This document shows positions 1 through 64,000 of a DNA stretch of 64,000 bases, piece by piece; the first letter of the stretch is position 1, and the number at the start of each line of letters is the position of its first letter. The position numbers were made by a program, and so were the translations under genes. The stretch is taken from assembly GCF_003334255.1 (NCBI RefSeq), contig NZ_QOWU01000014.1; one strand, written 5' to 3'. Under the pieces are notes generated by a model. The model was given only the letters and a program-made list of their open reading frames with translations. It ran no database searches and was not told the DNA's origin. This stretch comes from Escherichia coli (GTDB lineage: Bacteria > Pseudomonadota > Gammaproteobacteria > Enterobacterales > Enterobacteriaceae).

Positions 1-22
1 AGCTGATAGAAACAGAAGCCAC
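1..22 (-). CDS. insA: IS1 InsA, first 7 codons only (partial, runs out of window)
   Basis: Minus strand from 22 reads GTG GCT TCT GTT TCT ATC AGC (V/M-A-S-V-S-I-S), the InsA N-terminus. Confidence 0.6.
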
Positions 23-77
23 TGGAGCACCTCAAAAACACCATCATACACTAAATCAGTAAGTTGGCAGCATCACC
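1..77 (-). mobile_element. IS1 insertion sequence, terminal ~77 bp with inverted repeat; the element continues upstream of the window
   Basis: Reverse complement of 1..77 reads GGTGATGCTGCCAACTTACTGATTTAGTGTATGATGGTGTTTTTGAGGTGCTCCAGTGGCTTCTGTTTCTATCAGCT, which I recognise as the canonical IS1 end (terminal IR followed by the insA start). Identification is from memory, not a search. Confidence 0.8.
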
Positions 78-208
78 TTGAACGCAAATTCCAGTTAGCT
101 GAGAACATTCATGTTCGTGGTGCTAACCTGGTAAATGGTTTGCTGTATATCGATCTCGAACGCGTGATTCCGGAAGCGAAAAAACCGCGCCGTATCGAAA
201 TCAACTAA
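78..208 (+). pseudogene. ibpA: Small heat-shock protein IbpA, 3' fragment (last ~43 codons), truncated by IS1
   Basis: In-frame translation from 80 gives [42 protein letters not shown] then stop at 206..208. Sequence upstream of 78 does not encode IbpA in any frame. Confidence 0.8.
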
Positions 209-319
209 TTCCCTAAGGCCGCCTGGCGCGGCCTGACATCTCCATGCTCGCCGTCAGGGAGCATATGCGAATCTTCGGATTTGCAGGTACTTACTCGCTT
301 CTTAGAAGGAGAAATGACT

Positions 320-748
320 ATGCGTAACTTCGATTTATCCCCACTGATGCGTCAATGGATCGGTTTTGACAAACTGGCCAACGCACTGCAAAACGCCGGT
401 GAAAGCCAGAGCTTCCCGCCGTACAACATTGAGAAAAGCGACGATAACCACTACCGCATTACCCTTGCGCTGGCAGGTTTCCGTCAGGAAGATTTAGAGA
501 TTCAACTGGAAGGTACGCGCCTGAGCGTAAAAGGCACGCCGGAGCAGCCAAAAGAAGAGAAAAAATGGCTGCATCAAGGGCTTATGAATCAGCCATTTAG
601 CCTGAGCTTTACGCTGGCTGAAAATATGGAAGTCTCTGGCGCAACCTTCGTAAACGGTTTACTGCATATTGATTTAATTCGTAATGAGCCTGAACCCATC
701 GCAGCGCAGCGTATCGCTATCAGCGAACGTCCCGCGTTAAATAGCTAA
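320..748 (+). CDS. ibpB: Small heat-shock protein IbpB
   Basis: ORF 281..748; product from [24 protein letters not shown] matches IbpB. Start chosen at the ATG giving 142 aa. Confidence 0.9.
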
Positions 749-763
749 CTAGCTATTCTCTTT

Positions 764-791
764 GCCCCGCCATTCTGGTGGGGCTTTTTTT
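764..791 (+). terminator. Intrinsic terminator after ibpB
   Basis: GC hairpin gccccgcc-attctg-gtggggc followed by a T run. Confidence 0.6.
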
Positions 792-943
792 GTCTTACTT
801 ACTCAACAATGCGTTAAATTTCGACTGTTTAAGATATTTCGGCACGTTCTTTCCCGTGATAATGTGCGCTATAAGGCAAATCTGCTTCACCGATTCAGCC
901 ATAATCCGTAGCAATTAAAATGTTATCTCAAGAGAAATGGACG

Positions 944-2605
944 ATGAGTGATATAGCATTAACGGTCAGTATTCTGGCTTTGGTGGCAGTCGTCGGTTTG
1001 TTTATCGGCAACGTCAAATTTCGCGGCATAGGATTAGGTATTGGCGGCGTGCTGTTTGGTGGGATCATCGTCGGCCATTTTGTTTCTCAGGCGGGGATGA
1101 CATTAAGTAGCGATATGCTGCATGTTATTCAGGAATTTGGCCTGATCCTGTTCGTTTATACTATCGGGATTCAGGTAGGGCCGGGCTTCTTTGCCTCATT
1201 GCGCGTCTCCGGATTACGCCTCAACCTGTTTGCTGTTCTGATCGTCATCATCGGTGGTCTGGTTACCGCCATCCTGCATAAACTGTTTGATATTCCACTG
1301 CCGGTAGTGCTGGGGATTTTCTCCGGTGCGGTTACCAATACGCCAGCGCTGGGGGCAGGGCAGCAGATTTTGCGCGACCTGGGTACACCAATGGAAATGG
1401 TCGATCAGATGGGGATGAGTTACGCGATGGCGTATCCATTCGGCATTTGCGGGATTTTGTTCACCATGTGGATGTTGCGGGTTATTTTCCGCGTCAATGT
1501 CGAGACAGAAGCTCAGCAGCACGAGTCTTCACGCACCAATGGCGGCGCGCTGATCAAGACTATCAATATTCGCGTTGAGAACCCTAACCTGCATGATTTA
1601 GCCATTAAAGATGTACCGATTCTCAACGGCGACAAAATTATCTGCTCGCGTCTGAAACGCGAAGAAACCCTAAAAGTTCCTTCGCCAGATACCATTATCC
1701 AACTGGGCGATTTGCTGCATCTGGTGGGTCAGCCAGCGGATTTACATAATGCGCAACTGGTGATTGGTCAGGAGGTCGATACTTCGCTGTCCACGAAAGG
1801 CACTGATTTGCGCGTCGAGCGTGTGGTGGTCACCAATGAAAACGTGCTCGGAAAACGTATTCGCGACCTGCACTTTAAAGAACGCTATGACGTTGTTATC
1901 TCGCGCCTGAACCGTGCCGGGGTCGAACTGGTCGCCAGTGGCGATATCAGCCTGCAGTTCGGCGATATCCTCAATCTGGTGGGGCGTCCGTCCGCAATTG
2001 ATGCCGTTGCCAATGTGCTGGGGAATGCGCAGCAAAAACTGCAACAGGTTCAGATGCTGCCAGTGTTTATTGGCATCGGGCTAGGCGTATTGTTAGGTTC
2101 TATTCCCGTCTTTGTGCCAGGATTCCCGGCCGCGTTGAAACTGGGGCTGGCGGGCGGACCGCTGATTATGGCGTTGATCCTCGGGCGTATCGGCAGTATC
2201 GGCAAGCTGTACTGGTTTATGCCGCCAAGCGCCAACCTCGCGCTGCGGGAGCTGGGGATCGTGCTGTTCCTCTCGGTCGTTGGTCTGAAATCTGGTGGGG
2301 ATTTTGTGAATACCCTGGTCAATGGCGAAGGGCTAAGCTGGATTGGTTATGGTGCCCTGATCACCGCCGTTCCGCTGATTACTGTTGGCATTCTGGCGCG
2401 GATGTTAGCCAAAATGAATTACCTGACCATGTGCGGGATGCTGGCAGGTTCCATGACCGATCCTCCGGCGCTGGCGTTTGCTAATAATCTTCATCCAACC
2501 AGCGGTGCGGCGGCGCTCTCTTACGCCACTGTCTATCCGTTGGTAATGTTCCTGCGCATTATCACCCCCCAATTACTGGCGGTGCTCTTCTGGAGTATCG
2601 GTTAA
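944..2605 (+). CDS. yidE: Putative transport protein YidE (AAE-family-like, two TrkA-C domains)
   Basis: ORF 920..2605; protein from [23 protein letters not shown] recognised as YidE. Start at the internal ATG. Confidence 0.85.
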
Positions 2606-3318
2606 CTCTTTTCCGGGTGGAGTCGCCGTAAATGGTACTCCACCTGGTATTCGCTGGCATTTCTGAACATCACTGAATAATTCAAAAACTCCCCGCTCTC
2701 GCTATATGACAACGAGGTGATCCGCAGCAGTGGCGTGTGTTCCGCTACCTTCATTTGCCGCGCCAGCAGTCTATCGGCGAGCACTGGCGTCAGGCTTTCA
2801 TAATTACCGCCAATCAAAATCCCGCACTCTTGTTCAATATATTCAAACTTCGACCCTTCCAGATGTTGCAGCGAAAGATTACGGAACAGTTTTACCGGCA
2901 TATAGCTGTCTTCCAGCATCAGCGGTTTCCCTTCCACAAAACGAACGCGACGGGAGAAGTAGATCTGCTCGTTGATTTGAATCCGTAACTGGCTGGCAAT
3001 GGCCGGAGGCGCAGGCATGATTTCAAAAATCAGCACCTGGCTGGTGACCGTTTTTCCCTGCCGTTTTAACACCTCCACCAGCCCGGTCAGACTGGCGGTT
3101 TGATGCAGTACATCTTTGCGCACCAGGTAAGTGCCACTACCGTGGCGGCGGACCACCAGCCCCCACGCTACCAGCAGGTCAATGGCTTTACGGATGGTCA
3201 TCCGCGATACCGCAAACTCTTCCGCCAGCTTTTTTTCACCGGGAAGAAGGCTGTTTAGCGTGAAATCTGCGGAGTTAAGTCGAATTCTTAACCGCTCCGC
3301 AATGCTTTTGTAGATCAT
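2602..3318 (-). CDS. yidP: GntR-family transcriptional regulator YidP
   Basis: ORF 2602..3477 minus; N-terminal HTH and UTRA-like C-terminus. Start set at [10 protein letters not shown] (238 aa). Confidence 0.85.
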
Positions 3319-3613
3319 CTCTAGATCTCTTTTTTGCCTGCAAGCCCGGGTAATGCGCACACAAGTTCTGCTTAATCGATTGAAAAAACATCTTTTTTTT
3401 AAAGATGTGTTCGATGCTGTGTACCTGTGCTCACAGAGGTCTACTTTTTCGCGAAAACGTAGATCTCTACCGCCCAACGAAAAGCATGAAAGCGATCACG
3501 AATCCCATTGGGTCGTCATGTTCTGCCGATCGCATCTTCCTATCCTCGCTCCAGGCCTGCCGCATAACCAATCAGGCTTCCTACTTACAGAATTGAGAAA
3601 AGAGGATGTGGAA

Positions 3614-6934
<3,321 letters not shown>

Positions 6935-7100
6935 TTTAATATCCCTCCGGCGAATTATGCTCACAACCTGAACTTAACAGAAAACAATCCGTTCAGGGAT
7001 ACGACGTTTGTATTTTAAGAATCTGACTGCCTGACCCGACGCATTTTACCTCTCCCTATATTCATGCGTCCGGGACATAAACATAAATAAGGGCTATGAG

Positions 7101-8816
7101 ATGAATTCGTTACAAATCTTGAGTTTTGTCGGTTTTACGCTGCTGGTGGCGGTGATCACCTGGTGGAAGGTCCGCAAAACAGATACCGGATCGCAACAAG
7201 GCTATTTTCTTGCCGGACGTTCACTAAAAGCGCCGGTTATTGCCGCTTCGTTAATGCTAACCAACCTTTCCACGGAACAACTGGTCGGCCTTTCCGGGCA
7301 GGCCTACAAAAGCGGCATGTCGGTGATGGGCTGGGAAGTGACTTCAGCGGTGACGCTGATCTTCCTCGCGCTAATCTTTTTACCGCGCTATCTGAAGCGC
7401 GGCATTGCCACCATCCCCGATTTTCTGGAGGAACGTTATGATAAAACGACGCGTATTATCATCGACTTCTGCTTCCTAATTGCCACCGGCGTCTGCTTTC
7501 TGCCGATTGTTCTCTACTCCGGCGCGTTGGCGCTCAACAGCCTGTTTCACGTCGGGGAATCGCTACAGATTTCTCACGGTGCGGCTATCTGGCTACTGGT
7601 AATTTTGCTTGGTCTGGCGGGAATTTTGTATGCGGTGATCGGCGGACTGCGCGCAATGGCAGTGGCGGACTCCATCAACGGTATTGGGCTGGTTATCGGC
7701 GGGTTGATGGTGCCGGTATTTGGCCTGATCGCGATGGGCAAGGGCAGCTTTATGCAGGGCATTGAGCAACTCACCACCGTTCACGCCGAGAAATTAAACT
7801 CAATCGGTGGCCCGACCGATCCCTTGCCGATTGGCGCGGCATTTACCGGTTTGATTCTGGTGAACACCTTTTACTGGTGTACAAATCAGGGCATCGTGCA
7901 ACGCACGCTGGCGTCAAAAAGCCTGGCGGAAGGGCAAAAGGGGGCGCTGTTAACGGCGGTGCTGAAAATGCTCGACCCGCTGGTACTGGTGCTGCCAGGG
8001 TTGATTGCGTTTCATCTGTATCAGGATTTACCGAAAGCCGACATGGCCTACCCGACGCTGGTCAATAACGTTCTGCCAGTGCCAATGGTGGGTTTCTTCG
8101 GCGCGGTGTTATTTGGTGCGGTGATCAGTACCTTCAACGGCTTTCTGAATAGCGCCAGTACGTTATTCAGTATGGGTATTTACCGTCGCATCATTAACCA
8201 GAATGCCGAGCCGCAGCAGCTGGTCACCGTCGGGCGCAAATTTGGTTTCTTTATCGCTATCGTTTCGGTGCTGGTCGCGCCGTGGATCGCCAACGCGCCG
8301 CAGGGGCTGTATAGCTGGATGAAACAGCTCAACGGCATTTACAACGTGCCGCTGGTTACCATCATCATTATGGGCTTTTTCTTCCCGCGCATCCCGGCGC
8401 TGGCGGCAAAAGTAGCGATGGGGATTGGCATAATCAGCTACATCACCATCAACTATCTGGTGAAGTTCGACTTCCATTTCCTCTATGTGCTGGCCTGTAC
8501 GTTCTGCATCAACGTGGTCGTGATGCTGGTGATCGGTTTTATCAAACCGCGCGCCACGCCGTTCACCTTCAAAGATGCGTTTGCGGTGGACATGAAACCG
8601 TGGAAAAACGTCAAGATCGCGTCAATTGGCATCCTGTTCGCGATGATTGGCGTCTATGCCGGGCTGGCTGAATTCGGCGGCTACGGTACGCGCTGGTTAG
8701 CGATGATCAGTTATTTCATTGCCGCCGTAGTGATTGTCTACCTGATTTTTGACAGCTGGCGGCATCGTCACGACCCAGCCGTAACCTTTACTCCCGACGG
8801 GAAGGATAGCCTATGA
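7101..8816 (+). CDS. yidK: Sodium:solute symporter family transporter YidK
   Basis: 571-aa polytopic membrane ORF, SSF-like. Confidence 0.85.
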   Translation: MNSLQILSFVGFTLLVAVITWWKVRKTDTGSQQGYFLAGRSLKAPVIAASLMLTNLSTEQLVGLSGQAYKSGMSVMGWEVTSAVTLIFLALIFLPRYLKRGIATIPDFLEERYDKTTRIIIDFCFLIATGVCFLPIVLYSGALALNSLFHVGESLQISHGAAIWLLVILLGLAGILYAVIGGLRAMAVADSINGIGLVIGGLMVPVFGLIAMGKGSFMQGIEQLTTVHAEKLNSIGGPTDPLPIGAAFTGLILVNTFYWCTNQGIVQRTLASKSLAEGQKGALLTAVLKMLDPLVLVLPGLIAFHLYQDLPKADMAYPTLVNNVLPVPMVGFFGAVLFGAVISTFNGFLNSASTLFSMGIYRRIINQNAEPQQLVTVGRKFGFFIAIVSVLVAPWIANAPQGLYSWMKQLNGIYNVPLVTIIIMGFFFPRIPALAAKVAMGIGIISYITINYLVKFDFHFLYVLACTFCINVVVMLVIGFIKPRATPFTFKDAFAVDMKPWKNVKIASIGILFAMIGVYAGLAEFGGYGTRWLAMISYFIAAVVIVYLIFDSWRHRHDPAVTFTPDGKDSL

Positions 8817-10306
8817 AACGCCCCAATTTTCTGTTCGTCATGACCGATACCCAGGCCACCAATATGGTCGGTTGCTATAGCGGTAAACCGCTGAATACGC
8901 AAAATATTGATAGTCTGGCGGCGGAAGGTATTCGCTTTAATTCCGCCTACACCTGTTCACCGGTTTGTACGCCTGCACGGGCCGGACTATTTACCGGTAT
9001 CTACGCTAACCAGTCCGGCCCGTGGACCAACAACGTCGCGCCAGGCAAAAACATCTCCACTATGGGGCGCTACTTTAAGGATGCCGGCTATCACACCTGT
9101 TACATCGGCAAATGGCATCTCGACGGTCATGACTATTTCGGCACTGGCGAGTGTCCGCCGGAGTGGGACGCTGATTACTGGTTCGATGGGGCGAACTATC
9201 TTAGCGAACTGACGGAAAAAGAGATTAGCCTGTGGCGCAATGGCCTAAACAGCGTCGAAGATTTACAGGCGAACCATATCGACGAAACCTTCACCTGGGC
9301 GCATCGTATCAGCAATCGGGCGGTGGATTTTCTGCAACAGCCTGCGCGCGCAGACGAGCCTTTCCTGATGGTGGTTTCGTATGATGAGCCGCATCACCCG
9401 TTCACCTGTCCGGTGGAGTATTTAGAGAAATACGCTGATTTTTACTACGAGCTGGGCGAGAAAGCACAGGATGACCTGGCTAACAAACCGGAACATCACC
9501 GCTTATGGGCGCAGGCGATGCCATCGCCAGTCGGTGATGACGGGCTTTATCACCATCCGCTCTATTTTGCCTGTAATGACTTTGTTGATGACCAAATCGG
9601 ACGGGTCATCAATGCCTTAACGCCAGAGCAACGTGAAAATACGTGGGTTATTTATACCTCCGATCACGGCGAAATGATGGGCGCACATAAGCTGATCAGT
9701 AAAGGGGCGGCGATGTATGACGACATCACCCGCATTCCGCTGATCATCCGTTCGCCGCAAGGGGAGCGGCGACAGGTCGATACGCCAGTCAGTCATATCG
9801 ATTTACTGCCGACAATGATGGCGCTGGCAGATATTGAAAAACCAGAGATTCTGCCGGGGGAAAATATCCTTGCCGTGAAAGAGCCACGCGGCGTGATGGT
9901 GGAATTTAACCGCTACGAGATTGAGCATGACAGCTTTGGCGGTTTTATTCCGGTGCGTTGCTGGGTGACGGATGACTTTAAACTGGTACTCAACCTCTTC
10001 ACCAGTGATGAACTTTACGATCGCCGTAATGACCCAAATGAAATGCATAACCTGATCGATGATATCCGTTTTGCAGACGTTCGCAGCAAAATGCATGACG
10101 CCTTATTGGATTACATGGACAAAATTCGCGATCCGTTCCGCAGTTACCAATGGAGTCTGCGTCCGTGGCGTAAAGATGCACGGCCGCGCTGGATGGGGGC
10201 GTTTCGTCCACGTCCACAAGATGGCTATTCGCCAGTTGTACGCGACTATGACACCGGCCTACCGACACAAGGGGTGAAGGTGGAGGAGAAAAAACAGAAG
10301 TTCTGA
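8813..10306 (+). CDS. yidJ: Cys-type sulfatase YidJ
   Basis: 497 aa; sulfatase signature C-T-P-A-R visible in YTCSPVCTPARAGLFTG. 4-bp overlap with yidK. Confidence 0.85.
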   Translation: MKRPNFLFVMTDTQATNMVGCYSGKPLNTQNIDSLAAEGIRFNSAYTCSPVCTPARAGLFTGIYANQSGPWTNNVAPGKNISTMGRYFKDAGYHTCYIGKWHLDGHDYFGTGECPPEWDADYWFDGANYLSELTEKEISLWRNGLNSVEDLQANHIDETFTWAHRISNRAVDFLQQPARADEPFLMVVSYDEPHHPFTCPVEYLEKYADFYYELGEKAQDDLANKPEHHRLWAQAMPSPVGDDGLYHHPLYFACNDFVDDQIGRVINALTPEQRENTWVIYTSDHGEMMGAHKLISKGAAMYDDITRIPLIIRSPQGERRQVDTPVSHIDLLPTMMALADIEKPEILPGENILAVKEPRGVMVEFNRYEIEHDSFGGFIPVRCWVTDDFKLVLNLFTSDELYDRRNDPNEMHNLIDDIRFADVRSKMHDALLDYMDKIRDPFRSYQWSLRPWRKDARPRWMGAFRPRPQDGYSPVVRDYDTGLPTQGVKVEEKKQKF

Positions 10307-10309
10307 CGA

Positions 10310-10345
10310 TAATGCCCGCTGATGATCACCCGGCGGGCATTATTC
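10310..10345. terminator. Bidirectional hairpin between convergent yidJ and yidI
   Basis: Inverted repeat aatgcccgc…gcgggcatt. Confidence 0.4.
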
Positions 10346-10352
10346 AGGCTGC

Positions 10353-10802
10353 TTAAACCAGTGAACCGCCGGTCAGGAAGGAAAAGATAAGGAATATCAG
10401 CAAAATGCTGCACACGATGCCGATACCAAAAAGCAAGGTATGGAAAGCCAGCGTCCCGCCGCCAAAAACCAGCGCGCCGCGAATGCCCCAGCGATTTTCC
10501 TTACGCATACCGCCAATAAATGCGCAAAGTAGCGCAGCAATGGCCAGTGCGATACCGCTTTGATTGAGGATTTTATCGACATCTACGTCCTCTTTTTTCT
10601 CCACGGTGGTAATTTTTTCGCCTTTTATTCCGGCGAGAAGACCTCTTTTAATTTCAGCCGTTTTGTCCGCCACGATGCTTTCAAACGTTGGCGGTGGTGC
10701 GGAGAAAGGGCCGAATGAAAAGTGGATAATCCCCATCATTAAAGCGATGGCACCGAACAGCATGCCCAATGAACTGATTTTATTTTGAGCTATGATACCC
10801 AT
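10353..10802 (-). CDS. yidI: Inner membrane protein YidI
   Basis: ORF 10353..10910 minus; hydrophobic 149-aa product from MGIIAQNKISSLGMLFGAIALMMG. Confidence 0.75.
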   Translation of the reverse strand: MGIIAQNKISSLGMLFGAIALMMGIIHFSFGPFSAPPPTFESIVADKTAEIKRGLLAGIKGEKITTVEKKEDVDVDKILNQSGIALAIAALLCAFIGGMRKENRWGIRGALVFGGGTLAFHTLLFGIGIVCSILLIFLIFSFLTGGSLV

Positions 10803-10909
10803 CTGACCTCCTTGTAGCGGATGGCAAAAGCATATCAGGAAACGGGCGGACGAAATTCTTAAAAAAACCGCTAAAGGTAGAGCGTTAGTGAAATTGCAAA
10901 GGAGCAACA

Positions 10910-11257
10910 ATGAAAATTTCCCGCCTCGGAGAAGCGCCTGATTACCGCTTCTCGCTGGCTAATGAGCGTACTTTTCTGGCGTGGATCCGTACTGCACTAG
11001 GATTTCTGGCGGCGGGGGTTGGGCTTGATCAACTTGCGCCAGATTTCGCCACGCCCGTCATTCGCGAACTGCTGGCGTTGTTGTTGTGTCTGTTTTCCGG
11101 CGGGTTAGCGATGTATGGCTACTTGCGCTGGTTACGCAATGAAAAAGCGATGCGTCTGAAAGAGGACCTGCCCTACACCAACAGCTTATTAATCATTAGC
11201 TTAATATTGATGGTCGTGGCGGTGATCGTTATGGGACTGGTGTTGTATGCCGGATAG
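10910..11257 (+). CDS. yidH: Inner membrane protein YidH (DUF202-like)
   Basis: 115-aa ORF, membrane protein. Confidence 0.75.
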   Translation: MKISRLGEAPDYRFSLANERTFLAWIRTALGFLAAGVGLDQLAPDFATPVIRELLALLLCLFSGGLAMYGYLRWLRNEKAMRLKEDLPYTNSLLIISLILMVVAVIVMGLVLYAG

Positions 11258-11609
11258 CCGCAAAGCCAGACGCATTGCCGACCCAGGACTGCAGCCGGAG
11301 CGCACATCACTGGCGTGGTTTCGTACCATGCTGGGCTACGGCGCGTTGATGGCGTTGGCTATCAAACACAACTGGCACCAGGCGGGCATGTTATTCTGGA
11401 TTTCGATTGGCATTCTCGCCATCGTGGCGCTGATCCTCTGGCACTACACCCGTAATCGCAATTTAATGGATGTCACGAATAGCGATTTTTCCCAATTTCA
11501 CGTAGTCCGTGACAAATTTTTGATCTCCCTCGCGGTGTTATCTCTCGCAATACTGTTTGCTGTAACGCATATACATCAACTTATCGTATTTATTGAGAGA
11601 GTCGCATGA
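11247..11609 (+). CDS. yidG: Inner membrane protein YidG
   Basis: 120-aa ORF overlapping the yidH end. Confidence 0.75.
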   Translation: MPDSRKARRIADPGLQPERTSLAWFRTMLGYGALMALAIKHNWHQAGMLFWISIGILAIVALILWHYTRNRNLMDVTNSDFSQFHVVRDKFLISLAVLSLAILFAVTHIHQLIVFIERVA

Positions 11610-12103
11610 CAGGAAGTCAGGTCATTGATGCTGAAGAGGACAGGCATAAACTGGTTGTAGAGTACAAGGATGCTCTGCAACCTGCCGATTTTTATCACAA
11701 TTTCAAACAGCGGGGCATCCGCTCCGTACAGCTCATTCCCTATCTTGAATTTGATGACCGGGGCGATCTGACGGCCGCTTCGGTGACAGCAGAGCTGTGG
11801 GGGAAATTTTTAATTGCCCTGTTCGAGTGTTGGGTGCGGGCAGATATCAGTCGTATCTCGATTGAGCTTTTTGACGCCACCTTACAAAAATGGTGTGGCA
11901 GCGAAAACCCGCAACCGCGCTGTGACTGCCAGGCGTGCGACTGGCATCGCCTGTGCCCGCACGCTCGGCAGGAGACGCCAGACAGCGTGCTTTGTGCGGG
12001 CTATCAGGCGTTTTATTCTTACTCCGCACCGCATATGCGGGTGATGCGTGATCTGATAAAGCAGCATCGTTCTCCCATGGAGCTGATGACGATGCTGCGG
12101 TGA
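11606..12103 (+). CDS. yidF: YidF, Cys-rich protein resembling only the C-terminal part of an anaerobic sulfatase-maturating enzyme
   Basis: 165-aa ORF with Cys cluster CDCQACDWHRLCP; no CxxxCxxC radical-SAM motif. Confidence 0.75.
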   Translation: MTGSQVIDAEEDRHKLVVEYKDALQPADFYHNFKQRGIRSVQLIPYLEFDDRGDLTAASVTAELWGKFLIALFECWVRADISRISIELFDATLQKWCGSENPQPRCDCQACDWHRLCPHARQETPDSVLCAGYQAFYSYSAPHMRVMRDLIKQHRSPMELMTMLR

Positions 12104-12110
12104 CGTGCGC

Positions 12111-13295
12111 TTAAACGGGCTGCCCCTGATGCGACATCCGCGTCGCCAGCGGCAGCCAGCACAGCACGATCAACAATCCCATTAAGGTCATCAACAACCC
12201 CAGGCTGCCCTGACCGGTTTGCGGCAACATCGCAGAGAGCGACGCCAGCACGCCGGAACCAATGTTTTGCAGACCGCCGACCAGCGCGCCAGCCGTGCCC
12301 GCCAGGAAGGGGAACGGCTCCATCGCGCCGCTGGTCGCCAGCGGAAACAGCATCCCGGCACCGAAAAAGAACAGCGCGGCGGGAACGAGCAGCGTCCAGA
12401 CATTCATCACGCCAAACCAGTCGGGGATCCACATCAGCAAGCCAGCCAGCAGGCAGCAGATAACCGACTGCCACATTAACGTGGAGAAGCGTTTATTGGG
12501 ACGTCCGGCAAACCATGCGCCAAAAAACGCTGCCGGAATCGGCAGAATAAACAAAATACTGACCGTCATACTGCTCAGCCCTAACACCGCGCCCATCAGC
12601 ACGCCGGAGCAGGCTTCAAAGGCGGCAATCCCGGCCAGACCGCCAATCAGCATCAGCAAATAACAGTTAAAACCGCTGTTACCGAAAAGCGTTTTATAAC
12701 TGGTAAGCAGGCGCGTGCGCGGTGCATCGACCGGACGCGTTTCCGGCATCCAGCGGGCCATACTGAAGGTCACACCAGCACAAAGAACCAACAAAAAGAG
12801 ATAACAGGCGCGCCAGTTCCACATCGTATCCAGCAGACCGCCGATTAGCGGTGCGAGCAACGGACTGACGAGAATCCCCATGTTTAACAGGCTGTTAGCA
12901 TGGCGCAACTGTGTCCGTTCATATAAATCTCGCGGTAAAGTACGCGCCATTACGCCGCCAACGCCGGTGCCCATCCCCTGCATCGCGCTGGCGGCAATCA
13001 ACACCGTCAAACTGGAGGTCGTGACCGCGACCAGCGTTGCCAGCATAAAAATGGACATTCCGACGAGGATCACCGGTCGGCGGCCCACGCGGTCGGAAAT
13101 CGGGCCATAAAACAGCTGTGAGACACCGTAAGTCAGCAGATAAGCGCCCATTACGCTCTGCACCGCCCCTTCACGGACGTTGAGATCGCGCGCCATATCG
13201 GCAATAGCTGGAATATAAATGGTTTGCGCCATCTGACCGACGGCCACGAGTAATACCAACATCAATAACAAATTGACGTTTCTTTGCCTTTTCAT
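12111..13295 (-). CDS. emrD: MFS multidrug efflux pump EmrD
   Basis: ORF 12111..13301 minus; product from MKRQRNVNLLLMLVLLVAVGQMAQTIYIPAIADMARDL matches EmrD. Confidence 0.9.
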   Translation of the reverse strand: MKRQRNVNLLLMLVLLVAVGQMAQTIYIPAIADMARDLNVREGAVQSVMGAYLLTYGVSQLFYGPISDRVGRRPVILVGMSIFMLATLVAVTTSSLTVLIAASAMQGMGTGVGGVMARTLPRDLYERTQLRHANSLLNMGILVSPLLAPLIGGLLDTMWNWRACYLFLLVLCAGVTFSMARWMPETRPVDAPRTRLLTSYKTLFGNSGFNCYLLMLIGGLAGIAAFEACSGVLMGAVLGLSSMTVSILFILPIPAAFFGAWFAGRPNKRFSTLMWQSVICCLLAGLLMWIPDWFGVMNVWTLLVPAALFFFGAGMLFPLATSGAMEPFPFLAGTAGALVGGLQNIGSGVLASLSAMLPQTGQGSLGLLMTLMGLLIVLCWLPLATRMSHQGQPV

Positions 13296-13470
13296 TATCA
13301 CGGATGCTTTTATAAAAATAATTAGAATAAGTCACTACGCATTCCCATAAATGCGGGAGAGGAATCTATCACATTGATGAATGTTAGCCAGATATACGCC
13401 AGGAATGGGGAATTGTTTAGCGGCAGAATATGTAAACAAAAGCGGCAATAAATGTTGCCGGGAGAGATGG

Positions 13471-13506
13471 TAGGGCGGATAAGATGCGTCAGCATCGCAT
13501 CCGACA
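13471..13506. repeat. REP-like palindromic element
   Basis: tagggcggataagatgcgtcagcatcgcatccgaca resembles the REP consensus. Confidence 0.5.
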
Positions 13507-13530
13507 CCAACCCGCACGCTAAATATAAAA

Positions 13531-13558
13531 GGGGAGCGGTTTCCCGCTCCCCTTTGGT
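13531..13558 (-). terminator. Intrinsic terminator downstream of tisB
   Basis: Hairpin ggggagcgg-tttc-ccgctcccc, followed on the minus strand by a T-rich run. Confidence 0.5.
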
Positions 13559-13574
13559 GCGACTTGAATCTGAA

Positions 13575-13664
13575 TTACTTCAGGTATTTCAGAACAGCAT
13601 CAAGCAGTTGCAGTGCTGCAACAATGAGTTTGAGGATAAGAATGGCGATATCCACCAGGTTCAT
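13575..13664 (-). CDS. tisB: Type I toxin TisB (29-aa membrane peptide)
   Basis: Minus-strand ATGAACCTGGTGGATATCGCC… translates to MNLVDIAILILKLIVAALQLLDAVLKYLK then stop. Too short for the ORF track. Confidence 0.85.
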   Translation of the reverse strand: MNLVDIAILILKLIVAALQLLDAVLKYLK

Positions 13665-13898
13665 ACGCGTCTCCTGTGGTTCAGGAGCACTGCCAGCTGA
13701 CGTACCTTTCCGCTGCCTGTTGCCAGCTGTTGTGCACGCGGTATCTCAAGGAGAAACGTTGTGCTTGTTGACATAACACAGTGTGCTCACGCGGGGTTAA
13801 GGCGCTGACGGCACCACCCGTTTCAGCCAGGACTTAGTGCGCCGGGTAACGATGCGGCCCCCGCATAACACATTGCGTACAGTGATATTATAGAAGTT

Positions 13899-13918
13899 TA
13901 CTGTATAAATAAACAGTA
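13899..13918. promoter_or_regulatory. LexA (SOS) box between divergent tisAB and istR
   Basis: TACTGTATAAATAAACAGTA, a perfect CTGT-N8-ACAG. Confidence 0.8.
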
Positions 13919-14026
13919 ATATTTGGACAAAACGCAAACTGTGATCGATACTCAACTATGCACTAAATACGTCAAAATTCGTGCCGAAATTGCGCGTTCT
14001 GCGCGGAACACGTATACTTTCAGTGT

Positions 14027-14101
14027 TGACATAATACAGTGTGCTTTGCGGTTACCAGCCGCAGGCGACTGACGAAACCTCGCTCCGGCGGGGTTTTTTG
14101 T
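14027..14101 (+). ncRNA. istR: IstR-1 antitoxin sRNA (the longer IstR-2 would start ~65 nt upstream)
   Basis: …gttgacataatacagtgtgctttgcggttaccagccgcaggcgactgacgaaacctcgctccggcggggtttttt matches my recollection of IstR ending in its intrinsic terminator. 5' end is approximate. Confidence 0.65.
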
Positions 14102-14228
14102 TATCTGCAATTCAGTACAAAACGTGATCAACCCCTCAATTTTCCCTTGCTGAAAAATTTTCCATTGTCTCCCCTGTAAAGCTGTGCTTGTATAAATATT
14201 GTTAAACACAAAACCAACAAGGTCCCCA

Positions 14229-14327
14229 ATGACTACTTCCATGCTCAACGCAAAACTACTACCAACTGCGCCATCCGCCGCAGTGGTCGTCGTGCGTGTG
14301 GTGGTGGTCGTCGGCAATGCGCCGTAG
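14229..14327 (+). CDS. ivbL: ilvB operon leader peptide
   Basis: ATG…TAG encodes MTTSMLNAKLLPTAPSAAVVVVRVVVVVGNAP (Val/Leu-rich), directly upstream of an attenuator hairpin. Confidence 0.85.
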   Translation: MTTSMLNAKLLPTAPSAAVVVVRVVVVVGNAP

Positions 14328-14351
14328 GGACTGGAACAACACACGATTCCA

Positions 14352-14388
14352 AAACCCCGCCGGCGCAAACCGGGCGGGGTTTTTCGTT
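14352..14388 (+). terminator. ilvB attenuator terminator
   Basis: aaaccccgccggcgcaaaccgggcggggtttttcgttt: GC hairpin plus U-run between leader and ilvB. Confidence 0.7.
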
Positions 14389-14432
14389 TAAGCACCTCCC
14401 GGAAAGTCGGCCCAGAAGAAAAGGACTGGAGC

Positions 14433-16121
14433 ATGGCAAGTTCGGGCACAACATCGACGCGTAAGCGCTTTACCGGCGCAGAATTTATCGTTCATTTCCT
14501 GGAACAGCAGGGCATTAAGATTGTGACAGGCATTCCGGGCGGTTCTATCCTGCCTGTTTACGATGCCTTAAGCCAAAGCACGCAAATCCGCCATATTCTG
14601 GCCCGTCATGAACAGGGCGCGGGCTTTATCGCTCAGGGAATGGCGCGCACCGACGGTAAACCGGCGGTCTGTATGGCCTGTAGCGGACCGGGTGCGACTA
14701 ACCTGGTGACCGCCATTGCCGATGCGCGGCTGGACTCCATCCCGCTGATTTGCATCACTGGTCAGGTTCCCGCCTCGATGATCGGCACCGACGCCTTCCA
14801 GGAAGTGGACACCTACGGCATCTCTATCCCCATCACCAAACACAACTATCTGGTCAGACATATCGAAGAACTCCCGCAGGTCATGAGCGATGCCTTCCGC
14901 ATTGCGCAATCAGGCCGCCCAGGCCCGGTGTGGATAGACATTCCTAAGGATGTGCAAACGGCAGTTTTTGAGATTGAAACACAGCCCGCTATGGCAGAAA
15001 AAGCCGCCGCCCCCGCCTTTAGCGAAGAAAGCATTCGTGACGCAGCGGCGATGATTAACGCTGCCAAACGCCCGGTGCTTTATCTGGGCGGCGGTGTGAT
15101 CAATGCGCCCGCACGGGTGCGTGAACTGGCGGAGAAAGCGCAACTGCCTACCACCATGACTTTAATGGCGCTGGGCATGTTGCCAAAAGCGCATCCGTTG
15201 TCGCTGGGTATGCTGGGGATGCACGGCGTGCGCAGCACCAACTATATTTTGCAGGAGGCGGATTTGTTGATAGTGCTCGGTGCGCGTTTTGATGACCGGG
15301 CGATTGGCAAAACCGAGCAGTTCTGTCCGAATGCCAAAATCATTCATGTCGATATCGACCGTGCAGAGCTGGGTAAAATCAAGCAGCCGCACGTGGCGAT
15401 TCAGGCGGATGTTGATGACGTGCTGGCGCAGTTGATCCCGCTGGTGGAAGCGCAACCGCGTGCAGAGTGGCACCAGTTGGTAGCGGATTTGCAGCGTGAG
15501 TTTCCGTGTCCAATCCCGAAAGCGTGCGATCCGTTAAGCCATTACGGCCTGATCAACGCCGTTGCCGCCTGTGTCGATGACAATGCAATTATCACCACCG
15601 ACGTTGGTCAGCATCAGATGTGGACCGCGCAAGCTTATCCGCTCAATCGCCCACGCCAGTGGCTGACCTCCGGTGGGCTGGGCACGATGGGTTTTGGCCT
15701 GCCTGCGGCGATTGGCGCTGCGCTGGCGAACCCGGATCGCAAAGTGTTGTGTTTCTCCGGCGACGGCAGCCTGATGATGAATATTCAGGAGATGGCGACC
15801 GCCAGTGAAAATCAGCTGGATGTCAAAATCATTCTGATGAACAACGAAGCGCTGGGGCTGGTGCATCAGCAACAGAGTCTGTTCTACGAGCAAGGCGTTT
15901 TTGCCGCCACCTATCCGGGCAAAATCAACTTTATGCAGATTGCCGCCGGATTCGGCCTCGAAACCTGTGATTTGAATAACGAAGCCGATCCGCAGGCTTC
16001 ATTGCAGGAAATCATCAATCGCCCTGGCCCGGCGCTGATCCATGTGCGCATTGATGCCGAAGAAAAAGTTTACCCGATGGTGCCGCCAGGTGCGGCGAAT
16101 ACTGAAATGGTGGGGGAATAA
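14433..16121 (+). CDS. ilvB: Acetolactate synthase I, large subunit
   Basis: 562-aa ORF with thiamine-pyrophosphate enzyme motifs; starts MASSGTTSTRKRFTGAEFIVHFLEQQGIK. Confidence 0.95.
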   Translation: MASSGTTSTRKRFTGAEFIVHFLEQQGIKIVTGIPGGSILPVYDALSQSTQIRHILARHEQGAGFIAQGMARTDGKPAVCMACSGPGATNLVTAIADARLDSIPLICITGQVPASMIGTDAFQEVDTYGISIPITKHNYLVRHIEELPQVMSDAFRIAQSGRPGPVWIDIPKDVQTAVFEIETQPAMAEKAAAPAFSEESIRDAAAMINAAKRPVLYLGGGVINAPARVRELAEKAQLPTTMTLMALGMLPKAHPLSLGMLGMHGVRSTNYILQEADLLIVLGARFDDRAIGKTEQFCPNAKIIHVDIDRAELGKIKQPHVAIQADVDDVLAQLIPLVEAQPRAEWHQLVADLQREFPCPIPKACDPLSHYGLINAVAACVDDNAIITTDVGQHQMWTAQAYPLNRPRQWLTSGGLGTMGFGLPAAIGAALANPDRKVLCFSGDGSLMMNIQEMATASENQLDVKIILMNNEALGLVHQQQSLFYEQGVFAATYPGKINFMQIAAGFGLETCDLNNEADPQASLQEIINRPGPALIHVRIDAEEKVYPMVPPGAANTEMVGE

Positions 16122-16124
16122 GCC

Positions 16125-16415
16125 ATGCAAAACACAACTCATGACAACGTAATTCTGGAGCTCACCGTTCGCAACCATCCGGGCGTAATGACCCACGTTT
16201 GTGGCCTTTTTGCCCGCCGCGCTTTTAACGTTGAAGGCATTCTTTGTCTGCCGATTCAGGACAGCGACAAAAGCCATATCTGGCTACTGGTCAATGACGA
16301 CCAGCGTCTGGAGCAGATGATAAGCCAAATCGATAAGCTGGAAGATGTCGTGAAAGTGCAGCGTAATCAGTCCGATCCGACGATGTTTAACAAGATCGCG
16401 GTGTTTTTTCAGTAA
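16125..16415 (+). CDS. ilvN: Acetolactate synthase I, small regulatory subunit
   Basis: 96-aa ORF immediately after ilvB. Confidence 0.9.
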
Positions 16416-16438
16416 CCGCTCAAGGCTTGAACAACATC

Positions 16439-16471
16439 GCGCTTATCGTTAAGGTAAGCGCGTATTTTTTT
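16439..16471 (+). terminator. Intrinsic terminator after ilvN
   Basis: gcgcttatcgttaaggtaagcgcg hairpin followed by a T run. Confidence 0.6.
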
Positions 16472-16490
16472 TACCCGCCAGGACAAGACC

Positions 16491-17081
16491 ATGATCACCG
16501 TTGCCCTTATAGACGATCACCTCATCGTCCGCTCCGGCTTTGCGCAGCTGCTGGGGCTGGAACCTGATTTGCAGGTAGTTGCCGAGTTTGGTTCGGGGCG
16601 CGAGGCGCTGGCGGGGCTGCCGGGGCGCGGTGTGCAGGTGTGTATTTGCGATATCTCCATGCCCGATATCTCCGGTCTGGAGCTGCTAAGCCAGCTGCCG
16701 AAAGGTATGGCGACGATTATGCTCTCCGTTCACGACAGTCCTGCGCTGGTTGAGCAGGCGCTTAACGCGGGGGCACGCGGCTTTCTTTCCAAACGCTGTA
16801 GCCCGGATGAACTCATTGCTGCGGTGCATACGGTTGCCACGGGCGGCTGTTATCTGACGCCGGATATTGCCATTAAACTGGCATCCGGTCGTCAGGACCC
16901 GCTAACCAAACGTGAACGCCAGGTGGCGGAAAAACTGGCGCAAGGAATGGCGGTGAAAGAGATTGCCGCCGAACTGGGCTTGTCACCGAAAACGGTACAC
17001 GTCCATCGCGCCAATCTGATGGAAAAACTGGGCGTCAGTAACGACGTAGAGCTGGCGCGCCGCATGTTTGATGGCTGGTGA
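16491..17081 (+). CDS. uhpA: Response regulator UhpA (NarL/FixJ family)
   Basis: 196-aa ORF with receiver domain and C-terminal LuxR-type HTH. Confidence 0.9.
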
Positions 17082-18583
17082 TGAAGACGTTGTTCTCCCG
17101 CTTAATTACCGTTATTGCCTGCTTTTTTATCTTCTCTGCCGCATGGTTTTGCCTGTGGAGTATCAGCCTGCATCTGGTTGAGCGCCCTGATATGGCGGTG
17201 CTGTTATTTCCGTTTGGTCTGCGTCTGGGGCTAATGCTGCAATGCCCGCGCGGATACTGGCCCGTATTGCTGGGCGCGGAGTGGCTGCTGATTTACTGGC
17301 TAACGCAGGCGGTCGGTTTAACCCATTTTCCGTTATTGATGATCGGTAGTTTACTGACGTTACTGCCCGTAGCGCTGATCTCGCGCTATCGCCATCAGCG
17401 TGACTGGCGCACCTTGCTGTTACAGGGGGCGGCGTTAACGGCGGCGGCGTTGTTGCAGTCGCTGCCCTGGCTTTGGCACGGCAAAGAGTCGTGGAATGCG
17501 CTGTTGCTGACTTTAACTGGCGGCCTGACGCTGGCCCCGATATGTCTGGTGTTCTGGCACTATCTCGCCAATAACACCTGGCTGCCGCTCGGTCCGTCAC
17601 TGGTTTCTCAGCCAATCAACTGGCGCGGGCGACATCTGGTCTGGTACTTGCTGCTGTTTGTTATCAGTCTCTGGCTCCAGTTGGGATTGCCGGACGAACT
17701 GTCGCGCTTTACGCCATTCTGTCTGGCGCTGCCGATTATCGCGCTGGCCTGGCACTATGGTTGGCAAGGGGCGCTGATTGCGACGTTGATGAACGCCATC
17801 GCGCTGATCGCCAGTCAAACCTGGCGCGATCATCCGGTGGATTTATTGCTCTCGCTGCTGGTGCAAAGTCTGACAGGGTTGTTGCTTGGCGCTGGCATCC
17901 AGCGGTTGCGTGAACTTAACCAGTCGCTGCAAAAGGAACTGGCGCGCAATCAGCATCTGGCTGAACGGTTGCTGGAAACCGAAGAGAGCGTGCGCCGTGA
18001 TGTGGCGCGTGAGCTGCATGATGATATCGGTCAGACCATCACTGCTATTCGTACTCAGGCGGGCATTGTTCAGCGGCTGGCGGCAGATAACGCCAGCGTG
18101 AAGCAGAGCGGGCAGCTCATCGAACAACTATCGCTGGGCGTTTACGACGCGGTGCGCCGTTTGTTGGGTCGGTTACGTCCGCGCCAGTTGGATGATCTCA
18201 CCCTGGAGCAGGCCATCCGCTCACTGATGCGGGAAATGGAGCTGGAAGGGCGCGGTATTGTCAGCCATCTCGAATGGCGAATCGATGAATCAGCGTTAAG
18301 CGAAAACCAGCGCGTGACGCTGTTTCGTGTCTGCCAGGAAGGGCTGAACAACATTGTGAAACATGCTGATGCCAGCGCGGTCACCCTGCAAGGCTGGCAG
18401 CAGGATGAACGGTTGATGCTGGTTATTGAAGACGATGGCAGCGGTTTGCCGCCGGGTTCCGGGCAACAAGGTTTTGGCCTCACCGGAATGCGCGAGCGCG
18501 TAACGGCGCTGGGTGGCACATTACACATTTCCTGTCTGCACGGCACGCGTGTCAGCGTTTCTCTACCTCAACGCTATGTCTAA
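17081..18583 (+). CDS. uhpB: Sensor histidine kinase UhpB
   Basis: Membrane N-terminus, H-box HDDIGQ, C-terminal ATPase. Overlaps the uhpA stop. Confidence 0.9.
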
Positions 18584-18592
18584 GGTTTGATG

Positions 18593-19912
18593 ATGTTGCC
18601 GTTTCTGAAAGCGCCTGCCGATGCGCCATTAATGACTGATAAATATGAAATTGATGCCCGCTATCGCTACTGGCGTCGGCATATTCTGCTGACCATCTGG
18701 CTGGGTTACGCGCTGTTTTACTTCACGCGGAAAAGTTTTAACGCCGCCGTACCAGAAATCCTTGCTAACGGCGTGCTCAGCCGTAGCGATATCGGCCTGT
18801 TAGCGACCCTGTTTTACATTACCTATGGCGTGTCGAAGTTTGTCTCCGGCATTGTCAGCGATCGCTCAAATGCCCGTTATTTTATGGGGATAGGGCTTAT
18901 CGCCACGGGCATTATCAACATTCTGTTTGGCTTCTCGACGTCGCTATGGGCGTTTGCCGTGCTCTGGGTGCTGAACGCCTTTTTCCAGGGCTGGGGTTCA
19001 CCGGTGTGTGCGCGTCTGTTAACGGCCTGGTATTCACGTACCGAGCGCGGCGGTTGGTGGGCATTATGGAACACGGCGCATAACGTCGGCGGCGCACTCA
19101 TTCCCATTGTGATGGCAGCGGCTGCGCTGCATTACGGCTGGCGTGCCGGGATGATGATTGCTGGTTGTATGGCGATAGTCGTGGGGATTTTTCTCTGCTG
19201 GCGGCTACGCGATCGCCCGCAGGCGTTAGGTTTACCGGCGGTCGGTGAATGGCGACACGACGCGCTGGAAATTGCTCAACAACAAGAAGGGGCAGGGTTG
19301 ACGCGTAAAGAGATCCTCACCAAATATGTGTTGCTGAATCCGTATATCTGGCTGCTTTCGTTTTGCTATGTGCTGGTCTATGTGGTCCGGGCGGCGATCA
19401 ACGACTGGGGCAATTTGTATATGTCCGAGACACTGGGCGTCGATCTGGTCACGGCGAATACGGCAGTGACGATGTTTGAACTGGGCGGATTTATCGGTGC
19501 GCTGGTAGCCGGTTGGGGCTCGGACAAATTGTTTAACGGCAACCGAGGGCCGATGAATTTGATTTTCGCCGCCGGAATTTTGCTTTCAGTCGGCTCCCTG
19601 TGGCTGATGCCATTTGCCAGCTACGTGATGCAGGCAACCTGCTTCTTCACCATTGGTTTTTTTGTCTTTGGCCCACAGATGTTAATCGGTATGGCGGCGG
19701 CAGAGTGTTCCCACAAAGAGGCGGCAGGGGCGGCGACGGGGTTTGTCGGCTTGTTTGCTTATCTGGGGGCGTCGCTTGCTGGTTGGCCGCTGGCGAAAGT
19801 ACTCGATACCTGGCACTGGAGCGGATTTTTTGTGGTTATCTCTATCGCCGCCGGGATTTCCGCACTGCTGTTACTGCCCTTTTTGAACGCCCAGACACCG
19901 CGCGAAGCGTGA
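18593..19912 (+). CDS. uhpC: Glucose-6-phosphate sensor/transporter UhpC (MFS)
   Basis: ORF 18587..19912; MFS protein paralogous to UhpT. Start ambiguous among three consecutive Met codons. Confidence 0.85.
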   Translation: MLPFLKAPADAPLMTDKYEIDARYRYWRRHILLTIWLGYALFYFTRKSFNAAVPEILANGVLSRSDIGLLATLFYITYGVSKFVSGIVSDRSNARYFMGIGLIATGIINILFGFSTSLWAFAVLWVLNAFFQGWGSPVCARLLTAWYSRTERGGWWALWNTAHNVGGALIPIVMAAAALHYGWRAGMMIAGCMAIVVGIFLCWRLRDRPQALGLPAVGEWRHDALEIAQQQEGAGLTRKEILTKYVLLNPYIWLLSFCYVLVYVVRAAINDWGNLYMSETLGVDLVTANTAVTMFELGGFIGALVAGWGSDKLFNGNRGPMNLIFAAGILLSVGSLWLMPFASYVMQATCFFTIGFFVFGPQMLIGMAAAECSHKEAAGAATGFVGLFAYLGASLAGWPLAKVLDTWHWSGFFVVISIAAGISALLLLPFLNAQTPREA

Positions 19913-19956
19913 TGCATCTCACCTTTTCACTTCATATCCGGCAAAACTAAGAAATT

Positions 19957-19975
19957 TTCCAGGTTTTGCCTGGAC
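19957..19975. promoter_or_regulatory. Inverted repeat in the uhpT promoter region, candidate UhpA site
   Basis: ttCCAGGttttgCCTGGa palindrome about 80 bp upstream of the uhpT ATG. Confidence 0.3.
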
Positions 19976-20049
19976 GCTATCTCAGGCCTGATTTGCTGCT
20001 GATTTTTACAATGCATGCCTCACGCAGGTATTCATTTCAGGAGTAACCC

Positions 20050-21441
20050 ATGCTGGCTTTCTTAAACCAGGTTCGCAAGCCGACCCTGGACCTTCCGCTC
20101 GAAGTGCGGCGCAAAATGTGGTTCAAACCGTTCATGCAATCCTACCTGGTGGTCTTTATCGGCTACCTGACGATGTACCTGATTCGCAAGAACTTTAACA
20201 TCGCGCAGAACGATATGATTTCGACCTACGGGTTGAGCATGACGCAGCTGGGGATGATCGGCCTGGGTTTCTCCATCACTTATGGCGTGGGTAAAACGCT
20301 GGTTTCCTACTACGCCGACGGCAAAAACACCAAACAATTCCTGCCGTTCATGCTGATCCTCTCTGCTATTTGTATGCTGGGCTTCAGTGCCAGTATGGGC
20401 AGCGGCTCGGTTAGCCTGTTCCTGATGATTGCCTTCTACGCCTTAAGCGGCTTTTTCCAGAGTACCGGCGGTTCGTGCAGTTACTCCACCATCACCAAAT
20501 GGACGCCGCGTCGTAAACGCGGGACATTCCTCGGTTTCTGGAATATTTCTCACAACCTTGGCGGTGCAGGCGCAGCAGGTGTGGCGCTGTTCGGGGCAAA
20601 TTACCTGTTCGATGGCCATGTCATCGGCATGTTTATCTTCCCGTCGATTATCGCGCTGATTGTCGGTTTTATCGGCCTGCGTTACGGCAGCGACTCCCCG
20701 GAATCTTATGGCCTCGGCAAAGCTGAAGAACTGTTCGGCGAGGAGATCAGCGAAGAGGACAAAGAGACAGAATCTACCGATATGACCAAGTGGCAGATCT
20801 TTGTTGAGTATGTGCTGAAAAACAAAGTGATCTGGCTGCTGTGCTTCGCCAACATTTTCCTCTATGTGGTACGTATTGGTATCGACCAGTGGTCAACCGT
20901 ATACGCGTTCCAGGAACTGAAACTCTCTAAAGCGGTGGCGATTCAGGGCTTTACGCTGTTTGAAGCTGGTGCGCTGGTCGGTACGCTGCTGTGGGGCTGG
21001 CTCTCTGACCTGGCGAACGGTCGCCGTGGCCTGGTGGCCTGCATCGCGCTGGCGCTGATTATCGCCACGCTCGGTGTGTATCAACATGCCAGTAACGAAT
21101 ATATCTATCTGGCTTCTCTCTTTGCGTTGGGTTTCCTGGTCTTTGGCCCGCAATTGTTGATTGGTGTGGCTGCTGTTGGCTTTGTACCTAAAAAAGCGAT
21201 TGGCGCTGCCGATGGTATTAAAGGCACCTTTGCTTACCTGATTGGTGACAGCTTTGCCAAGTTAGGTCTGGGAATGATTGCCGATGGGACGCCGGTATTC
21301 GGCCTTACCGGCTGGGCAGGCACCTTCGCCGCGCTGGATATCGCCGCGATTGGTTGTATCTGCCTGATGGCGATAGTGGCGGTAATGGAAGAACGCAAAA
21401 TCCGCCGCGAGAAAAAAATTCAGCAGTTGACAGTGGCATAA
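20050..21441 (+). CDS. uhpT: Hexose-6-phosphate:phosphate antiporter UhpT
   Basis: 463-aa MFS ORF; starts [33 protein letters not shown]. Confidence 0.9.
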
Positions 21442-21459
21442 ACGTAACTGGTGACTTTT

Positions 21460-21486
21460 GCCCGGCATGACGCCGGGCTTTTTTTA
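21460..21486. terminator. Hairpin terminator between convergent uhpT and ade
   Basis: gcccggcatgacgccgggc followed by a T run. Confidence 0.6.
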
Positions 21487-23253
21487 TTATTCCGTGACTT
21501 CCAGCGTAGTGAAGGCAAACTTCTCGCCATCAAATAGCCCCTGACTGGTTAGTTTTAGCGCGGGGATCACTGGCAGAGAAAGAAACGCCATCTGAATAAA
21601 CGGCTCATCGGGTAACGGACCGCATTCACGGGCGGCGGCTTTCAAGGCGTCAATTTGTTCCGCCAGCGACTGCGCCGTGTCGGTGCTCATCAGCCCGGCA
21701 ATGGGTAACGGCAGATGACTTTGTACCTGGCCGTTACGTACCACGCACAGCCCGCCGCCATCCTGAATCACCTGATTGACCGCCAGCGCCATCTCTTCGG
21801 CACTGCGACCGATCACCACAATATTATGGCTGTCATGGCTGACCGTCGCAGCCAGCGCACCTTCATTCAGTCCAAAGCCGCCAAGCAAACCACAAGCCGG
21901 AGCCAGCCGTTGCCCGTAACGCTCAAGTACGGCAATAAAGCTCACATCATCGCGATCAAAACCATTTTCGCTGTAGACGCTGGAGTGGGAGTGCGTAATC
22001 AATTCGTTATGGATGACGTCAATGACCCGATAGCGTTTTCCGGGCGTAAATTGCAGGGCAAAGTCGCTGGCGGAAACTGGCTGGCGGGCAATGGTGTTGC
22101 CATATGGCGGAGCGGATTGTGCCAGTCTCGCCGACTCTTCCGCCTGTAAGGTTTGCGCATCAATCGGCTCGCCTTTCACCAGTACCTGCTGCACCGTGAC
22201 CTTACGCGCATCGCTCAACAGGACGATATCGGCCTGCTTGCCGGGTGCCAGTAAGCCGAGGTGATTCAGACCAAAGTGGCGCGCCGTCGACCAGCTGGCG
22301 ACGCGATATGCCACATGCAGCGGCACATTGTGTTGTTCGATCAGGCGGCGAATTAAGGCATCGATGTGTCCTTCATGGGCGATCTCCCACGGGTTACGGT
22401 CATCGGTACAGAGCATGCATTGCGGGCTGTTAAATTCGTTGATCAACGGTGCCAGCGCGTTGAGATTGCGGGCAGCGGACCCTTCGCGGATCATCAACGA
22501 CATGCCGAGTTGTAATTTCCGGCGTCCTTCTTCCAGCTGATAACTTTCGTGGCAGTTTTCAATACCCGCAGTAATATAGGCGTTAAGTTCTTTACCACCC
22601 AAACCCGGGCAGTGACCGTCCAGCGTCAGGTGGCGAAATGCATCCAGTTTATCGAGCAGCGCATTCTGCCCGCTAATTACGCCAGGGTAGTCCATCATTT
22701 CTGCAAGGCCGGTAACCTGCGGATGGTCCCGCCAGGCGAGCATCTGTTCAAGGGTAAAACTGGCACCGTTAACATCGCAGCCTTCCAGGGCGGGTACGCA
22801 AGAGCTGACCTGTAAGTACTGGTTTTGCCTTGCCTGTTCGGCACAGCGGGCAAACCAGGCGAATCCGGCTTCGCCCATCACGTTGACGATTTCATGAGGG
22901 TCGCAAATAACGGTCGTCAGGCCGCGCGGCAGGGTAGCGGTTTCAAAAGTGACCGGCGTCATCATGCTGGATTCAATATGCAGGTGAGCATCAATAAACC
23001 CTGGCACCGCCGTTGCGCCGCGAGCATCAATCCGCTGCAAAGCCGGAGCATCAGTGTATTCTGCGCCAACACCGGCAATGTAACGTCCTTTAATCACAAT
23101 TGGGCCGGAAATTTCTCCGCCATTGATCAGGTCGAGAATAGAGACATTATCAATAATATAATCGGCAACAGCGTCGCCACGGGAAACGGCTAACAATTCC
23201 TGGTATTCAGCCCGGCTAATGTGATGAAATTTATGGTTAATAGAATTATTCAT
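21487..23253 (-). CDS. ade: Adenine deaminase
   Basis: 588-aa amidohydrolase-fold ORF (…[14 protein letters not shown]…). Confidence 0.9.
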
Positions 23254-23348
23254 ATTTTTCTCATTTTGATTTTATCAATTTGATTATTATTTATCATAAA
23301 GAAACGTCGCGAGATTATTAAAGAATATCCATTAATGTGCAATTGAAA

Positions 23349-23364
23349 TGTGATAATTATCACT
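23349..23364. promoter_or_regulatory. CRP-like site in the ade/adeQ divergent region
   Basis: TGTGAtaattaTCACt, 9/10 match to TGTGA-N6-TCACA. Confidence 0.35.
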
Positions 23365-23427
23365 GAACCGTTGTTGTCATTTGTTTTACAAAAGCAAGGG
23401 ATTAAATCTCCTCCAATGGACAAAAAA

Positions 23428-24762
23428 ATGAATAATGACAATACCGATTACGTGAGTAATGAATCAGGGACGCTTTCGCGATTATTTAAACTACCTCAGC
23501 ATGGGACCACCGTCCGCACAGAATTGATTGCGGGGATGACCACTTTTTTAACCATGGTGTACATCGTTTTTGTGAACCCGCAAATCCTCGGCGCGGCACA
23601 AATGGACCCGAAAGTGGTGTTTGTTACCACCTGTTTGATTGCCGGTATCGGCAGTATTGCGATGGGGATATTTGCTAACTTACCCGTGGCGCTGGCTCCG
23701 GCAATGGGGCTGAACGCCTTCTTTGCCTTCGTGGTCGTGGGGGCGATGGGCATCTCCTGGCAGACCGGGATGGGCGCAATATTCTGGGGCGCAGTTGGAC
23801 TATTTTTGCTCACGCTGTTTCGTATCCGGTACTGGATGATCTCCAACATTCCCTTAAGTTTACGTATTGGTATCACCAGCGGAATTGGATTATTTATCGC
23901 CTTAATGGGATTAAAAAATACTGGCGTTATTGTCGCCAATAAAGACACGCTGGTGATGATTGGCGATTTAAGTTCTCACGGCGTGTTGTTAGGTATTTTA
24001 GGGTTTTTTATTATAACCGTGTTGTCATCACGTCATTTTCATGCCGCGGTGCTGGTTTCTATTGTGGTGACGTCTTGCTGTGGATTATTTTTCGGTGATG
24101 TTCATTTTAGCGGCGTCTATTCCATTCCGCCTGATATTAGCGGCGTCATTGGTGAAGTAGATTTGAGCGGCGCGTTAACACTTGAACTCGCCGGTATCAT
24201 TTTCTCCTTTATGCTGATCAACCTATTTGATTCATCAGGAACATTAATTGGTGTAACTGATAAAGCGGGCTTAATAGATGGTAACGGTAAATTCCCCAAT
24301 ATGAATAAGGCGCTGTATGTTGATAGCGTCAGTTCGGTGGCGGGTGCGTTTATCGGCACCTCGTCTGTTACTGCCTATATTGAAAGTACTTCTGGTGTGG
24401 CAGTCGGTGGCCGCACGGGGCTGACTGCGGTTGTGGTTGGCGTTATGTTCCTGTTGGTTATGTTCTTCTCACCGCTGGTGGCGATAGTTCCTCCTTACGC
24501 AACCGCCGGAGCGTTAATCTTTGTTGGCGTGCTGATGACTTCGAGCCTGGCGCGCGTTAACTGGGATGATTTTACCGAATCGGTGCCTGCGTTTATTACC
24601 ACGGTGATGATGCCCTTTACTTTCTCGATCACCGAAGGGATTGCACTCGGCTTTATGTCGTACTGCATCATGAAAGTATGCACCGGGCGCTGGCGCGATC
24701 TGAACCTGTGTGTGGTGGTGGTCGCAGCTCTGTTTGCACTGAAGATTATTCTGGTGGATTAG
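23428..24762 (+). CDS. adeQ: Adenine permease (NCS2/AzgA-like)
   Basis: ORF 23350..24762; start at MNNDNTDYVSNESGTLSRLF (444 aa). Confidence 0.85.
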   Translation: MNNDNTDYVSNESGTLSRLFKLPQHGTTVRTELIAGMTTFLTMVYIVFVNPQILGAAQMDPKVVFVTTCLIAGIGSIAMGIFANLPVALAPAMGLNAFFAFVVVGAMGISWQTGMGAIFWGAVGLFLLTLFRIRYWMISNIPLSLRIGITSGIGLFIALMGLKNTGVIVANKDTLVMIGDLSSHGVLLGILGFFIITVLSSRHFHAAVLVSIVVTSCCGLFFGDVHFSGVYSIPPDISGVIGEVDLSGALTLELAGIIFSFMLINLFDSSGTLIGVTDKAGLIDGNGKFPNMNKALYVDSVSSVAGAFIGTSSVTAYIESTSGVAVGGRTGLTAVVVGVMFLLVMFFSPLVAIVPPYATAGALIFVGVLMTSSLARVNWDDFTESVPAFITTVMMPFTFSITEGIALGFMSYCIMKVCTGRWRDLNLCVVVVAALFALKIILVD

Positions 24763-24814
24763 TAACTGGCGAGGGTTTCCAGATATCATGAGTTCTGATT
24801 ACGCAGGAGAACTC

Positions 24815-25267
24815 ATGATCTGGATAATGCTCGCCACGCTGGCGGTAGTGTTTGTGGTTGGTTTTCGGGTGCTGACATCCGGGGCCAGAAAAGCGATTCG
24901 CCGTCTCAGCGATCGGCTGAACATCGATGTCGTACCCGTGGAGTCGATGGTCGATCAAATGGGAAAGTCAGCTGGTGACGAATTTTTACGTTATTTGCAT
25001 CGTCCGGATGAGTCGCACCTGCAAAACGCCGCGCAGGTGTTGCTCATCTGGCAAATTGTCATTGTCGATGGTAGCGAACAGAACCTGCTGCAATGGCATC
25101 GGATTTTACAAAAAGCTCGCCTCGCCGCGCCGATTACCGACGCTCAGGTCAGGCTGGCGCTAGGTTTTCTGCGCGAAACCGAACCTGAAATGCAGGATAT
25201 TAATGCTTTTCAGATGCGCTATAACGCGTTCTTTCAGCCTGCCGAGGGCGTTCACTGGTTGCATTGA
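24815..25267 (+). CDS. yicN: Uncharacterised protein YicN (DUF1198)
   Basis: ORF 24788..25267; start at MIWIMLATLAVVFVVGF (N-terminal membrane anchor). Confidence 0.75.
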   Translation: MIWIMLATLAVVFVVGFRVLTSGARKAIRRLSDRLNIDVVPVESMVDQMGKSAGDEFLRYLHRPDESHLQNAAQVLLIWQIVIVDGSEQNLLQWHRILQKARLAAPITDAQVRLALGFLRETEPEMQDINAFQMRYNAFFQPAEGVHWLH

Positions 25268-25274
25268 AACCGTT

Positions 25275-25344
25275 TCGTCTTATCAGCCTACAGACCGCGC
25301 CTGACCTGTCGGGTGGATAAGACGTTCACGCCGCATCCGGTAAT
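25275..25344. repeat. REP/BIME palindromic repeat pair
   Basis: cgtcttatcagcctacag … gtcgggtggataagacgttcacgccgcatccggtaa: two REP-like units in the yicN-nepI intergenic. Confidence 0.55.
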
Positions 25345-25477
25345 CTTTGCCCTGTTCCGTTTCGATCTTAACTCCAGCTCAAGCAACACCGTAAAAGTTG
25401 CAAAAACGTTAAATGCGTCACACATTTCAATGTTAAAGTGGTCGGCTTTTCCCCTGAAACATGCCACGGGTAACACC

Positions 25478-26668
25478 ATGAGTGAATTTATTGCCGAAAA
25501 CCGCGGCGCGGATGCCATCACCCGACCGAACTGGTCAGCCGTTTTCTCGGTGGCGTTTTGTGTCGCCTGTCTGATTATCGTTGAGTTTTTGCCCGTCAGT
25601 TTGTTGACGCCAATGGCCCAGGATTTAGGCATTTCGGAAGGGGTTGCCGGGCAATCGGTGACCGTGACCGCCTTTGTGGCAATGTTTGCCAGTTTGTTTA
25701 TTACCCAGACAATTCAGGCTACTGACCGCCGCTACGTTGTTATTTTGTTTGCCGTTTTGCTGACGCTCTCCTGCTTGCTGGTTTCCTTTGCTAACTCATT
25801 CAGTTTGCTTTTAATCGGTCGTGCCTGTCTGGGGCTGGCGCTGGGCGGGTTCTGGGCGATGTCGGCGTCGCTGACCATGCGTCTGGTGCCGCCGCGTACG
25901 GTGCCGAAGGCGCTGTCGGTGATCTTCGGCGCGGTTTCTATTGCGCTGGTGATTGCCGCGCCGTTGGGCAGTTTTTTAGGCGAGCTTATCGGTTGGCGCA
26001 ATGTCTTTAATGCGGCGGCGGTGATGGGCGTGCTGTGTATTTTCTGGATTATCAAATCATTGCCTTCACTGCCAGGCGAACCCTCGCATCAGAAACAAAA
26101 TACTTTCCGCTTATTACAACGTCCGGGTGTGATGGCAGGGATGATCGCCATCTTCATGTCTTTCGCCGGGCAGTTTGCTTTCTTCACGTATATTCGCCCG
26201 GTGTATATGAACCTGGCGGGATTCGGCGTGGATGGCTTAACGCTGGTGCTGTTGAGTTTTGGTATCGCCAGCTTTATTGGTACGTCGCTTTCGTCGTTCA
26301 TTCTTAAACGTTCGGTAAAACTGGCCTTAGCAGGCGCGCCGTTAATACTGGCTGTGAGTGCGTTGGTACTGACGTTGTGGGGAAGCGATAAAATCGTTGC
26401 TACCGGCGTGGCGATTATCTGGGGGCTAACTTTTGCATTGGTTCCCGTCGGCTGGTCAACGTGGATCACCCGCTCGCTGGCCGATCAGGCAGAAAAAGCC
26501 GGGTCTATTCAGGTGGCGGTTATTCAGCTTGCTAATACCTGTGGCGCGGCAATCGGCGGTTATGCGCTGGATAATATTGGTCTGACTTCGCCGTTGATGT
26601 TGTCCGGCACATTGATGTTGCTGACTGCATTGTTGGTTACTGCAAAGGTGAAAATGAAGAAATCCTGA
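25478..26668 (+). CDS. nepI: Purine ribonucleoside efflux pump NepI (MFS)
   Basis: ORF 25313..26668; start at [23 protein letters not shown] (396 aa). Confidence 0.85.
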
Positions 26669-26708
26669 TATCAGGTAAAGAAGCGTTGGTCAGTAGTTGT
26701 TGCTGTTC

Positions 26709-27002
26709 TTACATATCCGGGCATTCTACCTTACCCAACGCTTCCCAATAATTGCTCTGATTATTACGTTCCATCGCCACGATGGCCTCGCGTATATGTT
26801 GTTTATTGTTTTCATCTGACAACATTAACTTTTCCCACGCTTCATCTGATAATGACGCCTGTGGCGTGCAAATTTTACGTAAATCTTGTAATACCGTGGT
26901 TTTCTCTTTTGCGGACTGCAGTGAGCTAAAAGGCGACTCGGCGTATACGATGCCTGGCATAGCGAAAAAAGTGAAAATAAGCAGTAGTGTCGTTGGTTTC
27001 AT
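26709..27002 (-). CDS. yicS: Secreted small protein YicS
   Basis: 97 aa with N-terminal signal peptide MKPTTLLLIFTFFAMPGIVYA. Confidence 0.75.
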   Translation of the reverse strand: MKPTTLLLIFTFFAMPGIVYAESPFSSLQSAKEKTTVLQDLRKICTPQASLSDEAWEKLMLSDENNKQHIREAIVAMERNNQSNYWEALGKVECPDM

Positions 27003-27223
27003 GGATTCAACCTTTTACAAATGTGTATCGAATGAAGCATAAGTGTAGTTTGCTTTCATCGCTCTCATCATGCTGTACGAAACGCGCTTGCGTGGTCAGT
27101 AAGAAGTGCCAGACTTTATATTCCACTTTTATTCCTTTTTATTCTTATCGATAGCGTTTCGTTTTTTAAACCGCAGCGACCTTACCGCTATAGTCAGGTA
27201 ATCATTAATAAAAGGATAAAAAA

Positions 27224-28042
27224 ATGAAACTGACAACACATCATCTACGGACAGGGGCCGCATTATTGCTGGCCGGAATTCTGCTGGCAGGTTGCGACCA
27301 GAGTAGCAGCGATGCAAAACACATTAAAGTTGGCGTTATAAATGGCGCAGAACAAGATGTCGCGGAAGTCGCTAAAAAGGTGGCAAAAGAGAAATATGGC
27401 CTCGATGTTGAACTGGTAGGATTTAGCGGTTCGTTGCTACCGAACGATGCGACAAATCATGGCGAACTTGATGCGAATGTCTTCCAGCATCGACCCTTTC
27501 TTGAACAAGATAATCAGGCGCATGGTTATAAACTGGTAGCGGTGGGAAATACGTTTGTCTTCCCTATGGCGGGTTATTCCAAAAAAATCAAAACCGTGGC
27601 GCAAATAAAAGAAGGCGCGACAGTGGCGATCCCCAACGACCCGACCAACCTTGGTCGCGCACTTTTACTGTTGCAAAAAGAGAAGCTAATTACTCTGAAA
27701 GAGGGAAAAGGGTTATTACCTACCGCGCTGGATATAACCGATAATCCTCGTCATTTGCAGATTATGGAACTCGAGGGGGCGCAGCTCCCGCGCGTACTGG
27801 ATGATCCCAAAGTTGATGTAGCGATTATCAGCACCACTTACATTCAGCAGACCGGGCTTTCTCCGGTGCACGACAGCGTATTTATTGAAGATAAGAATTC
27901 GCCGTATGTGAATATTTTGGTGGCACGGGAAGATAATAAGAATGCAGAAAACGTGAAGGAATTTCTGCAATCTTATCAATCACCCGAAGTCGCTAAAGCG
28001 GCAGAAACCATTTTTAACGGTGGCGCGGTGCCTGGCTGGTAA
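27224..28042 (+). CDS. nlpA: Lipoprotein 28 (methionine-binding-like)
   Basis: 272 aa; lipobox LLAGC after the signal peptide. Confidence 0.85.
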   Translation: MKLTTHHLRTGAALLLAGILLAGCDQSSSDAKHIKVGVINGAEQDVAEVAKKVAKEKYGLDVELVGFSGSLLPNDATNHGELDANVFQHRPFLEQDNQAHGYKLVAVGNTFVFPMAGYSKKIKTVAQIKEGATVAIPNDPTNLGRALLLLQKEKLITLKEGKGLLPTALDITDNPRHLQIMELEGAQLPRVLDDPKVDVAIISTTYIQQTGLSPVHDSVFIEDKNSPYVNILVAREDNKNAENVKEFLQSYQSPEVAKAAETIFNGGAVPGW

Positions 28043-28045
28043 TTC

Positions 28046-28969
28046 TCACTTATGCCGCGCCGGACGATTTATTTTTCTGGCGCGGCGACGGGAATCCATT
28101 GAAATCAAAATCACCGATGACAGAATCAGCAGCGTTCCCAGCCAGTCCGGTAATGTGAACGTGATCCCCAGCAACAGCAAAGAGAGTAGCGCGCTACTTA
28201 ATGGTTCTGCACAGCTCAAAATGCTGGCTTTTGGACCGCCAATTAATTGTGCTCCTTTCAGGTACAGACTAAATGTCAGGGACGTACCAATGACCACCAA
28301 ATAAAAAAACGCCAGAATCAAACTGCCGTTAACGACAAAGTTTGTTCCTTGTCTGGCATAAAAAGGCAACAGAATCAGACCGCCAATCAGCATACTCCAG
28401 CCGACGACTGGTAACGTGCCATAGCGGGCAATTAGCGTTGAGGGATAGGTGGTATAGAATGCAGCAGCAAATGCCGAGGCAATGCCCCAGAACAACGCGG
28501 CAGGAGAGATCGATAATGACGTCGGATTACCGTGTGTCACCAATAAAAAAGTCCCGACCAGCGATGTCAAAATAGCGCAGAAAACCAGAATGCCCGGGCG
28601 CGATTTACGCACCAGTGAGAACCAGGCGACGATAATCGTCGGTGAGAGGAATTGCAGCACCGTTGCCGTGGCTGCGTTCGATTTTTCGATGGTTAGCAAA
28701 AAAGTGAGCTGTACAGTTAGCGCGCCAACCACGGAAAAAATCAGCAGGCTAATGGCATCTTTATGATTGTTAATAATAGAAAAGATTTTATCGCCATGAA
28801 CAAATGACAGCGTCAGTAGAATCAAACCGGCGAATATCAAACGCGTCATAGTCAAAAACTGCGACGACATCTGGCTTTGCTCCATGATGTATTGCGCGCA
28901 GACCCCTGAACTTCCCCACAACACGGCGGCAATCAGAACGTTCAGCATCCCCTTTCTGGTGGAACCCAT
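28046..28969 (-). CDS. yicL: EamA/DMT-family inner membrane transporter YicL
   Basis: 307-aa polytopic membrane ORF. Confidence 0.8.
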
Positions 28970-29079
28970 TTTTCCCTCTGCATACTGTTTTGTCGTTTAT
29001 GTATGCAGGCATGATAGCAAAAATGGCGAGGATGGCTCTGTTTGCGCCACGCCGATTTTTCTTAGCCCAGACTGGTGAG

Positions 29080-30264
29080 CTAAATATCTTTAATAAACAG
29101 CAGGCAAATCATCGCAATACCCAACATCCCTATCGCCAGCCAGAACAACGCATGGTAGCTCCAGATTTCAACCATAATTCCGTCAACAGAGCCGGCGATA
29201 ATCCAGCCGACGCGTGAAGTATTTGCATATAACGTTGTCGCAGAGCCTATTTTTTCAGGCATCAAGTCCTGAAAATAAAGCATGCCGATACCACAGAGAA
29301 TACCAAGGAAGATGGCATTAAGAATTTGCAATTCCAGCTCAACCGCCGGAGTCGTCGCCATGAGTACGCTGGCGTAAAAACACATTCCACTCACGATAGC
29401 AATGAGCATTAATAGTCGCTTGCCAATACGTTTCATGTAATAGCCTGCGATTAACATCATCGGAATTTCCAGACCGGCAGCGATACCAATCATTTCTCCA
29501 GCCAGTTTATCGGTTAGATGCAGTTCATCAATAATAAATAGCGGCATATTTATCATGTAGAGATTATTCGCCGCCCACATCATTGAACAGACCACAAAAA
29601 GTAGCCGCGTATCCCGCTTCCTGTGGGTGGAGGGTAAAATTTCTACGGGTTGGGTAACGACAGGAATATTTCTTTGTATTGATGGCAAAAACAACCAGAC
29701 TATCAGTCCGCAAACAACAAATGCGATGGCAGCGGTGAGATACATCACTTTAAAACTAAATCCCATTGCCAGTTCATAAGCGAGCGGTGGCCCGATAACC
29801 CAGGCAAGCGAGATCTGAGCACGTAAAAATGTACTGAACATGACCGTCTCACGGCCTGTTCTGTCGGCGTGTTCACGGGCGAGGGCGAACATTTGCGGGT
29901 TTGCGGTGGAAGCAAAACTACTCAGAAGTACGCCCGTTGAGAGGAGAATGAAGTAGTTGCGATTCCACGCAAAAAGCGTGCAGGCCAGCACTCCAAATAA
30001 GCAACATAGCAGAATCAGTAATTTACGGTCGCCTTGTTTATCGGAGTGCCTTGCCAGAAATTGACTGACCAGAATTCCCATAATAGCGCTACCGGTGAAG
30101 AAAAAACCTACCATTATAGGACGGGCTTTCAGTTCATCTGCGAGGAATATACTTAGGGTAGGAGTCTGAAGAGCGCCCGCAATACCCGTCAGAAAGGCGA
30201 CAAGTAAAAATGCCGCGGCAGTGAGATCAAGTATTTTTGATGGAGTGGTAGCCGTTTTTTGCAT
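29080..30264 (-). CDS. setC: Sugar efflux transporter SetC (MFS)
   Basis: 394-aa MFS ORF. Confidence 0.85.
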   Translation of the reverse strand: MQKTATTPSKILDLTAAAFLLVAFLTGIAGALQTPTLSIFLADELKARPIMVGFFFTGSAIMGILVSQFLARHSDKQGDRKLLILLCCLFGVLACTLFAWNRNYFILLSTGVLLSSFASTANPQMFALAREHADRTGRETVMFSTFLRAQISLAWVIGPPLAYELAMGFSFKVMYLTAAIAFVVCGLIVWLFLPSIQRNIPVVTQPVEILPSTHRKRDTRLLFVVCSMMWAANNLYMINMPLFIIDELHLTDKLAGEMIGIAAGLEIPMMLIAGYYMKRIGKRLLMLIAIVSGMCFYASVLMATTPAVELELQILNAIFLGILCGIGMLYFQDLMPEKIGSATTLYANTSRVGWIIAGSVDGIMVEIWSYHALFWLAIGMLGIAMICLLFIKDI

Positions 30265-30900
30265 TCTTCTGAATCACCGGGCGAAAAAATATAACTGAGT
30301 TACAAATAAGTACCAGTCGAATGAGTATTGTATTAAGAATTTTTGAGTATCGCTGATACAACCAGAAAGCAATGCTAGCGCAATATTATAGGGCCAGCAA
30401 TTGAGATTATTAGTAAAAGCATGTTAAGAATTAATTACCGAATTTATATATTAATTATAGTAAGGCAATGAGCTATTTTTGATAGTAAAAATAAAACAAG
30501 TTGATTTGATATATTAAATGAACAAATTAATCTTGATGGCAGTCTGATTATTGGTGAAGTTTATAGTCAGTTTTTTTCGCCAGCGGTTAAAGAAATAGAA
30601 TAGTCGTATAAAAAAGGGTGTTCTGGGGCGAGTAAAACAACATCTTCACCTTAATGGCGATACAGTTGGCTGAGAGTCAGCAGGGGGGCAAATCACCTGC
30701 AAATAAACACGGCGCATACTGGCGTGAATATCGCGGATGCGTTCGAGGACAGAAGAACCGACAGGCGGATTCTTCAGCCGCTCATCGTCCATCACAAAAC
30801 CTTAGACCAGGTATTCCTGAAGCCGATTGAATATTGAGCAGTAGAAAATATCTGGATTGACAGTATTACAAGGGGTTGGAGAACGTCAGGAGAGGCATTT

Positions 30901-30995
30901 TGGCGGAAGATCACAGGAGTCGAACCTGCCCGGGACCGCTGGCGGCCCCAACTGGATTTGAAGTCCAGCCGCCTCACCGGAGACGACGATCTTCC
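30901..30995 (-). tRNA. selC: tRNA-Sec (selenocysteine, UCA anticodon)
   Basis: Reverse complement of 30901..30995 is GGAAGATCGTCGTCTCCGGTGAGGCGGCTGGACTTCAAATCCAGTTGGGGCCGCCAGCGGTCCCGGGCAGGTTCGACTCCTGTGATCTTCCGCCA, recognised as E. coli selC. Confidence 0.9.
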
Positions 30996-31287
30996 GCGCC
31001 TCGATTGCTACATGGAGGCGGGGCGCATTATAGCTACTTCCTTGAGTTTCTACATCCCCCAGATCAGTTTTTTCCGCCTAATACACGCAGCGTATTATCA
31101 CGAAAGCATTATAGTTCATATAAAACCCATATTTTACAATGATATATGAGCGGAATTAACGCTACCACGATCACATAAAACAAGAATCATAAATTAATAA
31201 CCAGATATCGGAATATTCGCTCTCACAGGGATGGTTTACAAAATGCGTTATCGGTCTCAGCACCCCTATAGCATCAAGGAAAAGCAG

Positions 31288-32670
31288 ATGAAGAGTGAAG
31301 TGTTGTCCGTTAAAGAGAAAATTGGTTATGGCATGGGAGACGCCGCCAGCCACATTATTTTCGATAACGTAATGTTATATATGATGTTCTTTTATACCGA
31401 TATTTTTGGCATTCCTGCCGGTTTTGTCGGAACCATGTTTTTGGTCGCTCGTGCACTGGATGCGATTTCCGATCCTTGCATGGGGTTGTTGGCCGATCGA
31501 ACGCGCTCTCGCTGGGGTAAATTTCGTCCGTGGGTACTGTTTGGCGCACTGCCATTCGGGATCGTCTGTGTACTGGCCTATAGCACGCCAGATCTCAGTA
31601 TGAACGGCAAAATGATCTATGCAGCAATTACTTACACCCTACTTACCTTACTTTATACCGTCGTCAATATCCCTTACTGCGCATTGGGTGGTGTAATCAC
31701 CAATGACCCGACTCAGCGTATCTCGCTGCAATCCTGGCGTTTTGTGCTGGCGACCGCGGGAGGCATGCTTTCTACTGTTCTGATGATGCCACTGGTTAAT
31801 TTAATTGGCGGTGATAATAAACCACTCGGTTTCCAGGGCGGTATCGCGGTCCTTTCCGTGGTGGCATTCATGATGCTGGCATTTTGTTTCTTCACCACTA
31901 AAGAACGCGTTGAAGCACCACCTACAACAACGTCTATGCGGGAAGATTTACGTGATATCTGGCAAAACGACCAGTGGCGGATTGTCGGTTTACTAACCAT
32001 TTTCAATATCCTGGCGGTGTGCGTACGCGGTGGGGCGATGATGTATTACGTCACATGGATTTTGGGCACGCCGGAAGTGTTTGTCGCTTTTCTCACCACT
32101 TATTGCGTGGGTAACCTGATTGGTTCCGCACTGGCAAAACCTCTGACCGACTGGAAATGTAAAGTCACTATCTTCTGGTGGACGAACGCCCTGCTGGCAG
32201 TGATTAGCCTCGCGATGTTCTTTGTTCCCATGCAGGCCAGCATCACTATGTTTGTCTTCATCTTCGTGATTGGTGTGTTGCATCAACTGGTGACACCTAT
32301 CCAGTGGGTAATGATGTCCGATACCGTCGACTACGGCGAGTGGTGCAATGGTAAACGCCTGACCGGGATCAGTTTTGCTGGCACGCTGTTTGTGCTCAAA
32401 CTGGGGTTGGCCTTCGGCGGCGCTCTTATCGGCTGGATGCTGGCTTATGGCGGATATGATGCGGCAGAAAAAGCGCAGAACAGCGCCACGATTAGCATCA
32501 TTATTGCGCTATTCACGATTGTTCCGGCGATCTGTTATTTGCTGAGCGCGATTATCGCTAAACGCTACTACTCACTCACGACGCACAATCTGAAAACCGT
32601 TATGGAACAGCTGGCTCAGGGTAAACGCCGTTGCCAGCAACAATTCACCTCTCAAGAAGTGCAGAACTAA
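31288..32670 (+). CDS. yicJ: GPH-family glycoside/cation symporter YicJ
   Basis: ORF 31231..32670; start at MKSEVLSVKEKIGYGMGDAASH (460 aa). Confidence 0.85.
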   Translation: MKSEVLSVKEKIGYGMGDAASHIIFDNVMLYMMFFYTDIFGIPAGFVGTMFLVARALDAISDPCMGLLADRTRSRWGKFRPWVLFGALPFGIVCVLAYSTPDLSMNGKMIYAAITYTLLTLLYTVVNIPYCALGGVITNDPTQRISLQSWRFVLATAGGMLSTVLMMPLVNLIGGDNKPLGFQGGIAVLSVVAFMMLAFCFFTTKERVEAPPTTTSMREDLRDIWQNDQWRIVGLLTIFNILAVCVRGGAMMYYVTWILGTPEVFVAFLTTYCVGNLIGSALAKPLTDWKCKVTIFWWTNALLAVISLAMFFVPMQASITMFVFIFVIGVLHQLVTPIQWVMMSDTVDYGEWCNGKRLTGISFAGTLFVLKLGLAFGGALIGWMLAYGGYDAAEKAQNSATISIIIALFTIVPAICYLLSAIIAKRYYSLTTHNLKTVMEQLAQGKRRCQQQFTSQEVQN

Positions 32671-32679
32671 GGAACGGCA

Positions 32680-34998
32680 ATGAAAATTAGCGATGGAAAC
32701 TGGTTGATTCAACCTGGCCTCAATTTGATTCACCCGCTTCAGGTGTTCGAGGTTGAACAGCAGGATAATGAAATGGTGGTCTATGCTGCCCCCCGTGATG
32801 TGCGTGAACGTACCTGGCAGCTTGATACGCCTTTATTTACGTTGCGCTTTTTCTCCCCACAGGAAGGTATTGTCGGTGTGCGGATTGAGCATTTTCAGGG
32901 GGCGCTGAATAACGGTCCTCATTATCCGCTCAATATTTTGCAGGACGTGAAGGTCACAATCGAAAACACAGAACGTTATGCTGAGTTTAAAAGTGGCAAC
33001 TTAAGCGCGCGTGTCAGCAAAGGTGAGTTCTGGTCACTGGATTTTCTGCGCAACGGCGAACGTATTACCGGTAGTCAGGTGAAAAATAATGGCTACGTGC
33101 AGGACACGAATAATCAACGCAATTATATGTTTGAGCGGCTTGATCTTGGCGTTGGCGAAACAGTTTACGGTCTGGGAGAGCGCTTTACTGCCCTGGTGCG
33201 CAATGGCCAGACGGTAGAGACCTGGAACCGGGACGGCGGCACAAGTACTGAACAGGCGTATAAAAATATCCCGTTCTACATGACTAACCGTGGTTATGGG
33301 GTACTGGTCAATCATCCCCAGTGTGTCTCTTTTGAAGTGGGATCGGAGAAAGTCTCCAAAGTGCAGTTCAGCGTTGAGAGTGAATATCTCGAATACTTTG
33401 TTATCGACGGCCCGACGCCGAAAGCGGTACTTGATCGTTATACCCGCTTTACTGGTCGTCCGGCGCTGCCGCCCGCGTGGTCCTTCGGCCTGTGGCTAAC
33501 CACTTCATTTACCACCAACTACGACGAAGCGACGGTAAACAGCTTTATCGATGGTATGGCGGAACGCAATCTGCCGCTGCATGTTTTCCACTTTGACTGT
33601 TTCTGGATGAAAGCCTTCCAGTGGTGCGATTTTGAGTGGGACCCGCTGACTTTCCCTGACCCGGAAGGGATGATCCGCCGCCTGAAAGCGAAAGGACTGA
33701 AAATCTGCGTCTGGATTAACCCCTATATCGGTCAAAAATCCCCCGTCTTTAAAGAGTTACAAGAGAAAGGCTATTTACTCAAACGCCCGGACGGTTCGCT
33801 ATGGCAGTGGGATAAATGGCAGCCAGGTCTGGCGATTTATGACTTTACCAATCCGGATGCCTGCAAATGGTACGCCGACAAACTGAAAGGTCTGGTCGCG
33901 ATGGGCGTTGATTGCTTTAAGACCGACTTTGGCGAACGTATCCCAACTGATGTTCAGTGGTTTGACGGTTCCGATCCGCAGAAAATGCATAACCATTATG
34001 CGTACATCTACAACGAACTGGTGTGGAACGTGCTCAAGGACACCGTTGGTGAGGAAGAAGCTGTCTTGTTTGCCCGCTCGGCCTCCGTCGGTGCGCAGAA
34101 ATTCCCGGTACACTGGGGTGGCGATTGTTACGCTAACTACGAATCAATGGCGGAAAGCCTGCGCGGTGGTTTGTCTATTGGCCTTTCAGGTTTTGGCTTC
34201 TGGAGCCACGATATCGGCGGCTTTGAAAATACCGCTCCGGCGCACGTTTACAAACGCTGGTGCGCGTTTGGTTTGCTCTCCAGCCATAGCCGTTTACACG
34301 GTAGCAAATCTTATCGTGTGCCGTGGGCCTACGATGATGAGTCCTGTGATGTGGTGCGCTTCTTCACGCAACTGAAATGCCGCATGATGCCGTATCTGTA
34401 TCGTGAAGCTGCGCGTGCGAACGCGCGGGGTACGCCGATGATGCGGGCCATGATGATGGAGTTCCCGGACGATCCGGCTTGTGATTACCTTGACCGTCAA
34501 TACATGTTAGGCGACAACGTGATGGTTGCGCCGGTGTTCACTGAAGCGGGCGATGTGCAGTTCTACCTGCCGGAAGGTCGCTGGACACACCTGTGGCACA
34601 ACGATGAACTCGACGGTAGTCGCTGGCATAAACAGCAGCACGGCTTCCTGAGTCTGCCCGTTTATGTGCGTGATAACACTCTACTGGCGCTGGGCAACAA
34701 CGATCAACGTCCCGATTACGTGTGGCACGAAGGCACGGCATTCCACCTCTTTAATCTGCAAGACGGGCATGAAGCCGTCTGTGAAGTGCCCGCTGCTGAC
34801 GGATCGGTGATCTTTACTTTAAAAGCAGCACGTACTGGCAACACGATTACTGTGACTGGTGCGGGCGAGGCGAAGAACTGGACACTGTGCCTGCGCAATG
34901 TTGTGAAAGTAAATGGTCTGCAAGACGGTTCGCAGGCTGAAAGTGAGCAGGGGCTGGTGGTGAAGCCTCAAGGGAATGCGCTGACAATTACGTTGTAA
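32680..34998 (+). CDS. yicI: Alpha-xylosidase (GH31)
   Basis: 772-aa ORF, GH31 family (…WINPYI…, …FKTDFGE…). Confidence 0.9.
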
Positions 34999-35050
34999 TC
35001 TATTGATGGAATGCCGGGTACGTCTGAGTCGTACCCGGCGAGATTGATGT

Positions 35051-36760
35051 TTACCGCACCGGCTCCGTCGATGTAACTTCACCGCTGGAAACGATGCCAG
35101 CATTCATGGTTTGAGTCACTTGCTGCTTTGCGGCGTTCACGGCATGCAATTGCCCGCTAACCGTAGGTTTCAACGGGACATTGGCCTGAATATCGCCACT
35201 GGCGGTAAGCTGAATATTGCCGTCGCCAGTCAACGGTAATTCAGGCCATCCCCACTGTTGCAAAATATTCACCGGCACACCGCGTCCATTCAGGCTGATA
35301 TGTGTCTGACGTTGTGGCGTTTGTGAAACACTGGCGGTGGCTTCCAGAATGCCTTTTTCAGTAAATGCACTCAGTTCGCTGATATTCACCGTGCTGCTGT
35401 TGGCGGTCAGCGCCAGCGACGGGCGACGAACATCAACACGATTGAATGTCGCGGCGGCGGCATTCAGATTCGCCGAGCCACTCCAGACGCCCCATTTATG
35501 ATCGGTAACCAGCGTCAGGTTGGCACCGTAACCATCGAGCGCGGTGAGCTGCCACGGGAAGTCAGGGTCGATATCAATGATCAGATTGCGGCTGGCGCTA
35601 AATCTCTTCAGTTGCAGGCTGTTTAACCAACCGGGTGTCGTTTCCATCCACAACTGTTGCCAGTTTTTCGGCAAGGTATATTCCAGCCCGGCAATTGCCG
35701 CATCATCAAGGATCAACGTTTTCCCGTCACGCAGCCAGTTCCCTGACGTTCTGACCATACCCCCTTCCCAGCGGCTGGTGAACTGGCGCAGCGCTACGCC
35801 CTGCGGGGAAAATTCCGTGTTTATAATCGGGTCAAATAAATGCAGCGAACCATAAATGAACTCGCTAGCGTTCATCGACAGTTTGCCTTCCTGTGTCTGC
35901 CAGTCATCTTTACTGAAGGTCATGTTGCGCAAGCTGAGATCGAGGTCGGTCACCGCCCAGTCCGGACCTTGCAAACGAGCATCGATCACTTCCAGGCGAC
36001 CAATCTGCAACGACGGGACAGAGCGTAATGGCGCAAAGAAGTCGGTTAGCGATTTTTCGCTTTGTAGACGTATATCCGCCATGCGCAGGTTTTCCACTTG
36101 CCAGCTGCCGTCGGCGTTACGCTGCGCGTTTCCGGTTAATGTCCCGCGGGCGATGTCGGCACCCAGGTTAGTCAGCGTAACGCGATCGTTATCAATACTG
36201 CCTTCAATCAGTACATTGGTGGCAGGAACATCATTGAGCGAAAGCGATCCGGCACTAAACTGAATCTGCGCCTTCGTACCCAGCACTTTACCGGCTTTTG
36301 GTGACCACGGAACTACGCCGCCATTTACCCGCTGCGCGCTCAGTTTCCATTCGCTATTCGGGCTATTAAACGCCATATCACGCAGTTGCAGACGATCGGC
36401 TTTGAACGGTAGCGGCGCGGTCTGGTCGGTGAGATTCAGCGTCCCGTTTTCCAGCAGGATGGTATCGACATGGCGTGGTTCGGTCAGTTGCCGACTGCTT
36501 AGCGCAATGTCGACACTTTTGGCCACCAGGGTCGCGGGCTGGCCATCACGACCAAACGTGACGTTCTCCAGCACGATATGAGATGGCGCGGAAAAACGGT
36601 GATCCATCGCCCCGAAGGCCAGATGATAGTCGCTATTCTCGGAAACCCATGCGCTGATATGTTCTGCTCCCCAGCGGGTTTGCAGAAGAAAATAGAGGCC
36701 AGCGATCGCCACTAACAGAGCGATGAGAATGTAGAGAAGCAGCTTCCCAATAAATTTCAT
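35051..36760 (-). CDS. yicH: AsmA-family protein YicH
   Basis: ORF 35051..36784 minus; start at MKFIGKLLLYILIALLVAIAGLYFLL (N-terminal anchor). Confidence 0.8.
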   Translation of the reverse strand: MKFIGKLLLYILIALLVAIAGLYFLLQTRWGAEHISAWVSENSDYHLAFGAMDHRFSAPSHIVLENVTFGRDGQPATLVAKSVDIALSSRQLTEPRHVDTILLENGTLNLTDQTAPLPFKADRLQLRDMAFNSPNSEWKLSAQRVNGGVVPWSPKAGKVLGTKAQIQFSAGSLSLNDVPATNVLIEGSIDNDRVTLTNLGADIARGTLTGNAQRNADGSWQVENLRMADIRLQSEKSLTDFFAPLRSVPSLQIGRLEVIDARLQGPDWAVTDLDLSLRNMTFSKDDWQTQEGKLSMNASEFIYGSLHLFDPIINTEFSPQGVALRQFTSRWEGGMVRTSGNWLRDGKTLILDDAAIAGLEYTLPKNWQQLWMETTPGWLNSLQLKRFSASRNLIIDIDPDFPWQLTALDGYGANLTLVTDHKWGVWSGSANLNAAAATFNRVDVRRPSLALTANSSTVNISELSAFTEKGILEATASVSQTPQRQTHISLNGRGVPVNILQQWGWPELPLTGDGNIQLTASGDIQANVPLKPTVSGQLHAVNAAKQQVTQTMNAGIVSSGEVTSTEPVR

Positions 36761-36880
36761 GGTCTTCCATCCCGTGAAATGCACATAAGGGAGTTATGCA
36801 CGATTTACGCGCAATCCTCAAGGCGGGAATGGTTAAAGAGGTGAGACTGCGGCGGTAATTATCTTACCGCCGCCAGTGAA

Positions 36881-38272
36881 TTACTGTTTTTCTGGTGGGA
36901 AAATCAGATTCAGCACGATGGCAGTAATACCGCCCGCGGCGATCCCGGAGGAGAGCAGGTTTTTCAGCCATTCAGGGGCAAACTGCAAAATCAGCGGCTG
37001 CTGAGACACGCCCAGACCAACCGCCAGCGACAGCGCGATAATCAGAATCGCCCGACGGTTCAGCGGCTCACGAGAAACGATACGCACACCGGAGGCGGCG
37101 ATGGTGCCAAACATTACAAGCGTTGCGCCGCCCAGAACCGGTTCTGGAATGTGTTGTACAAAACCGCTCACTGCCGGGAACAGACCCAGCACGATCAACA
37201 TCAGCGCGACGACAAAACCGACATAGCGGCTGGCAACACCAGTCAACTGGATCACTCCGTTGTTTTGCCCGAAGCAGGAGTTCGGGAAGGTGTTAAACAC
37301 CGCCGAAACAAACGAGTTCAGGCCGTTTGCCAGCACGCCGCCTTTCAGGCGTTTCATGTACAGCGGACCGGACACTGGCTGTTCGGAAACGTCAGAGGTC
37401 GCCGTGATATCGCCAATGGTTTCCAGCGAAGTGATCATAAAGACCAGCATCAGCGGCAGCAGCAGACTCCATTCAATGCCAAGACCGTAATAGAGCGGCG
37501 TTGGCACCATAATCAGTTCTTGCGTCATAGGTTCGTTGCTTTCTGGCAACATGCCCATAAACCACGCCAGCGCATATCCGGCCGCCATCGCAATTACCAG
37601 TGAGGCCACGCGTAAGTAAGGGTTACGTTGACGGTTAAGCAGGATAATTAAGGCTAAGACCACGCCTGCCAGCAGCAGATTTTTCGGTGCGCCGAAGGTG
37701 TTATCGCTCATGGCTGCGTAACCGCCGCCAATGGACGTTAACCCAACCTGAATTAGCGACAGGCCGATAATCATCACCACAACGCCAGAAACCAGCGGCG
37801 TAATAATGCGGCGCGCCAGATGCAGAACGCGGGAGATCACCATCTCGGTGCAACTTGCCAGCATCAACGTGCCGAACAAAGCCGCCATCATGGTAGGAAC
37901 ATCAGCACCACCGGTTTTCAGCGCGGTACCGCCCATAATCAGCGGGGCAACAAAGTTGAAGCTGGTGCCCTGAATAGACAACAGCCCGGAGCCAACCGGA
38001 CCCCAGGCCTTAATTTGAATAATCGATGCCACACCGGAGGCAAACAGCGACATACTAATAATGTGTTGCGTGTCTTGTGCCGGTAAACCCAGCGCCTGGC
38101 AGATTAATAGCGCTGGCGTGATCACCGCAACGAACATCGCCAGCAGATGCTGACAGGCGGCAAACAGGGTTTGAGGAAGCGGCGGACGATCTTCAAGACG
38201 GTAAATCAGTTCGCTGTTTTGAGTCTGCGCAACCGGTTGCGCATTTTCTGACTCGAGGGTGGAAACAGACAT
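36881..38272 (-). CDS. xanP: Xanthine permease (NCS2)
   Basis: ORF 36881..38281 minus; NCS2 transporter. Start at [16 protein letters not shown]. Confidence 0.85.
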
Positions 38273-38551
38273 CGAAAACAATCCCGTGGTAGCAAAGCGG
38301 GCATTTTAGCTGACCGAAAGAGAAAAGCAAACGTTTGCCACATCCTCATCTAAATATTTAAATGAGATAAATGCACTTTTTTATATAACTTTTGGTATTT
38401 TTCTGCTTAAAATCCATGCCATTTGTTCATTAACAGCTGAGAATTTGACCCAGGAAAGCATAACTCGATACCCGTCATAGTTCATGAAGTTGCCACTGCG
38501 CGATGAAGTATGACGAGTATGAAAGAGTGATGCGGATACAAAGGAGTAACT

Positions 38552-39757
38552 ATGTTTCATCTCGATACTTTAGCAACGCTTGTTGCCGCAACGCTGACGT
38601 TGCTGCTCGGGCGTAAGTTGGTCCATTCCGTCTCCTTTTTGAAGAAATACACCATACCGGAACCTGTTGCGGGTGGTTTGTTGGTGGCGCTGGCGCTACT
38701 AGTACTGAAAAAAAGCATGGGCTGGGAAGTCAACTTTGATATGTCCCTGCGCGATCCGTTAATGCTGGCTTTCTTCGCCACCATTGGCCTGAACGCCAAC
38801 ATTGCCAGTTTGCGTGCCGGTGGGCGTGTGGTTGGCATCTTCTTGATTGTGGTTGTTGGTCTGTTGGTGATGCAAAATGCCATTGGCATTGGTATGGCTA
38901 GCTTGTTAGGGCTTGATCCGCTGATGGGGCTGTTGGCCGGTTCTATTACGCTTTCCGGCGGTCACGGTACGGGCGCTGCGTGGAGTAAATTGTTCATTGA
39001 ACGTTATGGCTTCACCAATGCGACGGAAGTGGCGATGGCCTGTGCAACGTTCGGTCTGGTGCTGGGCGGCTTGATTGGCGGTCCGGTGGCGCGCTATCTG
39101 GTGAAACACTCCACCACGCCGAACGGTATTCCGGATGACCAGGAAGTCCCGACGGCGTTTGAAAAGCCGGATGTGGGACGCATGATCACCTCGTTGGTGC
39201 TGATTGAAACTATCGCGCTGATTGCTATCTGCCTGACGGTGGGGAAAATTGTTGCGCAACTTTTGGCTGGCACTGCTTTTGAACTGCCGACCTTCGTCTG
39301 TGTACTGTTTGTTGGCGTGATTCTGAGCAACGGTCTGTCAATAATGGGCTTTTACCGCGTCTTTGAGCGTGCGGTATCCGTGCTGGGTAACGTAAGCTTG
39401 TCGTTGTTCCTGGCGATGGCGTTGATGGGGCTGAAACTGTGGGAGCTGGCTTCGCTGGCGCTGCCGATGCTGGCGATTCTGGTGGTACAGACCATCTTCA
39501 TGGCGTTGTATGCCATCTTCGTTACCTGGCGCATGATGGGCAAAAACTACGATGCGGCAGTGCTGGCTGCGGGTCACTGTGGTTTTGGCCTCGGTGCAAC
39601 GCCAACGGCAATCGCCAACATGCAGGCGATCACTGAACGCTTTGGCCCGTCGCACATGGCGTTTTTGGTGGTGCCGATGGTCGGTGCGTTCTTTATCGAT
39701 ATCGTCAATGCGCTGGTAATTAAGTTGTATTTGATGTTGCCGATTTTTGCCGGTTAA
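38552..39757 (+). CDS. gltS: Sodium/glutamate symporter GltS
   Basis: 401-aa ORF. Confidence 0.9.
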   Translation: MFHLDTLATLVAATLTLLLGRKLVHSVSFLKKYTIPEPVAGGLLVALALLVLKKSMGWEVNFDMSLRDPLMLAFFATIGLNANIASLRAGGRVVGIFLIVVVGLLVMQNAIGIGMASLLGLDPLMGLLAGSITLSGGHGTGAAWSKLFIERYGFTNATEVAMACATFGLVLGGLIGGPVARYLVKHSTTPNGIPDDQEVPTAFEKPDVGRMITSLVLIETIALIAICLTVGKIVAQLLAGTAFELPTFVCVLFVGVILSNGLSIMGFYRVFERAVSVLGNVSLSLFLAMALMGLKLWELASLALPMLAILVVQTIFMALYAIFVTWRMMGKNYDAAVLAAGHCGFGLGATPTAIANMQAITERFGPSHMAFLVVPMVGAFFIDIVNALVIKLYLMLPIFAG

Positions 39758-39800
39758 CCGATGAAGCGGCGGTAGAAGTGCCGCCGCAACAAAGACAAAT

Positions 39801-39829
39801 GCCTGATACGCTTCGCTTATCAAGCCTGC
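39801..39829. repeat. Degenerate REP-like element
   Basis: gcctgatacgcttcgcttatcaagcctgc in the gltS-recG intergenic. Confidence 0.4.
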
Positions 39830-39925
39830 GTATTGATTCATAATTTATTGAATTTGTAGGGTGATGAATCGCATCCGGCAGGAAGGTAGGGTAACCTGAA
39901 ATGGCGGTCTTCTCACTGCCGCCTT

Positions 39926-42007
39926 TTACGCATTCGAGTAACGTTCCGTCTCCGGCATCCAGCGTTCTATCAGGGCTTTTGCCTGTTGTGGGTAACGTTC
40001 GTGAATATGGCGTGCCAGGCGCTGAACTTCCGGGATCATCGCCTGATCGCGCAGTAAATCCGCCACTTTAAATTCAGCATTACCCGTCTGACGCGTGCCT
40101 AACAATTCGCCAGGGCCGCGAATCTCCAGATCTTTTTGCGCAATCACAAAACCGTCGTTACTGTCGCGCAGCACTTGCAGGCGAATTTGCGCCGTTTTAG
40201 AAAGCGGCGTTTTGTAGAGCAGCACGCAGTGAGAAGCCACCGCGCCACGACCTACGCGCCCGCGCAGCTGGTGTAACTGCGCCAGACCCAGACGCTCCGG
40301 GTTTTCGATAATCATCAGACTGGCGTTAGGCACATCAACGCCGACTTCAATAACGGTTGTGGCAACCAGCAGGTGTAGCTCACCTTGTTTAAACGACGCC
40401 ATCACCGCCTGTTTCTCGGCAGGTTTCATCCGCCCGTGTACCAGGCCAACGTTCAACTCTGGTAGCGCCAGTTTCAACTCTTCCCAGGTAGCTTCCGCCG
40501 CCTGCGCTTCCAGCAATTCCGACTCTTCAATCAACGTACAAACCCAGTATGCCTGACGACCTTCAGTTATGCAGGCGTGGTGCACGCGGTCAATGATGTC
40601 GGTACGGCGGGTATCAGGAATAGCGACCGTAGTCACTGGCGTGCGGCCTGGCGGCAGCTCATCTATCACCGAGGTATCGAGATCGGCATACGCAGTCATT
40701 GCCAGCGTGCGGGGGATCGGCGTGGCGGTCATGATCAACTGATGCGGATGGAAGCCCTGCTGCTGGCCTTTCTCCCACAATGCCAGACGCTGATGCACGC
40801 CAAAACGATGCTGTTCGTCGATAATCACCAGCGCCAGGCCGTTAAACTGCACCTGTTCCTGGAAGATGGCGTGTGTACCGACAATCATCTGCACCTGACC
40901 GCTGGCGATGGCTTCCTGCTGTGCCAGCCGTGCTTTACCTTTCTGCTTACCGGCGAGCCAGCCCACTTCGATACCGAGCGGTGCAAACCAGTTGCGGAAG
41001 TTATTGGCGTGCTGCTCGGCGAGTAATTCGGTTGGTGCCATCAATGCTACCTGTTTGCCGTGGGCAATCGCACGCAACGCGGCGAGGGCGGCGACCAGCG
41101 TTTTACCGGAACCTACATCGCCCTGCACCAGACGCATCATCGGCACATCCAGCGCCATATCGCGCTCGATCTCCGCCACTACGCGTGCCTGTGCGCCCGT
41201 TGGCTTGAACGGTAAGGCGGCGAGGAGTTTATTTTTCAGCGTGTCATTGGCGCTCAGCGGCTGGGCATGAAAACGCTGTGCTCCGGCACGTAAGGCTAAC
41301 ATGCTGAGGTTGTGCGCCAGCAGTTCTTCCAGAATCAGACGACGTTGCGCCGGATGCTGCCCGGTTTCCAGATCGCTAAGCTGTAGCGTCGGTGGCGGGC
41401 GGTGCAAAGTGCGCAACGCTTCCGGTAGCGTCATCATTCCTTGTGACAGTTCCGGCGGCAGGAGTTCTTCAATGGCGCAGGTGTCGAGCAGATCCAGCGC
41501 CTGGTCGGTTAATTTACGCAGCGTGGCCTGCTTTACGCCTTCCGTTGTTGGATAAACCGGCGTGAGCGTTTCCTGTAATTCTGGCGTGCTGAGATCGCCC
41601 TGCACGCGGTATTCCGGGTGGATCATCTCCGCACCATATTTACCGCGCTTTGCTTCGCCATAAGCCAGTACACGGCGGCCCGCCGCCAGGCTATTTTTCA
41701 TTGCCGCGCTGAAATTGAAAAAGCGCATGGTGAGGATGCCGGAACCGTCGCTGATCTGGCAGGTCATCATCCGCCGACCGCCGAAGGAGATATTGCAGTT
41801 CAGCACTTCGCCTTCCACCGTGGCATAAACGCCCGGCAGTAGTTCTCCGATGGGGTAGAGATGGGTGCGATCTTCGTAGCGCAGGGGAAGGTGTAAGAGT
41901 AGATCCTGCACGGTATGCAGGTTGATTTTCGCCAGTTTGTTACTAAGTGCTGCGCCAACGCCCGTTAGGGAACTGAGTGGGACAGCATCTAACAGGCGAC
42001 CTTTCAT
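39926..42007 (-). CDS. recG: ATP-dependent DNA helicase RecG
   Basis: ORF 39926..42040 minus; Walker A GDVGSGKT, DEQH box. Start at MKGRLLDAVPLSSLTGVG. Confidence 0.9.
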   Translation of the reverse strand: MKGRLLDAVPLSSLTGVGAALSNKLAKINLHTVQDLLLHLPLRYEDRTHLYPIGELLPGVYATVEGEVLNCNISFGGRRMMTCQISDGSGILTMRFFNFSAAMKNSLAAGRRVLAYGEAKRGKYGAEMIHPEYRVQGDLSTPELQETLTPVYPTTEGVKQATLRKLTDQALDLLDTCAIEELLPPELSQGMMTLPEALRTLHRPPPTLQLSDLETGQHPAQRRLILEELLAHNLSMLALRAGAQRFHAQPLSANDTLKNKLLAALPFKPTGAQARVVAEIERDMALDVPMMRLVQGDVGSGKTLVAALAALRAIAHGKQVALMAPTELLAEQHANNFRNWFAPLGIEVGWLAGKQKGKARLAQQEAIASGQVQMIVGTHAIFQEQVQFNGLALVIIDEQHRFGVHQRLALWEKGQQQGFHPHQLIMTATPIPRTLAMTAYADLDTSVIDELPPGRTPVTTVAIPDTRRTDIIDRVHHACITEGRQAYWVCTLIEESELLEAQAAEATWEELKLALPELNVGLVHGRMKPAEKQAVMASFKQGELHLLVATTVIEVGVDVPNASLMIIENPERLGLAQLHQLRGRVGRGAVASHCVLLYKTPLSKTAQIRLQVLRDSNDGFVIAQKDLEIRGPGELLGTRQTGNAEFKVADLLRDQAMIPEVQRLARHIHERYPQQAKALIERWMPETERYSNA

Positions 42008-42012
42008 GGCAC

Positions 42013-42702
42013 TTACCCTGCAGCCTGCATAGTAGCCCACCAGTCGGCATCAGCTTCGATCTCGCCTTGCTGATTGACGTGGGGATAAGGCAGGCCTTTG
42101 CGTTTTGCGACTTTCGCCAGCACCGGATAGCCGCCTTCAAACAACAGGCGTTGTTGCTCTGCTTCCGGCAACATGCTGTTTTCACGCAGGTACATGCCTG
42201 CATTTTGCCGCTGACGCTGGGCTTCGTAAAGAATGAGGGCTGAGGCAACGGAAACATTCAGCGACTGCACCATGCCGATCATCGGAATGATGATGTCCTG
42301 ATCCGCCAGGGCCAATGCTTCCTGCGTGATGCCCGTTTTCTCCTGTCCCATCAAAATGCAGGTCGGGCGAGTGTAATCAATTTCGCGGAAATCGACAGCG
42401 TTATCAGAAAGATGGGTTGCCAGAATCTGCATGCCCTGGCCTTTGAGATGAGCGACGGCATCGCCAATGGTGCGGTGTGTTTTCACCTGTACCCAGCTGT
42501 TACTACCCGCCGCTGCCGAAGCCATGGTGCGCATGCGGCTACCAGGCCAGACGGCGTGAACTTCATGTACGCCAACGGCATCTGCGGTACGAATAATCGC
42601 AGAAACGTTATGAGGTTTGTGGACCTGCTCCATGCAGACGGTCAGATCAGGCTGCCGCCTGGCGAGCATTTCGCAGATGCGTGCATAACGTGTTGGGTTC
42701 AT
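42013..42702 (-). CDS. trmH: tRNA (Gm18) 2'-O-methyltransferase TrmH (SpoU)
   Basis: 229-aa SPOUT methyltransferase ORF. Confidence 0.9.
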   Translation of the reverse strand: MNPTRYARICEMLARRQPDLTVCMEQVHKPHNVSAIIRTADAVGVHEVHAVWPGSRMRTMASAAAGSNSWVQVKTHRTIGDAVAHLKGQGMQILATHLSDNAVDFREIDYTRPTCILMGQEKTGITQEALALADQDIIIPMIGMVQSLNVSVASALILYEAQRQRQNAGMYLRENSMLPEAEQQRLLFEGGYPVLAKVAKRKGLPYPHVNQQGEIEADADWWATMQAAG

Positions 42703-42708
42703 AAAACA

Positions 42709-44817
42709 TTAATTTCGGTTTCGGGTGACTTTAATCACGTCTGGCATCACGCGGATTTTGCGCATGATATTCGCCAGATGCACACGGTCACGAGCGGTCA
42801 GACGAATAAAGGCGCTGTAGACGCGACCATCTTTCTCTTCCGTATTCAAACTTTGAATATTCGAAGTCGTGGTGTTAATTGCCGCCGTCAGGTTTGCCAG
42901 CGCACCCTGATGATTGAACATCTCCACCTTGATTTCGGTGATGAACTCCTGCGCCGTCTCTTTATCCCATTCCACAGCCATAAACTTCTCTGGCTCTTTC
43001 TGGTAGCCACGGATATTACGGCAGGATTCATGGTGGATCACCAGACCTTTACCGGGGCTGACGTGGGCGATAATCGGGTCGCCAGGAATAGGGCGGCAGC
43101 ATTTCGCAAAGGTGATCAGCACGCCATCGGCACCTTTAATGGGCAGATGTCCGTGGCTTTGGGTTGCCGGTGGAATGGAGGCGTCCCCATGTTGCAGATT
43201 TTTCGCGACCACCACGCTCATTGCGTTACCAAGTCCGATTTCTGCCAGCAGATCGTCAAGCGTTGCCAGCTTCATGCGATCCAGCTCGCGCTGAATATTT
43301 TCCTGCGGGATTTCATTCAGCTTACGGCTACCACCCAAAGCATGGTTGAGCAGACGACGGCCCAGGCTTACAGAATCATCACGCTTGAGGTTTTTCAGCA
43401 ACTGACGAATTTTGGCGCGCGCTTTCGAGCTAACGACAAAGTTCAGCCAAGCGGCATTCGGGCGAGCGCCCGGAGCGGTAATGATTTCAACGGTTTGACC
43501 GCTGGTAAGCGGCTGCGACAGCGGGTAAGGCTGGCGGTCAACGCGTGCGCCCACGCAGGCATGACCGATATCGGTATGCACTGCATAAGCGAAGTCGACG
43601 GGCGTTGCACCGGCAGGCAGCTCGACAATGCGCCCTTCCGGTGTGAAAACGTAAATCTCATCCGGGAAGAGATCGGATTTAACGCTCTCGATAAATTCAA
43701 ACGAACTACCGGCGCTCTGTTGCAGCTCCAGCAGGCTTTGCATCCAGCGCTGGGCGCGGATTTGTGCGGTAGTACTGGTTTCGCCGTGCTCTTTATAAGC
43801 CCAGTGCGCGGCAACACCCATCTCCGCCATCTGGTCCATATCTTCGGTACGGATCTGGACCTCAACCGGCACACCGTGCGGGCCGATCATCGAGGTGTGC
43901 AAAGACTGATAGCCGTTCGCTTTTGGAATGGCGATATAGTCTTTCACGCGGCCCGGACGCGGCTTGTACAGGCTGTGCATCTGGCCCAGCACGCGATAAC
44001 AGGTGTCAGAATCATTGACGATCACGCGGAAAGCGTAGATGTCCATGATCGAGTGAAAACGCTGCTCTTTGAGCACCATTTTGCAGTAAATCGAATAAAG
44101 ATGCTTCTCGCGACCACTGACGCGGCACGGTATTCCCGCTTCCTGCAAACGCCCTTCGATTTCAGAAAGAATCTTCTGGATCATCTCTTTACGGTTGCCG
44201 CGCGCGGCTTTCACCACTTCTTTGATTACGCGATAACGGTTGGGATACAGCGCCTCAAAACCCAGCTCTTCGAGTTCGGTTTTAATGTGGTGGATACCTA
44301 AACGGTGCGCCAGCGGGCTATAAATTTCGAGAGTTTCACGGGCGATGCGGCGACGTTTGTCCGGGCGAAGTGAGCCCAGCGTGCGCATGTTGTGGGTACG
44401 GTCGGCAAGTTTGATGAGGATGACGCGGATATCCTGCACCATCGCCATAATCATCTTGCGAAAGTTTTCGGCCTGCGCCTCTTTCTTATCGCGGAACTTG
44501 AGTTTATCAAGTTTCGACACCCCCTCTACCAGCTCGGCGACGCTTTTACCAAAAAGCTGTTCCATATCCTGGTAGGTGGCGGGAGTATCTTCAATCACGT
44601 CATGCAGCAGCGCCGCCATCAGCGTTTCATAGTCGAGTTTCATCTCGGCCAGAATGCAGGCAACCGCTACCGGGTGCGTGATATAGGGTTCACCGCTTGA
44701 ACGTGTTTGCCCCTCGTGAGCATCACGTGCAACGAGATACGCCTGCCGCAGACGCTTGATTTGGTCTTCCGGCAGGTAGGTTTGAATCAGTTGATTCAGG
44801 CTTTCAAACAGATACAA
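42709..44817 (-). CDS. spoT: Bifunctional (p)ppGpp synthetase/hydrolase SpoT
   Basis: 702 aa; HD domain, RelA/SpoT synthetase, TGS and ACT regions. Confidence 0.95.
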   Translation of the reverse strand: MYLFESLNQLIQTYLPEDQIKRLRQAYLVARDAHEGQTRSSGEPYITHPVAVACILAEMKLDYETLMAALLHDVIEDTPATYQDMEQLFGKSVAELVEGVSKLDKLKFRDKKEAQAENFRKMIMAMVQDIRVILIKLADRTHNMRTLGSLRPDKRRRIARETLEIYSPLAHRLGIHHIKTELEELGFEALYPNRYRVIKEVVKAARGNRKEMIQKILSEIEGRLQEAGIPCRVSGREKHLYSIYCKMVLKEQRFHSIMDIYAFRVIVNDSDTCYRVLGQMHSLYKPRPGRVKDYIAIPKANGYQSLHTSMIGPHGVPVEVQIRTEDMDQMAEMGVAAHWAYKEHGETSTTAQIRAQRWMQSLLELQQSAGSSFEFIESVKSDLFPDEIYVFTPEGRIVELPAGATPVDFAYAVHTDIGHACVGARVDRQPYPLSQPLTSGQTVEIITAPGARPNAAWLNFVVSSKARAKIRQLLKNLKRDDSVSLGRRLLNHALGGSRKLNEIPQENIQRELDRMKLATLDDLLAEIGLGNAMSVVVAKNLQHGDASIPPATQSHGHLPIKGADGVLITFAKCCRPIPGDPIIAHVSPGKGLVIHHESCRNIRGYQKEPEKFMAVEWDKETAQEFITEIKVEMFNHQGALANLTAAINTTTSNIQSLNTEEKDGRVYSAFIRLTARDRVHLANIMRKIRVMPDVIKVTRNRN

Positions 44818-44835
44818 GGGCGACCCGCTTTGTGA

Positions 44836-45111
44836 TTAACGACGACCTTCAGCAATAGCGGTAACGGCTTGTAATTCAGCGGCTTCCTGCTCTTGCTGTT
44901 CCTGGCGTTCGCGAACGTCGAGGATCTGGTTGTTGATCAGACCTTCTTCGATTTCGCGCAGCGCGATTACAGTGGTTTTATCGTTTTCTTCCGGTACCAG
45001 CGGATCCTTTCCGCCTACCTGCATCTGACGAGCGCGACGCGCGGCGACCAGTACCAGGTCAAAACGGTTACCAATTTTCTCTACAGCGTCCTGAACAGTT
45101 ACGCGTGCCAT
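44836..45111 (-). CDS. rpoZ: RNA polymerase omega subunit
   Basis: 91-aa [32 protein letters not shown]. Confidence 0.95.
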
Positions 45112-45165
45112 ACTTAAAAAGCTCCACAGGTGAAGAAATGACTGGGCATGATACTGAAATCAGGT

Positions 45166-48343
<3,178 letters not shown>

Positions 48344-48633
48344 GGTTCTCTCCCTAAAAATCTGTCTGGCAGGGTAGCGATTTGTGCGCATTGTCACGAT
48401 TGAGATTTTTTAAGGTGAGGGGAAATTGATAACTTGTAGTTATGTGAAATCGCTATTTTCTGTAGCAGAGATGCATTCTTCTGACTTCTTGTCTGAGAAA
48501 ATGCATAAGAAAAAATAGGTTAAAACTGAGGGGGGAAAAGAAAGGTGCAATATTTAGCCATTGTGTTCACTGCACCTGGACCTTGGCTTACGCATCGGGT
48601 GTCTCAATCAACAAAAAGAGTTTTTAGTTTCTG

Positions 48634-49458
48634 CTATTTCTTCTCTGTAATTTTTACACTGTTTTCCAACTGCTTGATGCTGACCTGCGGGGTCGGCAAC
48701 TCCTCAGGCATGGTTCCGCCAAGTTCCTGAATGGTTTGCCTCACCTTGCGACCCACGTCAAAGTGTGTGGTGTTTGCTTGCTGTTTTGAATTCACGCCAT
48801 CCCGCTTGAGTTTTTCTTCTGTTTGGGTAGCTCGAAAGAGATTAGCCGCCAGTTCTGTTGAACCCATATGATCCAGGATCTTCTGATTCTTTTTCAGCCC
48901 CTTCCGCTGATGAATAGCTTTCTGATCTAATCCACCATACAGCCCCCGGTAACCATGATTCTGAAATATGGCGAAATCGATAGCTGTCGCTCCCCCAGCT
49001 TGCTGCGCTGCCTCAACCAATTGTTTGTTATGTTCTTTCAATTCATTTCTCAGAAAAAGACGCTTTTCGTCTTCACGAAGTTGCCTGAAAGCTTCATCGT
49101 CAGCCAGCTCCTGCCGTCGGGTCTGGATAGCAAAATAAGTTTGCCCTGCCGCAATAACCGGTTTCGCAGGGTCGCCGTTTTGTACTACCAGGTAACAGGC
49201 ATAGCGGGAGAGATGAACATCTTCAAGTTCTCGTTGAGCCCCTGAACCTAATACAACCATTTTGGTGGTTTCAACGAAATGGTCAGATGCAGCTTGATTG
49301 CTGGCTTCGCACGCTTGAGTCGCGCGGGCCAGTACCTTTTGAAAATTGCGCCAGTCCCGATAATCCAGTAACGGTGCCAATTCTCTAGCTGACCAAAATT
49401 CTTGCCCTTCAGTGCCATAATGCCGTATTTCTTCAAAAGGTTGATGATGTTCGTTCAT
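48634..49458 (-). CDS. dinD: DNA-damage-inducible protein D
   Basis: ORF 48634..49470 minus; start at MNEHHQPFEEIRHYGTEGQEFW. LexA box lies upstream. Confidence 0.85.
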   Translation of the reverse strand: MNEHHQPFEEIRHYGTEGQEFWSARELAPLLDYRDWRNFQKVLARATQACEASNQAASDHFVETTKMVVLGSGAQRELEDVHLSRYACYLVVQNGDPAKPVIAAGQTYFAIQTRRQELADDEAFRQLREDEKRLFLRNELKEHNKQLVEAAQQAGGATAIDFAIFQNHGYRGLYGGLDQKAIHQRKGLKKNQKILDHMGSTELAANLFRATQTEEKLKRDGVNSKQQANTTHFDVGRKVRQTIQELGGTMPEELPTPQVSIKQLENSVKITEKK

Positions 49459-49501
49459 TGCCCACTCCATGTGATATCGATTGCAAAGAAAGTAAATCTG
49501 T

Positions 49502-49521
49502 AACTGTATTTATATACAGTT
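49502..49521. promoter_or_regulatory. LexA (SOS) box of dinD
   Basis: AACTGTATTTATATACAGTT, a perfect CTGT-N8-ACAG about 45 bp upstream of the dinD start. Confidence 0.75.
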
Positions 49522-49678
49522 GTGAGTATCTCACGTTCTCAGTGTGCTGGGCAAAAAAACATCGCAAAATCTGGAGCAGGCACGCAAAACAGAATTGAAG
49601 TTGCGGGGAAGAAAAATGCCGCTCTGTTTGAGTGGGCGGCATTTGTGAAGGCTGAAAAGTAAGAATTAGTGTTACGAG

Positions 49679-50542
49679 TTACTCAATATTCTGAATCTGC
49701 TCGCGCATCTGCTCAATCAACACTTTCAGCTCGATGGCGGAGTTTGTCACTTCGGCATTGATAGATTTCGACGCAAGAGTGTTCGACTCGCGGTTGAATT
49801 CCTGCATCATAAAGTCCAGACGACGACCAACGGCTTCTTTTTTCTTCAGAATGTTGTAGGTCTCTTTGACATGCGCTTCCAGGCGGTCCAGTTCTTCGGC
49901 AACGTCAATTCGTTGTGCCAGCAGAACCAACTCCTGCTCCAGACGGTTGTTTTCCAACTGAACCTGAGCATCTTCCAGCTTCGCGACCAGACGCTCACGC
50001 TGCCATTGCAGGATTTCCGGCATATGGGCGCGGACTTTGACCACTTCGGCGGTGACGCCTTCCAGACGCTGCTCGATCAATGCTTTCAGTGCCTGACCTT
50101 CGGTTTCGCGCGCGACAATAAAGTCGTCCAGCGTACCATCCAGCGCCGCGAGAATTTCAGCGGCAATGGCGTCGAGATCCTGCTCCTGGGCTGCCATCAC
50201 GCCCGGCCAGCGCAGAATATCAACCGGGTTGATTTCCCCTTCGTCACTCTGCATTTTTACCCAGTTCGCGGCAGTTACCAGCTGTTTAGCCAGTTTTTCA
50301 TTGAGGATCAGCTCACCTTGTGCGCTAACATCTGGCTCATAGCGCAGGGTACATTCCACTTTACCGCGCGTCAGGCGAGAACGAATACGCTCGCGAACGA
50401 CAGGTTCAAGGCTACGGAACTGCTCCGGCAGACGAAAGTAAGTTTCCAGATAACGCTGGTTTACCGAGCGCATTTCCCAGGTTGCGCTCCCCCATTCACC
50501 CTTGATTTCACGCCGGGCGTAGGCGGTCATACTGCGGATCAT
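49679..50542 (-). CDS. yicC: YicC-family protein (UPF0701; reported endoribonuclease family)
   Basis: 287-aa ORF MIRSMTAYARREIKGEWGSATWEMRSVNQRYLE. Confidence 0.85.
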   Translation of the reverse strand: MIRSMTAYARREIKGEWGSATWEMRSVNQRYLETYFRLPEQFRSLEPVVRERIRSRLTRGKVECTLRYEPDVSAQGELILNEKLAKQLVTAANWVKMQSDEGEINPVDILRWPGVMAAQEQDLDAIAAEILAALDGTLDDFIVARETEGQALKALIEQRLEGVTAEVVKVRAHMPEILQWQRERLVAKLEDAQVQLENNRLEQELVLLAQRIDVAEELDRLEAHVKETYNILKKKEAVGRRLDFMMQEFNRESNTLASKSINAEVTNSAIELKVLIEQMREQIQNIE

Positions 50543-50668
50543 AGACGTTCCTGTTTATAAAAGGAGAGGTGGAAGGATTATAGCCATCGATGCCTTGTCA
50601 GGATAGGAATAACCGCCGGAAGTCCGTATAATGCGCAGCCACATTTGTTTCAAGCCGGAGATTTCAAT

Positions 50669-51385
50669 ATGCGTCCAGCAGGCCGTAGCAATAATCAGGT
50701 GCGTCCCGTTACCCTGACTCGTAACTATACAAAACATGCAGAAGGCTCGGTGCTGGTCGAATTTGGCGATACCAAAGTGTTGTGTACCGCCTCTATTGAA
50801 GAAGGCGTGCCGCGCTTCCTGAAAGGTCAGGACCAGGGCTGGATCACCGCAGAGTACGGCATGCTGCCACGTTCTACCCACACCCGTAACGCTCGTGAAG
50901 CGGCGAAAGGTAAGCAGGGTGGACGCACAATGGAAATCCAGCGTCTGATCGCCCGTGCTCTTCGCGCGGCAGTAGATTTGAAAGCGCTGGGTGAGTTCAC
51001 CATTACGCTGGACTGCGACGTGCTTCAGGCTGATGGTGGCACGCGTACCGCGTCGATTACGGGTGCCTGCGTGGCGCTGGCAGATGCGCTACAGAAGCTG
51101 GTGGAAAACGGCAAGCTGAAAACCAACCCGATGAAAGGGATGGTAGCCGCAGTTTCTGTCGGTATTGTAAACGGTGAAGCAATTTGCGATCTGGAATACG
51201 TTGAAGACTCAGCCGCAGAGACCGACATGAACGTAGTGATGACCGAAGACGGGCGCATCATTGAAGTGCAGGGGACGGCAGAAGGCGAGCCGTTCACCCA
51301 TGAAGAGCTACTCACCTTGTTGGCGCTGGCCCGAGGGGGAATCGAATCCATTGTAGCGACGCAGAAGGCGGCGCTGGCAAACTGA
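50669..51385 (+). CDS. rph: Ribonuclease PH, full length
   Basis: ORF 50645..51385; start at [17 protein letters not shown]-terminus …[20 protein letters not shown] is complete. Confidence 0.9.
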
Positions 51386-51390
51386 TTTTT

Positions 51391-51418
51391 AAGGCGACTG
51401 ATGAGTCGCCTTTTTTTT
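51391..51418 (+). terminator. rph terminator / pyrE attenuator
   Basis: aaggcgactgatgagtcgcc hairpin followed by eight T, between the rph stop and the pyrE start. Confidence 0.7.
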
Positions 51419-51450
51419 GTCTGTAGAAAAGTAAGATGAGGAGCGAAGGC

Positions 51451-52092
51451 ATGAAACCATATCAGCGCCAGTTTATTGAATTTGCGCTTAGCAAGCAGGT
51501 GTTAAAGTTTGGCGAGTTTACGCTGAAATCCGGGCGCAAAAGCCCCTATTTCTTCAACGCCGGGCTGTTTAATACCGGGCGCGACCTGGCACTGTTAGGC
51601 CGTTTTTACGCTGAAGCATTGGTGGATTCTGGCATTGAGTTCGATCTGCTGTTTGGCCCTGCTTACAAAGGGATCCCGATTGCGACCACTACCGCCGTGG
51701 CGCTGGCGGAGCATCATGACCTTGACCTGCCGTACTGCTTTAACCGCAAAGAGGCAAAAGACCACGGTGAAGGCGGCAATCTGGTTGGTAGCGCGTTACA
51801 AGGACGCGTAATGCTGGTAGATGATGTGATCACCGCCGGAACGGCGATTCGCGAATCGATGGAGATTATTCAGGCTAATGGCGCGACGCTTGCTGGCGTA
51901 TTGATTTCGCTTGATCGTCAGGAACGGGGGCGCGGCGAGATTTCGGCGATTCAGGAAGTTGAGCGTGATTACAACTGCAAAGTGATCTCTATCATCACCC
52001 TGAAAGATCTGATTGCCTATCTGGAAGAGAAGCCGGAAATGGCGGAACATCTGGCGGCGGTTAAGGCCTATCGCGAAGAGTTTGGCGTTTAA
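51451..52092 (+). CDS. pyrE: Orotate phosphoribosyltransferase
   Basis: ORF 51436..52092; start at [23 protein letters not shown] (213 aa). Confidence 0.9.
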
Positions 52093-52098
52093 AGAAAC

Positions 52099-52124
52099 TC
52101 GCCGGATGAAAAGTCATCCGGCGT
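52099..52124. terminator. Bidirectional hairpin between convergent pyrE and slmA
   Basis: cgccggatgaaaagtcatccggcg perfect inverted repeat. Confidence 0.5.
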
Positions 52125-52128
52125 CATA

Positions 52129-52725
52129 TTACTGCAACTGCGCGGCAATTAGCGGCCAGCGGGCGTCAAAATCATCCGTCGGGCGGTATTTAAATTCGCT
52201 GCGGACAAAACGTGACAGCATACCTTCACAGAAGGCCAGGATCTGGCTTGCCAGCAGGGTTTCATCGGTGGTGTAACCTTCACCCTCACGCATTCTCTTT
52301 TCACGCAATACCTGACGCAGCTGCGCTTCAATACGCTCGAACAGCTGGTTGATACGCCCTTGCAGGCGATCCTGTTCAAACATCAGCGCATGACCAGTGA
52401 GGATGCGGGTCAGGCCAGGATTACGCTCACCAAAACCGAGAAGCAGCAACACAATCAGACGCAGGCGCGCTGTGGTGTCTTTCTCATCTTTCAGAATCAG
52501 GTTGATGCGAGTAATCAGGCTATCTTCGATAAACTCAATCAGGCTATCGAACATGCGGGTCTTACTGGGGAAGTGGCGATACAGTGCCGCTTCGGAAACG
52601 CCGACAGAGGCGGCCAGTTTTGCCGTCGTGATACGTTGGCTTCCATCGCTGGATTCCAGCATCAGCGCCAGAGACTGAAGTATTTCCTCGCGACGGTTCC
52701 TTTTCGCAGTTTGTTTTTCTGCCAT
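52129..52725 (-). CDS. slmA: Nucleoid occlusion factor SlmA (TetR family)
   Basis: ORF 52129..52767 minus; start at [23 protein letters not shown] with TetR HTH. Confidence 0.85.
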
Positions 52726-52831
52726 GTTACAAAATACCCCTGAAAATAAGCACTTGCCAGGCGGCACCCACGCTATGACCGCAAACGAAATGTTTGCGGC
52801 TATGTTATGACGTTATTCGGATGCGTATGTG

Positions 52832-53290
52832 TTACTGACGACCAGAGTGACCAAAGCCGCCTTCACCGCGGTCGGTGGCGTCGAAATCTTCCACCAGATT
52901 AAATTCAGCCTGTACTACCGGAACAAAAATCATCTGGGCGATGCGTTCGCCAGGTTGAATGGTGAAGCTGTCCTGACCACGGTTCCAAACGGAAATCATC
53001 AACTGGCCCTGATAGTCAGAATCGATCAATCCTACCAGGTTACCAAGCACGATACCGTGCTTATGTCCCAATCCGGAGCGCGGCAGCATCATTGCCGCCA
53101 GTGAAGGATCGGCAATATGAATCGCCAGCCCGGTCGGAACCAGCGTAGTGTCACCCGGAGCCAGTTCTACGGCGTCGTCGAGACAGGCACGCAGGTCAAG
53201 TCCGGCAGAGCCAGAGGTGGCATAAGTCGGGAGCGGAAATTCCTTCCCAACGCGCGGGTCCAGAATCTTAACGTCGATTTTTTTCATCAT
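52832..53290 (-). CDS. dut: dUTP pyrophosphatase
   Basis: 152-aa [38 protein letters not shown]. Confidence 0.9.
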
Positions 53291-54488
53291 AACGGGTCAC
53301 GATCTCGTCGAGTAATAATTGGCCAAGGAGCTCTTTGCGCTCAAGCGGTAAGACTTTATCTCCGTCCTGCCAGAAAAGGTGTAATGCGTTGTTGTCGCTG
53401 TTAAATCCTTGAGTTGGCTGGGAAACATCGTTCGCGCAGATCAGATCAAGGTTTTTACGGATACGTTTTTGCCGGGCGTATTCTTCCACATTATTTGTTT
53501 CGGCGGCAAATCCAACGACGTAGGGTCGATGGTCTTTTAGTGCGGCAACGCCTGCGACGATATCGGGGTTTTTAACCATTTTTATTGTTAATTCATCACC
53601 CTGCGTGGCCTGCTTTTTGATTTTTTCTGGGGCCACGGTAGCTGCGCGATAATCCGCCACGGCGGCGCAACCGATAAAAATATTTTGCTGCTGTACAGAA
53701 GCATTCACGGCGGCTTCCATTTCCAGCGCGGTCATCACATCAACACGTTTAACAAACGGTGGCGTCGGTAGTGAAACCGGACCTGATACCAGCGTGACGT
53801 TCGCGCCACGACGGGCAGCGGCGGCGGCGATAGCAAAACCCATCTTGCCGGAGCTGTGATTAGAGATATAACGCACCGGATCGAGCGGTTCACGCGTCGG
53901 GCCGGCGGTAATCATAATGTTCAGATGTTTCAGGTCGTTGACGGGCGAAAAATGCGCTACCGCCATATCCACAATGGTTAATGGATCGAGCATTCGCCCT
54001 GGGCCGATATCACCACAAGCCTGACTGCCACTGTCTGGCCCCCAGATCAGCAAACCACGGGAAGCAAGCACCTCTAAATTATGCTGCGTGGCAGCGGCAC
54101 GGTACATCTGCTGGTTCATGGCGGGGAGCACGGCTACAGGCGCAGGTGTAGCCAGACAAATCGTCGATACCAGGTCATTCGCCATTCCGGCAGCAACACG
54201 GGCAATCAAATCTGCCGTGGCAGGGGCGAGAATCACTAAATCAGCCCATTTACCCAGCTCAATATGGCCCATAGCGGCTTCGGCTGCCGGGTCCAGCAGA
54301 CTGTCGGAAACGGGATAACCAGAAACCGCCTGCAAGCTAAGTGGGGTGATAAAGGCTTTTGCCGCTTCGGTCATGGCTACGCGGACGTCGGCCCCGCGAT
54401 CGCGCAAACGACGCACCAGTTCAGGGGTTTTATAGGCAGCAATACCGCCGCTAACGCCGAGAACGATTTTTTTACCGGCCAGGCTCAT
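53268..54488 (-). CDS. coaBC: Bifunctional phosphopantothenoylcysteine decarboxylase/synthetase
   Basis: ORF 53268..54560 minus; start at [28 protein letters not shown]. 3' end overlaps dut. Confidence 0.9.
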
Positions 54489-54659
54489 GATGATTTTTCC
54501 TGTTGGGTGACACCAGAAGTTGGCGATTTTATCACAATACTTTTGTTGTCGTGCCTTCACCTGAGATTCACTTTGCGAGGCTCTTTCCAGGATTGAAAAC
54601 TGGCCGTCGATTTAACGGAACGACTATGACAGGATGCGAGCACCACAAAGGAGGTGAAG

Positions 54660-55328
54660 GTGAAAAACAATGCACAGCTGTTGATGCCGCGCGAAAAAAT
54701 GCTGAAGTTTGGTATTAGCGCCTTAACGGATGTCGAGCTGCTGGCGCTATTTCTGCGTACCGGAACGCGCGGTAAAGATGTATTAACCCTGGCAAAAGAG
54801 ATGCTGGAGAATTTCGGCTCTCTTTATGGCTTGTTAACCTCTGAATATGAACAATTTAGTGGTGTTCATGGAATTGGCGTAGCGAAATTTGCCCAGTTAA
54901 AGGGGATTGCTGAACTGGCGCGACGTTACTACAACGTGCGGATGCGTGAAGAAAGCCCTTTACTCAGCCCGGAGATGACGCGGGAATTTTTACAAAGCCA
55001 GCTCACGGGTGAGGAGCGGGAGATCTTTATGGTGATCTTTCTCGACTCCCAACACCGGGTTATAACGCATAGCCGTCTTTTTTCCGGCACGCTAAACCAT
55101 GTTGAAGTCCATCCTCGGGAAATTATCCGCGAAGCGATAAAAATAAACGCCTCGGCGCTGATCCTTGCACATAATCATCCTTCGGGTTGTGCTGAACCCA
55201 GTAAAGCGGATAAACTCATTACTGAACGGATAATAAAGAGTTGTCAGTTCATGGATTTACGCGTGCTCGACCATATCGTGATTGGGCGTGGAGAGTATGT
55301 TTCTTTTGCCGAACGCGGCTGGATTTAA
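54660..55328 (+). CDS. radC: RadC-like JAB-domain protein (YicR)
   Basis: ORF 54654..55328; JAMM motif HNHPSG. GTG start assumed at 54660. Confidence 0.8.
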
Positions 55329-55523
55329 CCCGCTATGCGCGATCCTTCGGGATCTTTGTCTGTTCGGGACTTGAGCACATCGCTGAGTCAGCGTATACTA
55401 CGCCACCTTTGAGAATCTCGGGTTTGGCATTTGGGCCTGGCAATCGAGAGTTCACATAGAACTGCGATGACCGGGCTGTAAAGCCTGACGAGGCGCCAAT
55501 ACCCCATACGAAGCTCGAGCTAA

Positions 55524-55781
<258 letters not shown>

Positions 55782-55798
55782 GTACTTAGAGGAAATAA

Positions 55799-55969
<171 letters not shown>

Positions 55970-55991
55970 TTCTCGCTTTGATGTAACGAAA

Positions 55992-56017
55992 AACCTCGCT
56001 CCGGCGGGGTTTTTTGT
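55992..56017 (+). terminator. Intrinsic terminator after rpmG
   Basis: cctcgc-tccg-gcgggg hairpin followed by six T; the same 33 nt occur at 14076..14108. Confidence 0.65.
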
Positions 56018-56066
56018 TATCTGCTTACCCCCATATTGATTGCATCTGTTCATTCCTGGAGATGCT

Positions 56067-56876
56067 ATGCCTGAATTACCCGAAGTTGAAACCAGCCGCC
56101 GCGGCATAGAACCGCATCTCGTTGGTGCAACCATTCTTCATGCTGTGGTGCGCAACGGACGCTTGCGCTGGCCGGTTTCAGAAGAGATCTACCGATTAAG
56201 CGATCAACCAGTGCTTAGCGTGCAGCGGCGGGCTAAATATCTGCTGCTGGAGCTGCCTGAGGGCTGGATTATCATTCATTTGGGGATGTCTGGCAGCCTG
56301 CGCATCCTTCCAGAAGAACTTCCCCCTGAGAAGCATGACCATGTTGATTTGGTGATGAGCAACGGCAAAGTGCTGCGCTACACCGATCCGCGCCGCTTTG
56401 GTGCCTGGCTGTGGACCAAAGAGCTGGAAGGGCACAACGTGCTGGCCCATCTTGGACCGGAGCCGCTTAGCGACGATTTCAACGGTGAGTACCTGCATCA
56501 GAAGTGCGCGAAGAAAAAAACGGCGATTAAACCGTGGCTGATGGATAACAAGCTGGTGGTAGGGGTAGGTAATATTTATGCCAGCGAATCACTGTTTGCG
56601 GCGGGGATCCATCCGGATCGGCTGGCGTCATCACTGTCGCTGGCAGAGTGTGAATTGTTAGCTCGGGTGATTAAAGCGGTGTTGCTGCGTTCGATTGAGC
56701 AGGGTGGTACAACGCTGAAAGATTTTCTGCAAAGTGATGGTAAACCGGGCTATTTCGCGCAGGAATTGCAGGTTTACGGGCGAAAAGGCGAGCCGTGTCG
56801 GGTGTGCGGTACGCCGATTGTGGCGACTAAACATGCGCAGCGGGCAACGTTTTATTGTCGGCAGTGCCAGAAGTAA
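56067..56876 (+). CDS. mutM: Formamidopyrimidine-DNA glycosylase
   Basis: ORF 56040..56876; start at [13 protein letters not shown]; C-terminal zinc finger CRVCGTPI…CRQCQ. Confidence 0.9.
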
Positions 56877-56914
56877 TTCATGCGCGCCGGATGGCATACC
56901 ATCCGGCATAAACG

Positions 56915-58679
<1,765 letters not shown>

Positions 58680-59050
58680 AGTAAATAGCTGACTTATGGA
58701 TGTGCTGGGGATTCTATGTATTTAGCTGTGGCTTTACCATTACTTTTCCCGTTTTTGACTTAAATAGCAATTTACCCGCCAATTCTTGCTGAACATCTAT
58801 ACTTTTTTTGTATTTTTATGCGATTCATTGATTTCTGCTGTACGTGCAGGAAGGAATCGCAGAGCAACAGTGAAAGAATATGGTTGCTAATGATTTTATT
58901 TGATTGATTTCTTTATTGAAAATCAACAATGTGCTTAAAAATCATTCGGGTCGGATTGCCGCGAAAGAAGTGATACACTAGCGCGTCAATATCAGTGCGG
59001 TATCAGTATTCAGGTAGCTGTTGAGCCTGGGGCGGTAGCGTGCTTTTTCT

Positions 59051-59062
59051 GCTTCACCTTAA
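59051..59062 (+). promoter_or_regulatory. ops element within a JUMPstart-like sequence upstream of waaQ
   Basis: GGCGGTAGCGTG, exact match to the ops motif as I recall it, in the 5' leader of the waaQ operon. Confidence 0.6.
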
Positions 59063-59091
59063 TCGGATAATCTCAACAAAAAGAGTTACTT

Positions 59092-60150
59092 GTGGATAAG
59101 CCATTTCGAAGAATTTTGCTCATTAAGATGCGTTTTCATGGGGATATGTTATTAACTACTCCCGTCATTAGTTCGCTGAAAAAAAATTACCCTGACGCAA
59201 AAATCGATGTGCTGCTTTATCAGGACACCATCCCGATCCTGTCTGAAAATCCAGAGATTAACGCGCTCTACGGCATAAAAAATAAAAAAGCAAAAGCCTC
59301 AGAAAAAATTGCCAACTTTTTTCATCTCATCAAGGTATTACGTGCCAATAAGTATGACCTTATCGTCAATCTTACCGATCAATGGATGGTTGCTATACTG
59401 GTTCGCTTATTAAATGCTCGTGTGAAAATTTCCCAGGATTATCATCATCGGCAGTCTGCTTTTTGGCGTAAAAGTTTCACCCATTTGGTGCCGTTGCAGG
59501 GTGGAAATGTGGTGGAAAGTAACTTATCCGTGCTGACACCATTGGGACTTGATTCGTTGGTGAAGCAGACAACCATGAGTTACCCGCCTGCAAGCTGGAA
59601 ACGTATGCGTCGCGAACTTGATCACGCTGGTGTTGGACAAAATTATGTGGTTATCCAACCTACGGCGCGGCAAATCTTCAAATGCTGGGACAACGCCAAG
59701 TTTTCCGCTGTGATTGATGCCTTACATGCTAGTGGTTATGAAGTCGTTCTGACGTCCGGCCCGGATAAAGACGATCTGGCCTGCGTCAATGAAATTGCGC
59801 AGGGATGCCAGACGCCACCAGTAACGGCGCTGGCTGGAAAGGTGACCTTCCCGGAACTTGGTGCGTTAATCGATCATGCGCAGCTGTTTATTGGCGTTGA
59901 TTCCGCACCGGCGCATATTGCCGCTGCAGTTAATACGCCGCTGATATCGCTGTTTGGTGCGACAGACCATATTTTCTGGCGTCCCTGGTCAAATAACATG
60001 ATTCAATTCTGGGCGGGAGATTACCGGGAAATGCCAACGCGCGATCAGCGTGACCGAAATGAGATGTATCTTTCGGTTATTCCGGCGGCAGATGTCATTG
60101 CTGCTGTCGATAAATTACTGCCCTTCTCCACGACAGGTACGTCGTTATGA
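59092..60150 (+). CDS. waaQ: LPS core heptosyltransferase III (GT9)
   Basis: ORF with non-ATG start at 59092; true start may be 59116 or the ATG at 59128. Product matches WaaQ. Confidence 0.8.
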   Translation: MDKPFRRILLIKMRFHGDMLLTTPVISSLKKNYPDAKIDVLLYQDTIPILSENPEINALYGIKNKKAKASEKIANFFHLIKVLRANKYDLIVNLTDQWMVAILVRLLNARVKISQDYHHRQSAFWRKSFTHLVPLQGGNVVESNLSVLTPLGLDSLVKQTTMSYPPASWKRMRRELDHAGVGQNYVVIQPTARQIFKCWDNAKFSAVIDALHASGYEVVLTSGPDKDDLACVNEIAQGCQTPPVTALAGKVTFPELGALIDHAQLFIGVDSAPAHIAAAVNTPLISLFGATDHIFWRPWSNNMIQFWAGDYREMPTRDQRDRNEMYLSVIPAADVIAAVDKLLPFSTTGTSL

Positions 60151-61271
60151 TCGTTGCTTTTTGTTTATATAAATATTTTCCCTTTGGCGGTTTGCAGCGC
60201 GATTTTATGCGTATTGCTCAGACAGTCGCCGCCCGAGGTCATCATGTTCGGGTTTATACCCAGTCGTGGGAAGGCGAATGCCCTGATGTATTTGAACTGA
60301 TCAAAGTGCCGGTTAAATCGCATACCAATCACGGGCGCAATGCGGAGTATTTTACCTGGGTGCAAAAACATTTACGCGAACATCCCGTCGATAAAGTCGT
60401 TGGATTCAACAAAATGCCGGGGCTGGACGTTTATTATGCCGCTGATGTTTGTTATGCCGAGAAAGTAGCGCAGGAGAAAGGCTTTTTCTATCGCCTGACG
60501 TCACGTTATCGCCATTATGCCGCCTTTGAGCGGGCAACCTTCGAACAGGGCAAGCCGACACAGCTGCTGATGCTGACAGATAAGCAAATCGCCGATTTCC
60601 AGAAACATTATCAGACTGAAGCGGAGCGTTTTCATATTCTGCCACCGGGGATTTATCCTGATCGTAAATATAGCCAGCAGCCAGCCAATAGCCGTGAAAT
60701 CTTCCGTAAGAAGAATGGAATAACCGAACAACAATATTTATTGTTGCAGGTCGGTTCAGACTTCACGCGTAAAGGTGTCGATCGTTCCATTGAAGCACTT
60801 GCTTCTTTACCGGATTCGCTGCGCCACAACACATTGCTATATGTTGTTGGGCAGGATAAACCGCGAAAATTTGAGGCGCTGGCAGAAAAACGCGGCGTGC
60901 GCAGTAATGTTCACTTCTTCTCGGGGCGCAATGATGTCTCGGAATTAATGGCGGCGGCGGATTTATTACTGCATCCTGCCTACCAGGAAGCGGCGGGAAT
61001 TGTGCTGCTGGAAGCGATTACTGCAGGATTACCGGTACTAACAACAGCCGTTTGTGGCTATGCGCCTTATATTGTCGAGGCCAATTGCGGCGAGGCTATT
61101 GCTGAGCCATTCCGCCAGGAAACATTGAATGAGATTTTACGCAAAGCGTTAACGCAATCTTCATTGCGCCAGGCCTGGGCGGAAAATGCGCGACATTATG
61201 CTGATACACAAGATTTATACAGTCTGCCAGAGAAAGCGGCGGATATCATAACGGGTGGTCTGGATGGTTGA
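60147..61271 (+). CDS. waaG: LPS core glucosyltransferase I (GT4)
   Basis: 374-aa [46 protein letters not shown]. Confidence 0.9.
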
Positions 61272-62061
61272 ACTTAAAGAGCCGTTTGCCACGTTATGGC
61301 GCGGTAAAGATCCTTTTGAGGAAGTTAAAACCTTGCAGGGTGAGATATTTCGTGAACTGGAAACTCGCCGTACTCTGCGCTTTGAAATGGCGGGAAAAAG
61401 CTATTTTCTCAAATGGCATCGCGGCACGACCCTGAAAGAGATAATCAAAAATTTACTCTCATTGCGGATGCCAGTATTAGGCGCAGACCGCGAATGGAAT
61501 GCGATTCATCGACTGCGGGATGTCGGCGTTGATACTATGTATGGGGTGGCATTCGGCGAAAAAGGCATGAATCCGCTGACCAGAACCTCGTTTATTATTA
61601 CCGAAGATCTGACACCAACCATAAGTCTGGAAGATTACTGTGCTGACTGGGCGACCAACCCACCAGATGTTCGCGTAAAGCGTATGCTTATTAAGCGTGT
61701 CGCGACGATGGTGCGCGATATGCATGCTGCGGGCATTAATCACCGTGACTGTTATATCTGTCATTTCCTGCTGCACTTGCCTTTTTCCGGTAAGGAAGAG
61801 GAGTTAAAAATTTCGGTAATTGACCTGCACCGGGCGCAGCTTCGCACGCGCGTTCCACGTCGTTGGCGCGATAAAGATCTTATTGGACTTTATTTTTCTT
61901 CGATGAATATTGGCCTGACTCAGCGGGATATCTGGCGGTTTATGAAGGTGTATTTTGCCGCTCCGCTTAAAGACATTCTCAAGCAGGAACAAGGACTGCT
62001 GTTGCAAGCAGAAGCAAAAGCCACAAAAATCAGGGAAAGAACGATTCGAAAATCGTTGTAA
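61264..62061 (+). CDS. waaP: LPS core heptose(I) kinase
   Basis: ORF 61255..62061; start at [20 protein letters not shown]. Confidence 0.85.
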
Positions 62062-62103
62062 CCCGTAACTTATTTTTGCCAAAATTTTGGATACAGAATA
62101 AAT

Positions 62104-63111
62104 ATGTCTCAACTCAATGATAGTGACATCATCCTTTTTGAGTATAATTTTCATTATCAAAATATAAGATCTAAAAATACTCTTGATATAGCATTTGGTA
62201 TTGACAGAAATTTTCTTTTTGGATGTGGTGTAGCCATCGCATCTATTCTATTAAACAATAGAGAAATCTCTTGTGAATTTCATGTTTTCACAGATTATAT
62301 CAGTGATAAAGACAAATTATATTTTTCTGATTTAGCAAAACAATATAATTCAAGAATTAATATTTATGTTATCAATTGTGATAAGCTGAAGTCATTACCA
62401 AGCACGAAAAACTGGACTTACGCAACATATTTTCGATTTATAATTGCAGATTATTTCTATCATAAACATGAAAAAATACTATATCTTGATGCAGATATTG
62501 CTTGCAAGGGTAGTATTAAAGAACTCTTAGATTATCAATTTTCTACTAATGAAATTGCCGCAGTTGTAGCTGAAAGAGATGTTGAATGGTGGCAAAATCG
62601 AGCCTCGGTATTAACTACACCACAGTTAGCTTCTGGATATTTCAATGCTGGTTTTTTACTGATAAATATTGATGAGTGGAATCTAAATAACATTTCGTCA
62701 AAAGCTATTGAAATGTTGCGTGACCCAGATTGGGTAAGTAAAATCACCCACCTTGATCAAGATGTACTGAATGTATTATTGAATGGTAAAGTGAAGTTTA
62801 TTTCGGAGAAATATAATACCCGATATAGTATTAACTATGAATTAAAAGACAAAGTTGATAATCCAGTCAATGATGACACCGTGTTTATACACTATGTGGG
62901 ACCTACAAAACCCTGGCATGAGTGGGCTGACTATCCGGTGTCACGTAGTTTTTTGATCGCCAAAGCAGCTTCTCCGTGGAGTAAAGAAGATTTACTTAAA
63001 CCTGTAAATAGCAATCAGTATCGGTATTGTGCAAAACATAAATTTAAACAAAAGCATTATATGGCAGGCATTTTTAATTATTTAAAGTATTATAAAGAAA
63101 AATGCTTCTAA
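62104..63111 (+). CDS. LPS outer-core alpha-1,3-glycosyltransferase, GT8 family (WaaI/WaaO-like)
   Basis: 335-aa ORF with GT8 N-terminal pattern …LDIAFGIDRNFLFGCGVAIASIL… and DxD region. AT-rich. Confidence 0.7.
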   Translation: MSQLNDSDIILFEYNFHYQNIRSKNTLDIAFGIDRNFLFGCGVAIASILLNNREISCEFHVFTDYISDKDKLYFSDLAKQYNSRINIYVINCDKLKSLPSTKNWTYATYFRFIIADYFYHKHEKILYLDADIACKGSIKELLDYQFSTNEIAAVVAERDVEWWQNRASVLTTPQLASGYFNAGFLLINIDEWNLNNISSKAIEMLRDPDWVSKITHLDQDVLNVLLNGKVKFISEKYNTRYSINYELKDKVDNPVNDDTVFIHYVGPTKPWHEWADYPVSRSFLIAKAASPWSKEDLLKPVNSNQYRYCAKHKFKQKHYMAGIFNYLKYYKEKCF

Positions 63112-63136
63112 AGATTTAAGGTTAAAATAATTCATT

Positions 63137-63844
63137 ATGATATATAATAAAACGATAAATGGGTTGAAAGTTTTCATAAAAGATAATGATCCCTTTTATG
63201 AGCAAGTTCTAAATGACTTTTTAACTTGCAGGGTTAAAACATTAAAAGTTTTTCGTTCTATTGATGATACTAAAGTCATTCTTATTGACACTGCTCGTGG
63301 ACCTCTTGTACTTAAAGTTTATGCGCCAAAGCATAAAATGACCGAACGTTTCTTAAAATCTTGCATAAAAAAAGATTATTATGAAAATTTAATTTATCAA
63401 ACCGATCGGGTACGTGGTGAAGGCATCCAATCAATTAATGACTATTTTTTGCTAGCTGAACGTAAAACATTAAATTTCGCTCATTATTATATTATGCTCA
63501 TTGAGTATATTGAAGGTGTCGGGTTAAATGAGTATTTGGAAATTTCTGAAGATCTGAAGGATCAATTATCAGAATCGATAAAAGAGTTGCATCAGCATGG
63601 AATGGTGTCTGGCGATCCTCATAAAGGAAATTTTATAGTATCCGAAAAAGGTTTAAGACTAATTGACCTTTCAGGTAAAAAAACAACCGCTGTTTTAAAA
63701 GCAAAAGATCGCATTGATCTTGAACGGCACTATAATATAAAAAATGAATTGAAAGACTTTGGCTATACATATCTTATATTCAAAAAGAAAATTAAAAAAG
63801 TAATCAGGGATGTAAAAGTCAAACTAGGATTGAAGAGCAAATAA
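63137..63844 (+). CDS. waaY: LPS core heptose(II) kinase, WaaY-like
   Basis: 235-aa ORF with kinase-like …LHQHGMVSGDPHKGNFIV…IDLSGK… resembling WaaY. AT-rich. Confidence 0.75.
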   Translation: MIYNKTINGLKVFIKDNDPFYEQVLNDFLTCRVKTLKVFRSIDDTKVILIDTARGPLVLKVYAPKHKMTERFLKSCIKKDYYENLIYQTDRVRGEGIQSINDYFLLAERKTLNFAHYYIMLIEYIEGVGLNEYLEISEDLKDQLSESIKELHQHGMVSGDPHKGNFIVSEKGLRLIDLSGKKTTAVLKAKDRIDLERHYNIKNELKDFGYTYLIFKKKIKKVIRDVKVKLGLKSK

Positions 63845-63868
63845 TGATTATGATGAAGGGTAATTAAA

Positions 63869-64000
63869 TTGGATTTTAAACATCTTACTCAATTTAAAGA
63901 TATAATTGAACTGGACAAGCGCCCCGTTAAACTTGATGAACGGGAAACGTTTAATGTCTCATGGGGTATTGATGAGAACTACCAGGTTGGGGCTGCGATT
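63869..64000 (+). CDS. Second GT8-family LPS outer-core glycosyltransferase, 5' part only (runs out of window)
   Basis: Frame from 63869 gives …ETFNVSWGIDENYQVGAAI, a GT8 N-terminal motif. No ATG in frame, so the start is uncertain. Confidence 0.45.
   Translation, partial: MDFKHLTQFKDIIELDKRPVKLDERETFNVSWGIDENYQVGAAI

Follow-up and report, generated by a model that had tools for sequence, protein, structure and literature searches.

A probable IS1 insertion in the heat-shock gene ibpA of Escherichia coli ECOR-09 and close relatives

The stretch of DNA analyzed in this study, referred to as the window, comprises bases 1-64,000 of QOWU01000014.1, a contig of 98,673 bp in the E. coli draft assembly GCA_003334255.1; contig and window were found to be identical over their initial 10,208 bases. 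The window opens inside an IS1 element because the draft contig starts there, the assembly having broken in the repeat. This starting point is an assembly effect and has no biological meaning, and the length of the IS1 piece, 77 nt, probably reflects the k-mer of the assembler. A preliminary description of the DNA had interpreted positions 1..77 as the inverted repeat of IS1 followed by the first codons of insA. Comparison with IS1 confirmed this, as the reverse complement of the segment matched, at 77 of 77 positions, the left (IRL) end of an IS1A element annotated in E. coli DH5alpha. Read on the minus strand, these 77 bases run GGTGATGCTGCCAACTTACTGAT...GTGGCTTCTGTTTCTATCAGCT. The 23-bp terminal inverted repeat IRL (GGTGATGCTGCCAACTTACTGAT) is located at 55-77 on the minus strand with 0 mismatches and occurs only once in the window, with 0.00 matches expected by chance. 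In IS1, an element of 768 bp, insA begins about 55 nt inside IRL and is followed by insB', which is expressed via a programmed -1 frameshift. The CDS of the annotated IS1A copy starts 55 nt from the end of the element, and the insA start and first codons in the window match this copy. The GTG start codon and the first seven codons plus one base (22..1, minus strand), translating to V(M)ASVSIS, are the entire IS1 coding content of the window; what remains of IS1 falls outside the contig. A consensus scan detected a promoter-like site for insA within this end (CTGCCA-16-TATGAT, 70..43, minus strand). Pattern searches for IRL and IRR revealed no second IS1 end elsewhere in the window and, as expected, no IRR.

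Immediately adjacent to the IS1 end, window position 78 corresponds to nt 284 of ibpA, which is the second base of codon 95. The segment 78..208 (plus strand) is the 3' remnant of ibpA (nt 284-414) and contains two thirds of codon 95, the codons for residues 96-137 and the stop codon; accordingly, translation of 80-208 yields IbpA residues 96-137 followed by the stop. The earlier assignment of the last ~43 residues of IbpA and of a break near codon 95 is therefore accurate. Positions 78-319 are base-for-base the same as in E. coli K-12 MG1655. By this identity the locus is ibpA, but the gene is disrupted. The ibpA frame is open from position 208 back to position 2, predicting a 68-residue product at the contig edge, and an exact lookup of this product gave a single occurrence, at bases 1-208 of QOWU01000014.1. 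This product is deposited as WP_250112271.1 (68 aa, "Hsp20 family protein, partial", RefSeq/UniRef). It consists of 26 residues read antisense from IS1 and IbpA residues 96-137, and is a chimera that exists only through a gene running off the contig end. WP_140411423.1 (49 aa, ECOR-09) represents the same chimeric artefact with another contig cut. When a full IS1 element is placed upstream, the remnant frame closes four codons beyond the start of the window. The reconstructed frame contains no ATG, GTG or TTG before codon 50, and its first start codon lies 22 residues from the end; the 3' remnant of ibpA is thus probably not translated.

Downstream of the remnant, the window is identical to MG1655 from 209 to 748. 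It includes the complete ibpB gene (320..748, plus strand, 142 aa), preceded, downstream of ibpA, by the stem-loops of its 5' UTR. That ibpB is intact, as proposed before, holds base for base. The GC-rich hairpin noted previously in the ibpA-ibpB spacer (216..234, plus strand; 7 bp, 5-nt loop, no U-tract) is present in the predicted minimum-free-energy fold and has a free energy of -12.8 kcal/mol on its own. It is native spacer sequence and unrelated to the insertion. Three further stem-loops of the ibpB 5' UTR follow at 244..319 (plus strand) in the predicted fold, and this region is likewise intact. In the last of them (294-311), the Shine-Dalgarno sequence AAGGAG (306-311) is predicted to be paired in a manner resembling an RNA thermometer. 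The ibpB 5' UTR has been described to hold an RNA thermometer through which IbpA represses translation. The ibpAB operon ends with a hairpin followed by a T-run that resembles an intrinsic terminator (764..794, plus strand; consensus scan).

To recover the 5' half of ibpA, which lies outside the window, we spliced K-12 ibpA in silico to the right inverted repeat (IRR) of IS1, assuming every length of target duplication between 0 and 14 bp, and derived the product expected in each case. For a 9-bp duplication, a 98-aa product was predicted that consists of IbpA residues 1-97 and one arginine and stops at a TAA inside IRR. This product, predicted first, was then located by exact lookup on four contigs, one in GCA_965136505.1 (CBCRYS010000056.1) and one each in the Logan assemblies ERR271233 (a contig common to 18 samples), SRR10357257 and ERR1948968. 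In these left-junction contigs, ibpA nt 1-292 are joined directly to the IRR of IS1; the junction in the related assemblies reads ...AACT TTGAACGCA|GGTAATGACTCC, with GGTAATGACTCCAACTTATTGAT as the IRR sequence. The right junction in the window reads CATCACC|TTGAACGCA AATTCC, and comparison of the two junctions identified TTGAACGCA as a 9-bp target-site duplication, whose right-hand copy (ibpA nt 284-292) occupies window positions 78..86.

The right junction was present in the same three Logan runs as the left one (ERR271233, SRR10357257 and ERR1948968); the right-junction contig is common to 14 samples as compared to 18 for the left-junction contig. Wherever a lookup of both sides was feasible, namely in these three independent sequencing runs, the two junctions thus occurred together. 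The direct target duplication of about 9 bp expected for IS1 was found in each of them, with TTGAACGCA at both junctions, whereas only the right-hand copy is seen in the assembly of the window. IRL is exact in the window and IRR (GGTAATGACTCCAACTTATTGAT) is exact at the reciprocal junction in three contigs. Extension upstream in other public assemblies with the same allele therefore yielded the 5' part of ibpA and the target-site duplication that the preliminary description had anticipated, here nt 1-292 joined to IRR and the duplication TTGAACGCA, and its reading that IS1 interrupts ibpA near codon 95 is supported by both junctions and the duplication in these relatives. For GCA_003334255.1, the assembly of the window itself, no record of the left junction was found, which may be due to annotation of the truncated gene as a pseudogene without a protein record. 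The identical right junction in the relatives argues strongly for a simple insertion in the genome of the window as well.

Taken as a whole, these data are in all probability best explained by a 768-bp IS1 insertion in ibpA, together with the effects on the ibpA product and on ibpB considered below. In the proposed course of events, ibpA of the ECOR-09 lineage, a phylogroup-A-like E. coli, would have received IS1 by transposition between nt 292 and 293 (target numbering), with duplication of TTGAACGCA. The IRR would then face the 5' part of ibpA, and the IRL its 3' part and ibpB.

We considered whether a larger composite transposon or another IS1-bounded segment rather than a single 768-bp IS1 could reside in ibpA. 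Such a structure would account equally well for a left-hand IRR, a right-hand IRL and a 9-bp duplication, and the assemblies that contain the junctions were all derived from short reads and stop 20-120 nt inside IS1, leaving the interior unseen. We regard it as very improbable, however, since single IS1 insertions are far more common and there was no sign of extra DNA; moreover, related phylogroup-A genomes hold many solitary IS1 copies, with up to ~40 matching places per record. IS1 is also known to promote adjacent deletions. Following the insertion, the genome of the window could therefore have undergone an IS1-mediated adjacent deletion or inversion, so that the DNA to the left of the element would no longer be the 5' part of ibpA, and the missing left-junction record of GCA_003334255.1 would be in line with this. 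The chance of such a rearrangement appears equally slight, as both junctions and the 9-bp duplication were present in three of three runs, one of which agrees with the window at every base over 10 kb (contig ERR271233_191, 10,160 of 10,160 positions, including 3 SNPs relative to MG1655), and as the missing record has the possible trivial cause of pseudogene annotation. A junction created by misassembly or chimera formation, with ibpA intact in the organism, is scarcely conceivable: although no more than 77 nt separate the junction from a contig end, the part of a contig in which assemblers are most prone to error, five or more assemblies or runs of independent origin share it base for base, and the reciprocal junction with the canonical 9-bp duplication was found. 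We therefore retain the single IS1 insertion in ibpA.

A deletion adjacent to a nearby IS1 copy was also tried as an explanation and rejected. The 100% BLAST coverage of positions 1-25,000 on which it was based turned out to be stitched together from unrelated IS1 copies. The borrowed piece came from setC in the case of Ecol_AZ155 and from glvC in that of DH5alpha, and both strains have an intact ibpA.

The right junction was also found in LYBB01000266.1. The LYBB record belongs to strain ECOR09, which has core type R3 according to a paper on LPS core typing. The allele is carried by ECOR-09 and close relatives. A search with window positions 1-400 showed that the junction is absent from all 5,426 complete E. 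coli genomes in RefSeq; the best matches to this query in the complete genomes all start at position 75. In a search of the same 5,426 genomes for ibpA, 5,418 contained one uninterrupted copy, 8 gave no match and none contained a split gene. Naturally disrupted ibpA alleles are therefore rare, and a literature search found no description of IS1 in this gene. The element itself represents an ordinary IS1 insertion, and what is new is only the particular ibpA allele.

A second apparent truncation hotspot, characterized by a 98-aa IbpA ending in ...NFERK, was rejected. Of six contigs inspected, five merely stop at ibpA nt 294-296, and these ends are due to graph branching rather than to an insertion sequence; the sixth contig runs into unrelated sequence. 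On the metagenome-like Logan contig ERR10986719_13606 (401-721), a TAG directly follows ibpA codon 98 and is succeeded by unrelated AT-rich sequence (CTAAGAAAATAGGTATGAATTTAG). Here ibpA may have been disrupted by another event very close to the IS1 site, or the contig may stem from a construct joined there.

With respect to the IbpA protein, the HSP20 domain (Pfam PF00011) spans residues 41-137. The complete alpha-crystallin domain and the C-terminal I-X-I motif that define IbpA are not preserved in the interrupted gene. Judged from the junction, the 5' product would end at residue 97 followed by one arginine and would lack about 40% of the alpha-crystallin domain along with the IEI motif. 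Residues 98-137, among them beta7 and all later strands as well as the IEI oligomerization motif, are predicted to be lost. IbpA variants with a C-terminal deletion or an IEI-to-AEA exchange have been reported to fail both to oligomerize and to repress translation. IbpA represses translation of ibpA, ibpB and rpoH, and deletion of ibpAB raises the levels of DnaK and GroES. With these elements missing from the predicted product, the allele should be null for the chaperone role of IbpA and for translational repression of ibpA, ibpB and rpoH.

A further question concerned the transcription of ibpB. IS1 is strongly polar in both orientations, as known from the classical gal and lac IS1 mutations. 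The preliminary description had proposed that ibpB is cut off from the heat-shock promoter of ibpA, and the intervening IS1 is borne out by the two junctions in the relatives. In the inferred arrangement, the distance between the sigma-32 promoter and ibpB would have grown by 768 bp, or by 777 bp when the duplication is included. Heat-shock transcription initiated by sigma-32 would have to cross IS1, and because of the classical polarity of the element the induction of ibpB should be strongly reduced. Any residual ibpB mRNA would presumably be translated without repression by IbpA. When IS1 was inspected in the relevant direction, only one weak terminator-like site was detected, which is no more than expected by chance.

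We also looked for promoters that might serve ibpB downstream of the insertion. A promoter scan found no sigma-70-like promoter directed toward ibpB within window positions 1-320 or in IS1 read in this direction. Two candidates created by the insertion were rejected. A hybrid or outward promoter was considered, since the end of IS1 carries a TTGGCA hexamer (64-69), but no acceptable -10 hexamer is located 16-18 nt downstream. A new sigma-54 site at the junction (TGGCAG...CTTGA, 65-81) has the wrong spacing and failed the motif scan. The motif scan did recover the reported sigma-54 (-24/-12) site of ibpB, aaccTGGTAAATGGTTTGCTGTatat, at 125..150 (plus strand), inside the ibpA remnant. This sequence has been given as the ibpB promoter at -185..-168 (PMC2831329). 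A later genome-wide study obtained only a background sigma-54 ChIP signal at this site and called the promoter misannotated (PMC4591121). As the insertion is located upstream of the disputed site, the latter is retained. Expression of ibpB could be kept up by this sigma-54-type site or by read-through across IS1.

The allele has counterparts among characterized mutations. It resembles simple insertions of IS1A in its identical terminal sequence, the flanking IRR and IRL and the 9-bp duplication, and the polar gal and lac mutations in that the first gene of an operon is hit and the downstream gene is split from its promoter. A comparable case of an IS1 insertion is lrhA::IS1 (PMC8092126). It differs from the gal, lac and lrhA cases in its target, ibpA, and in that the full element lies beyond the contig end. 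In engineered ibpA and ibpAB deletion mutants of K-12, sigma-32 and heat-shock protein levels are increased and repression via the ibpA and ibpB 5' UTRs is relieved. The predicted loss of IbpA function is shared with such strains (Keio JW3664 and BW25113 ΔibpAB). In contrast to the engineered deletions, the present allele is natural and occurs in a wild-type background, keeps residues 1-97 including R93 and leaves ibpB and its UTR intact; unlike a clean deletion, it adds a 768-bp IS1 that is likely to act as a polar block. There is also a similarity to hybrid or outward promoters formed by IS1, as the end of the element bearing TTGGCA adjoins a promoterless gene segment. Unlike the activating IS1 promoters, it has no usable -10 region and the scan found nothing toward ibpB, so that activation is unsupported.

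ECOR-09 is probably an ibpA mutant, which is relevant to those who use this widely distributed reference strain in studies of stress, protein aggregation or heat shock. The allele parts ibpB from its sigma-32 promoter yet keeps the contested sigma-54 site. A more far-reaching proposal would be that the ECOR-09 lineage is a natural ibpA-null in which sigma-32 and heat-shock proteins are chronically raised and ibpB, if expressed at all, is transcribed only from the sigma-54 site. We consider this combination rather unlikely. If it were true, ECOR-09 would constitute a natural test of whether ibpB possesses a promoter of its own and of whether natural populations can tolerate, or even favor, the loss of IbpA feedback.

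The remainder of the window is closely related to K-12 over most of its length. Positions 75-47,843 align without gaps to MG1655 with 11 SNPs, 6 of them within the first 47.3 kb and 5 within 47,351-47,837. From yicG/dinD onward the identity to K-12 falls to 98.8% and then to 92.8%, the latter value applying to the segment from dinD to waa. The possibility that the strain is a K-12 derivative was rejected on the grounds of the 11 SNPs over 47.8 kb and the diverged dinD-waa segment (92.8%) with its R3-type core genes. The waa region shows an R3-like gene order, and only core genes are present between 44,000 and 64,000. The region around 47,350-49,400 resembles a recombination boundary leading into the R3-type LPS core (waa) cluster.

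The IS1 end had been called the only mobile-element footprint in the window. For insertion sequences this was correct, with no second IS1 end and no gap relative to MG1655. It did not hold for a pseudogene fragment of the RhuM family at 30,661-30,822, adjoining tRNA-Sec (30,901-30,995, minus strand) and also present in K-12. This fragment is an island relic at the selC integration hotspot. There is no island at selC in the window, and setC is uninterrupted, as opposed to Ecol_AZ155, where it contains IS1.

Further observations concern individual loci. A glvC/glvB-like gene for a PTS EIICB protein (3614-5230) forms an intact open reading frame of 538 codons. It has CAG at 4718-4720 (SNP at 4718) as opposed to an amber TAG in MG1655, where the annotation lists the glvC/glvB-like gene as a pseudogene. 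Further downstream, a glvG-like gene seems to contain a frameshift, as in K-12. An Rfam search gave no match within window positions 1-1,000, and the only matches in the window were istR, tRNA-Sec and JUMPstart. The istR match (13,970-14,099) is the sRNA antitoxin of tisB/istR, a type I toxin-antitoxin locus, and the JUMPstart element is located upstream of the waaQ operon (59,004-59,042); both are expected core features.

Follow-up and report, generated by a model that had tools for sequence, protein, structure and literature searches.

The locus upstream of emrD in Escherichia coli places the gene of a Cys-type sulfatase, yidJ, close to that of a small protein with a cysteine cluster, yidF, which raises the question of what YidF is and whether it takes any part in making the formylglycine of YidJ. 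We analysed this locus in a window of 64,000 nucleotides, the whole stretch of E. coli DNA considered here, in which by annotation the region corresponds to K-12 yidL-yidK-yidJ-yidI-yidH-yidG-yidF-emrD. The region is 100% identical to K-12-type E. coli chromosomes and is present in 5422 of the 5426 complete E. coli genomes. The ORF list bears out the placement of yidJ at 8813-10306 (+, 497 aa) and yidF at 11606-12103 (+, 165 aa) in the sequence-only reading from which we started. The genes are as follows:

6041..6934, minus strand: yidL, AraC-family regulator, divergent from yidK (ORF, annotation, AraC-family HMM matches)
7101..8816, plus strand: yidK, solute:sodium symporter (NF007790, 857 bits against a cutoff of 401; TIGR00813)
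8813..10306, plus strand: yidJ, family S1 (formylglycine-dependent) sulfatase (HMM, PDB relatives, PF00884 in orthologues)
8966..8980, plus strand: codons of C52-T-P-A-R56 in yidJ, the Cys-type formylglycine signature (within CTPARAGLFTG)
10353..10802, minus strand: yidI, small membrane protein (annotation)
10910..11257, plus strand: yidH, DUF202 inner-membrane protein (ORF, annotation, PF02656 in orthologues)
11247..11609, plus strand: yidG, second DUF202 inner-membrane protein (ORF, annotation)
11606..12103, plus strand: yidF, 165-aa protein derived by reduction from an anaerobic sulfatase-maturating enzyme, anSME (HMM, alignments, fold match)

The yidK stop and yidJ start overlap as ATGA, as do the yidG stop and yidF start, and yidH and yidG overlap by 11 nt. 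In other genera yidL co-occurs with yidK-yidJ; most genera have no yidI, the gap between yidJ and yidH there being only ~15 to 100 bp, and yidI is a lineage-specific insertion outside the ancestral cassette. The symporter yidK, the sulfatase yidJ, yidI/H/G and yidF had initially been taken together as one sulfated-sugar uptake cassette; the symporter and sulfatase beside an anSME-derived yidF stand, and yidI, being inserted on the opposite strand, drops out. A sulfated sugar is a plausible guess for the substrate.

YidJ matches arylsulfatase and choline-sulfatase models below threshold, and its PDB relatives are carbohydrate sulfatases (E=3e-46 and weaker), whose residue ~25 aligns to YidJ residue 2. 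Because YidJ has no N-terminal signal region, it is probably cytoplasmic. The C-T-P-A-R signature ascribed to it is present at residues 52-56, and the stretch CTPARAGLFTG that starts at residue 52 is invariant in 38/38 YidJ orthologues examined. Its dN/dS of 0.03 to 0.05 in Escherichia and Superficieibacter, both of which have a short YidF, shows that YidJ remains strongly constrained by purifying selection next to the reduced protein.

With respect to YidF itself, the HMM search proposed at the outset returned a single NCBIfam match, to the anSME model TIGR03942, which is partial (model positions 160-245 of 363) and far below threshold (75 bits against a cutoff of 349), and a Pfam search returned no matches, neither Radical_SAM nor SPASM. 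The Cx3Cx2C motif is absent from the 165-aa sequence, as had been noticed, and the ORF cannot extend further 5' because four codons before the ATG there is a TGA in frame. YidF aligns to residues 175-246 and 314-370 of anSMEcpe, and the anSMEcpe structures 4K36-4K39 are the sole significant PDB fold matches (TMq 0.63) of its AlphaFold model (pLDDT 82.5, pTM 0.81). Within this model, residues 17-100 have a pLDDT of 87-97 and the Cys region is of low confidence (54-64). Four parts of the protein can be told apart:

11606..11623, plus strand: ancestral N terminus MTGSQV, first six residues (alignment, ORF starts, ATGA overlap)
11654..11905, plus strand: residues 17-100, what is left of the final strand-helix units of the radical-SAM partial barrel (TIGR03942 160-245, anSMEcpe 175-246)
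11927..11995, plus strand: C108-x2-C111-x5-C117...C130, equivalents of the Aux II [4Fe-4S] ligands (residue-by-residue alignment)
11996..12100, plus strand: residues 131-165, C-terminal helices AGYQAFYSYSAPHMRVMRDLIKQHRSPMELMTMLR, the best-conserved part of the protein (near-invariant columns, pLDDT 87-93)

The cysteine cluster CDCQACDWHRLCP (residues 106-118, window positions 11921-11959) had been likened to the auxiliary-cluster region of anSMEs, and this likeness holds in a narrower form. As quoted in PMC5715301, the anSMEcpe ligands are C317, C320, C326 and C348 for Aux II and C255, C261, C276 and C330 for Aux I; YidF C108, C111, C117 and C130 align to the four Aux II ligands, and the cysteines specific to Aux I are all lost. 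No substitution of C108, C111 or C130 occurs in 75 sequences, and C117 is nearly invariant in a 22-sequence alignment, being replaced by Tyr in C. freundii-type short forms. Judged by this cysteine conservation, the core that is left has most likely kept the ability to bind one Aux II-type [4Fe-4S] cluster.

We compared 80 loci with the syntenic gene order (yidLKJ)-yidH-yidG-X-...-emrD, a set that fully decayed relics would escape because the loci were found via a conserved C-terminal peptide. The exact yidF position is occupied by a full-length anSME of 367-384 aa in about 45 other Enterobacteriaceae species; among the 80 loci, X is an ORF of 350-384 aa with Cx3Cx2C in 42. These full-length genes start with MTGC(Q/H)VMAKPASSRCNLxCRYCFY and mostly overlap the yidG stop by ATGA, some beginning up to 10 nt downstream; two of them reach 484 and 473 bits with TIGR03942, which clears the cutoff of 349. 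Against C. werkmanii, most of what E. coli yidF lacks falls in in-frame blocks of 243, 183 and 144 nt, and the rest in shorter gaps. About 140 to 150 codons, including Cx3Cx2C, are gone directly after MTGSQV; about 48 codons (144 nt) are gone just upstream of the Aux II cysteines, where full-length orthologues have three of their Aux I cysteines; and a 4-codon loss downstream of C117 takes out the fourth. The net loss is about 205 codons and covers the radical-SAM core together with that half of the SPASM domain which houses Aux I, while the ancestral start and stop are kept. YidF is thus the positional orthologue of a full-length anSME, shortened by in-frame internal deletions, and the suggestion that it derives from an anSME whose radical-SAM core is gone is upheld by the full-length syntenic orthologues, the anSMEcpe alignment and the fold match. 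A simple N-terminal truncation is ruled out, as the ancestral start and first six residues are kept and internal segments are lost. No further anSME fragment was found anywhere in the 64-kb window.

YidF resembles the anSMEs (AtsB, AslB, ChuR, anSMEcpe; TIGR03942; radical-SAM/SPASM) in the last barrel units, the CxxCx5C...C Aux II motif, the C-terminal helices and the nearness of its gene to that of a Cys-type sulfatase, and it is a homologue as well as a positional orthologue of full-length members. It differs from them in having no Cx3Cx2C, no Aux I cysteines and little of the SAM/substrate barrel, and it is not classifiable as an anSME, since its score is far below the family cutoff and there is no Pfam Radical_SAM or SPASM match.

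The decayed genes form a graded series, from motif-dead proteins of 360-363 aa through intermediates of 197-315 aa down to minimal ones of 153-178 aa. Over the shared core, a short form resembles full-length proteins from the genus it belongs to more closely than short forms from other genera: that of Leclercia is 78% identical to Leclercia full-length and 46% to the E. coli short form, that of C. amalonaticus 64-68% to full-length relatives and 53% to the C. freundii-type short form, and that of Kluyvera 57% to Kluyvera full-length and 47% to the E. coli short form. The Leclercia/Silvania grouping has an NJ bootstrap of 170/200. Reduction of this kind has happened repeatedly, probably on at least four occasions, and every time the same ~150-aa core including the Aux II cysteines is left.

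Such a series could mean that YidF is a functionless relic, a pseudogene still open by chance and slowly decaying in a cell that is independent of it. The loss of the catalytic cluster motif and of half of the SPASM domain is consistent with this, as is the association of truncation with sulfatase loss (short forms, 9 with yidJ and 32 without; full-length forms, 29 with and 13 without). In addition, short forms evolve several times faster than the neighbour genes (dN/dS 0.01-0.05 for yidH and 0.04-0.12 for yidG), and at the amino-acid level YidF of E. coli is 82% identical to that of E. albertii, against 98-99% for YidG and YidH. Frameshifts or stops interrupt yidF in the E. albertii type strain, L. 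adecarboxylata NCTC13032 and Enterobacter sp. EA-1, and E. coli assemblies hold many rare frameshift alleles, some perhaps assembly errors; yidF is dispensable in some strains.

The substitution pattern argues against decay. Pairwise Nei-Gojobori comparison between genomes of the same truncated architecture gives a dN/dS of 0.11 to 0.32 for short-form yidF in six independent, already truncated groups, with all upper bounds of the 95% CI below 0.6, where some values are near saturation and the ratios are slightly deflated because yidF dS exceeds that of the flanks. Full-length orthologues give 0.06 to 0.21, and pairs lacking yidJ (Citrobacter, Silvania, Lelliottia) give 0.16 to 0.32 for the short gene. 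Within YidF, the C-terminal tail has a dN/dS of 0.02 to 0.05 with normal synonymous divergence, residues 17-100 one of about 0.12, and the Cys region is the most relaxed at about 0.25. No indels were found among the 165-aa Escherichia forms compared, and in a neutral simulation with substitutions only the probability of an open frame at the synonymous divergence of E. coli and the cryptic Escherichia clades is about 0.001 or less. Furthermore, the independent deletions are all in frame and converge on one core with the Aux II cysteines retained. We conclude that the reduced yidF has been held by purifying selection since truncation, also in genomes without yidJ. Given this selection, the repeated origin, and the persistence with yidHG in many genomes without yidJ, YidF is more than a dead stump, and we regard a functionless relic as unlikely. 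We found no evidence of YidF at the protein level, the sole hint of expression being yidF mRNA among GcvB RIL-seq partners.

The reading we favour, with moderate confidence, is that YidF is an anSME reduced by in-frame deletions and kept by selection in another role, with YidJ matured in trans. The ancestor would have been a full-length anSME, co-transcribed and translationally coupled with the DUF202 genes yidH and yidG, downstream of the symporter-sulfatase pair yidK-yidJ under the AraC regulator yidL. In-frame deletions of about 205 codons in the Escherichia lineage would then have removed the radical-SAM motif, the larger part of the SAM-binding barrel and the half of SPASM with Aux I, leaving a core of ~150 residues with the last barrel units, four Aux II cysteines and the C-terminal helices. 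Having no radical-SAM cluster or SAM site, YidF should therefore be incapable of radical Cys-to-formylglycine oxidation, and since it is kept by selection all the same, a second job is probable. As YidJ is strongly constrained beside a short YidF, its formylglycine is presumably made in trans. The sequence-only reading had left open whether the maturase is truncated or works in trans: it is truncated, by internal deletion, and the short YidF of all Escherichia, the invariant YidJ signature and the intact AslB point to trans maturation as well. Candidates for this step would be AslB (or YdeM) under anaerobic conditions and a further Cys-type system of E. coli, the third FGly-forming one, which a 2021 paper calls still unidentified.

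That third activity could in principle be, or be contributed to by, the reduced YidF, perhaps with YidG/YidH, acting as a YidJ maturation factor without radical-SAM chemistry. YidF descends from a dedicated maturase, is under purifying selection and still sits in the sulfatase locus of Escherichia, S. enterica subsp. arizonae and Superficieibacter, YidJ is strongly constrained without a cis-encoded catalytic anSME, and a missing third system has been reported, with the title of Benjdia 2007 cited alongside. However, known chemistry has no Cys-to-formylglycine oxidation by a single auxiliary-type cluster without SAM or O2/Cu sites, the substrate-binding barrel and the region of the anSME catalytic residues are deleted in YidF, and the short form is equally conserved without a local yidJ in Citrobacter, Salmonella enterica subsp. 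enterica, Silvania, Lelliottia and others, which makes this the least probable of the explanations considered.

The yidH-yidG-yidF trio is kept where yidLKJ is absent, yidH is found at every locus examined, and in 4/4 further contexts from a YidG search the yidG stop overlaps a yidF, either full-length or short. This conserved gene order with overlapping codons suggests that the retained core is functionally linked to the DUF202 pair YidGH, and because the trio is the invariant unit of the locus, a radical-SAM-independent role of YidF with YidG/YidH is probable. It also bears on the idea that short YidF modulates other anSMEs, as a non-catalytic paralogue fragment, decoy or adaptor, that would bind AslB/YdeM, the redox partner of these enzymes or the precursors of sulfatases. 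In its favour are the surface-proximal Aux II region and C-terminal helices that are retained, the conservation where the local sulfatase is absent and the intact paralogue in the same genome; the invariant genomic partners are nevertheless yidH and yidG, not aslB or ydeM, and we consider modulation very unlikely.

Under the favoured reading of a reduced anSME in another role, AslB (b3800, an intact anSME paralogue adjoining aslA) is the obvious candidate for maturing YidJ in trans, rather than an equivalent of YidF. K-12 has an intact copy, and its identity to the full-length enzyme of the YidF type from C. werkmanii is 46%. YidF is of the same superfamily and can be aligned to residues 173-306 and 351-402 of AslB; AslB differs in its 411 aa, intact CNLNCDYC motif and full SPASM domain, and has no DUF202 genes alongside. 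Twitch radical-SAM enzymes (such as BtrN and MoaA) have a partial SPASM domain with one auxiliary [4Fe-4S] site instead of two, and retain the radical-SAM core and the first half of SPASM. YidF would likewise have one auxiliary site, but that of the second SPASM half (Aux II), and it has no radical-SAM core.

The yid locus lies in window region 6,000-13,400, which matches E. coli K-12-type chromosomes at 100% identity and is found in 5,422 of 5,426 complete E. coli genomes. It contains the following genes:
yidL, 6041-6934, minus strand, AraC family
yidK, 7101-8816, plus strand, solute:sodium symporter
yidJ, 8813-10306, plus strand, sulfatase
yidI, 10353-10802, minus strand, between yidJ and yidH
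yidH, 10910-11257, plus strand, DUF202 protein
yidG, 11247-11609, plus strand, DUF202 protein
yidF, 11606-12103, plus strand, 165 aa
emrD, downstream of yidF and convergent with it

ATGA overlaps are present at both the yidK/yidJ and the yidG/yidF junctions, yidH and yidG overlap by 11 nt, and a promoter/terminator scan of the locus returned one weak promoter-like site versus five expected by chance. The sequence-only reading had included yidI in a sulfated-sugar cassette, a membership that we withdraw: the gene is on the minus strand, and in most genera the yidJ-yidH gap is merely ~15-100 bp, and yidI is therefore a lineage-specific insertion, one that splits the ancestral transcription unit of yidKJ, yidHG and an anaerobic sulfatase-maturating enzyme (anSME). 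Only Escherichia, C. rodentium and a few other Citrobacter have it in the yidJ-yidH interval, with remnants in Salmonella. Upstream of yidL (window ~5230-6044) are glvG, a pseudogene, and the PTS genes glvB/glvC, for which the annotation of K-12-type genomes gives a frameshift or an internal stop. Downstream of emrD (13300-16121) are ysdE, the tisB toxin gene with the IstR sRNAs, and ilvB preceded by the ivbL leader, which are ordinary K-12 features with no relation to the YidF finding. An otherwise identical strain (NZ_AP045777.1) has an IS2-family insertion in this region, which breaks the match into two pieces with a span ~1.3 kb longer than the query.

The 165-aa YidF lacks Cx3Cx2C, the motif of the radical-SAM [4Fe-4S] cluster, which its full-length orthologues carry as CNLxCRYC at residues 15-22. 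A longer reading frame is ruled out by an in-frame TGA four codons upstream of the ATG, and a split gene by the absence of a second anSME-like fragment anywhere in the 64-kb window. A Pfam scan gave zero matches, including to SPASM (PF13186/TIGR04085, which defines the complete domain), and homology was consequently taken from NCBIfam, a PDB sequence search and a fold search. Against the NCBIfam anSME model TIGR03942 (363 positions), YidF scores 75.1 bits, from model positions 160-245 and one further, short stretch, and stays below the curated whole-protein cutoff of 349.45 bits, which the two syntenic full-length orthologues scored exceed. The HMM search proposed from the sequence alone thus yields a partial, sub-threshold match, in agreement with the original description of YidF as maturase-like but without a radical-SAM core.

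In the PDB search, YidF 27-95 aligns with residues 175-246 of the structurally solved anSMEcpe, and YidF 105-152 with residues 314-370; the gap between the two stretches indicates that ~65 SPASM residues are missing besides the N-terminal core. YidF C108, C111, C117 and C130 align with anSMEcpe C317, C320, C326 and C348, which PMC5715301, where it cites the anSMEcpe structure paper, gives as ligands of the auxiliary [4Fe-4S] cluster Aux II, with C255, C261, C276 and C330 as those of Aux I. The likeness noticed earlier between the YidF cysteine cluster and the anSME auxiliary-cluster region can therefore be specified as Aux II. All four Aux I ligands are gone, the segment with the C255, C261 and C276 equivalents being deleted and the C330 equivalent lost. 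C108, C111 and C130 are invariant in 75 of 75 sequences, and C117 is nearly so in a 22-sequence alignment, being Tyr in C. freundii-type short forms. An AlphaFold model built from the 75-sequence alignment has pLDDT 82.5 and pTM 0.81, with weaker cysteine loops (pLDDT 54-64), and a fold search with it returned four anSMEcpe entries as the sole significant PDB matches (TMq ~0.63, probability 1.0). Compared with the anSME family, YidF has no radical-SAM motif, an HMM score under the curated cutoff and an incomplete SPASM domain, but it retains the four Aux II ligands and common descent with bona fide anSMEs, as seen from locus, start, stop, yidG overlap and fold. Neither "anSME" nor "radical SAM protein," the current PGAP name of YidF, is a suitable label for it; the MG1655 record calls it an "uncharacterized protein."

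A scan of one genome per species with the YidF-family alignment gave 80 loci, 77 of them labelled Enterobacteriaceae, the exceptions being two Limnobaculum and one apparently mislabelled "Chryseobacterium." All 80 have the arrangement (yidL-yidK-yidJ)-yidH-yidG-X, with emrD downstream in most, and yidH-yidG-yidF forms an invariant unit. X is at 42 loci an ORF of 350-384 aa with Cx3Cx2C and the start MTGC(Q/H)VMAKPASSRCNLxCRYCFY, in most cases in ATGA overlap with the yidG stop; full-length enzymes occupy this position in about 45 species, and against TIGR03942 the one from C. werkmanii reaches 484 bits and the one from Atlantibacter 473, both above the cutoff. E. coli YidF begins with MTGSQV at the same ATGA overlap and shares the C-terminal tail of the full-length enzymes, and it is therefore their orthologue with the ancestral start and stop kept; the ancestral gene at this exact position was a full-length anSME. 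Alignment to the C. werkmanii gene shows that what is missing is mainly in-frame blocks of 243, 183 and 144 nt, together with shorter gaps, as expected of the truncated maturase that had been suspected. We regard this origin and anatomy of YidF as close to certain.

Four extra contexts were obtained with YidG in place of YidF as the query, and in all four a yidF overlaps the yidG stop: a 176-aa short form in S. enterica subsp. enterica, and full-length genes in E. cloacae, C. koseri and C. rodentium. An apparent two-gene split of the anSME at one of the syntenic loci gathered from other genomes (L002) can be traced to two N bases and is an assembly artefact, and a yidG-yidF fusion at another (L032) was ruled out by a stop between the two genes. 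The record "Chryseobacterium sp. 18061" (L082) carries an enterobacterial yid locus that closely resembles the one in Citrobacter sp. 18056 (L056), the two being sisters in the tree, and the assembly is probably mislabelled or contaminated.

Every stage of reduction is present among the database homologues and loci, from intact enzymes through motif-destroyed full-length proteins (RIT691, 360 aa; P0122, 363 aa) and intermediates of 197-315 aa to minimal forms of 153-178 aa. The minimal forms are found in Escherichia, part of Citrobacter, Salmonella enterica, Superficieibacter and Klebsiella indica, as well as in Lelliottia, Leclercia, Silvania, Pseudenterobacter and others, with deletion end-points varying among groups. 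Over the shared core, short forms are closer to the full-length protein of their own genus than to short forms elsewhere: 78% versus 46% (E. coli short form) for Leclercia, 64-68% versus 53% (C. freundii-type short form) for C. amalonaticus ku-bf3, and 57% versus 47% (E. coli short form) for Kluyvera sichuanensis. Together with a Leclercia/Silvania grouping recovered in 170 of 200 neighbor-joining bootstraps, this indicates repeated reduction, with probably four or more independent events. The core left each time consists of the last barrel units, CxxCx5C...C and the C-terminal helices.

Pairwise Nei-Gojobori dN/dS was calculated between genomes already sharing the same truncated architecture and reflects post-truncation evolution only. 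For yidF it is 0.12-0.30 in Escherichia, 0.16-0.21 in Citrobacter, 0.11 for Salmonella arizonae versus diarizonae, 0.32 in Silvania, 0.19 in Superficieibacter and 0.27 for a Lelliottia/Enterobacter MAG pair; 95% upper bounds are ≤0.56 in the eleven bootstrapped pairs, a set outside which the last pair falls. Full-length orthologues give 0.06-0.13, and Kosakonia, without the sulfatase, about 0.20. Within YidF, the ratio is 0.02-0.05 over the C-terminal 35 residues, where synonymous divergence is ordinary, about 0.12 in the barrel remnant and about 0.25 around the cysteines. Each Escherichia form has exactly 165 codons, with zero indels among them, and a substitution-only simulation at the observed synonymous divergence kept the frame open in ≤0.1% of trials (E. 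coli versus cryptic clades). Purifying selection is also seen where yidJ is missing from the locus, namely in Citrobacter, Silvania and Lelliottia.

The view that YidF is a functionless relic draws on short yidF evolving several-fold faster than its neighbors (yidH, 0.01-0.05; yidG, 0.04-0.12) and on a few strains with disrupted copies, namely the E. albertii type strain, L. adecarboxylata NCTC13032 and Enterobacter sp. EA-1. Most degenerate loci nevertheless keep a single ORF from ancestral ATG to ancestral stop, the disrupted ones being L018, L035, L054, L064 (an internal stop) and L080, and rare frameshift alleles occur in E. coli assemblies, where cluster counts refer to distinct sequences and not to genomes. 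A neutral pseudogene should show dN/dS near 1 and accumulate frameshifts, stops and indels, which is not the pattern of short YidF. We thus consider a relic unlikely, being contradicted by these selection tests, and purifying selection on the remnant very likely, and we caution against two easy labels, the "radical SAM protein" of PGAP and "pseudogene." Synonymous divergence is higher in yidF than in its flanks, and using flank dS raises omega to only about 0.18. In Escherichia, it is 0.74-0.82 for yidF versus 0.39-0.53 for yidH, yidJ and emrD, and in strain E69 (L007) YidJ is 99% identical to that of K-12 and YidF just 82%, a contrast that points to a recombination mosaic at yidF or to old alleles there. 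In E. albertii NBRC 107761 (L018), yidK and yidJ are deleted, the last ~60 yidL codons adjoin yidI and yidF is frameshifted; the other E. albertii YidF proteins in the database are intact at 165 aa.

YidJ has the (C/S)-x-P-x-R and subsequent xxxxTG of the S1 signature near its N terminus, as CTPARAGLFTG at residue 52, identical in 38 of 38 orthologues, so its assignment as a Cys-type sulfatase stands. Its PDB relatives are carbohydrate-active S1 sulfatases (E = 3e-46 to 1e-39, residues 2-444), its orthologues carry PF00884 and PF16347, and NCBIfam arylsulfatase/choline-sulfatase matches are below equivalog cutoffs, too low to assign a particular substrate. Alignments to the PDB relatives start at about residue 25 of the relative and residue 2 of YidJ, which indicates that YidJ has no signal peptide and, judging from this alignment, is presumably cytoplasmic. 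The gene is present at 29 and absent from 13 of the loci with full-length yidF, compared with 9 and 32 of those with short yidF, an association with an odds ratio of about 8 (loci counted without correction for phylogeny); an ancestral enzyme that served as YidJ's maturase fits these counts. Escherichia belongs to the minority of lineages that keep the sulfatase beside a reduced YidF. Kosakonia loci (L036, L037, L061, L063, L065, L068 and L077) have yidH-yidG and a full-length Cx3Cx2C anSME with no adjacent yidL-yidK-yidJ, and L081 (Yokenella), L069-L071 and L074 likewise have yidH-yidG with an intact full-length anSME and yidL-yidK-yidJ not adjacent; anSME dN/dS is about 0.20 in genomes of this kind versus 0.06-0.13 elsewhere.

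With the radical-SAM cluster motif and SAM site missing, we judge SAM-dependent conversion of Cys or Ser to formylglycine (FGly) by YidF to be impossible, and on its sequence the protein appears incapable of radical-SAM chemistry. YidJ dN/dS is 0.03-0.05 in Escherichia and Superficieibacter, both with short YidF. Constraint on YidJ since before the Escherichia radiation means that Cys52 is converted by something encoded elsewhere or that YidJ works unmodified, and to our knowledge an S1 sulfatase working without Cys modification is unprecedented for the family. We therefore infer that YidJ is matured in trans. This is a natural experiment: the dedicated maturase of YidJ lost its catalytic core, yet selection on YidJ stayed strong throughout the Escherichia radiation, which implies a trans-acting activity, and yidJ provides a native substrate for the search. 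E. coli is the usual host for recombinant sulfatase production. The E. coli anSMEs AslB and YdeM are reportedly the subject of a 2007 paper by Benjdia in FEBS Letters on aslB/ydeM; AslB is intact in K-12 and shares 46% identity with the full-length YidF-type enzyme. In older E. coli gene databases, YidF is reportedly entered as a putative enzyme for YidJ maturation. That YidF is a non-radical maturation factor for YidJ, or itself the "third system" for FGly formation in E. coli Cys-type sulfatases that a 2021 paper describes as still to be found, is highly improbable, being chemically unsupported and at odds with conservation of the short form where yidJ is absent.

The explanation that we prefer, and consider somewhat probable as a whole, is that a full-length anSME beside yidHG was reduced in frame to a core under selection, with radical-SAM chemistry probably lost and the FGly of YidJ probably made in trans, while the core would still hold a single [4Fe-4S] cluster, bound by the conserved Aux II cysteines, and have a role tied to YidG/YidH. 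Fe-S binding and the YidGH link are the tentative part, for which we would not give even chances. In anSMEs, Aux II lies close to the surface and is the presumed site of electron exchange with an external partner, and by analogy a membrane-associated redox or docking role of YidF is therefore conceivable. It is much more doubtful that the ~150-aa core is an autonomous module with a single Aux II-type [4Fe-4S] cluster that, with YidG/YidH, would have a radical-SAM-independent activity, also within full-length enzymes; in the boldest version, this module would be, or feed electrons to, a third FGly-forming system independent of FGE, AslB and YdeM. A modulator or decoy of other anSMEs is a further reading to which we attach little probability, as the conserved partners of YidF are yidHG.

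The literature searched contained no paper that names yidF together with a sulfatase, with matches to "yidF" being mostly unrelated strings or a typo for YdiF. The maturase likeness of YidF is implicit in existing annotation, and that observation is thus not new; not found in the same literature were its orthology to full-length enzymes with start and stop kept, the recurrent convergence on one core, and purifying selection on that core. That a radical-SAM enzyme was whittled repeatedly, in frame, to the same cysteine-bearing core, still under purifying selection, suggests that the Aux II/C-terminal module of anSMEs and the accompanying bacterial DUF202 proteins have a second, unrecognised function. 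Our searches for bacterial YidG/YidH function returned nothing, DUF202 matching eukaryotic VTC/polyphosphate contexts only, and the locus offers a handle on these proteins as well as on the maturation of Cys-type sulfatases in E. coli.

The D-serine operon (dsdA, dsdX and dsdC) directly follows yidF in Citrobacter, Salmonella and Enterobacter (L003, 8544-12389; L087, 4972-8363; L088-L090). A table in PMC12363166 lists YidF overexpression as boosting D-serine resistance; the link may be coincidence. In addition, yidF is named in PMC9299463 among the transcripts in RIL-seq chimeras with the sRNA GcvB, independent of the GcvB R1 seed, which hints that yidF mRNA is expressed and Hfq-bound.

Follow-up and report, generated by a model that had tools for sequence, protein, structure and literature searches.

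The 64-kb stretch of Escherichia coli DNA analysed here (64,000 nucleotides, hereafter the window) almost certainly carries the chromosomal type I toxin–antitoxin module tisB/istR-1, in an intact copy that does not differ in sequence from the K-12 locus used to elucidate the mechanism. Four independent lines of evidence agree on this identity: matches of the encoded peptide to TisB profile HMMs, an Rfam match to istR, nucleotide identity with K-12, and the combination of antisense pairing, LexA box and ivbL–emrD location, which agrees with published descriptions (PMC4147584, PMC2577331, PMC11264685, PMC9040746). All sequence-testable defining features of tisB/istR-1 were found in the window, and nothing in the sequence contradicts the assignment. 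An earlier, sequence-only reading had placed the module at 13531–14110; its elements lie where that reading put them, but its start falls inside the tisAB terminator hairpin (13528..13555), and the complete module spans about 13525..14099. The features, with the basis for each, are as follows.

13525..13883, minus strand: tisAB primary transcript, 359 nt, its ends estimated (±2 nt) by fitting the published length to the positions of the -10 box and terminator (PMC2577331)
13528..13555, minus strand: tisAB intrinsic terminator, a 12-bp stem with 8 G-C pairs followed by a U-run
13575..13664, minus strand: tisB coding sequence, a 29-aa hydrophobic inner-membrane toxin (NCBIfam TisB equivalogs, RefSeq tisB)
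13661..13774, minus strand: tisA ORF, 37 codons, whose stop overlaps the tisB start (ATGA)
13670..13675, minus strand: tisB Shine–Dalgarno AGGAGA, +209..+214 of tisAB RNA (sequence; ribosome-binding site in PMC11264685 Table 1)
13766..13787, minus strand: IstR-1 target and ribosome standby region, AGCACACUGUGUUAUGUCAACA, +97..+118 of the tisAB leader (PMC2577331, PMC4147584)
13887..13892, minus strand: tisAB -10 hexamer TATAAT (sequence; PMC11264685 Table 1)
13899..13918, no strand assigned: LexA operator TACTGTATAAATAAACAGTA, a match to TACTG-N10-CAGTA
13924..13952, plus strand: IstR-2 promoter, TGGACA, 17-nt spacer, GATACT (promoter scan; PMC11264685 Table 1)
13960..14099, plus strand: IstR-2, the 140-nt SOS-induced long form (NC_000913.3 annotation mapped; Rfam istR; PMC11264685)
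13990..14018, plus strand: IstR-1 promoter, constitutive, TTGCGC, 17-nt spacer, TATACT (PMC11264685 Table 1)
14027..14099, plus strand: IstR-1, the 73-nt antitoxin sRNA (NC_000913.3 annotation mapped)
14074..14099, plus strand: IstR intrinsic terminator, a 10-bp G+C-rich hairpin at 14074..14097 followed by a T-run

The toxin gene proved to be as the sequence-only reading had described it. The ORF translates without interruption to MNLVDIAILILKLIVAALQLLDAVLKYLK*, so the disabling sequence error that reading had named as grounds for rejection is absent, and the peptide scored above the curated cut-offs of the two equivalog models that NCBIfam provides for 'type I toxin-antitoxin system toxin TisB' (NF011340, 69.6 bits against a cut-off of 53; TIGR04459, 59.9 bits against 38), aligning in each case over residues 1–29 of 29. 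TisB is hydrophobic (GRAVY 1.62), with charged residues at D5, K12, D22, K26 and K29, and is of the K-12 type with Asn at position 2. This N2 peptide is the minority form, 85% of E. coli loci encoding a Ser2 variant that is more toxic at low induction (PMC11264685). The default minimum of 60 aa used in ORF listing exceeds the 29-aa length of tisB; NCBI's PGAP nevertheless annotates the gene.

On the opposite strand, Rfam model RF01400 (istR) matched 13970..14099 over its full length (model positions 1–130 of 130; 150.1 bits, gathering threshold 45, E = 3.7e-31). Together with the 10-bp terminator hairpin, this bears out the claim of a divergent plus-strand IstR sRNA ending in a strong terminator. 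A generic consensus promoter scan recovered only the IstR-2 promoter, missing those of tisAB and of IstR-1, the latter because its -35 matches the consensus at just three of six positions; both were instead read from the sequence and matched to published hexamers (PMC11264685 Table 1). IstR-1 is made constitutively; IstR-2 appears only in the SOS response and has no repressive effect on tisB (PMC11264685, PMC9040746).

Comparison with K-12 MG1655 left no difference to explain within the locus. A 4,001-base segment of the window (11717..15717) is the exact reverse complement of NC_000913.3 3851500..3855500, and the 580-base interval of the sequence-only reading, which lies within it, is 100% identical to many E. 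coli chromosomes, MG1655 among them, with a RefSeq tisB annotated under the match. NC_000913.3 annotates tisB (b4618), IstR-1 and IstR-2 (b4616) at positions corresponding to the window features, which map to 13575..13664 (-), 14027..14099 (+) and 13960..14099 (+), respectively. In the PGAP annotation of another MG1655 record, tisB is present and an istR feature is absent. Genes, promoters, LexA box, antisense region, terminators and flanking genes are all the same as in K-12, and only the host genome differs (rph+, fused glvCB and the waa genes). The module is already known and ordinary, and this copy equals the reference one.

Placing the tisAB +1 at 13883, 4 nt downstream of TATAAT, gives the published length of 359 nt with the 3′ end at the terminator U-run, and the published +42 and +106 landmarks then land in the expected sequences. 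The +42 processing site falls within the uxaA-antisense stretch of tisAB, as reported (PMC2577331), the RNase III cut reported at +106 comes within the +97..+118 stretch targeted by IstR-1, and the tisB AUG is at +220. The tisAB terminator folds at -24.4 kcal/mol (z = -5.9). Upstream of tisB, the tisA frame has no NCBIfam family match and is absent from the curated K-12 annotation, from which it was dropped; published data report the frame as uninterrupted in over 99% of the E. coli loci, and no sign that it is translated (PMC11264685). The IstR-1 target includes the tisA start codon, an AUG at +110.

The antisense relationship is visible in the window as a 22-nt plus-strand repeat, 13766..13787 versus 14024..14045, identical at 21 of 22 positions and matching the published AGCACACTGTGTTATGTCAACA (PMC2577331). 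The two copies are transcribed in opposite directions, and the RNAs are therefore complementary, forming a 22-bp duplex in which the lone difference becomes a G·U pair. Roughly 100 nt separate this target from the tisB AUG downstream, the spacing given for the standby-ribosome mechanism (PMC4147584). The core duplex has an energy of -36.4 kcal/mol, and when the first 30 nt of IstR-1 were searched against both strands of the window (128 kb), this segment was the best non-self target, at -40.7 kcal/mol compared with -31.1 for the next best. A full-length IstR-1 × tisAB duplex was also computed (-73.5 kcal/mol versus a shuffle mean of -51.9, z = -5.2) but was set aside in favor of the 22-nt core, since that calculation ignores intramolecular structure and over-extends the pairing.

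Folding of the individual RNAs is consistent with this arrangement. IstR-1 begins with a single-stranded 5′ tail that bears the antisense segment (nt 1–10, unpaired probability 1.00), followed by two hairpins (fold z = -4.5). The tisB Shine–Dalgarno sequence is predicted to be sequestered in the +1, +42 and +106 forms alike (unpaired probability about 0.15). In the minimum-energy fold of the +1 form, the tisAB 5′ end pairs onto the leader at +88..+108, and the predicted unpaired probability of the standby region rises modestly from 0.38 in the +1 form to 0.49 in the +42 form. Folding supports the +42 processing step qualitatively, and this step probably operates here on the strength of the literature rather than of confirmation in our analysis. 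The identity and integrity of the elements, the complementarity of the two RNAs, the sequestered Shine–Dalgarno sequence and the free IstR-1 tail are established here.

The LexA box lies between tisB and the divergent sRNA, just where the sequence-only reading had it, and it is the sole TACTG-N10-CAGTA match on either strand of the 64-kb window (0.03 expected; 3 of 100 shuffled sequences gave one). The two 5-nt arms fit the consensus without a mismatch and the 10-nt core consists of A and T alone, giving agreement at 18 of 20 positions with an idealised TACTG(TA)5CAGTA. In the tisAB promoter the box covers the -35/spacer region, 6 nt upstream of the TATAAT -10, and on the other side it precedes the IstR-2 -35 by 5 nt. 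Its heterology index is reported to be the lowest among LexA boxes, and LexA dissociates from it unusually slowly, which explains the late induction of tisAB and its requirement for high damage (PMC9040746). The description of the module as SOS-controlled holds for tisAB and for the longer IstR-2 but not for the functional antitoxin IstR-1, which is constitutive (PMC11264685, PMC9040746). The relaxed pattern CTGT-N8-ACAG occurs at just two further sites in the window, and one such LexA-type site, CTGTATTTATATACAG at 49504..49519, lies about 50 nt upstream of the start of the SOS gene dinD.

Both genes of a type I system, a small toxin mRNA and an RNA antitoxin, are present, and their pairing is predicted, with the regulatory outcome taken from the literature. 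LexA control with SOS induction, processing, standby competition, RNase III cleavage, depolarisation and persistence are likewise carried over from work on the identical K-12 sequence and would be expected to apply here. Experiments on that sequence described SOS-induced tisAB, constitutive IstR-1, RNase III cleavage of the duplex and +42 processing (PMC4147584, PMC5668327, PMC2577331); the K-12 mechanism is described by Vogel et al. 2004 and Darfeuille et al. 2007, as cited in PMC4147584, and mechanism and phenotype are treated further elsewhere (PMC2826370, PMC8145889, PMC9040746, PMC11264685). For the identical protein, TisB is reported to depolarise the inner membrane and deplete ATP (PMC8145889, PMC9040746), and its depolarising activity, the toxicity of its overproduction and rescue by IstR-1 are all documented (PMC8145889, PMC9040746, PMC2826370).

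Applied to the window, this model would run as follows. In undamaged cells, LexA bound to the very high-affinity operator at 13899..13918 would repress both the leftward tisAB and the rightward IstR-2 promoters, while IstR-1 would be produced constitutively from its own promoter. Full-length (+1) tisAB RNA would not be translated, since back-folding engages its 5′ end with the leader, and processing to the +42 form would expose the single-stranded standby site (+97..+118). Loading of 30S subunits at that site would be required because structure occludes the tisB Shine–Dalgarno sequence and AUG, which lie 100 nt downstream. IstR-1 would use its free 5′ tail to pair with the same 22-nt stretch, blocking standby loading and triggering RNase III cleavage to the inactive +106 form. 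Under heavy DNA damage, LexA would be cleaved, tisAB RNA would come to outnumber IstR-1 and TisB would be made, inserting in the inner membrane and collapsing proton-motive force and ATP to leave dormant, drug-tolerant cells.

The general logic of the module is common to several other type I systems, and their sequence families are different. One of these is dinQ/agrB of E. coli, in which a LexA-repressed small inner-membrane toxin is paired with a divergent sRNA that binds a long 5′ UTR, and only the 5′-processed mRNA is translated (PMC3567139, PMC5668327); unlike tisB/istR-1, it has unrelated toxin and sRNA sequences and occupies another chromosomal site, and the peptide encoded here matches TisB-specific equivalog models only. 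The E. coli systems zorO/orzO and shoB/ohsC are also divergent, with an antitoxin that pairs in the 5′ UTR well away from the ribosome-binding site, translation activated by 5′ processing and a proposed standby-site mechanism (PMC4147584, PMC5668327), but they are not LexA-controlled and belong to other sequence families. In hok/sok, a small membrane toxin is likewise encoded by an inert primary mRNA whose antisense RNA triggers RNase III cleavage (PMC5668327); Sok, however, is encoded in cis across the leader ORF mok, which it overlaps, the mRNA is activated through 3′ processing, and the system is plasmid-borne, acts in post-segregational killing and has no LexA box.

The locus occupies its canonical ivbL–emrD site, flanked by emrD, ysdE and ivbL-ilvBN. 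The 24-aa small protein gene ysdE (13377..13451, plus strand) is annotated in NC_000913.3 and has no NCBIfam family match; it lies with a REP element (about 13470..13510) between emrD and the tisB terminator, convergent with tisB. Using a query from which the shared IstR terminator was left out, we found matches covering 80% or more of the locus, with identity no lower than 95%, in 4,137 of 5,426 complete E. coli genomes, with 222 more carrying only part and about 20% lacking it. All matches in these genomes were chromosomal and none was plasmid-borne. These counts fit both published surveys: one of 2,212 genomes reported 82% full, 3% interrupted and 15% absent loci (PMC11264685), and the other described independent losses affecting phylogroup B2, E. 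albertii and clade V, and placed the locus between ilvB and emrD in every other case (PMC9040746). The statement that this is the one true toxin system in the window stands only at the level of annotation: the K-12 annotation of the collinear span (position 1 to about 62 kb) contains no other toxin–antitoxin genes, and Rfam found istR, tRNA-Sec and JUMPstart in the window and no other antitoxin RNA.

Three other readings of the locus were weighed against this one. Short ORFs are common, with 24 that are 20 aa or longer overlapping 13300..14400, and tisB could in principle be a chance ORF beside a chance LexA-like palindrome, or a decayed, non-functional relic. This is extremely unlikely given the equivalog HMM matches, the full-length Rfam match, a LexA box for which chance predicts 0.03 occurrences, a sequence 100% identical with that of the functional locus in K-12 and conservation in more than 4,100 genomes, and we consider it refuted by the Rfam, LexA-box, NCBIfam, K-12-identity and distribution results. 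A second proposal, that the main function of tisAB RNA is regulatory, dampening SOS and targeting uxaA and dinD mRNAs by antisense pairing, with the TisB peptide secondary, draws on a study in which tisAB overexpression inhibited SOS functions, cleavage of uxaA mRNA required 20 nt of antisense sequence within tisAB and UV sensitivity was still seen with a TisB M1I mutant (PMC2577331). Those effects were observed with a multicopy plasmid, tisAB-dependent degradation of dinD mRNA could not be shown there (PMC2577331), and later work assigned the phenotypes to TisB-dependent depolarisation (PMC8145889, PMC9040746, PMC5668327). The reported 16-nt antisense match between tisB (13595..13610) and the dinD 3′ end (48667..48682) is present in the window, but with E = 0.007 within the window alone it is weak sequence evidence, and we regard a mainly regulatory transcript as very unlikely.

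What the module is selected for is a separate matter, and one debated in the literature. The persistence role claimed by the sequence-only reading is upheld for ciprofloxacin (PMC2826370) but not for ofloxacin, and other roles have been proposed (PMC9040746, PMC12626290), making persistence condition-dependent. It is quite possible, if somewhat short of probable, that the same module and mechanism were selected for protection of heavily DNA-damaged cells and not for persistence under antibiotics in itself; the TisB-driven loss of proton-motive force and ATP would either block uptake of toxic compounds or prevent prophage induction. TisB has been reported to shield massively DNA-damaged cells from environmental toxic compounds while leaving ofloxacin persistence unaffected, phylogroup B2, E. 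albertii and clade V have each lost the locus in separate events (PMC9040746), and in Salmonella TisB confers tolerance through ATP depletion that prevents prophage induction (PMC12626290); its absence from about 20% of complete E. coli genomes in our count also marks it as dispensable. Against this stand the ciprofloxacin persister phenotypes, in which deletion of tisB reduced persisters and deletion of istR-1 increased them 10- to 100-fold (PMC2826370, PMC4147584). Sequence separates neither role from the other, and the protective role is compatible with the identification of the locus as tisB/istR-1.

Two further sequence resemblances were seen at the locus. Over 34 nt (14075..14108, AAACCTCGCTCCGGCGGGGTTTTTTGTTATCTGC), the IstR terminator reproduces exactly the terminator that ends the ribosomal-protein operon rpmB-rpmG at 55991..56024, the two copies lying 42 kb apart on the same strand with sharp edges. 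A 2024 study mentioned short matches to the istR 3′ end and did not name rpmG (PMC11264685). The copy may have arisen when a 3′ module was captured or underwent gene conversion, or it may mean that the two share a binding partner. An apparently different rpmG terminator in strains without tisB/istR was discarded as a loop SNP that broke the megablast word; the rpmG copy in S1-SRB-02-B, the sampled strain of the tisB/istR-lacking type, carries that single loop SNP. Separately, the tisAB RNA 5′ end at +9..+25 (CAAUGUGUUAUGCGGGG, 13859..13875, minus strand) resembles nt 11–25 of IstR-1 (CAGUGUGCUUUGCGG, 14037..14051, plus strand). The cis-inhibitory element of tisAB looks like a sequence mimic of the trans antitoxin, the leader stretch that it pairs with in the predicted +1 fold (+87..+107) being the one targeted by IstR-1, which suggests that the cis and trans inhibitors share an origin. 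The terminator copy and the resemblance to the IstR-1 seed are among the observations hinting that the locus may be wired into more RNA-level connections than the standard toxin–antitoxin picture allows. We consider such wiring very unlikely, and even if true it would leave the identity of the locus unchanged.

Although its tisB locus is identical, the source strain is not K-12 itself, judging from full-length rph, fused glvC/glvB, differing waa genes and an rph/dinD stretch as in non-K-12 isolates. Comparison of ORF end coordinates with the K-12 annotation indicated collinearity from position 1 to about 62 kb, without an island at selC and with offsets of +1, +1 and -5 bp. The rph gene (50669..51385) encodes a full-length, 238-aa RNase PH, whereas the copy in NC_000913.3 is 1 bp shorter and annotated as 'truncated RNase PH' (the rph-1 frameshift); the rph/dinD stretch is 100% identical to strains G1/2, G6/7, G8, B-1109 and others. 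At the end of glvC, the K-12 stop TAG is replaced by CAG (4718..4720), so that glvC and glvB form one continuous ORF (3353..5230), an intact PTS EIICB-type gene, and the downstream glvG ORF ends at 5868 (212 aa), far short of the K-12 glvG pseudogene span. A 5-bp deficit relative to K-12 lies between the waaA stop (57402) and the waaQ stop (60150). Downstream of waaQ-waaG-waaP (62104..64000), a 335-aa ORF stands in place of the 311-aa waaS of K-12, and the lipopolysaccharide core genes beyond waaP indicate a non-K-12 core type.

As the best-studied chromosomal type I toxin–antitoxin system, tisB/istR-1 gains little from this copy as a discovery. Its practical value is that of a positive control: a 29-codon gene, an sRNA and an operator were recovered from raw sequence, all three of which length-filtered ORF calling misses, and istR RNA is still left out by automated RefSeq annotation. 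The locus also matters for work on SOS-dependent drug tolerance in its source strain, where the TisB allele is the Asn2 one, a minority form of lower toxicity (PMC11264685).

What the first reader, a model, noticed from the sequence alone, without database searches (positions are those of the whole stretch)
13767..14051. Imperfect direct repeat linking the tisAB leader to the 5' end of IstR-1
gttgacataaCacagtgtgct (13767..13787) and gttgacataaTacagtgtgct (14025..14045) match at 20 of 21 positions on the same strand. Because tisAB mRNA is the minus strand and IstR the plus strand, this duplication is exactly what gives a ~21-nt antisense duplex between the sRNA and the toxin mRNA about 100 nt upstream of the tisB start codon.
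Basis: seen in the sequence. Interest (0 to 1): 0.35.

Follow-up and report, generated by a model that had tools for sequence, protein, structure and literature searches.

The report
Known tisB/IstR-1 antisense pairing repeat
The two near-identical 21-base stretches are the well-studied pairing site between the E. coli toxin mRNA tisB and its antitoxin small RNA IstR-1, so the finding is correct but already textbook knowledge.

Summary

- **Repeat:** window 13767-13787 and 14025-14045 match at 20 of 21 positions on the + strand, which is not a chance match. At the DNA level the repeat is 22 nt (13766/14024 also match).
- **Locus:** it is 100% identical to E. coli K-12-type tisB/istR. tisB is on the − strand, Rfam istR is on the + strand (150 bits), and a LexA box lies between them.
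- **Position of the copies:** copy 2 begins at the predicted +1 of the 75-nt IstR-1. Copy 1 lies 102 nt upstream of the tisB AUG.
- **The mismatch:** the single C/T difference gives a G·U wobble, so the duplex is uninterrupted.
- **Literature:** the "22-nt istR repeat" is described explicitly. IstR-1 pairs with the ribosome standby site of the processed +42 tisB mRNA, blocks 30S/S1 loading, and triggers RNase III cleavage to the +106 form.
- **What I added:** in 52 further loci from about 15 enterobacterial genera the 22-mer pair is conserved. Four duplex positions changed on both sides, every change is a transition, the flanks vary freely, and the IstR-1 promoter is fixed in position.
- **No longer duplication:** nothing supports a repeat beyond 22 nt.

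Novelty is "already known" and interest is low.

The parts
13766..13788 (-). IstR-1 target in the tisAB 5' leader (repeat copy 1; core 13767-13787). This is the single-stranded ribosome standby site of the +42 mRNA. The RNase III product +106 maps to about 13775, inside it.
   Evidence: Literature. Conserved in 53 of 53 loci.
14025..14045 (+). 5' pairing segment of IstR-1 (repeat copy 2). Nucleotides 1-12 are predicted to be unpaired in free IstR-1.
14025..14099 (+). IstR-1 sRNA (75 nt): 5' pairing segment, internal stem-loop, and Rho-independent terminator.
   Evidence: The Rfam hit covers it, the terminator is, and the promoter position is.
13960..14099 (+). IstR-2, the longer (~140 nt) SOS-induced isoform that shares its 3' end with IstR-1. 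The start coordinate is approximate.
   Evidence: Promoter-like TGGACA(13924)-17-GATACT(13952), the same hexamers published in PMC11264685. The Rfam model starts at 13970.
13990..14018 (+). IstR-1 promoter: −35 TTGCGC (13990-13995) and −10 TATACT (14013-14018).
   Evidence: Sequence. The hexamers match the PMC11264685 table. The position is fixed in 53 of 53 loci.
13900..13919 (.). LexA (SOS) box TACTGTATAAATAAACAGTA between the divergent tisAB and istR-2 promoters.
   Evidence: Sequence. CTG-N10-CAG is present at the same offset in all 53 loci. Literature.
13887..13892 (-). tisAB −10 hexamer TATAAT. The inferred +1 is about 13880.
   Evidence: Sequence and the PMC11264685 table. The +1 is inferred from spacing and from the published 359-nt transcript length.
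13522..13880 (-). tisAB primary transcript (~359 nt; ends approximate). The +42 processed 5' end is at about 13839.
   Evidence: Terminator 13555-13528 on the − strand, the 359-nt length, and the isoforms.
13575..13664 (-). tisB coding sequence: a 29-aa membrane toxin of the K-12 type, with N at position 2.
13661..13774 (-). tisA ORF (37 aa). Its ATG (13772-13774) lies inside repeat copy 1. It is not a conserved gene.
   Evidence: The ATG is absent in 37 of 53 loci, and the ORF length ranges from 12 to 46 aa where it is present.

Best explanation
This is the E. coli K-12-type tisB/istR-1 type I toxin-antitoxin locus, and the repeat is its RNA-RNA recognition module.

The SOS-induced tisAB mRNA is transcribed from the − strand. 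The constitutive 75-nt sRNA IstR-1 is transcribed divergently from the + strand, without overlap. Because the two copies sit on the same DNA strand, the first 21-22 nt of IstR-1 are complementary to mRNA nt ~94-114, about 100 nt upstream of the tisB start codon.

That mRNA segment is the single-stranded ribosome standby site, exposed only after the first 41 nt of the leader are removed (the +42 mRNA). IstR-1 pairing excludes 30S/S1 from the standby site, and the duplex is cut by RNase III to give the untranslatable +106 RNA.

- Shown here: the anatomy, the strand assignment, the pairing energetics and the cross-genus co-variation.
- Taken from the literature: standby competition, processing and RNase III cleavage.
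For: Anatomy and pairing in the window:
- The repeat is real and non-random.
- Rfam istR lies on the + strand at 150 bits.
- The tisB ORF and its terminator lie on the − strand.
- The locus is 100% identical to E. coli records that annotate tisB there.
- The 21-mer duplex is −33.5 kcal/mol and continuous, with one G·U. This site is the best target for IstR-1 nt 1-30 anywhere in the 64 kb (−45.2, against −29.1 for the next unrelated site).
- Cofold ddG is −26.1 kcal/mol with +42 and −22.8 with +1. It drops to −10.9 with +106 and −11.5 when the IstR-1 5' 21 nt are scrambled. The interaction is anchored at 13767.

Cross-genus evidence:
- 52 independent loci plus the window all keep the 22-mer pair at a spacing of 237-258 nt.
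- 98.4% of cells are paired. 4 pairs changed on both sides (0 of 500 shuffles reach that), and none did in the ±1 slid registers.
- All 14 variable columns in the 22-mers are transition-only. All 24 flank columns vary, 22 of them with transversions.
- The IstR-1 −10 and −35 are positionally fixed in 53 of 53 loci, so conservation starts exactly at the sRNA +1.
- Rfam istR scores above gathering, on the strand opposite tisB, in 15 of 15 divergent loci.

Literature:
- 21 nt of complementarity, standby site and RNase III: PMC4147584.
- +42/+106 isoforms and 30S/S1 displacement by IstR-1: PMC6690012.
- 'The 22-nt istR repeat': PMC2577331.
Against: Nothing substantial.
- Co-variation of two direct copies is also what a shared DNA-binding protein or gene conversion would produce, so it does not prove RNA pairing on its own.
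- The excess of G·U-compatible one-sided changes (positions 1, 11, 20 and 22) over A·C mismatches (positions 5, 7 and 21) is only suggestive.
- Fourteen loci carry an A·C mismatch at duplex position 5 or 7.
- The transcript ends (+1 at about 13880; IstR-2 start at about 13960) are inferred from promoter spacing and published lengths, not measured here.
- PMC6690012 calls the pairing 'perfect', whereas the K-12 sequence has a G·U at position 11.
Confidence: 0.97

Rival explanations
1. The two copies are DNA-level operator sites for one sequence-specific protein. The 22-mer contains the near-palindrome CACAGTGTG. Conservation and co-variation would then reflect protein recognition rather than RNA pairing.
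For: Both copies are strongly conserved in sequence as well as co-varying: 12 of 22 pairs never vary. An internal near-palindrome is present.
Against: - Conservation of copy 2 begins exactly at the IstR-1 transcription start, while the 6 nt just upstream vary freely.
- One-sided differences are mostly of the type that keeps G·U pairs.
- Published in vitro work shows direct IstR-1 binding to the mRNA, 30S displacement and RNase III cleavage.
- No such protein is known.
Confidence: 0.02
2. The repeat is a neutral remnant of a recent local duplication, or is kept identical by gene conversion, with no selected function.
For: The copies are direct repeats only 258 nt apart.
Against: - No homology extends beyond the 22-mer in any of 53 loci.
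- The pair is kept across about 15 genera while the adjacent bases vary freely.
- 22 nt is a very short tract for homologous recombination (an argument from general knowledge, not tested here).
- The copies are not identical in most genera, and they differ mainly in pairing-compatible ways.
Confidence: 0.01

Closest known systems
tisB/istR-1 type I toxin-antitoxin system of E. coli K-12 (Vogel et al. 2004; Darfeuille et al. 2007; Romilly et al. 2019)
   Same: Everything matches. The sequence is identical. So are the 29-aa TisB with N2, the IstR RNA, the LexA box, the published promoter hexamers and the 21-22 nt complementarity ~100 nt upstream of tisB.
   Different: Nothing. This is that locus.
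zorO/orzO, shoB/ohsC and dinQ/agrB (divergent, non-overlapping type I TA pairs of E. coli)
   Same: The antitoxin sRNA is encoded divergently and apart from the toxin gene, and it pairs through a short repeat-derived stretch in the long 5' UTR. The toxin mRNA needs 5' processing to become active. zorO/orzO also involves RNase III and a proposed standby site.
   Different: The toxins and sRNA sequences are unrelated. AgrB acts by inducing a structure that sequesters the Shine-Dalgarno sequence rather than by standby competition.
hok/sok (cis-antisense type I TA)
   Same: A small membrane toxin, an inert primary mRNA activated by processing, an antisense RNA, and RNase III cleavage of the duplex.
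   Different: Sok overlaps its target gene, so its complementarity is automatic and complete. Here the genes do not overlap, and complementarity exists only because of the 22-nt direct repeat.

Membership tests
tisB/istR-1 type I toxin-antitoxin locus | 29-aa hydrophobic TisB toxin ORF | tested here: met
   ORF 13575-13664 (−), MNLVDIAILILKLIVAALQLLDAVLKYLK. RefSeq annotates it as tisB in identical E. coli DNA.
tisB/istR-1 type I toxin-antitoxin locus | IstR sRNA gene (Rfam RF01400), divergent from tisB and not overlapping it | tested here: met
   RF01400 hit at 13970-14099 (+), 150.1 bits against a gathering score of 45. The tisAB +1 is at about 13880 and the IstR-2 start at about 13960, so the transcripts do not overlap.
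tisB/istR-1 type I toxin-antitoxin locus | LexA box controlling tisAB | tested here: met
   TACTGTATAAATAAACAGTA at 13900-13919 overlaps the tisAB promoter region. CTG-N10-CAG is conserved in 53 of 53 loci. LexA binding itself was not tested.
tisB/istR-1 type I toxin-antitoxin locus | About 21 nt of complementarity between the IstR-1 5' end and the tisAB leader, far upstream of the tisB RBS | tested here: met
   Co-variation across genera.
tisB/istR-1 type I toxin-antitoxin locus | Standby-site competition, 5' processing to +42, and RNase III cleavage to +106 | not testable with these tools
   Literature only. In silico, +106 falls at about 13775 inside the duplex, and the +106 RNA loses most of the pairing energy.
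cis-encoded (overlapping) antisense type I TA, hok/sok type | The antitoxin is transcribed from the strand opposite its own target segment | tested here: not met
   The target (13767-13787) and the sRNA pairing segment (14025-14045) are separate loci 258 nt apart on the same DNA strand.

The most novel reading that the evidence does not exclude
The cross-genus pattern suggests the 22-mer is under a three-way constraint, which would explain why it evolves only by transitions while the flanks vary freely. It must pair with IstR-1, pair with the mRNA's own 5' end in the inert +1 form (a helix kept in 22 of 22 leaders), and serve as a 30S/S1 standby platform. On this reading, the naturally tolerated A·C mismatches at duplex positions 5 and 7 (14 loci) and the wobbles at positions 1, 11, 20 and 22 mark positions that are dispensable for repression. 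tisA, whose ATG lies inside the repeat and is lost in 37 of 53 loci, would not be a real gene. I did not find this comparative description in the papers I read, but it only refines a known mechanism.
Probability: 0.5. Interest if true: 0.2.

Novelty: already known. Interest (0 to 1): 0.08.

Why it matters
tisB/istR-1 is the reference case for two ideas. One is ribosome standby: an antisense RNA represses translation about 100 nt away from the start codon. The other is SOS-induced, toxin-driven antibiotic persistence. Recognising the repeat correctly identifies the regulatory core of that system, but it adds nothing to what was published between 2004 and 2019. The small added value here is comparative. 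The pairing module, the sRNA promoter position and the leader's self-sequestering helix are kept across about 15 enterobacterial genera.

Tried and rejected
1. **Extended duplication.** duplexfold and nhmmer hinted that similarity continued beyond the 22-mer. Direct tests on the window (178 of 1000 shuffles reach the score) and on 53 loci (mean z 0.01 for the 5' flank and 0.73 for the 3' flank) do not support this. The raw duplexfold value for full-length IstR-1 (−78 kcal/mol) ignores intramolecular structure, and shuffled controls reach −53 ± 4, so I did not use it.
2. **Protein-based locus search.** I replaced it with a back-translated DNA pattern for QLLDAVLKY. That returned 13 chance hits in unrelated phyla, which I discarded.
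3. **Wobble asymmetry as proof of RNA-level selection.** Four G·U-compatible positions against three A·C positions is only suggestive.
4. **An sRNA at the second copy of the IstR terminator (55990-56023).** There is no Rfam hit there. It is the rpmG terminator.

Full report
**Observation.** Allowing up to 3 mismatches, they are the only two matches in the 64 kb window. Chance expectation is 0.01, and 0 of 100 shuffles gave two. The preceding base (T at 13766 and 14024) also matches, giving a 22-nt DNA repeat. Beyond that the flanks are no more alike than shuffled sequence (178 of 1000 shuffles).

**What the locus is.** Rfam's istR model (RF01400) matches 13970-14099 on the + strand at 150.1 bits, full length. 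On the − strand lie the 29-aa tisB ORF (13575-13664), the overlapping 37-aa tisA ORF (13661-13774) and a strong terminator at 13555-13528. A consensus LexA box (TACTGTATAAATAAACAGTA, 13900-13919) sits between the divergent genes. The 651-bp region is 100% identical to E. coli chromosomes, including a K-12 J53 derivative. There RefSeq annotates emrD, ysdE, tisB, ivbL and ilvB in this order, but no istR feature. TisB has N at position 2, the MG1655-type variant.

The promoter hexamers published for MG1655 are all present at the expected places:
- tisAB −10 TATAAT.
- IstR-1 −35 TTGCGC and −10 TATACT.
- IstR-2 −35 TGGACA and −10 GATACT.

The IstR-1 −10 (14013-14018) puts +1 at G14025, the first base of copy 2, and 14025-14099 is 75 nt. 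The tisAB −10 (13892-13887) puts the mRNA +1 near 13880. With the published 359-nt transcript length, that ends at the terminator. On this numbering the target is mRNA nt 94-114, the tisB AUG is at nt 217, +42 is about 13839, and +106 is about 13775, inside the repeat. These transcript ends are inferred, not measured.

**Pairing.** The mRNA carries the reverse complement of copy 1, and IstR-1 carries copy 2 itself, so the two RNAs are complementary.
- The single C/T difference places IstR U11 opposite mRNA G, a G·U wobble. The helix is therefore continuous, and U22·G adds a 22nd pair.
- The 21-mer duplex is −33.5 kcal/mol.
- Scanning the whole window in 400-nt tiles with IstR-1 nt 1-30, this site is the best non-self target (−45.2, against −29.1 for the next).
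- Free IstR-1 is predicted to leave nt 1-12 unpaired, a plausible seed.
- Cofolding, which charges for intramolecular unfolding, gives ddG −26.1 kcal/mol with +42 mRNA and −22.8 with +1. It gives only −10.9 with +106 and −11.5 when the sRNA's first 21 nt are scrambled.

**Natural co-variation test.** To avoid conditioning on the repeat, I scanned one genome per species for a back-translated TisB motif, QLLDAVLKY. Of the 69 hits, 56 encode a 29-aa TisB. They come from Escherichia, Salmonella, Citrobacter, Enterobacter, Leclercia, Lelliottia, Trabulsiella, Atlantibacter, Franconibacter, Phytobacter, Kosakonia, Superficieibacter, Pseudenterobacter, Huaxiibacter and Intestinirhabdus.

An istR profile found istR in every locus with enough sequence, plus a secondary same-strand hit in the leader. 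Rfam confirmed istR above gathering, opposite tisB, in 15 of 15 divergent loci. In 52 loci plus the window both copies could be read:
- The 22-mer pair is always present, 237-258 nt apart.
- Written as a duplex, 98.4% of cells pair.
- Four positions (6, 7, 12 and 16) changed on both sides and kept the pair (0 of 500 shuffles reach that). Registers slid by ±1 have none.
- One-sided differences are G·U-compatible at positions 1, 11, 20 and 22.
- A·C mismatches occur at position 5 (10 loci), position 7 (4 loci) and position 21 (1 locus).
- All 14 variable columns in the two 22-mers are transition-only. All 24 columns in the 6-nt flanks vary, 22 of them with transversions.
- The IstR-1 −10 (TATACT, TATAGT or TATAAT) and −35 (TTGCGN) are at fixed positions in 53 of 53 loci, while the 6-nt spacer before +1 varies freely. 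Conservation therefore begins exactly at the sRNA's first base.

A caveat applies. Co-variation of two direct copies would also arise from a shared DNA-binding protein or from gene conversion. What argues for RNA pairing is the transcription-start boundary, the wobble bias and, above all, the published experiments.

**Mechanism (from the literature).**
- IstR-1 has 21 nt of complementarity to the tisB 5' UTR.
- The primary (+1) mRNA is inert.
- Removing 41 nt gives the +42 mRNA, in which a single-stranded region about 100 nt upstream of the RBS serves as a ribosome standby site.
- IstR-1 pairs there, displaces 30S subunits and protein S1, and RNase III cuts the duplex to give the inert +106 RNA (PMC4147584; PMC6690012; PMC5668327).
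- Weel-Sneve et al. 2008 explicitly list 'the 22-nt sequence AGCACACTGTGTTATGTCAACA', the reverse complement of 13766-13787, as 'the 22-nt istR repeat' with a previously described antisense role (PMC2577331).
- IstR-2 carries the same segment but is reported not to repress tisB.

Consistent with the inert +1 form, a consensus fold of 22 diverse leaders keeps a helix between the mRNA's 5' end and the 5' half of the target. One-sided A-U/G·U changes occur on the 5' side, so covariation support for this helix is weak.

**Other comparative points.**
- The distance from the target to the tisB AUG falls into two classes: 67-71 nt (42 loci) and 101-106 nt (11 loci, including Escherichia and Salmonella). 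The '~100 nt' figure is therefore clade-specific.
- The tisA ATG lies inside the repeat. It is destroyed wherever position 7 is G (37 of 53 loci), and the ORF length varies from 12 to 46 aa where it is present. This supports the view that tisA is not a functional gene.

**Verdict.** The feature is the known recognition element of a well-characterised system. Novelty is 'already known' and interest is low.

Noticed in passing
window 55990-56023 (+), compared with 14074-14107 (+): A 33-of-34-nt copy of the IstR terminator plus its 3' flank (AAACCTCGCTCCGGCGGGGTTTTTTGTTATCTG) lies 42 kb away. It sits directly after rpmG (L33, 55802-55969) and before mutM, so it is the rpmBG terminator. It explains the 'median 2 places per genome' in the E. 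coli search. There is no Rfam family there. Whether the two terminators share an origin or are homogenised is unknown.
   Followed up: partly
window 13661-13774 (−), and loci L001-L068: The tisA start codon (13772-13774) lies inside repeat copy 1. It is absent in 37 of 53 loci, wherever repeat position 7 is G, and the ORF length varies from 12 to 46 aa where it is present. tisA is therefore not conserved as a gene.
   Followed up: yes
loci (for example L021, L033, L007, L019, L039; L008, L036, L063, L047): Natural A·C mismatches occur in the IstR-1/tisB duplex. Position 5 is mismatched in Atlantibacter, Franconibacter, Phytobacter, Superficieibacter and Kosakonia (10 loci). Position 7 is mismatched in three Citrobacter species and Intestinirhabdus (4 loci). 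These may be evolutionary intermediates or tolerated positions.
   Followed up: partly
window 13665-13766, and the related loci: There are two spacing classes between the IstR-1 target and the tisB AUG: 67-71 nt in most genera and 101-106 nt in Escherichia, Salmonella, some Citrobacter and Intestinirhabdus. This amounts to an indel of roughly 33 nt in the leader.
   Followed up: partly
window 13500-14150, searched against E. coli genomes: Only 4396 of 5426 complete E. coli genomes gave a megablast match, and 4151 gave a match covering at least 80% of the query. About a fifth of the genomes may therefore lack the locus or carry a divergent version of it. I did not investigate this.
   Followed up: no
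L070 (NZ_CP158674.1), equivalent to window 13500-14150: The RefSeq/PGAP annotation of identical K-12-type DNA lists tisB, ysdE, ivbL and ilvB. It has no istR ncRNA feature, although Rfam detects istR at 150 bits.
   Followed up: yes
window 13800-13838 (−), and the aligned leaders (A2 columns 52-96): The leader segment AGTCCTGGCTGAAACGGGTGGTGCCGTCAG is almost invariant across about 15 genera and forms two small hairpins. It probably corresponds to the '5' structure element' of the standby site described in PMC6690012, but I did not check that correspondence.
   Followed up: partly
window 14229-14327 (+) and 14433-16121 (+): The ivbL leader peptide (MTTSMLNAKLLPTAPSAAVVVVRVVVVVGNAP) with its attenuator, followed by ilvB, lies immediately downstream of istR. 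This is ordinary, known context.
   Followed up: no

Follow-up and report, generated by a model that had tools for sequence, protein, structure and literature searches.

The 3' ends of istR and rpmG in Escherichia coli carry an identical 34-nt module, which we predict to be an ordinary Rho-independent terminator at each place. Both terminators are known parts of well-studied loci. The history that we prefer, at slightly better than an even chance, is that two long-resident terminators of a common design took their last step to full identity by one old, short conversion, with no cassette involved. The analysis began from a single stretch of E. coli DNA (64,000 nt, the window) and was extended to complete genomes, plasmids, viral contigs and related enteric bacteria.

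The repeat and its two loci

An earlier note on this DNA had reported an identical 33-mer at the end of IstR and again after rpmG. Re-alignment reproduced it on the plus strand at 14076-14108 and 55992-56024, and BLAST comparison with MG1655 stretches lengthened the identity by one base, to 34 nt (14075-14108 and 55991-56024, both on the plus strand, with 41,916 bp between them). The repeat is real. The features around copy 1 are as follows.

13575-13664, minus strand: tisB toxin gene, the divergent partner of istR (RefSeq annotation of the identical MG1655 stretch, mapped over)
13899-13918, no strand given: LexA box TACTGTATAAATAAACAGTA, between tisAB and istR-2 (read in the sequence)
13970-14099, plus strand: IstR RNA (Rfam RF01400, 150.1 bits against a threshold of 45, model positions 1-130)
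14075-14108, plus strand: copy 1 of the 34-nt module (window search, BLAST, fold, terminator scan)
14075-14077, within copy 1: A-tract
14078-14083, within copy 1: stem, CCTCGC
14084-14087, within copy 1: loop, TCCG
14088-14093, within copy 1: stem, GCGGGG
14094-14099, within copy 1: U-tract
14100-14108, within copy 1: DNA flank GTTATCTGC, with TCTG at 14104-14107
14229-14327, plus strand: ivbL, leader peptide of ilvBN, the next unit downstream of copy 1 (MG1655 annotation, sequence)

Those around copy 2 are the following.

55802-55969, plus strand: rpmG (ribosomal protein L33), the last gene before copy 2 (ORF list, annotation of the MG1655 homologue)
55983-56024, plus strand: copy 2 with its longer lower stem (window search, BLAST, fold, terminator scan)
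55991-56024, plus strand: copy 2, exact repeat
55994-55999, within copy 2: stem
56000-56003, within copy 2: loop
56004-56009, within copy 2: stem
56010-56015, within copy 2: U-tract
56016-56024, within copy 2: flank
56067-56876, plus strand: mutM (fpg), on the same strand and 43 nt 3' of the repeat (ORF, annotation)

The two copies lie where the earlier note had put them: copy 1 is at the 3' end of IstR, where the Rfam model ends at 14099, and copy 2 follows rpmG, beginning 22 nt beyond the stop codon of that gene (last base 55969). Two unrelated transcription units about 42 kb apart do share the same hairpin, U-tract and downstream flank, with 34/34 identity that includes the flank. The hexamer acgaaa, said to precede each copy, does so at rpmG (55986-55991), but at istR it occupies 14072-14077 and overlaps the 33-mer. 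To bring the upstream parts of the two copies into register, a 2-nt gap has to be opened in the A-tract (ACGAAA-CC against ACGAAAAA-CC), and an alignment of 190 nt around each copy found no likeness of the flanks outside about 41 nt. A search of the window at up to 3 mismatches found no third site for the 33-mer, and chance matches to it numbered 0 in 100 shuffles.

The RF01400 gathering score was exceeded at copy 1 only, where the model covers most of the long form, IstR-2. In work by Vogel et al. from 2004, IstR-1 and IstR-2 are said to have a common 3' end. The short form, IstR-1, runs roughly from 14025 to 14099, with an inferred start position downstream of TTGCGC/TATACT at 13990-14018, the promoter hexamers listed for it in PMC11264685. 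The LexA box between tisAB and istR-2 is described in the same paper. Rfam found two other matches in the window, a tRNA-Sec at 30905-30995 (minus strand) and a JUMPstart element at 59004-59042 (plus strand). The attenuator hairpin of ivbL (AAAACCCCGCCGGCGCAAACCGGGCGGGGTTTTTCGTTT, 14346-14385), 240 nt downstream of copy 1, has the same style of build as the module.

Around istR the window is identical to MG1655 over 5,061 nt (11560-16620), whereas around radC-rpmBG-mutM (54846-57346) 30 of 2,501 positions, or 1.2%, differ; this contrast indicates a strain that is mosaic relative to K-12. The rpmG translation in the window equals that of K-12, and homologues of mutM carry the name formamidopyrimidine-DNA glycosylase. 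One position in the lower stem of the rpmG terminator, 55988, is a G/A strain polymorphism, G in the window and A in MG1655.

Each copy consists of an A-tract, a 6-bp stem CCUCGC/GCGGGG (five G-C pairs and one G·U), a UCCG tetraloop and U6, followed by GTTATCTGC; in the DNA, T6 comes directly after the stem at 14094-14099 and 56010-56015, and GTT follows it. Copy 1 folded at -17.6 kcal/mol (z -3.7). Copy 2 folded at -24.3 kcal/mol (z -7.3), and there GUAACGAAAAA (55983-55993) is able to pair with UUUUUUGUUAU (56010-56020), a lower stem extension that brings the total to 17 pairs. For both copies 0 of 200 shuffles were equally stable, and a simple terminator scan called both sites terminator-like. 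Both stand on the sense strand at the end of a transcription unit. By these features, both copies are predicted Rho-independent terminators of the ordinary kind. A function on the reverse strand was considered and rejected: the istR fold is weak there (z -1.1), and there is no convergent gene that would require one.

As intrinsic termination is understood, RNA polymerase would make the U6 tract and pause, the 6-bp G/C stem with its UNCG-type tetraloop (UCCG) would fold as far as the U-tract, and the weak rU:dA hybrid would then let the RNA go. After release, the upstream A-tract may pair with the U-tail to give a closed 3' end. Copy 1 would end both IstR-1 and IstR-2 and set them apart from the ilvBN promoter, and copy 2 would end the rpmB-rpmG transcript ahead of mutM.

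Terminator design, residency and copy number

The hairpin core appears to be a generic archetype, found in Proteobacteria and beyond. A degenerate 25-mer, AACCYCGCNNNGGCGRGGTTTTTTG, had at least 120 matches in a scan of species genomes, and those listed came from Pseudomonas, Burkholderiales, Xanthomonadales, Rhizobium, a Bacteroidia MAG, a Clostridiales MAG, Synechococcus and a candidate-phylum (Woesebacteria) genome; the pattern is very degenerate, and a genome with no second match among the matches listed is suggestive only. In enterics, the same pattern also ends proM, STnc180 and rnpB. The argX-hisR-leuT-proM tRNA operon closes with near-identical terminators, GAACCCCGCTTCGGCGGGGTTTTTTGTTTTCTG, in every enteric sampled, and STnc180 and rnpB have related ones in Enterobacter (stretches L042, 10759-10783; L165, 268-301; L054; L091; L094). 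Within this archetype the istR/rpmG pair uses the rarer stem, CCUCGC/GCGGGG with its G·U pair (13 of the 125 archetype matches listed), and its UCCG loop is found in 11 of the 125.

Among the 125 archetype sites listed, pairs with unrelated upstream sequence reach 32-33/34, and none of the approximately 7,750 pairs that they form is a non-orthologous pair at 34/34. The downstream flank is also patterned. Of 99 non-enteric flanks, 24 had a CTG that began 4-5 nt beyond the G next to T6, compared with 9.8 +/- 2.9 in shuffles (maximum 20). This enrichment suggests that the shared flank is not free sequence, and it fits the old TCTG box downstream of terminators cited in PMC8355165. Convergence and shared constraint account for most of the resemblance between istR and rpmG. 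The earlier note had set convergence aside; it was right that 34/34 exceeds what convergence usually reaches, but most of the likeness has this commoner explanation.

We compared the two loci across enteric genera. An istR terminator of the form AACCTCGC-NNNG-GCG[G/A]GG-T6 is found in Salmonella, Citrobacter, Enterobacter, Raoultella and Klebsiella, in all of which tisB-istR adjoins ivbL. An orthologous terminator lies in the rpmG-mutM spacer of E. albertii, Salmonella-like loci (L006-L013, so labelled from their 82.7% identity to E. coli), C. werkmanii, Pluralibacter, Raoultella, Shimwellia and others. The E. albertii 34-mer at rpmG is identical to that of E. coli; no tisB-istR locus was found in this species, hence it offers no outgroup for istR. 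Over the 34 positions, mean identity was 29.2 among istR orthologues, 29.5 among rpmG orthologues and 29.1 across loci. Cross-locus identity therefore equals within-locus identity, and the istR and rpmG terminators are indistinguishable by sequence. In single comparisons, Klebsiella istR matches the E. coli module at 33/34, and Enterobacter sp. Bisph1 istR matches Pluralibacter rpmG at 33/34, while E. coli istR matches the non-E. coli istR orthologues in the comparison at 27-32/34. Within single genomes the istR and rpmG copies agree at 34/34 in E. coli, 31/34 in Salmonella, 29/34 in Raoultella and 28/34 in C. werkmanii, with no excess of within-genome likeness over orthologues in the last two. 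Both terminators thus appear to be old residents, established at their own loci before the divergence of the enteric genera. In Salmonella, 75-80 additional nt stand directly 3' of the istR terminator (stretch L014, about 1190-1330, minus strand), an insertion that precedes the conserved CRP-like TGTGATC site of the ilvBN promoter.

Counts in complete E. coli genomes were low. A 61-mer around copy 1 occurred in 4,396 of 5,426 genomes (median 2 places, maximum 3) and on 0 plasmids; a 131-mer around copy 2 occurred in 5,425 of the 5,426. A low-stringency 43-mer had a median of 6 places per genome. The istR copy is absent only where the entire tisB-istR locus is absent, in about 1,070 of the 5,426 genomes, CFT073 among them. 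In genomes of that type, about 150 nt of unrelated filler replaces tisB-istR (about 13464-14151 of the window; 2330-2500 of the CFT073 stretch, L002), and E. albertii (stretch L163) has the same filler haplotype as CFT073-type E. coli. Its presence in both species suggests an old trans-species polymorphism or introgression. Upstream of ivbL, the filler haplotype resembles Citrobacter more than the K-12 type resembles Citrobacter.

Matches in plasmid and phage collections were set aside as mislabelled chromosomes or E. coli contamination. Two records labelled Campylobacter phage (MG065686.1 and MG065691.1) carry the exact E. coli istR 47-mer at two places each, and a 4.3-kb linear Klebsiella oxytoca plasmid (NZ_CP069929.1) consists of E. 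coli emrD-tisB-ivbL-ilvBN DNA; both cases are probably contamination. The sole match in 2.9 million viral contigs was an exact 31-nt copy, GTTATCT included, in a Proteus mirabilis prophage (L167, 601-631; L170, IMGVR_UViG_2902057438_000018). It lies 66 nt after a lambdoid Q antiterminator gene, the product of which is 72-76% identical to Q of phage H-19B and Stx1 phages, and it may be a terminator in the late-operon leader. A 31-mer in an unrelated prophage implies that the exact variant can arise or travel independently.

Origin of the identity

The flank GTTATCTGC, specific to Escherichia and present at both loci, is the sole hint of exchange between them, and it modestly favours one old, short conversion. 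Its beginning, GTTA, and its final C are common to only three places: istR and rpmG of E. coli, and rpmG of E. albertii. Outside Escherichia, GTTT follows the U-tract in every copy of istR, rpmG or proM examined, and E. coli proM retains GTTTTCTG / GTTTTCTGT. Klebsiella istR reads GTTTTCTGC, ending in C, and the rpmG copies of sister genera read GTTTTCTGG, ending in G; from the rpmG side, two changes yield exactly the istR state. We suggest that, with stem, loop type, U-tract and downstream TCTG box under constraint, the two copies would already have been about 32-33/34 alike in the ancestor, and that the last step to 34/34 would be the GTTATCTGC state found at both loci in Escherichia alone. 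One short ectopic gene conversion between two near-identical stretches of about 30 bp, before E. coli diversified, could have brought this about, and the two copies would have drifted independently since. We favour conversion moderately because one mutation and one short conversion are cheaper than two or three parallel changes, a comparison that is based on just two shared positions. We place a more specific proposal just short of an even chance: one short-tract conversion in the ancestor of Escherichia could have made the terminators of istR and rpmG uniform, and, in a wider version, those of istR, rpmG and proM in enterics could form a small paralogous set and not be products of convergence.

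Variation within E. coli shows the two copies changing separately. The loop of rpmG is CCCG in 1,309 genomes, a state never seen at istR. About 289 genomes carry the flank variant GTTACCTGC at istR; no rpmG copy with it was found, and the top-ranked candidate, on inspection, was istR itself. The two copies agree at 32/34 positions in strains KE55 and TC_EC10, and no conversion between the loci was visible among the 5,426 E. coli genomes. Given this separate drift, the 34/34 identity of K-12-like strains would be a retained ancestral E. coli state.

The strongest competitor of a conversion needs no exchange at all: selection would hold two independent terminators at one optimum of stem, UNCG loop, U-tract and TCTG box, and the Escherichia T-to-A change and final C would be parallel or chance events. 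We consider this a serious alternative, clearly less probable than an even chance. It draws on a ubiquitous archetype in which unrelated pairs reach 32-33/34, on the general enrichment of CTG in the flank, on cross-locus identity that equals within-locus identity, on the identical 31-mer in the Proteus prophage, on the lack of SNP transfer between the loci in E. coli, and on copies that differ in C. werkmanii (28/34) and Raoultella (29/34). What it explains poorly is the fourth flank base, which is A in 0 of 20 non-Escherichia enteric copies, yet at both Escherichia loci, with E. coli proM still retaining GTTTTCTG. Moreover, no unrelated pair reached 34/34 among the archetype matches listed, and our own arithmetic from the position frequencies of the archetype gives a probability of about 2e-6 that a pair agrees at every free position.

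Two further accounts carry far less weight. The earlier note read the module as a small mobile or dispersed terminator cassette, copied to both places. An identity that runs 9 nt past the RNA 3' end, the 31-nt copy in the Proteus prophage and the approximately 6 partial matches per E. coli genome at low stringency might suggest as much, but with exact copies at just two places per genome and on no genuine plasmid or phage, each conserved at its own orthologous site across genera, flanks that have neither common repeats nor other similarity, and matches in mobile-element collections that proved artefactual apart from the Proteus prophage, we consider it very improbable. The genome-wide counts rule out a dispersed, many-copy repeat family, we saw neither element-like flanks nor any presence/absence polymorphism of the module, and the artefactual plasmid and phage matches together with two copies per genome speak against any mobile one. 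The earlier interpretation is thus partly supported: terminators at the 3' ends of unrelated units, yes, a cassette, no. A different proposal, compatible with the others, is that the module is kept alike by one RNA-binding protein of the ProQ type that would read both 3' ends, that is, an A-rich motif beside a hairpin, pairing with the U-tail. Both copies do have an A-tract directly 5' of the stem (GAAA at istR, GAAAAA at rpmG), and flanks of this A-rich kind 5' of the stem are a mark of ProQ ligands and unfavourable to Hfq (PMC7367173). IstR-1 levels are ProQ-dependent in Salmonella (PMC6315103), and in Neisseria meningitidis the ligands of ProQ include the rpmG 3' end (PMC11912907). Against this, ProQ reads shape and not exact sequence according to the cited papers, the RNA does not contain the 9 bases shared beyond the U-tract, the two orthologous copies differ from each other in other genera, and a literature search found no E. 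coli ProQ report on the rpmG 3' end. We regard it as an unlikely cause of the identity; a role for ProQ at the istR and rpmG 3' ends is a lead only.

Relation to known elements

A 2024 survey of E. coli type I toxin-antitoxin systems (PMC11264685) attributed short BLAST matches to the istR 3' end to a common terminator sequence. Our literature search found no paper with the module's RNA sequence and none linking istR and rpmG. The finding carries little biological weight in itself, and it offers a caution: exact intergenic repeats of 30-35 nt can be strong terminators of common design and not repeat elements, and such terminators give spurious short BLAST matches in counts of sRNA loci, as in PMC11264685. 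If the conversion is real, it would be a neat minimal case of ectopic exchange between regulatory elements, and it would show non-coding regulatory elements evolving in concert over a homology close to the minimal length.

The module can be set beside several known systems. Canonical Rho-independent terminators of Proteobacteria, which commonly take the form AACC(C/U)CGC-UNCG-GCGGGG-U6, have the same type of stem, tetraloop, U-tract, A-tract, TCTG box and position, and nothing essential differs. In the IstR family (RF01400), the model's 3' hairpin corresponds to copy 1, whereas copy 2 shares the terminator only, with no further IstR sequence around it. REP/BIME, ERIC/IRU, Box C, RSA and MITEs resemble the module in being short, palindromic, intergenic and present in more than one copy; they number tens to hundreds of copies, compared with two here, where the consensus ends at the hairpin and there is neither variable occupancy nor terminal repeats. 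ProQ-type 3' ends (cspE-3', malM-3' and N. meningitidis rpmG-3') likewise have, beside the terminator hairpin, an A-rich motif pairing with the U-tail.

Concerted evolution by gene conversion is known for duplicated loci, among them tufA/tufB and the rrn operons. The istR/rpmG pair is like these in having two copies per genome with lineage-specific states that are missing from orthologues. It differs in that at most one event is inferable, with no ongoing homogenisation in the 5,426 genomes, and in that homology extends over only about 34 bp, near the minimum for RecA-dependent exchange.

Follow-up and report, generated by a model that had tools for sequence, protein, structure and literature searches.

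The genes for adenine deaminase and adenine permease, adeD (also ade or yicP) and adeQ (yicO), lie divergently in Escherichia coli with one short spacer between them, which raises the question of how a single stretch of DNA controls both genes when one of them is described as cryptic. We analysed this spacer within a 64-kb stretch of E. coli DNA (64,000 nucleotides; the window), the positions of which are used throughout. The reading that we prefer, and consider highly likely, is that of a shared control region in which a single CRP-cAMP dimer activates both adeD and adeQ beneath H-NS silencing. The CRP site and the H-NS silencing at adeD/adeQ are real, ordinary and already known, and the system is the same as in K-12.

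The divergent adeD/adeQ locus

The window is chromosomal E. coli DNA at this locus, and a 401-bp query around the spacer matched 5403 of the 5426 complete E. coli genomes, where the genes are annotated adeD and adeQ. The first-pass annotation had called the two genes an adenine deaminase and an adenine permease, and both identities are right, RefSeq giving identical E. coli DNA the names adeD and adeQ. Over its first 49 kb the window shows 99.945% identity with K-12 MG1655, read in the other direction, and the spacer corresponds to positions 3843790..3843963 of K-12 NC_000913 with every base matching. We ruled out an in-frame ATG at 23416 as the adeQ start because a 1-nucleotide indel in Citrobacter disrupts the reading frame there.

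About 15 of the 5403 E. coli genomes have an interrupted spacer. In E. coli WP3-S18-ESBL-07 (NZ_AP022030.1 36263-43306), an IS1 copy adjoins adeD, and a deletion has taken adeQ-yicN-nepI-yicS and part of nlpA, so that the 5' end of adeD and the spacer are gone. Elsewhere in the window, the waaQ-waaG-waaP region (58000..64000) has 74–79% identity to K-12 and positions 61958..64000 have no match in K-12 at all. The LPS core type therefore differs from that of K-12, the remainder of the window being K-12-like. This region also has a JUMPstart element (59004..59042), and the lowest G+C anywhere in the window (21–24%) is found at 62314..63907. Rfam matches identified istR, the antitoxin RNA of the tisB/istR locus, at 13970..14099 and tRNA-Sec (selC) at 30905..30995; selC carries no inserted island, since collinearity with K-12 runs on across it.

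Table 1. Positions of genes, operator, candidate promoter elements and conserved block in the window, with identity to the window where given.
Feature	Position	Strand	Details	Identity to window (7 non-Escherichia sequences)
adeD (ade, yicP), adenine deaminase CDS	21487..23253	-	588 aa; open reading frame list and RefSeq annotation of identical E. coli DNA	
adeQ (yicO), adenine permease CDS	23428..24762	+	444 aa; ATG at 23428; RefSeq annotation of identical E. coli DNA	
Third codon positions, adeD and adeQ				0.53-0.55
Divergent adeD/adeQ spacer	23254..23427	.	174 bp, 27% G+C	
CRP-cAMP operator, 22 bp, AAATGTGATAATTATCACTGAA	23346..23367	.	core 23349..23364; dyad centre 23356.5	
CRP half-sites				0.87 and 0.98
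CRP site centre				0.43
Flanks of CRP site				0.41-0.61
Candidate adeQ -10, TTTACAAA, preceded by TGT	23385..23392	+	predicted start ~23398; would place CRP at -41.5 (class II)	
Alternative adeQ -10, TTAAAT	23402..23407	+	would place CRP near -57.5	
Candidate adeD -10, TATGAT	23293..23298	-	promoter scan; predicted start ~23286	
Candidate adeD -35, TTAATA	23316..23321	-	promoter scan; pairs with the -10 above	
Alternative adeD extended -10, TGATAAAAT	23269..23277	-	predicted start ~23262; leader of ~9 nt only	
Near-invariant 45-bp block adjoining the adeD ATG	23254..23298	-		0.91

The CRP operator and its conservation

A near-consensus CRP palindrome had been noted in the spacer, and its coordinates and sequence proved exact. 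In the core, TGTGATAATTATCACT, 9 of 10 positions conform to TGTGA-N6-TCACA, the left half of the operator, AAATGTGAT, agrees perfectly with the extended CRP consensus, and no better CRP-core match was found within the window. An exact 30-mer covering it occurs in 5351 of the 5426 complete E. coli genomes. The uhpT/uhpC spacer offers an internal benchmark, in that a known CRP site lies there, presumably CGTGATGCATCTCACC at 19908..19923, a 2-mismatch core and the only one that our scan of that spacer returned. The adeD/adeQ site is closer to the CRP consensus than this uhpT/uhpC core. A second CRP-like match in the adeD/adeQ spacer, at 23375 and with two mismatches, was discarded as it is not conserved outside Escherichia.

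A palindrome of this kind might be a chance product of AT-rich DNA with no regulatory role, its conservation reflecting slow divergence of the spacer. TGTGA- and TCACA-like words arise readily in such DNA, and a pattern scan allowing up to one mismatch to TGTGA-N6-TCACA found 1 match in the 64 kb versus 1.75 expected from shuffles, so that the bare motif count in the window is not beyond chance. However, when the spacer itself was shuffled, 0.5% (0.005) of the copies contained a CRP-core match of this quality. The conservation of the site bears on the same point. A scan for AdeD with one genome per species gave 15 Enterobacterales loci, and the divergent adeQ-adeD order is retained in Escherichia, Citrobacter, Cedecea, Kluyvera and Morganella. 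The footprint was taken from 13 orthologous spacers in four genera, seven of them from outside Escherichia (Citrobacter 4, Cedecea 1, Kluyvera 2). In this alignment ATGTGAT and ATCACTGAA show little or no variation across Escherichia, Citrobacter, Cedecea and Kluyvera, the sole exception to half-site retention being one G-to-T change in the type strain of E. albertii. The four bases at the centre of the site vary among taxa (AATT, TGCA, AACT, TGTA), and both the centre and the flanks diverge at about the rate of third codon positions (Table 1). In all 13 spacers the site starts 96–97 nucleotides from the adeD ATG and is centred 69–73 nucleotides from the adeQ ATG. The site, its conservation footprint and its fixed position are observations of this analysis, and the pattern is, as judged from the alignment, the classic footprint of a dimeric operator. 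Because its half-sites are conserved across genera, the motif is more than chance, though the bare count lies within it; half-sites that are nearly invariant in seven non-Escherichia taxa, with the bases between and around them at neutral divergence, are not what slow divergence of the whole spacer predicts.

Two taxa depart from the pattern. In Escherichia albertii NBRC 107761 the left half-site reads TGTTAT and not TGTGAT; the altered G is the most important base for CRP contact, and the site may therefore be weaker in this species or strain. Morganella morganii has the divergent adeQ-adeD pair with a spacer of 218 bp and 44% G+C, in which we found neither a CRP-like core nor AT-richness, and so a CRP site combined with an AT-rich spacer does not occur throughout Enterobacterales.

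That Crp-cAMP binds these promoter fragments, and that expression depends on crp, has been published by others. In Li et al. 2021 (PMC8085971, Table 1, Fig. 3D), adeD and adeQ are among the 'novel and validated' genes in the class 'Crp activation', on the basis of RNA-seq of a crp deletion against wild type on seven carbon sources, and adeD and adeQ promoter fragments were shifted in EMSA by Crp with 1 mM cAMP. We infer that the site predicted in that work is 23349..23364, because the spacer holds no other comparable match. The published gel shift gave a fragment only; the cross-genus footprint adds the placement of the Crp target at the 22-bp operator and the fixed spacing of this operator to both start codons. 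The CRP reading of the first-pass annotation is thus supported by half-site conservation across genera and by the crp-deletion RNA-seq and EMSA given there, and the checks that it had proposed (EMSA, crp and hns mutants) have largely been done already by others. The same gel shift and crp-dependence count against a chance palindrome, which we regard as extremely unlikely. In the accessible text and supplements of genome-wide CRP ChIP studies (ETEC, EAEC and K-12 ChIP-exo) the names adeD and adeQ are absent, which is weak negative evidence as regards strong CRP occupancy at adeD/adeQ in vivo; occupancy may be low, possibly owing to H-NS. The two genes are likewise not named in the accessible part of a cAMP-titration transcriptome paper.

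We also considered whether the operator belongs to a regulator other than CRP, such as FNR, some other CRP/FNR-family protein or a dimer of unrelated type. Its GTGAT-N4-ATCAC agrees with the FNR core TTGAT-N4-ATCAA at 8 of 10 positions, and the conserved flank CTGAA falls outside the CRP consensus. However, the site is one of 45 two-mismatch matches to the FNR core where 34 were expected, and we rejected FNR on the strength of so unremarkable a match. In addition, both halves carry the CRP-specific G (GTGA, not TTGA), which is conserved except in the one E. albertii half-site, and purified Crp-cAMP shifts the fragment (PMC8085971). An operator for a regulator other than CRP is therefore very unlikely. 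Comparison by eye with the consensuses of CytR, PurR, PlaR, Fur, IHF, TyrR and ArgR (in part from PMC6958661) gave no convincing or conserved match in the spacer. Genomic SELEX (gSELEX) placed a peak of PlaR (YiaJ) in this spacer (PMC6958661). We found no good match to the PlaR box given there, ATnTGAAACnnnGTTCAnTT, anywhere in 23254..23427, and the peak is therefore possibly due to non-specific binding to AT-rich DNA.

Predicted promoter geometry and the block beside adeD

In the mechanism that we favour, a CRP-cAMP dimer would bind the operator, whose centre falls between 23356 and 23357, at the high cAMP levels of a poor carbon supply, and would activate transcription both ways. Control of adenine uptake and deamination by cAMP-CRP fits the known role of cAMP-CRP in controlling nucleoside catabolism. 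The promoter elements and promoter classes named here are predictions, and CRP and H-NS may compete. Activating positions for CRP are -41.5, -61.5, -71.5 and so on. To the right, class II-type activation of adeQ would be most likely, with the site lying across the -35 position in a weak promoter that would use the first adeQ -10 candidate of Table 1. With a start near 23398, the invariant CTGAA at the right edge of the CRP site would occupy the adeQ -35 position. This -10 region is partly conserved (0.69 identity in non-Escherichia taxa) and was not picked up by our consensus promoter scan. To the left, upstream class I-type activation of adeD would be most likely, with the site some 70 bp before a start close to 23286, which would put CRP at about -70.5 (class I-like). 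IS insertions in this region reportedly run from -145 to +13, a weak consistency argument for an adeD start near 23286. The alternative extended -10 of adeD is identical in 14 of 14 alignable spacers (all but Morganella). The assignments to class I and class II are predicted only, because the candidate -10 elements of adeQ are missing the T that normally occupies -7.

The most serious rival to a shared operator is a refinement of it, in which CRP directly activates adeQ only, from an adjacent class II-type position, and the crp-dependence of adeD is indirect or an artefact of a shared EMSA fragment; adeD would then be governed essentially by H-NS together with any factor that reads the conserved block beside its start. 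The CRP centre is 71 nucleotides from the adeQ ATG and ~103 nucleotides from the adeD ATG, CTGAA, the conserved flank to the right, looks like a -35 facing adeQ, and adeD carries a proximal block of its own that is far more conserved. Moreover, EMSA on 'each promoter' cannot tell the two genes apart, because both have one common 174-bp spacer. However, one CRP target can activate divergent promoters, as El-Robh and Busby reportedly found in 2002 (Biochem J), and the distance of the site from the adeD ATG is conserved as strictly as its distance from adeQ. Expression of adeD itself is also lower in the crp deletion, according to Li et al. (PMC8085971). We consider it rather unlikely that CRP acts directly on adeQ only, and rather unlikely too that adeD is left to H-NS and a factor at the block.

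The block next to the adeD start codon nevertheless deserves attention in its own right. Its identity among the non-Escherichia taxa compares with 0.53–0.55 for third codon positions in Citrobacter, Cedecea and Kluyvera, and exceeds even that of the CRP site. Within it are two tandem 14-bp repeats, TCAAAATGAGAAAA and TCAAATTGATAAAA, at 23256..23283, and a perfect TTGAT-N3-ATCAA palindrome, TTGATTTTATCAA, at 23266..23278; this pattern, picked post hoc, was found once versus 0.07 expected. Rfam gave no family matches in the spacer, the putative ade leader showed no significant RNA structure (z = -1.0), no second copy of the block was found in E. coli genomes, and consensuses compared by eye yielded no known regulator motif that accounts for it. 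This stretch probably comprises the core promoter and leader of ade. Its high conservation leaves room for a specific regulator, and it is conceivable, if unlikely, that the block is the operator or the leader-RNA target of such a regulator, one that would unlock adenine deaminase under a natural signal. The accompanying idea that CRP would then serve as a co-activator, or as a counter-silencer against H-NS, is just as tentative. If a specific regulator did act here, ade would be conditionally induced and not cryptic, and the block is the only lead in this analysis that could yield something new.

H-NS silencing and comparison with known systems

The region had also been described as ~175 bp of very AT-rich DNA of the kind targeted by nucleoid-silencing proteins, and the composition is borne out. 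The spacer is 73% A+T, the window as a whole having 50.9% G+C; it falls in the bottom 1% for G+C among all 174-bp windows and has the lowest G+C of the 27 intergenic regions in the K-12-collinear part of the window, the next lowest having 37%. This extreme AT content, too, was observed here directly. Orthologous spacers in Escherichia, Citrobacter, Cedecea and Kluyvera measure 172–176 bp with 26–30% G+C, and an A+T content well above the genome average, which is the composition of an H-NS-silenced locus, is found in the spacer and retained in its orthologues. Cross-genus comparison thus shows a site position and an AT-rich spacer that appear ancestral to Escherichia, Citrobacter, Kluyvera and Cedecea, an arrangement which argues that the 'cryptic' gene has been kept under regulation and is not decaying. 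To our knowledge, H-NS does not require a high-affinity motif for binding. The high-affinity nucleation motif that Lang et al. reportedly described in 2007, TCGATAAATT, has no close match in the spacer, the best being 8 of 10 at 23269..23278 (TTGATAAAAT).

On the preferred reading of a CRP operator beneath H-NS, the protein would coat the spacer and leave adeD near-silent ('cryptic') in laboratory conditions, and the silencing would be relieved by insertion elements in the spacer or at the adeQ start, by loss of hns, or by over-produced AT-binding regulators. H-NS silencing and activation by IS elements have been published by others. Petersen, Moller and Valentin-Hansen 2002 (JBC 277:31373), as relayed in PMC2753651 and PMC13274399, described the cryptic ade gene as silenced by H-NS and activated by insertion elements, and the nucleoid-silencing part of the first-pass annotation agrees with this. 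In the evolution of cocultures that cross-feed on adenine, enrichment of insertion elements upstream of adeD, within the adeD/adeQ intergenic region, was seen once more (PMC13274399). Induction or over-production of TosR in strain CFT073 raised yicP by a tabulated fold change of 4.4, which we take as log2, alongside many fimbrial genes (PMC5956150); we interpret TosR as an AT-binding regulator and the rise in yicP as anti-silencing behaviour. The locus is thus a textbook-style catabolic gene pair with cAMP-CRP control buried under H-NS, and its importance beyond confirmation is small.

The nearest comparison is the published ade (adeD)/adeQ region of K-12 (Petersen 2002; Li et al. 2021, PMC8085971), which is the same locus with an identical spacer and the same two regulators. 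Like ade, the H-NS-silenced cryptic bgl operon has an AT-rich control region, is silent in the wild type and is activated by IS insertion or loss of hns, and in both a CRP-dependent promoter lies beneath the silencing (PMC2753651). Unlike bgl, ade is a single purine-salvage gene accompanied by a divergent transporter. We know of no specific antiterminator or activator for ade.

Natural CRP targets at divergent promoters include several divergent sugar operons. The adeD/adeQ region and the case of El-Robh and Busby both have one dimer site in a short divergent spacer, and adeD and adeQ are both reported to be activated by Crp; unlike in that case, their starts and promoter classes are predicted only. 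The CRP site of the lac promoter, TGTGAGTTAGCTCACT, is a class I site at -61.5. It shares with the adeD/adeQ site a 9 of 10 core and the same deviating last base (TCACT), and against the 22-bp CRP consensus the adeD/adeQ site scores 14 of 22 and lac 15 of 22. Unlike lac, the adeD/adeQ site stands at distances from the transcription starts that are predicted only, has T and A inside the pentamers (TGTGAT....ATCAC) and serves two divergent genes.

Follow-up and report, generated by a model that had tools for sequence, protein, structure and literature searches.

A vacant selC island-integration site beside a rhuM relic and an AT-rich block upstream of setC in an Escherichia coli strain

INTRODUCTION

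The selC gene for tRNA-Sec is a classic target of pathogenicity islands, and its vacant form is the textbook reference state against which LEE, PAI I of strain 536, SHI-2 and SPI-3 are defined. SPI-3 is the selC-linked island of Salmonella enterica, and rhuM is one of its genes. A 24-bp selC repeat has been published (PMC6174562). In enteroaggregative E. coli (EAEC) 042, a 21-bp repeat is followed by setC, yicL and nlpA, described as 'backbone' genes (PMC7058095). RhuM itself has been proposed as a toxin domain tied to restriction-modification loci (PMC3710099).

The DNA between selC and setC has also been studied in K-12 from the side of transcription. It holds promoter island 3834632_331, which is bound by H-NS in all ChIP data sets (Table 1 of PMC3661553) and is linked to a gene predicted to be foreign (PMC3661553). 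Genomic SELEX with the RpoS and RpoH holoenzymes gave peaks within the same spacer, again in K-12 (PMC5493296). Promoter islands are reported in K-12 to be occupied by H-NS and RNA polymerase while yielding little productive transcription (PMC3661553, PMC5493296).

Here we analyse the selC locus in a 64,000-nt stretch of E. coli DNA (contig NZ_QOWU01000014.1), called the window below. An earlier note, made from the sequence alone, had proposed that the site is unoccupied by an island. All parts of the locus are already annotated or published for K-12 and none is new; what we provide is an account of how the vacant site is built and how it compares with occupied and otherwise rearranged loci.

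RESULTS

Layout of the selC locus

The features of the locus are collected in Table 1. ARAGORN identified a single tRNA in the window, a tRNA-Sec with anticodon UCA, which Rfam family RF01852 recognises with 83.8 bits (gathering score 47). The gene is identical to selC of BL21(DE3). Since selC and setC are co-directional, the 3′ end of selC points at the setC start codon, and the distance between them, previously given as about 636 bp, is exactly that (30265..30900). On the other side yicJ starts at 31288, so that 31287 is the final base of the selC-yicJ intergenic region. In this region a perfect TATAAT lies on the selC strand at 31027..31032, followed by a GC-rich discriminator, ~25-30 nt upstream of the mature tRNA-Sec 5′ end. 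From its sequence and position it is likely the selC promoter; a simple promoter scan did not flag it.

Table 1. Features of the selC locus, in window coordinates
Feature	Position	Strand	Basis
yicL, far edge of the variable selC-yicL interval	28046..28969	-	blastn
setC, putative sugar efflux MFS transporter, 394 aa, 46.2% GC	29080..30264	-	ORF list and annotation
AT-rich block upstream of setC, promoter island 3834632_331	30278..30608		composition and PMC3661553
RhuM-family pseudogene fragment, 162 bp (yicT/b4653 in K-12)	30661..30822	-	tblastn and annotation
selC-proximal flank, 78 bp	30823..30900	-	alignments
selC, tRNA-Sec (UCA), intact	30901..30995	-	ARAGORN and Rfam RF01852
selC 3′-terminal 24-nt core, TTCGACTCCTGTGATCTTCCGCCA	30901..30924	-	one copy in the window
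selC-yicJ divergent intergenic region	30996..31287		sequence reading

Few other signals were detected around selC. No stable hairpin or terminator was found in the region after the gene (fold z -0.04), and an Rfam search of 30000..31500 with E-values up to 1 returned tRNA-Sec and no other RNA. In a consensus scan of the spacer, promoter-like sites were not in excess and the only terminator-like site, at 30660..30646, was weak; a simple sigma-70 scan gave 1 site where 3.1 were expected.

The selC site is vacant

An integrated island should be betrayed by a duplicate selC 3′ end or by an integrase, either of which the earlier note had named as refuting its proposal. A 29-mer of the selC 3′ end, searched with up to 3 mismatches over the whole 64 kb, matched selC alone. 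In the spacer, the best local alignment of the 30-nt selC 3′ end scored 9, to be compared with 8.5 +/- 1.1 for shuffled sequences (216 of 500 shuffles reach 9). The integrase of the BL21(DE3) selC island, used as tblastn query against the whole window, gave a best E-value of 3.2. In 38 of 120 other Enterobacterales species the same query recovered an integrase, whole or in fragments, at a distance of 150-300 bp on the 3′ side of selC, and fragments in the window would thus have been detected. With a single core, no integrase and no repeat, we conclude that nothing is integrated at selC here: the tRNA 3′ end has no direct repeat and the integrase no trace, either between 30265 and 30900 or elsewhere in the window. 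The further statement that the spacer holds no cargo ORFs is correct for intact ORFs and has to be amended for a RhuM-family pseudogene fragment, described below.

Occupied strains give the most direct view of what vacancy means at this site. In BL21(DE3), selC is followed by a tyrosine integrase 300 bp downstream, ~21 kb of cargo, the 24-nt repeat, the spacer, the rhuM relic and setC; the distal repeat carries a 3-nt deletion. Strain 219 shows the same order, with a CP4-like island and an exact 24-nt distal repeat. In both strains the sequence that follows the distal repeat is, base for base, that of the window from 30900 downwards. Because the flank of selC in the window is what follows the distal repeat in occupied strains, the window represents the pre-integration (attB) state. 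The unoccupied integration site read from the sequence alone is thereby borne out. Assignment of the 24-nt core as a putative attB is based on its identity to the core of the occupied strains.

The selC-proximal flank

Next to selC lies a 78-bp flank whose parts differ in distribution. Its first 15 bp (30886..30900) are common to most E. coli, including LEE-bearing and rhuM-bearing strains, and two separate query breakpoints (787 and 61) both map to window position 30886. The remainder is also present in Escherichia sp. E1V33 and in a divergent E. coli, with a z of ~18 against shuffles. We considered whether the first ~100 bp 3′ of selC might be a fossil of an island left end. Comparison with the left end of a LEE strain gave a modest z of 5.5, owed mostly to the first 15-30 nt, and comparison with the BL21 island gave a non-significant z of 0.8; the idea was rejected.

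A RhuM-family fossil in the spacer

The annotation pipeline PGAP lists 30661..30822 as a pseudogene of the type 'RhuM family protein', interrupted by a stop and incomplete at either end. The MG1655 pseudogene yicT (b4653) corresponds to window 30661..30792. By tblastn, the full-length RhuM of strain AVS0285 (345 aa) aligns with the fossil over residues 121-185 at 63% identity (E 3e-20). What is left amounts to 54 codons: a TAA at 30802..30804 interrupts the frame, 8 codons are deleted, and the N- and C-termini are gone. The segment is a pseudogene and no functional member of the RhuM family.

The family assignment is supported at several levels. Full-length RhuM matches Pfam PF13310 at E 6e-118 and the PADLOC candidate defence family PDC-S05 at E 6e-173, and the relic peptide itself matches PDC-S05 at E 8e-11; NCBIfam has no family for RhuM or for the relic. 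At the DNA level, relic positions 30694..30823 are ~75% identical to the full-length E. coli rhuM allele, with one stretch of ~75 nt at 95%, and the relic is 87% identical over 75 nt to rhuM of Pseudescherichia vulneris. A full-text literature search for yicT gave irrelevant matches only.

The AT-rich block and setC

The conspicuous AT-richness reported earlier for 30290..30600 is real: these 311 bp have 28.6% GC, the window as a whole has 50.9%, and just 0.8% of equally long stretches reach so low a value. The block has the sequence character of a promoter island, a ~300-bp AT-rich stretch beside the accessory gene setC. We placed island 3834632_331 on the window by our own conversion, which assumes +1,977 bp from U00096.2 to U00096.3. 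Outside the waa locus a second low-GC patch was observed at 23118..23550, where the lowest value for 311 bp is 30.5%; MG1655 coordinate mapping puts it around the intergenic region of adeQ and adeD.

Among 5,426 complete E. coli genomes, the stretch 30265..30660 is present in 3,676, as a single-copy chromosomal sequence conserved at 96-100%, and setC is full length in 3,722 (69%). About 31-32% of the genomes lack setC and the AT-rich block. In AVS0285 and Escherichia sp. E1V33, setC is absent from the selC-yicL interval, and blastn homology with these setC-less loci resumes between ~28998 and 29034. The retrieved loci of 120 other species contained no SetC homologue on the downstream side of selC. 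Relic, AT-rich block and setC make up an accessory segment of 1.8 kb with 28.6-46% GC and without island boundaries. IS1 insertions were observed in the setC-selC spacer region or within setC in several strains, and this region is thus also one that collects insertion sequences.

rhuM beside selC in other genomes

In AVS0285, the strain without setC, a full-length rhuM starts 52 bp from selC. This allele occurs at full length in 843 E. coli genomes (15.5%), and ~3,285 further genomes match it over only 69-75 nt, which corresponds to the relic. Escherichia sp. E1V33 carries the K-12-type flank, a rhuM remnant consisting of the initial 42 nt, a different gene and then yicL. A full-length rhuM would thus have lain 3′ of selC early in Escherichia and would have decayed independently in different lineages.

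The search was extended to other species using the exact selC 3′ end and one genome per species, which gave 120 Enterobacterales loci. Downstream of selC, rhuM or fragments of it were present in 22 of the 120 species, within 600 bp in 15 of them, and in all 27 matches rhuM had the orientation of selC. The genera concerned include Morganella, Hafnia, Photorhabdus, Erwinia, Enterobacter and Pseudescherichia, and rhuM was also found in E. albertii, where an integrase remnant is followed by a full-length rhuM.

In two cases the selC 3′ end recurs in degenerate form on the far side of rhuM, and no integrase lies in between: just beyond the full-length rhuM of AVS0285 (5258..6434 of the retrieved locus) and beyond the full-length rhuM of P. 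vulneris (~+250..+1410 from selC). These are 2 of the ~11 examined loci with full-length or long partial rhuM, so that rhuM as a generally repeat-bounded cassette was rejected. That rhuM is nevertheless a recurrent integrase-less cassette, targeting or retained at selC across the Enterobacterales, draws support from its constant co-orientation with the tRNA and from the occasional degenerate selC-end boundary; we consider this quite unlikely. Were it true, the cassette could be cis-mobilisable by borrowing selC-specific integrases, yicT would be its fossil and the setC segment its replacement.

Frequency of the vacant state

Junction states were counted with a 150-nt query spanning the selC-spacer junction, run against the same 5,426 complete E. 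coli genomes. In 2,493 of them (46%) selC and the spacer are directly joined, the commonest single state. Percentages of the other states come from an evenly spaced sample of the ranked matches: in ~20% of the sampled rows the spacer with its 24-nt repeat is split from selC, in ~27% only selC and 15 bp are matched, and in ~7% selC alone.

It had been suggested that the empty state is informative about strain background. It does exclude lineages that have LEE or another island at selC; otherwise it is a weak discriminator and says little about background, because 46% of complete genomes share it.

The neighbourhood of selC shows further polymorphism. The nlpA-yicS junction (window 26850..27400) falls into two deep classes, with at least 99% identity in 2,952 genomes and 80-90% in 1,758, the latter number being close to the 1,750 genomes without the setC-side spacer. 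This suggests that the nlpA-yicS classes and the setC-side spacer belong to a linked haplotype block beside selC. We also considered whether selC-B/eip, the second island site linked to selC, lies between nlpA and yicS. As 5,349 of the 5,426 genomes have this junction uninterrupted, it is not the insertion point. Finally, AVS0285 and the LEE-bearing strain DCE7 carry genes for a BglG-family antiterminator and PTS IIA/IIB directly after yicI (10879..12986 and 10408..12515 of the respective retrieved loci). The window (from ~34999 onward) and K-12 lack these genes there, a presence/absence polymorphism near selC.

Strain background of the window

The K-12 comparison that the earlier note had called for gave a match to MG1655 at 7000 of the 7001 bases in 27218..34218. 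Over a wider range, window 75..47000 differs from MG1655 by 7 SNPs. Beyond ~47 kb the divergence is 0.5-2.5%, with the dinD region (49-50 kb) 87.6% identical, and in the waa locus (59-64 kb) the sequence is 71-77% identical to MG1655 or unmatched, with GC down to 24%. The waa divergence indicates an LPS core type other than that of MG1655. From 47 to 64 kb the window is 100% identical to strains G6/7, G8 and B-1109. At its other end, positions 1..77 match the end of an annotated IS1B element with 100% identity, and base 78 is where sequence from inside K-12 ibpA takes over; an IS1 end running into ibpA means that the strain has an IS1 in this small heat-shock gene.

DISCUSSION

We read the locus, with a probability of about 0.88, as a K-12-type locus with an intact tRNA-Sec, whose 3′ 24 nt are a vacant attB and whose spacer is a composite of older events. 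The 3′-terminal 24 nt would serve as attB for P4-family tyrosine integrases. From occupied strains it is known that islands recombine site-specifically inside this 24-nt core, with the tRNA regenerated at the integrase-proximal end and a 24-nt repeat remaining at the distal end. An unfilled selC site putatively stays a usable target. The spacer would consist of the 78-bp Escherichia-conserved flank, the 162-bp rhuM fossil and the ~330-bp AT-rich block upstream of setC. In this lineage, we infer, selC was once followed on its 3′ side by a full-length rhuM, whose truncation probably coincided with the arrival of the setC segment or came later. The old rhuM/setC element presumed here may have been an integrated one, and it is marked by no distal repeat or other boundary.

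A simpler view would be that the locus is pristine ancestral backbone, with a spacer that is just the native promoter region of setC and nothing foreign ever present. The lack of an integrase, a repeat and an intact cargo ORF would agree with this view, as would the single-copy spacer, 96-100% conserved among its carriers, and the designation of setC, yicL and nlpA as 'backbone' genes (PMC7058095). It is already contradicted by the rhuM fragment, with its stop and both ends missing. It is also opposed by the absence of setC and the AT-rich block from some 31-32% of the E. coli genomes, from E1V33 and from downstream of selC in the loci retrieved for 120 species, and by the 28.6% GC of the block, which is published as H-NS-bound with a gene predicted to be foreign. 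We regard this view as highly improbable.

The opposite view takes ~29035..30843 (1.8 kb: rhuM relic, AT-rich block and setC) as a single degenerate mini-island that integrated at selC and later lost its integrase and distal repeat. We think this rather unlikely. Exactly this segment is replaced in setC-less genomes, by rhuM and a 165-aa hypothetical gene in AVS0285 and by a 404-aa ORF in E1V33, and its GC content is low (46% in setC, 29% upstream), with H-NS binding reported. A repeat-bounded unit can also be envisaged from the rhuM genes of AVS0285 and P. vulneris, each bounded distally by a degenerate selC end. However, neither the segment nor the window retains any repeat or integrase trace, and a repeat after rhuM is present in only 2 of ~11 full-length or long partial rhuM loci examined. 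A setC-rhuM link was found in no other genome, no SetC homologue lies beside selC in the 120 species, and unrelated deletions and insertions could equally have built the segment. Recent occupation followed by precise excision, with attB restored and the empty state being a secondary loss in the lineage, appears very unlikely to us. Variable occupancy among close relatives, as in strain T16R, in which selC is split from a setC-spacer stretch 100% identical to that of the window, and the integrases found beside selC in 38 of 120 species, which make turnover at selC a common event, speak for it. Since precise excision would leave an identical sequence, 'never occupied' and 'cleanly lost' look alike; being traceless, excision has no specific sequence support, and the empty state is the commonest single one in E. 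coli (46%).

On the preferred reading of a vacant attB beside a composite spacer, an 'empty' selC site is not a 'blank' one: a rhuM fossil and AT-rich DNA, H-NS-silenced according to K-12 reports, precede an accessory gene. This combination points to the selC-yicL interval as a long-lived zone of turnover even in island-free strains. For strain typing, a vacant selC rules out only those lineages whose selC carries LEE or a different island. The significance beyond annotation is slight, as nearly half of the complete E. coli genomes are in the vacant state.

Comparison with described systems

The window has the selC locus in common with the LEE insertions of EPEC and EHEC and contains no LEE sequence. 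Homology of DCE7 to the window stops 15 bp 3′ of selC (30886); LEE strains lack the K-12 spacer, and DCE7 has no setC-side match at all. The integrase-bearing islands of BL21(DE3) and strain 219, selC-A of EAEC 042 and GIselC of LEE-negative STEC share the tRNA and the 24-nt core with the window, and beyond the island come the window's spacer, the rhuM relic and setC. Their hosts carry a tyrosine integrase at 150-300 bp from the 3′ end of selC, cargo of several kilobases and a distal repeat, in contrast to the window, which has none of the three.

With SPI-3 the window shares a gene family. The fossil belongs to the family of rhuM (PF13310) and is placed and oriented relative to selC as rhuM is in many Enterobacterales. 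Of SPI-3 itself, the window holds just 54 stop-bearing rhuM codons and no other gene, a comparison drawn from the literature. The AT-rich block is the same element as one of the H-NS-bound promoter islands of Panyukov and Ozoline (2013), with no difference found, H-NS binding being reported in K-12.

The closest system is MG1655. The window differs from it in starting within the IS1 in ibpA and in diverging beyond ~47 kb; at the locus itself (selC, yicT and setC; b3658, b4653 and b3659), the gene order and the 636-bp spacer with yicT are identical.
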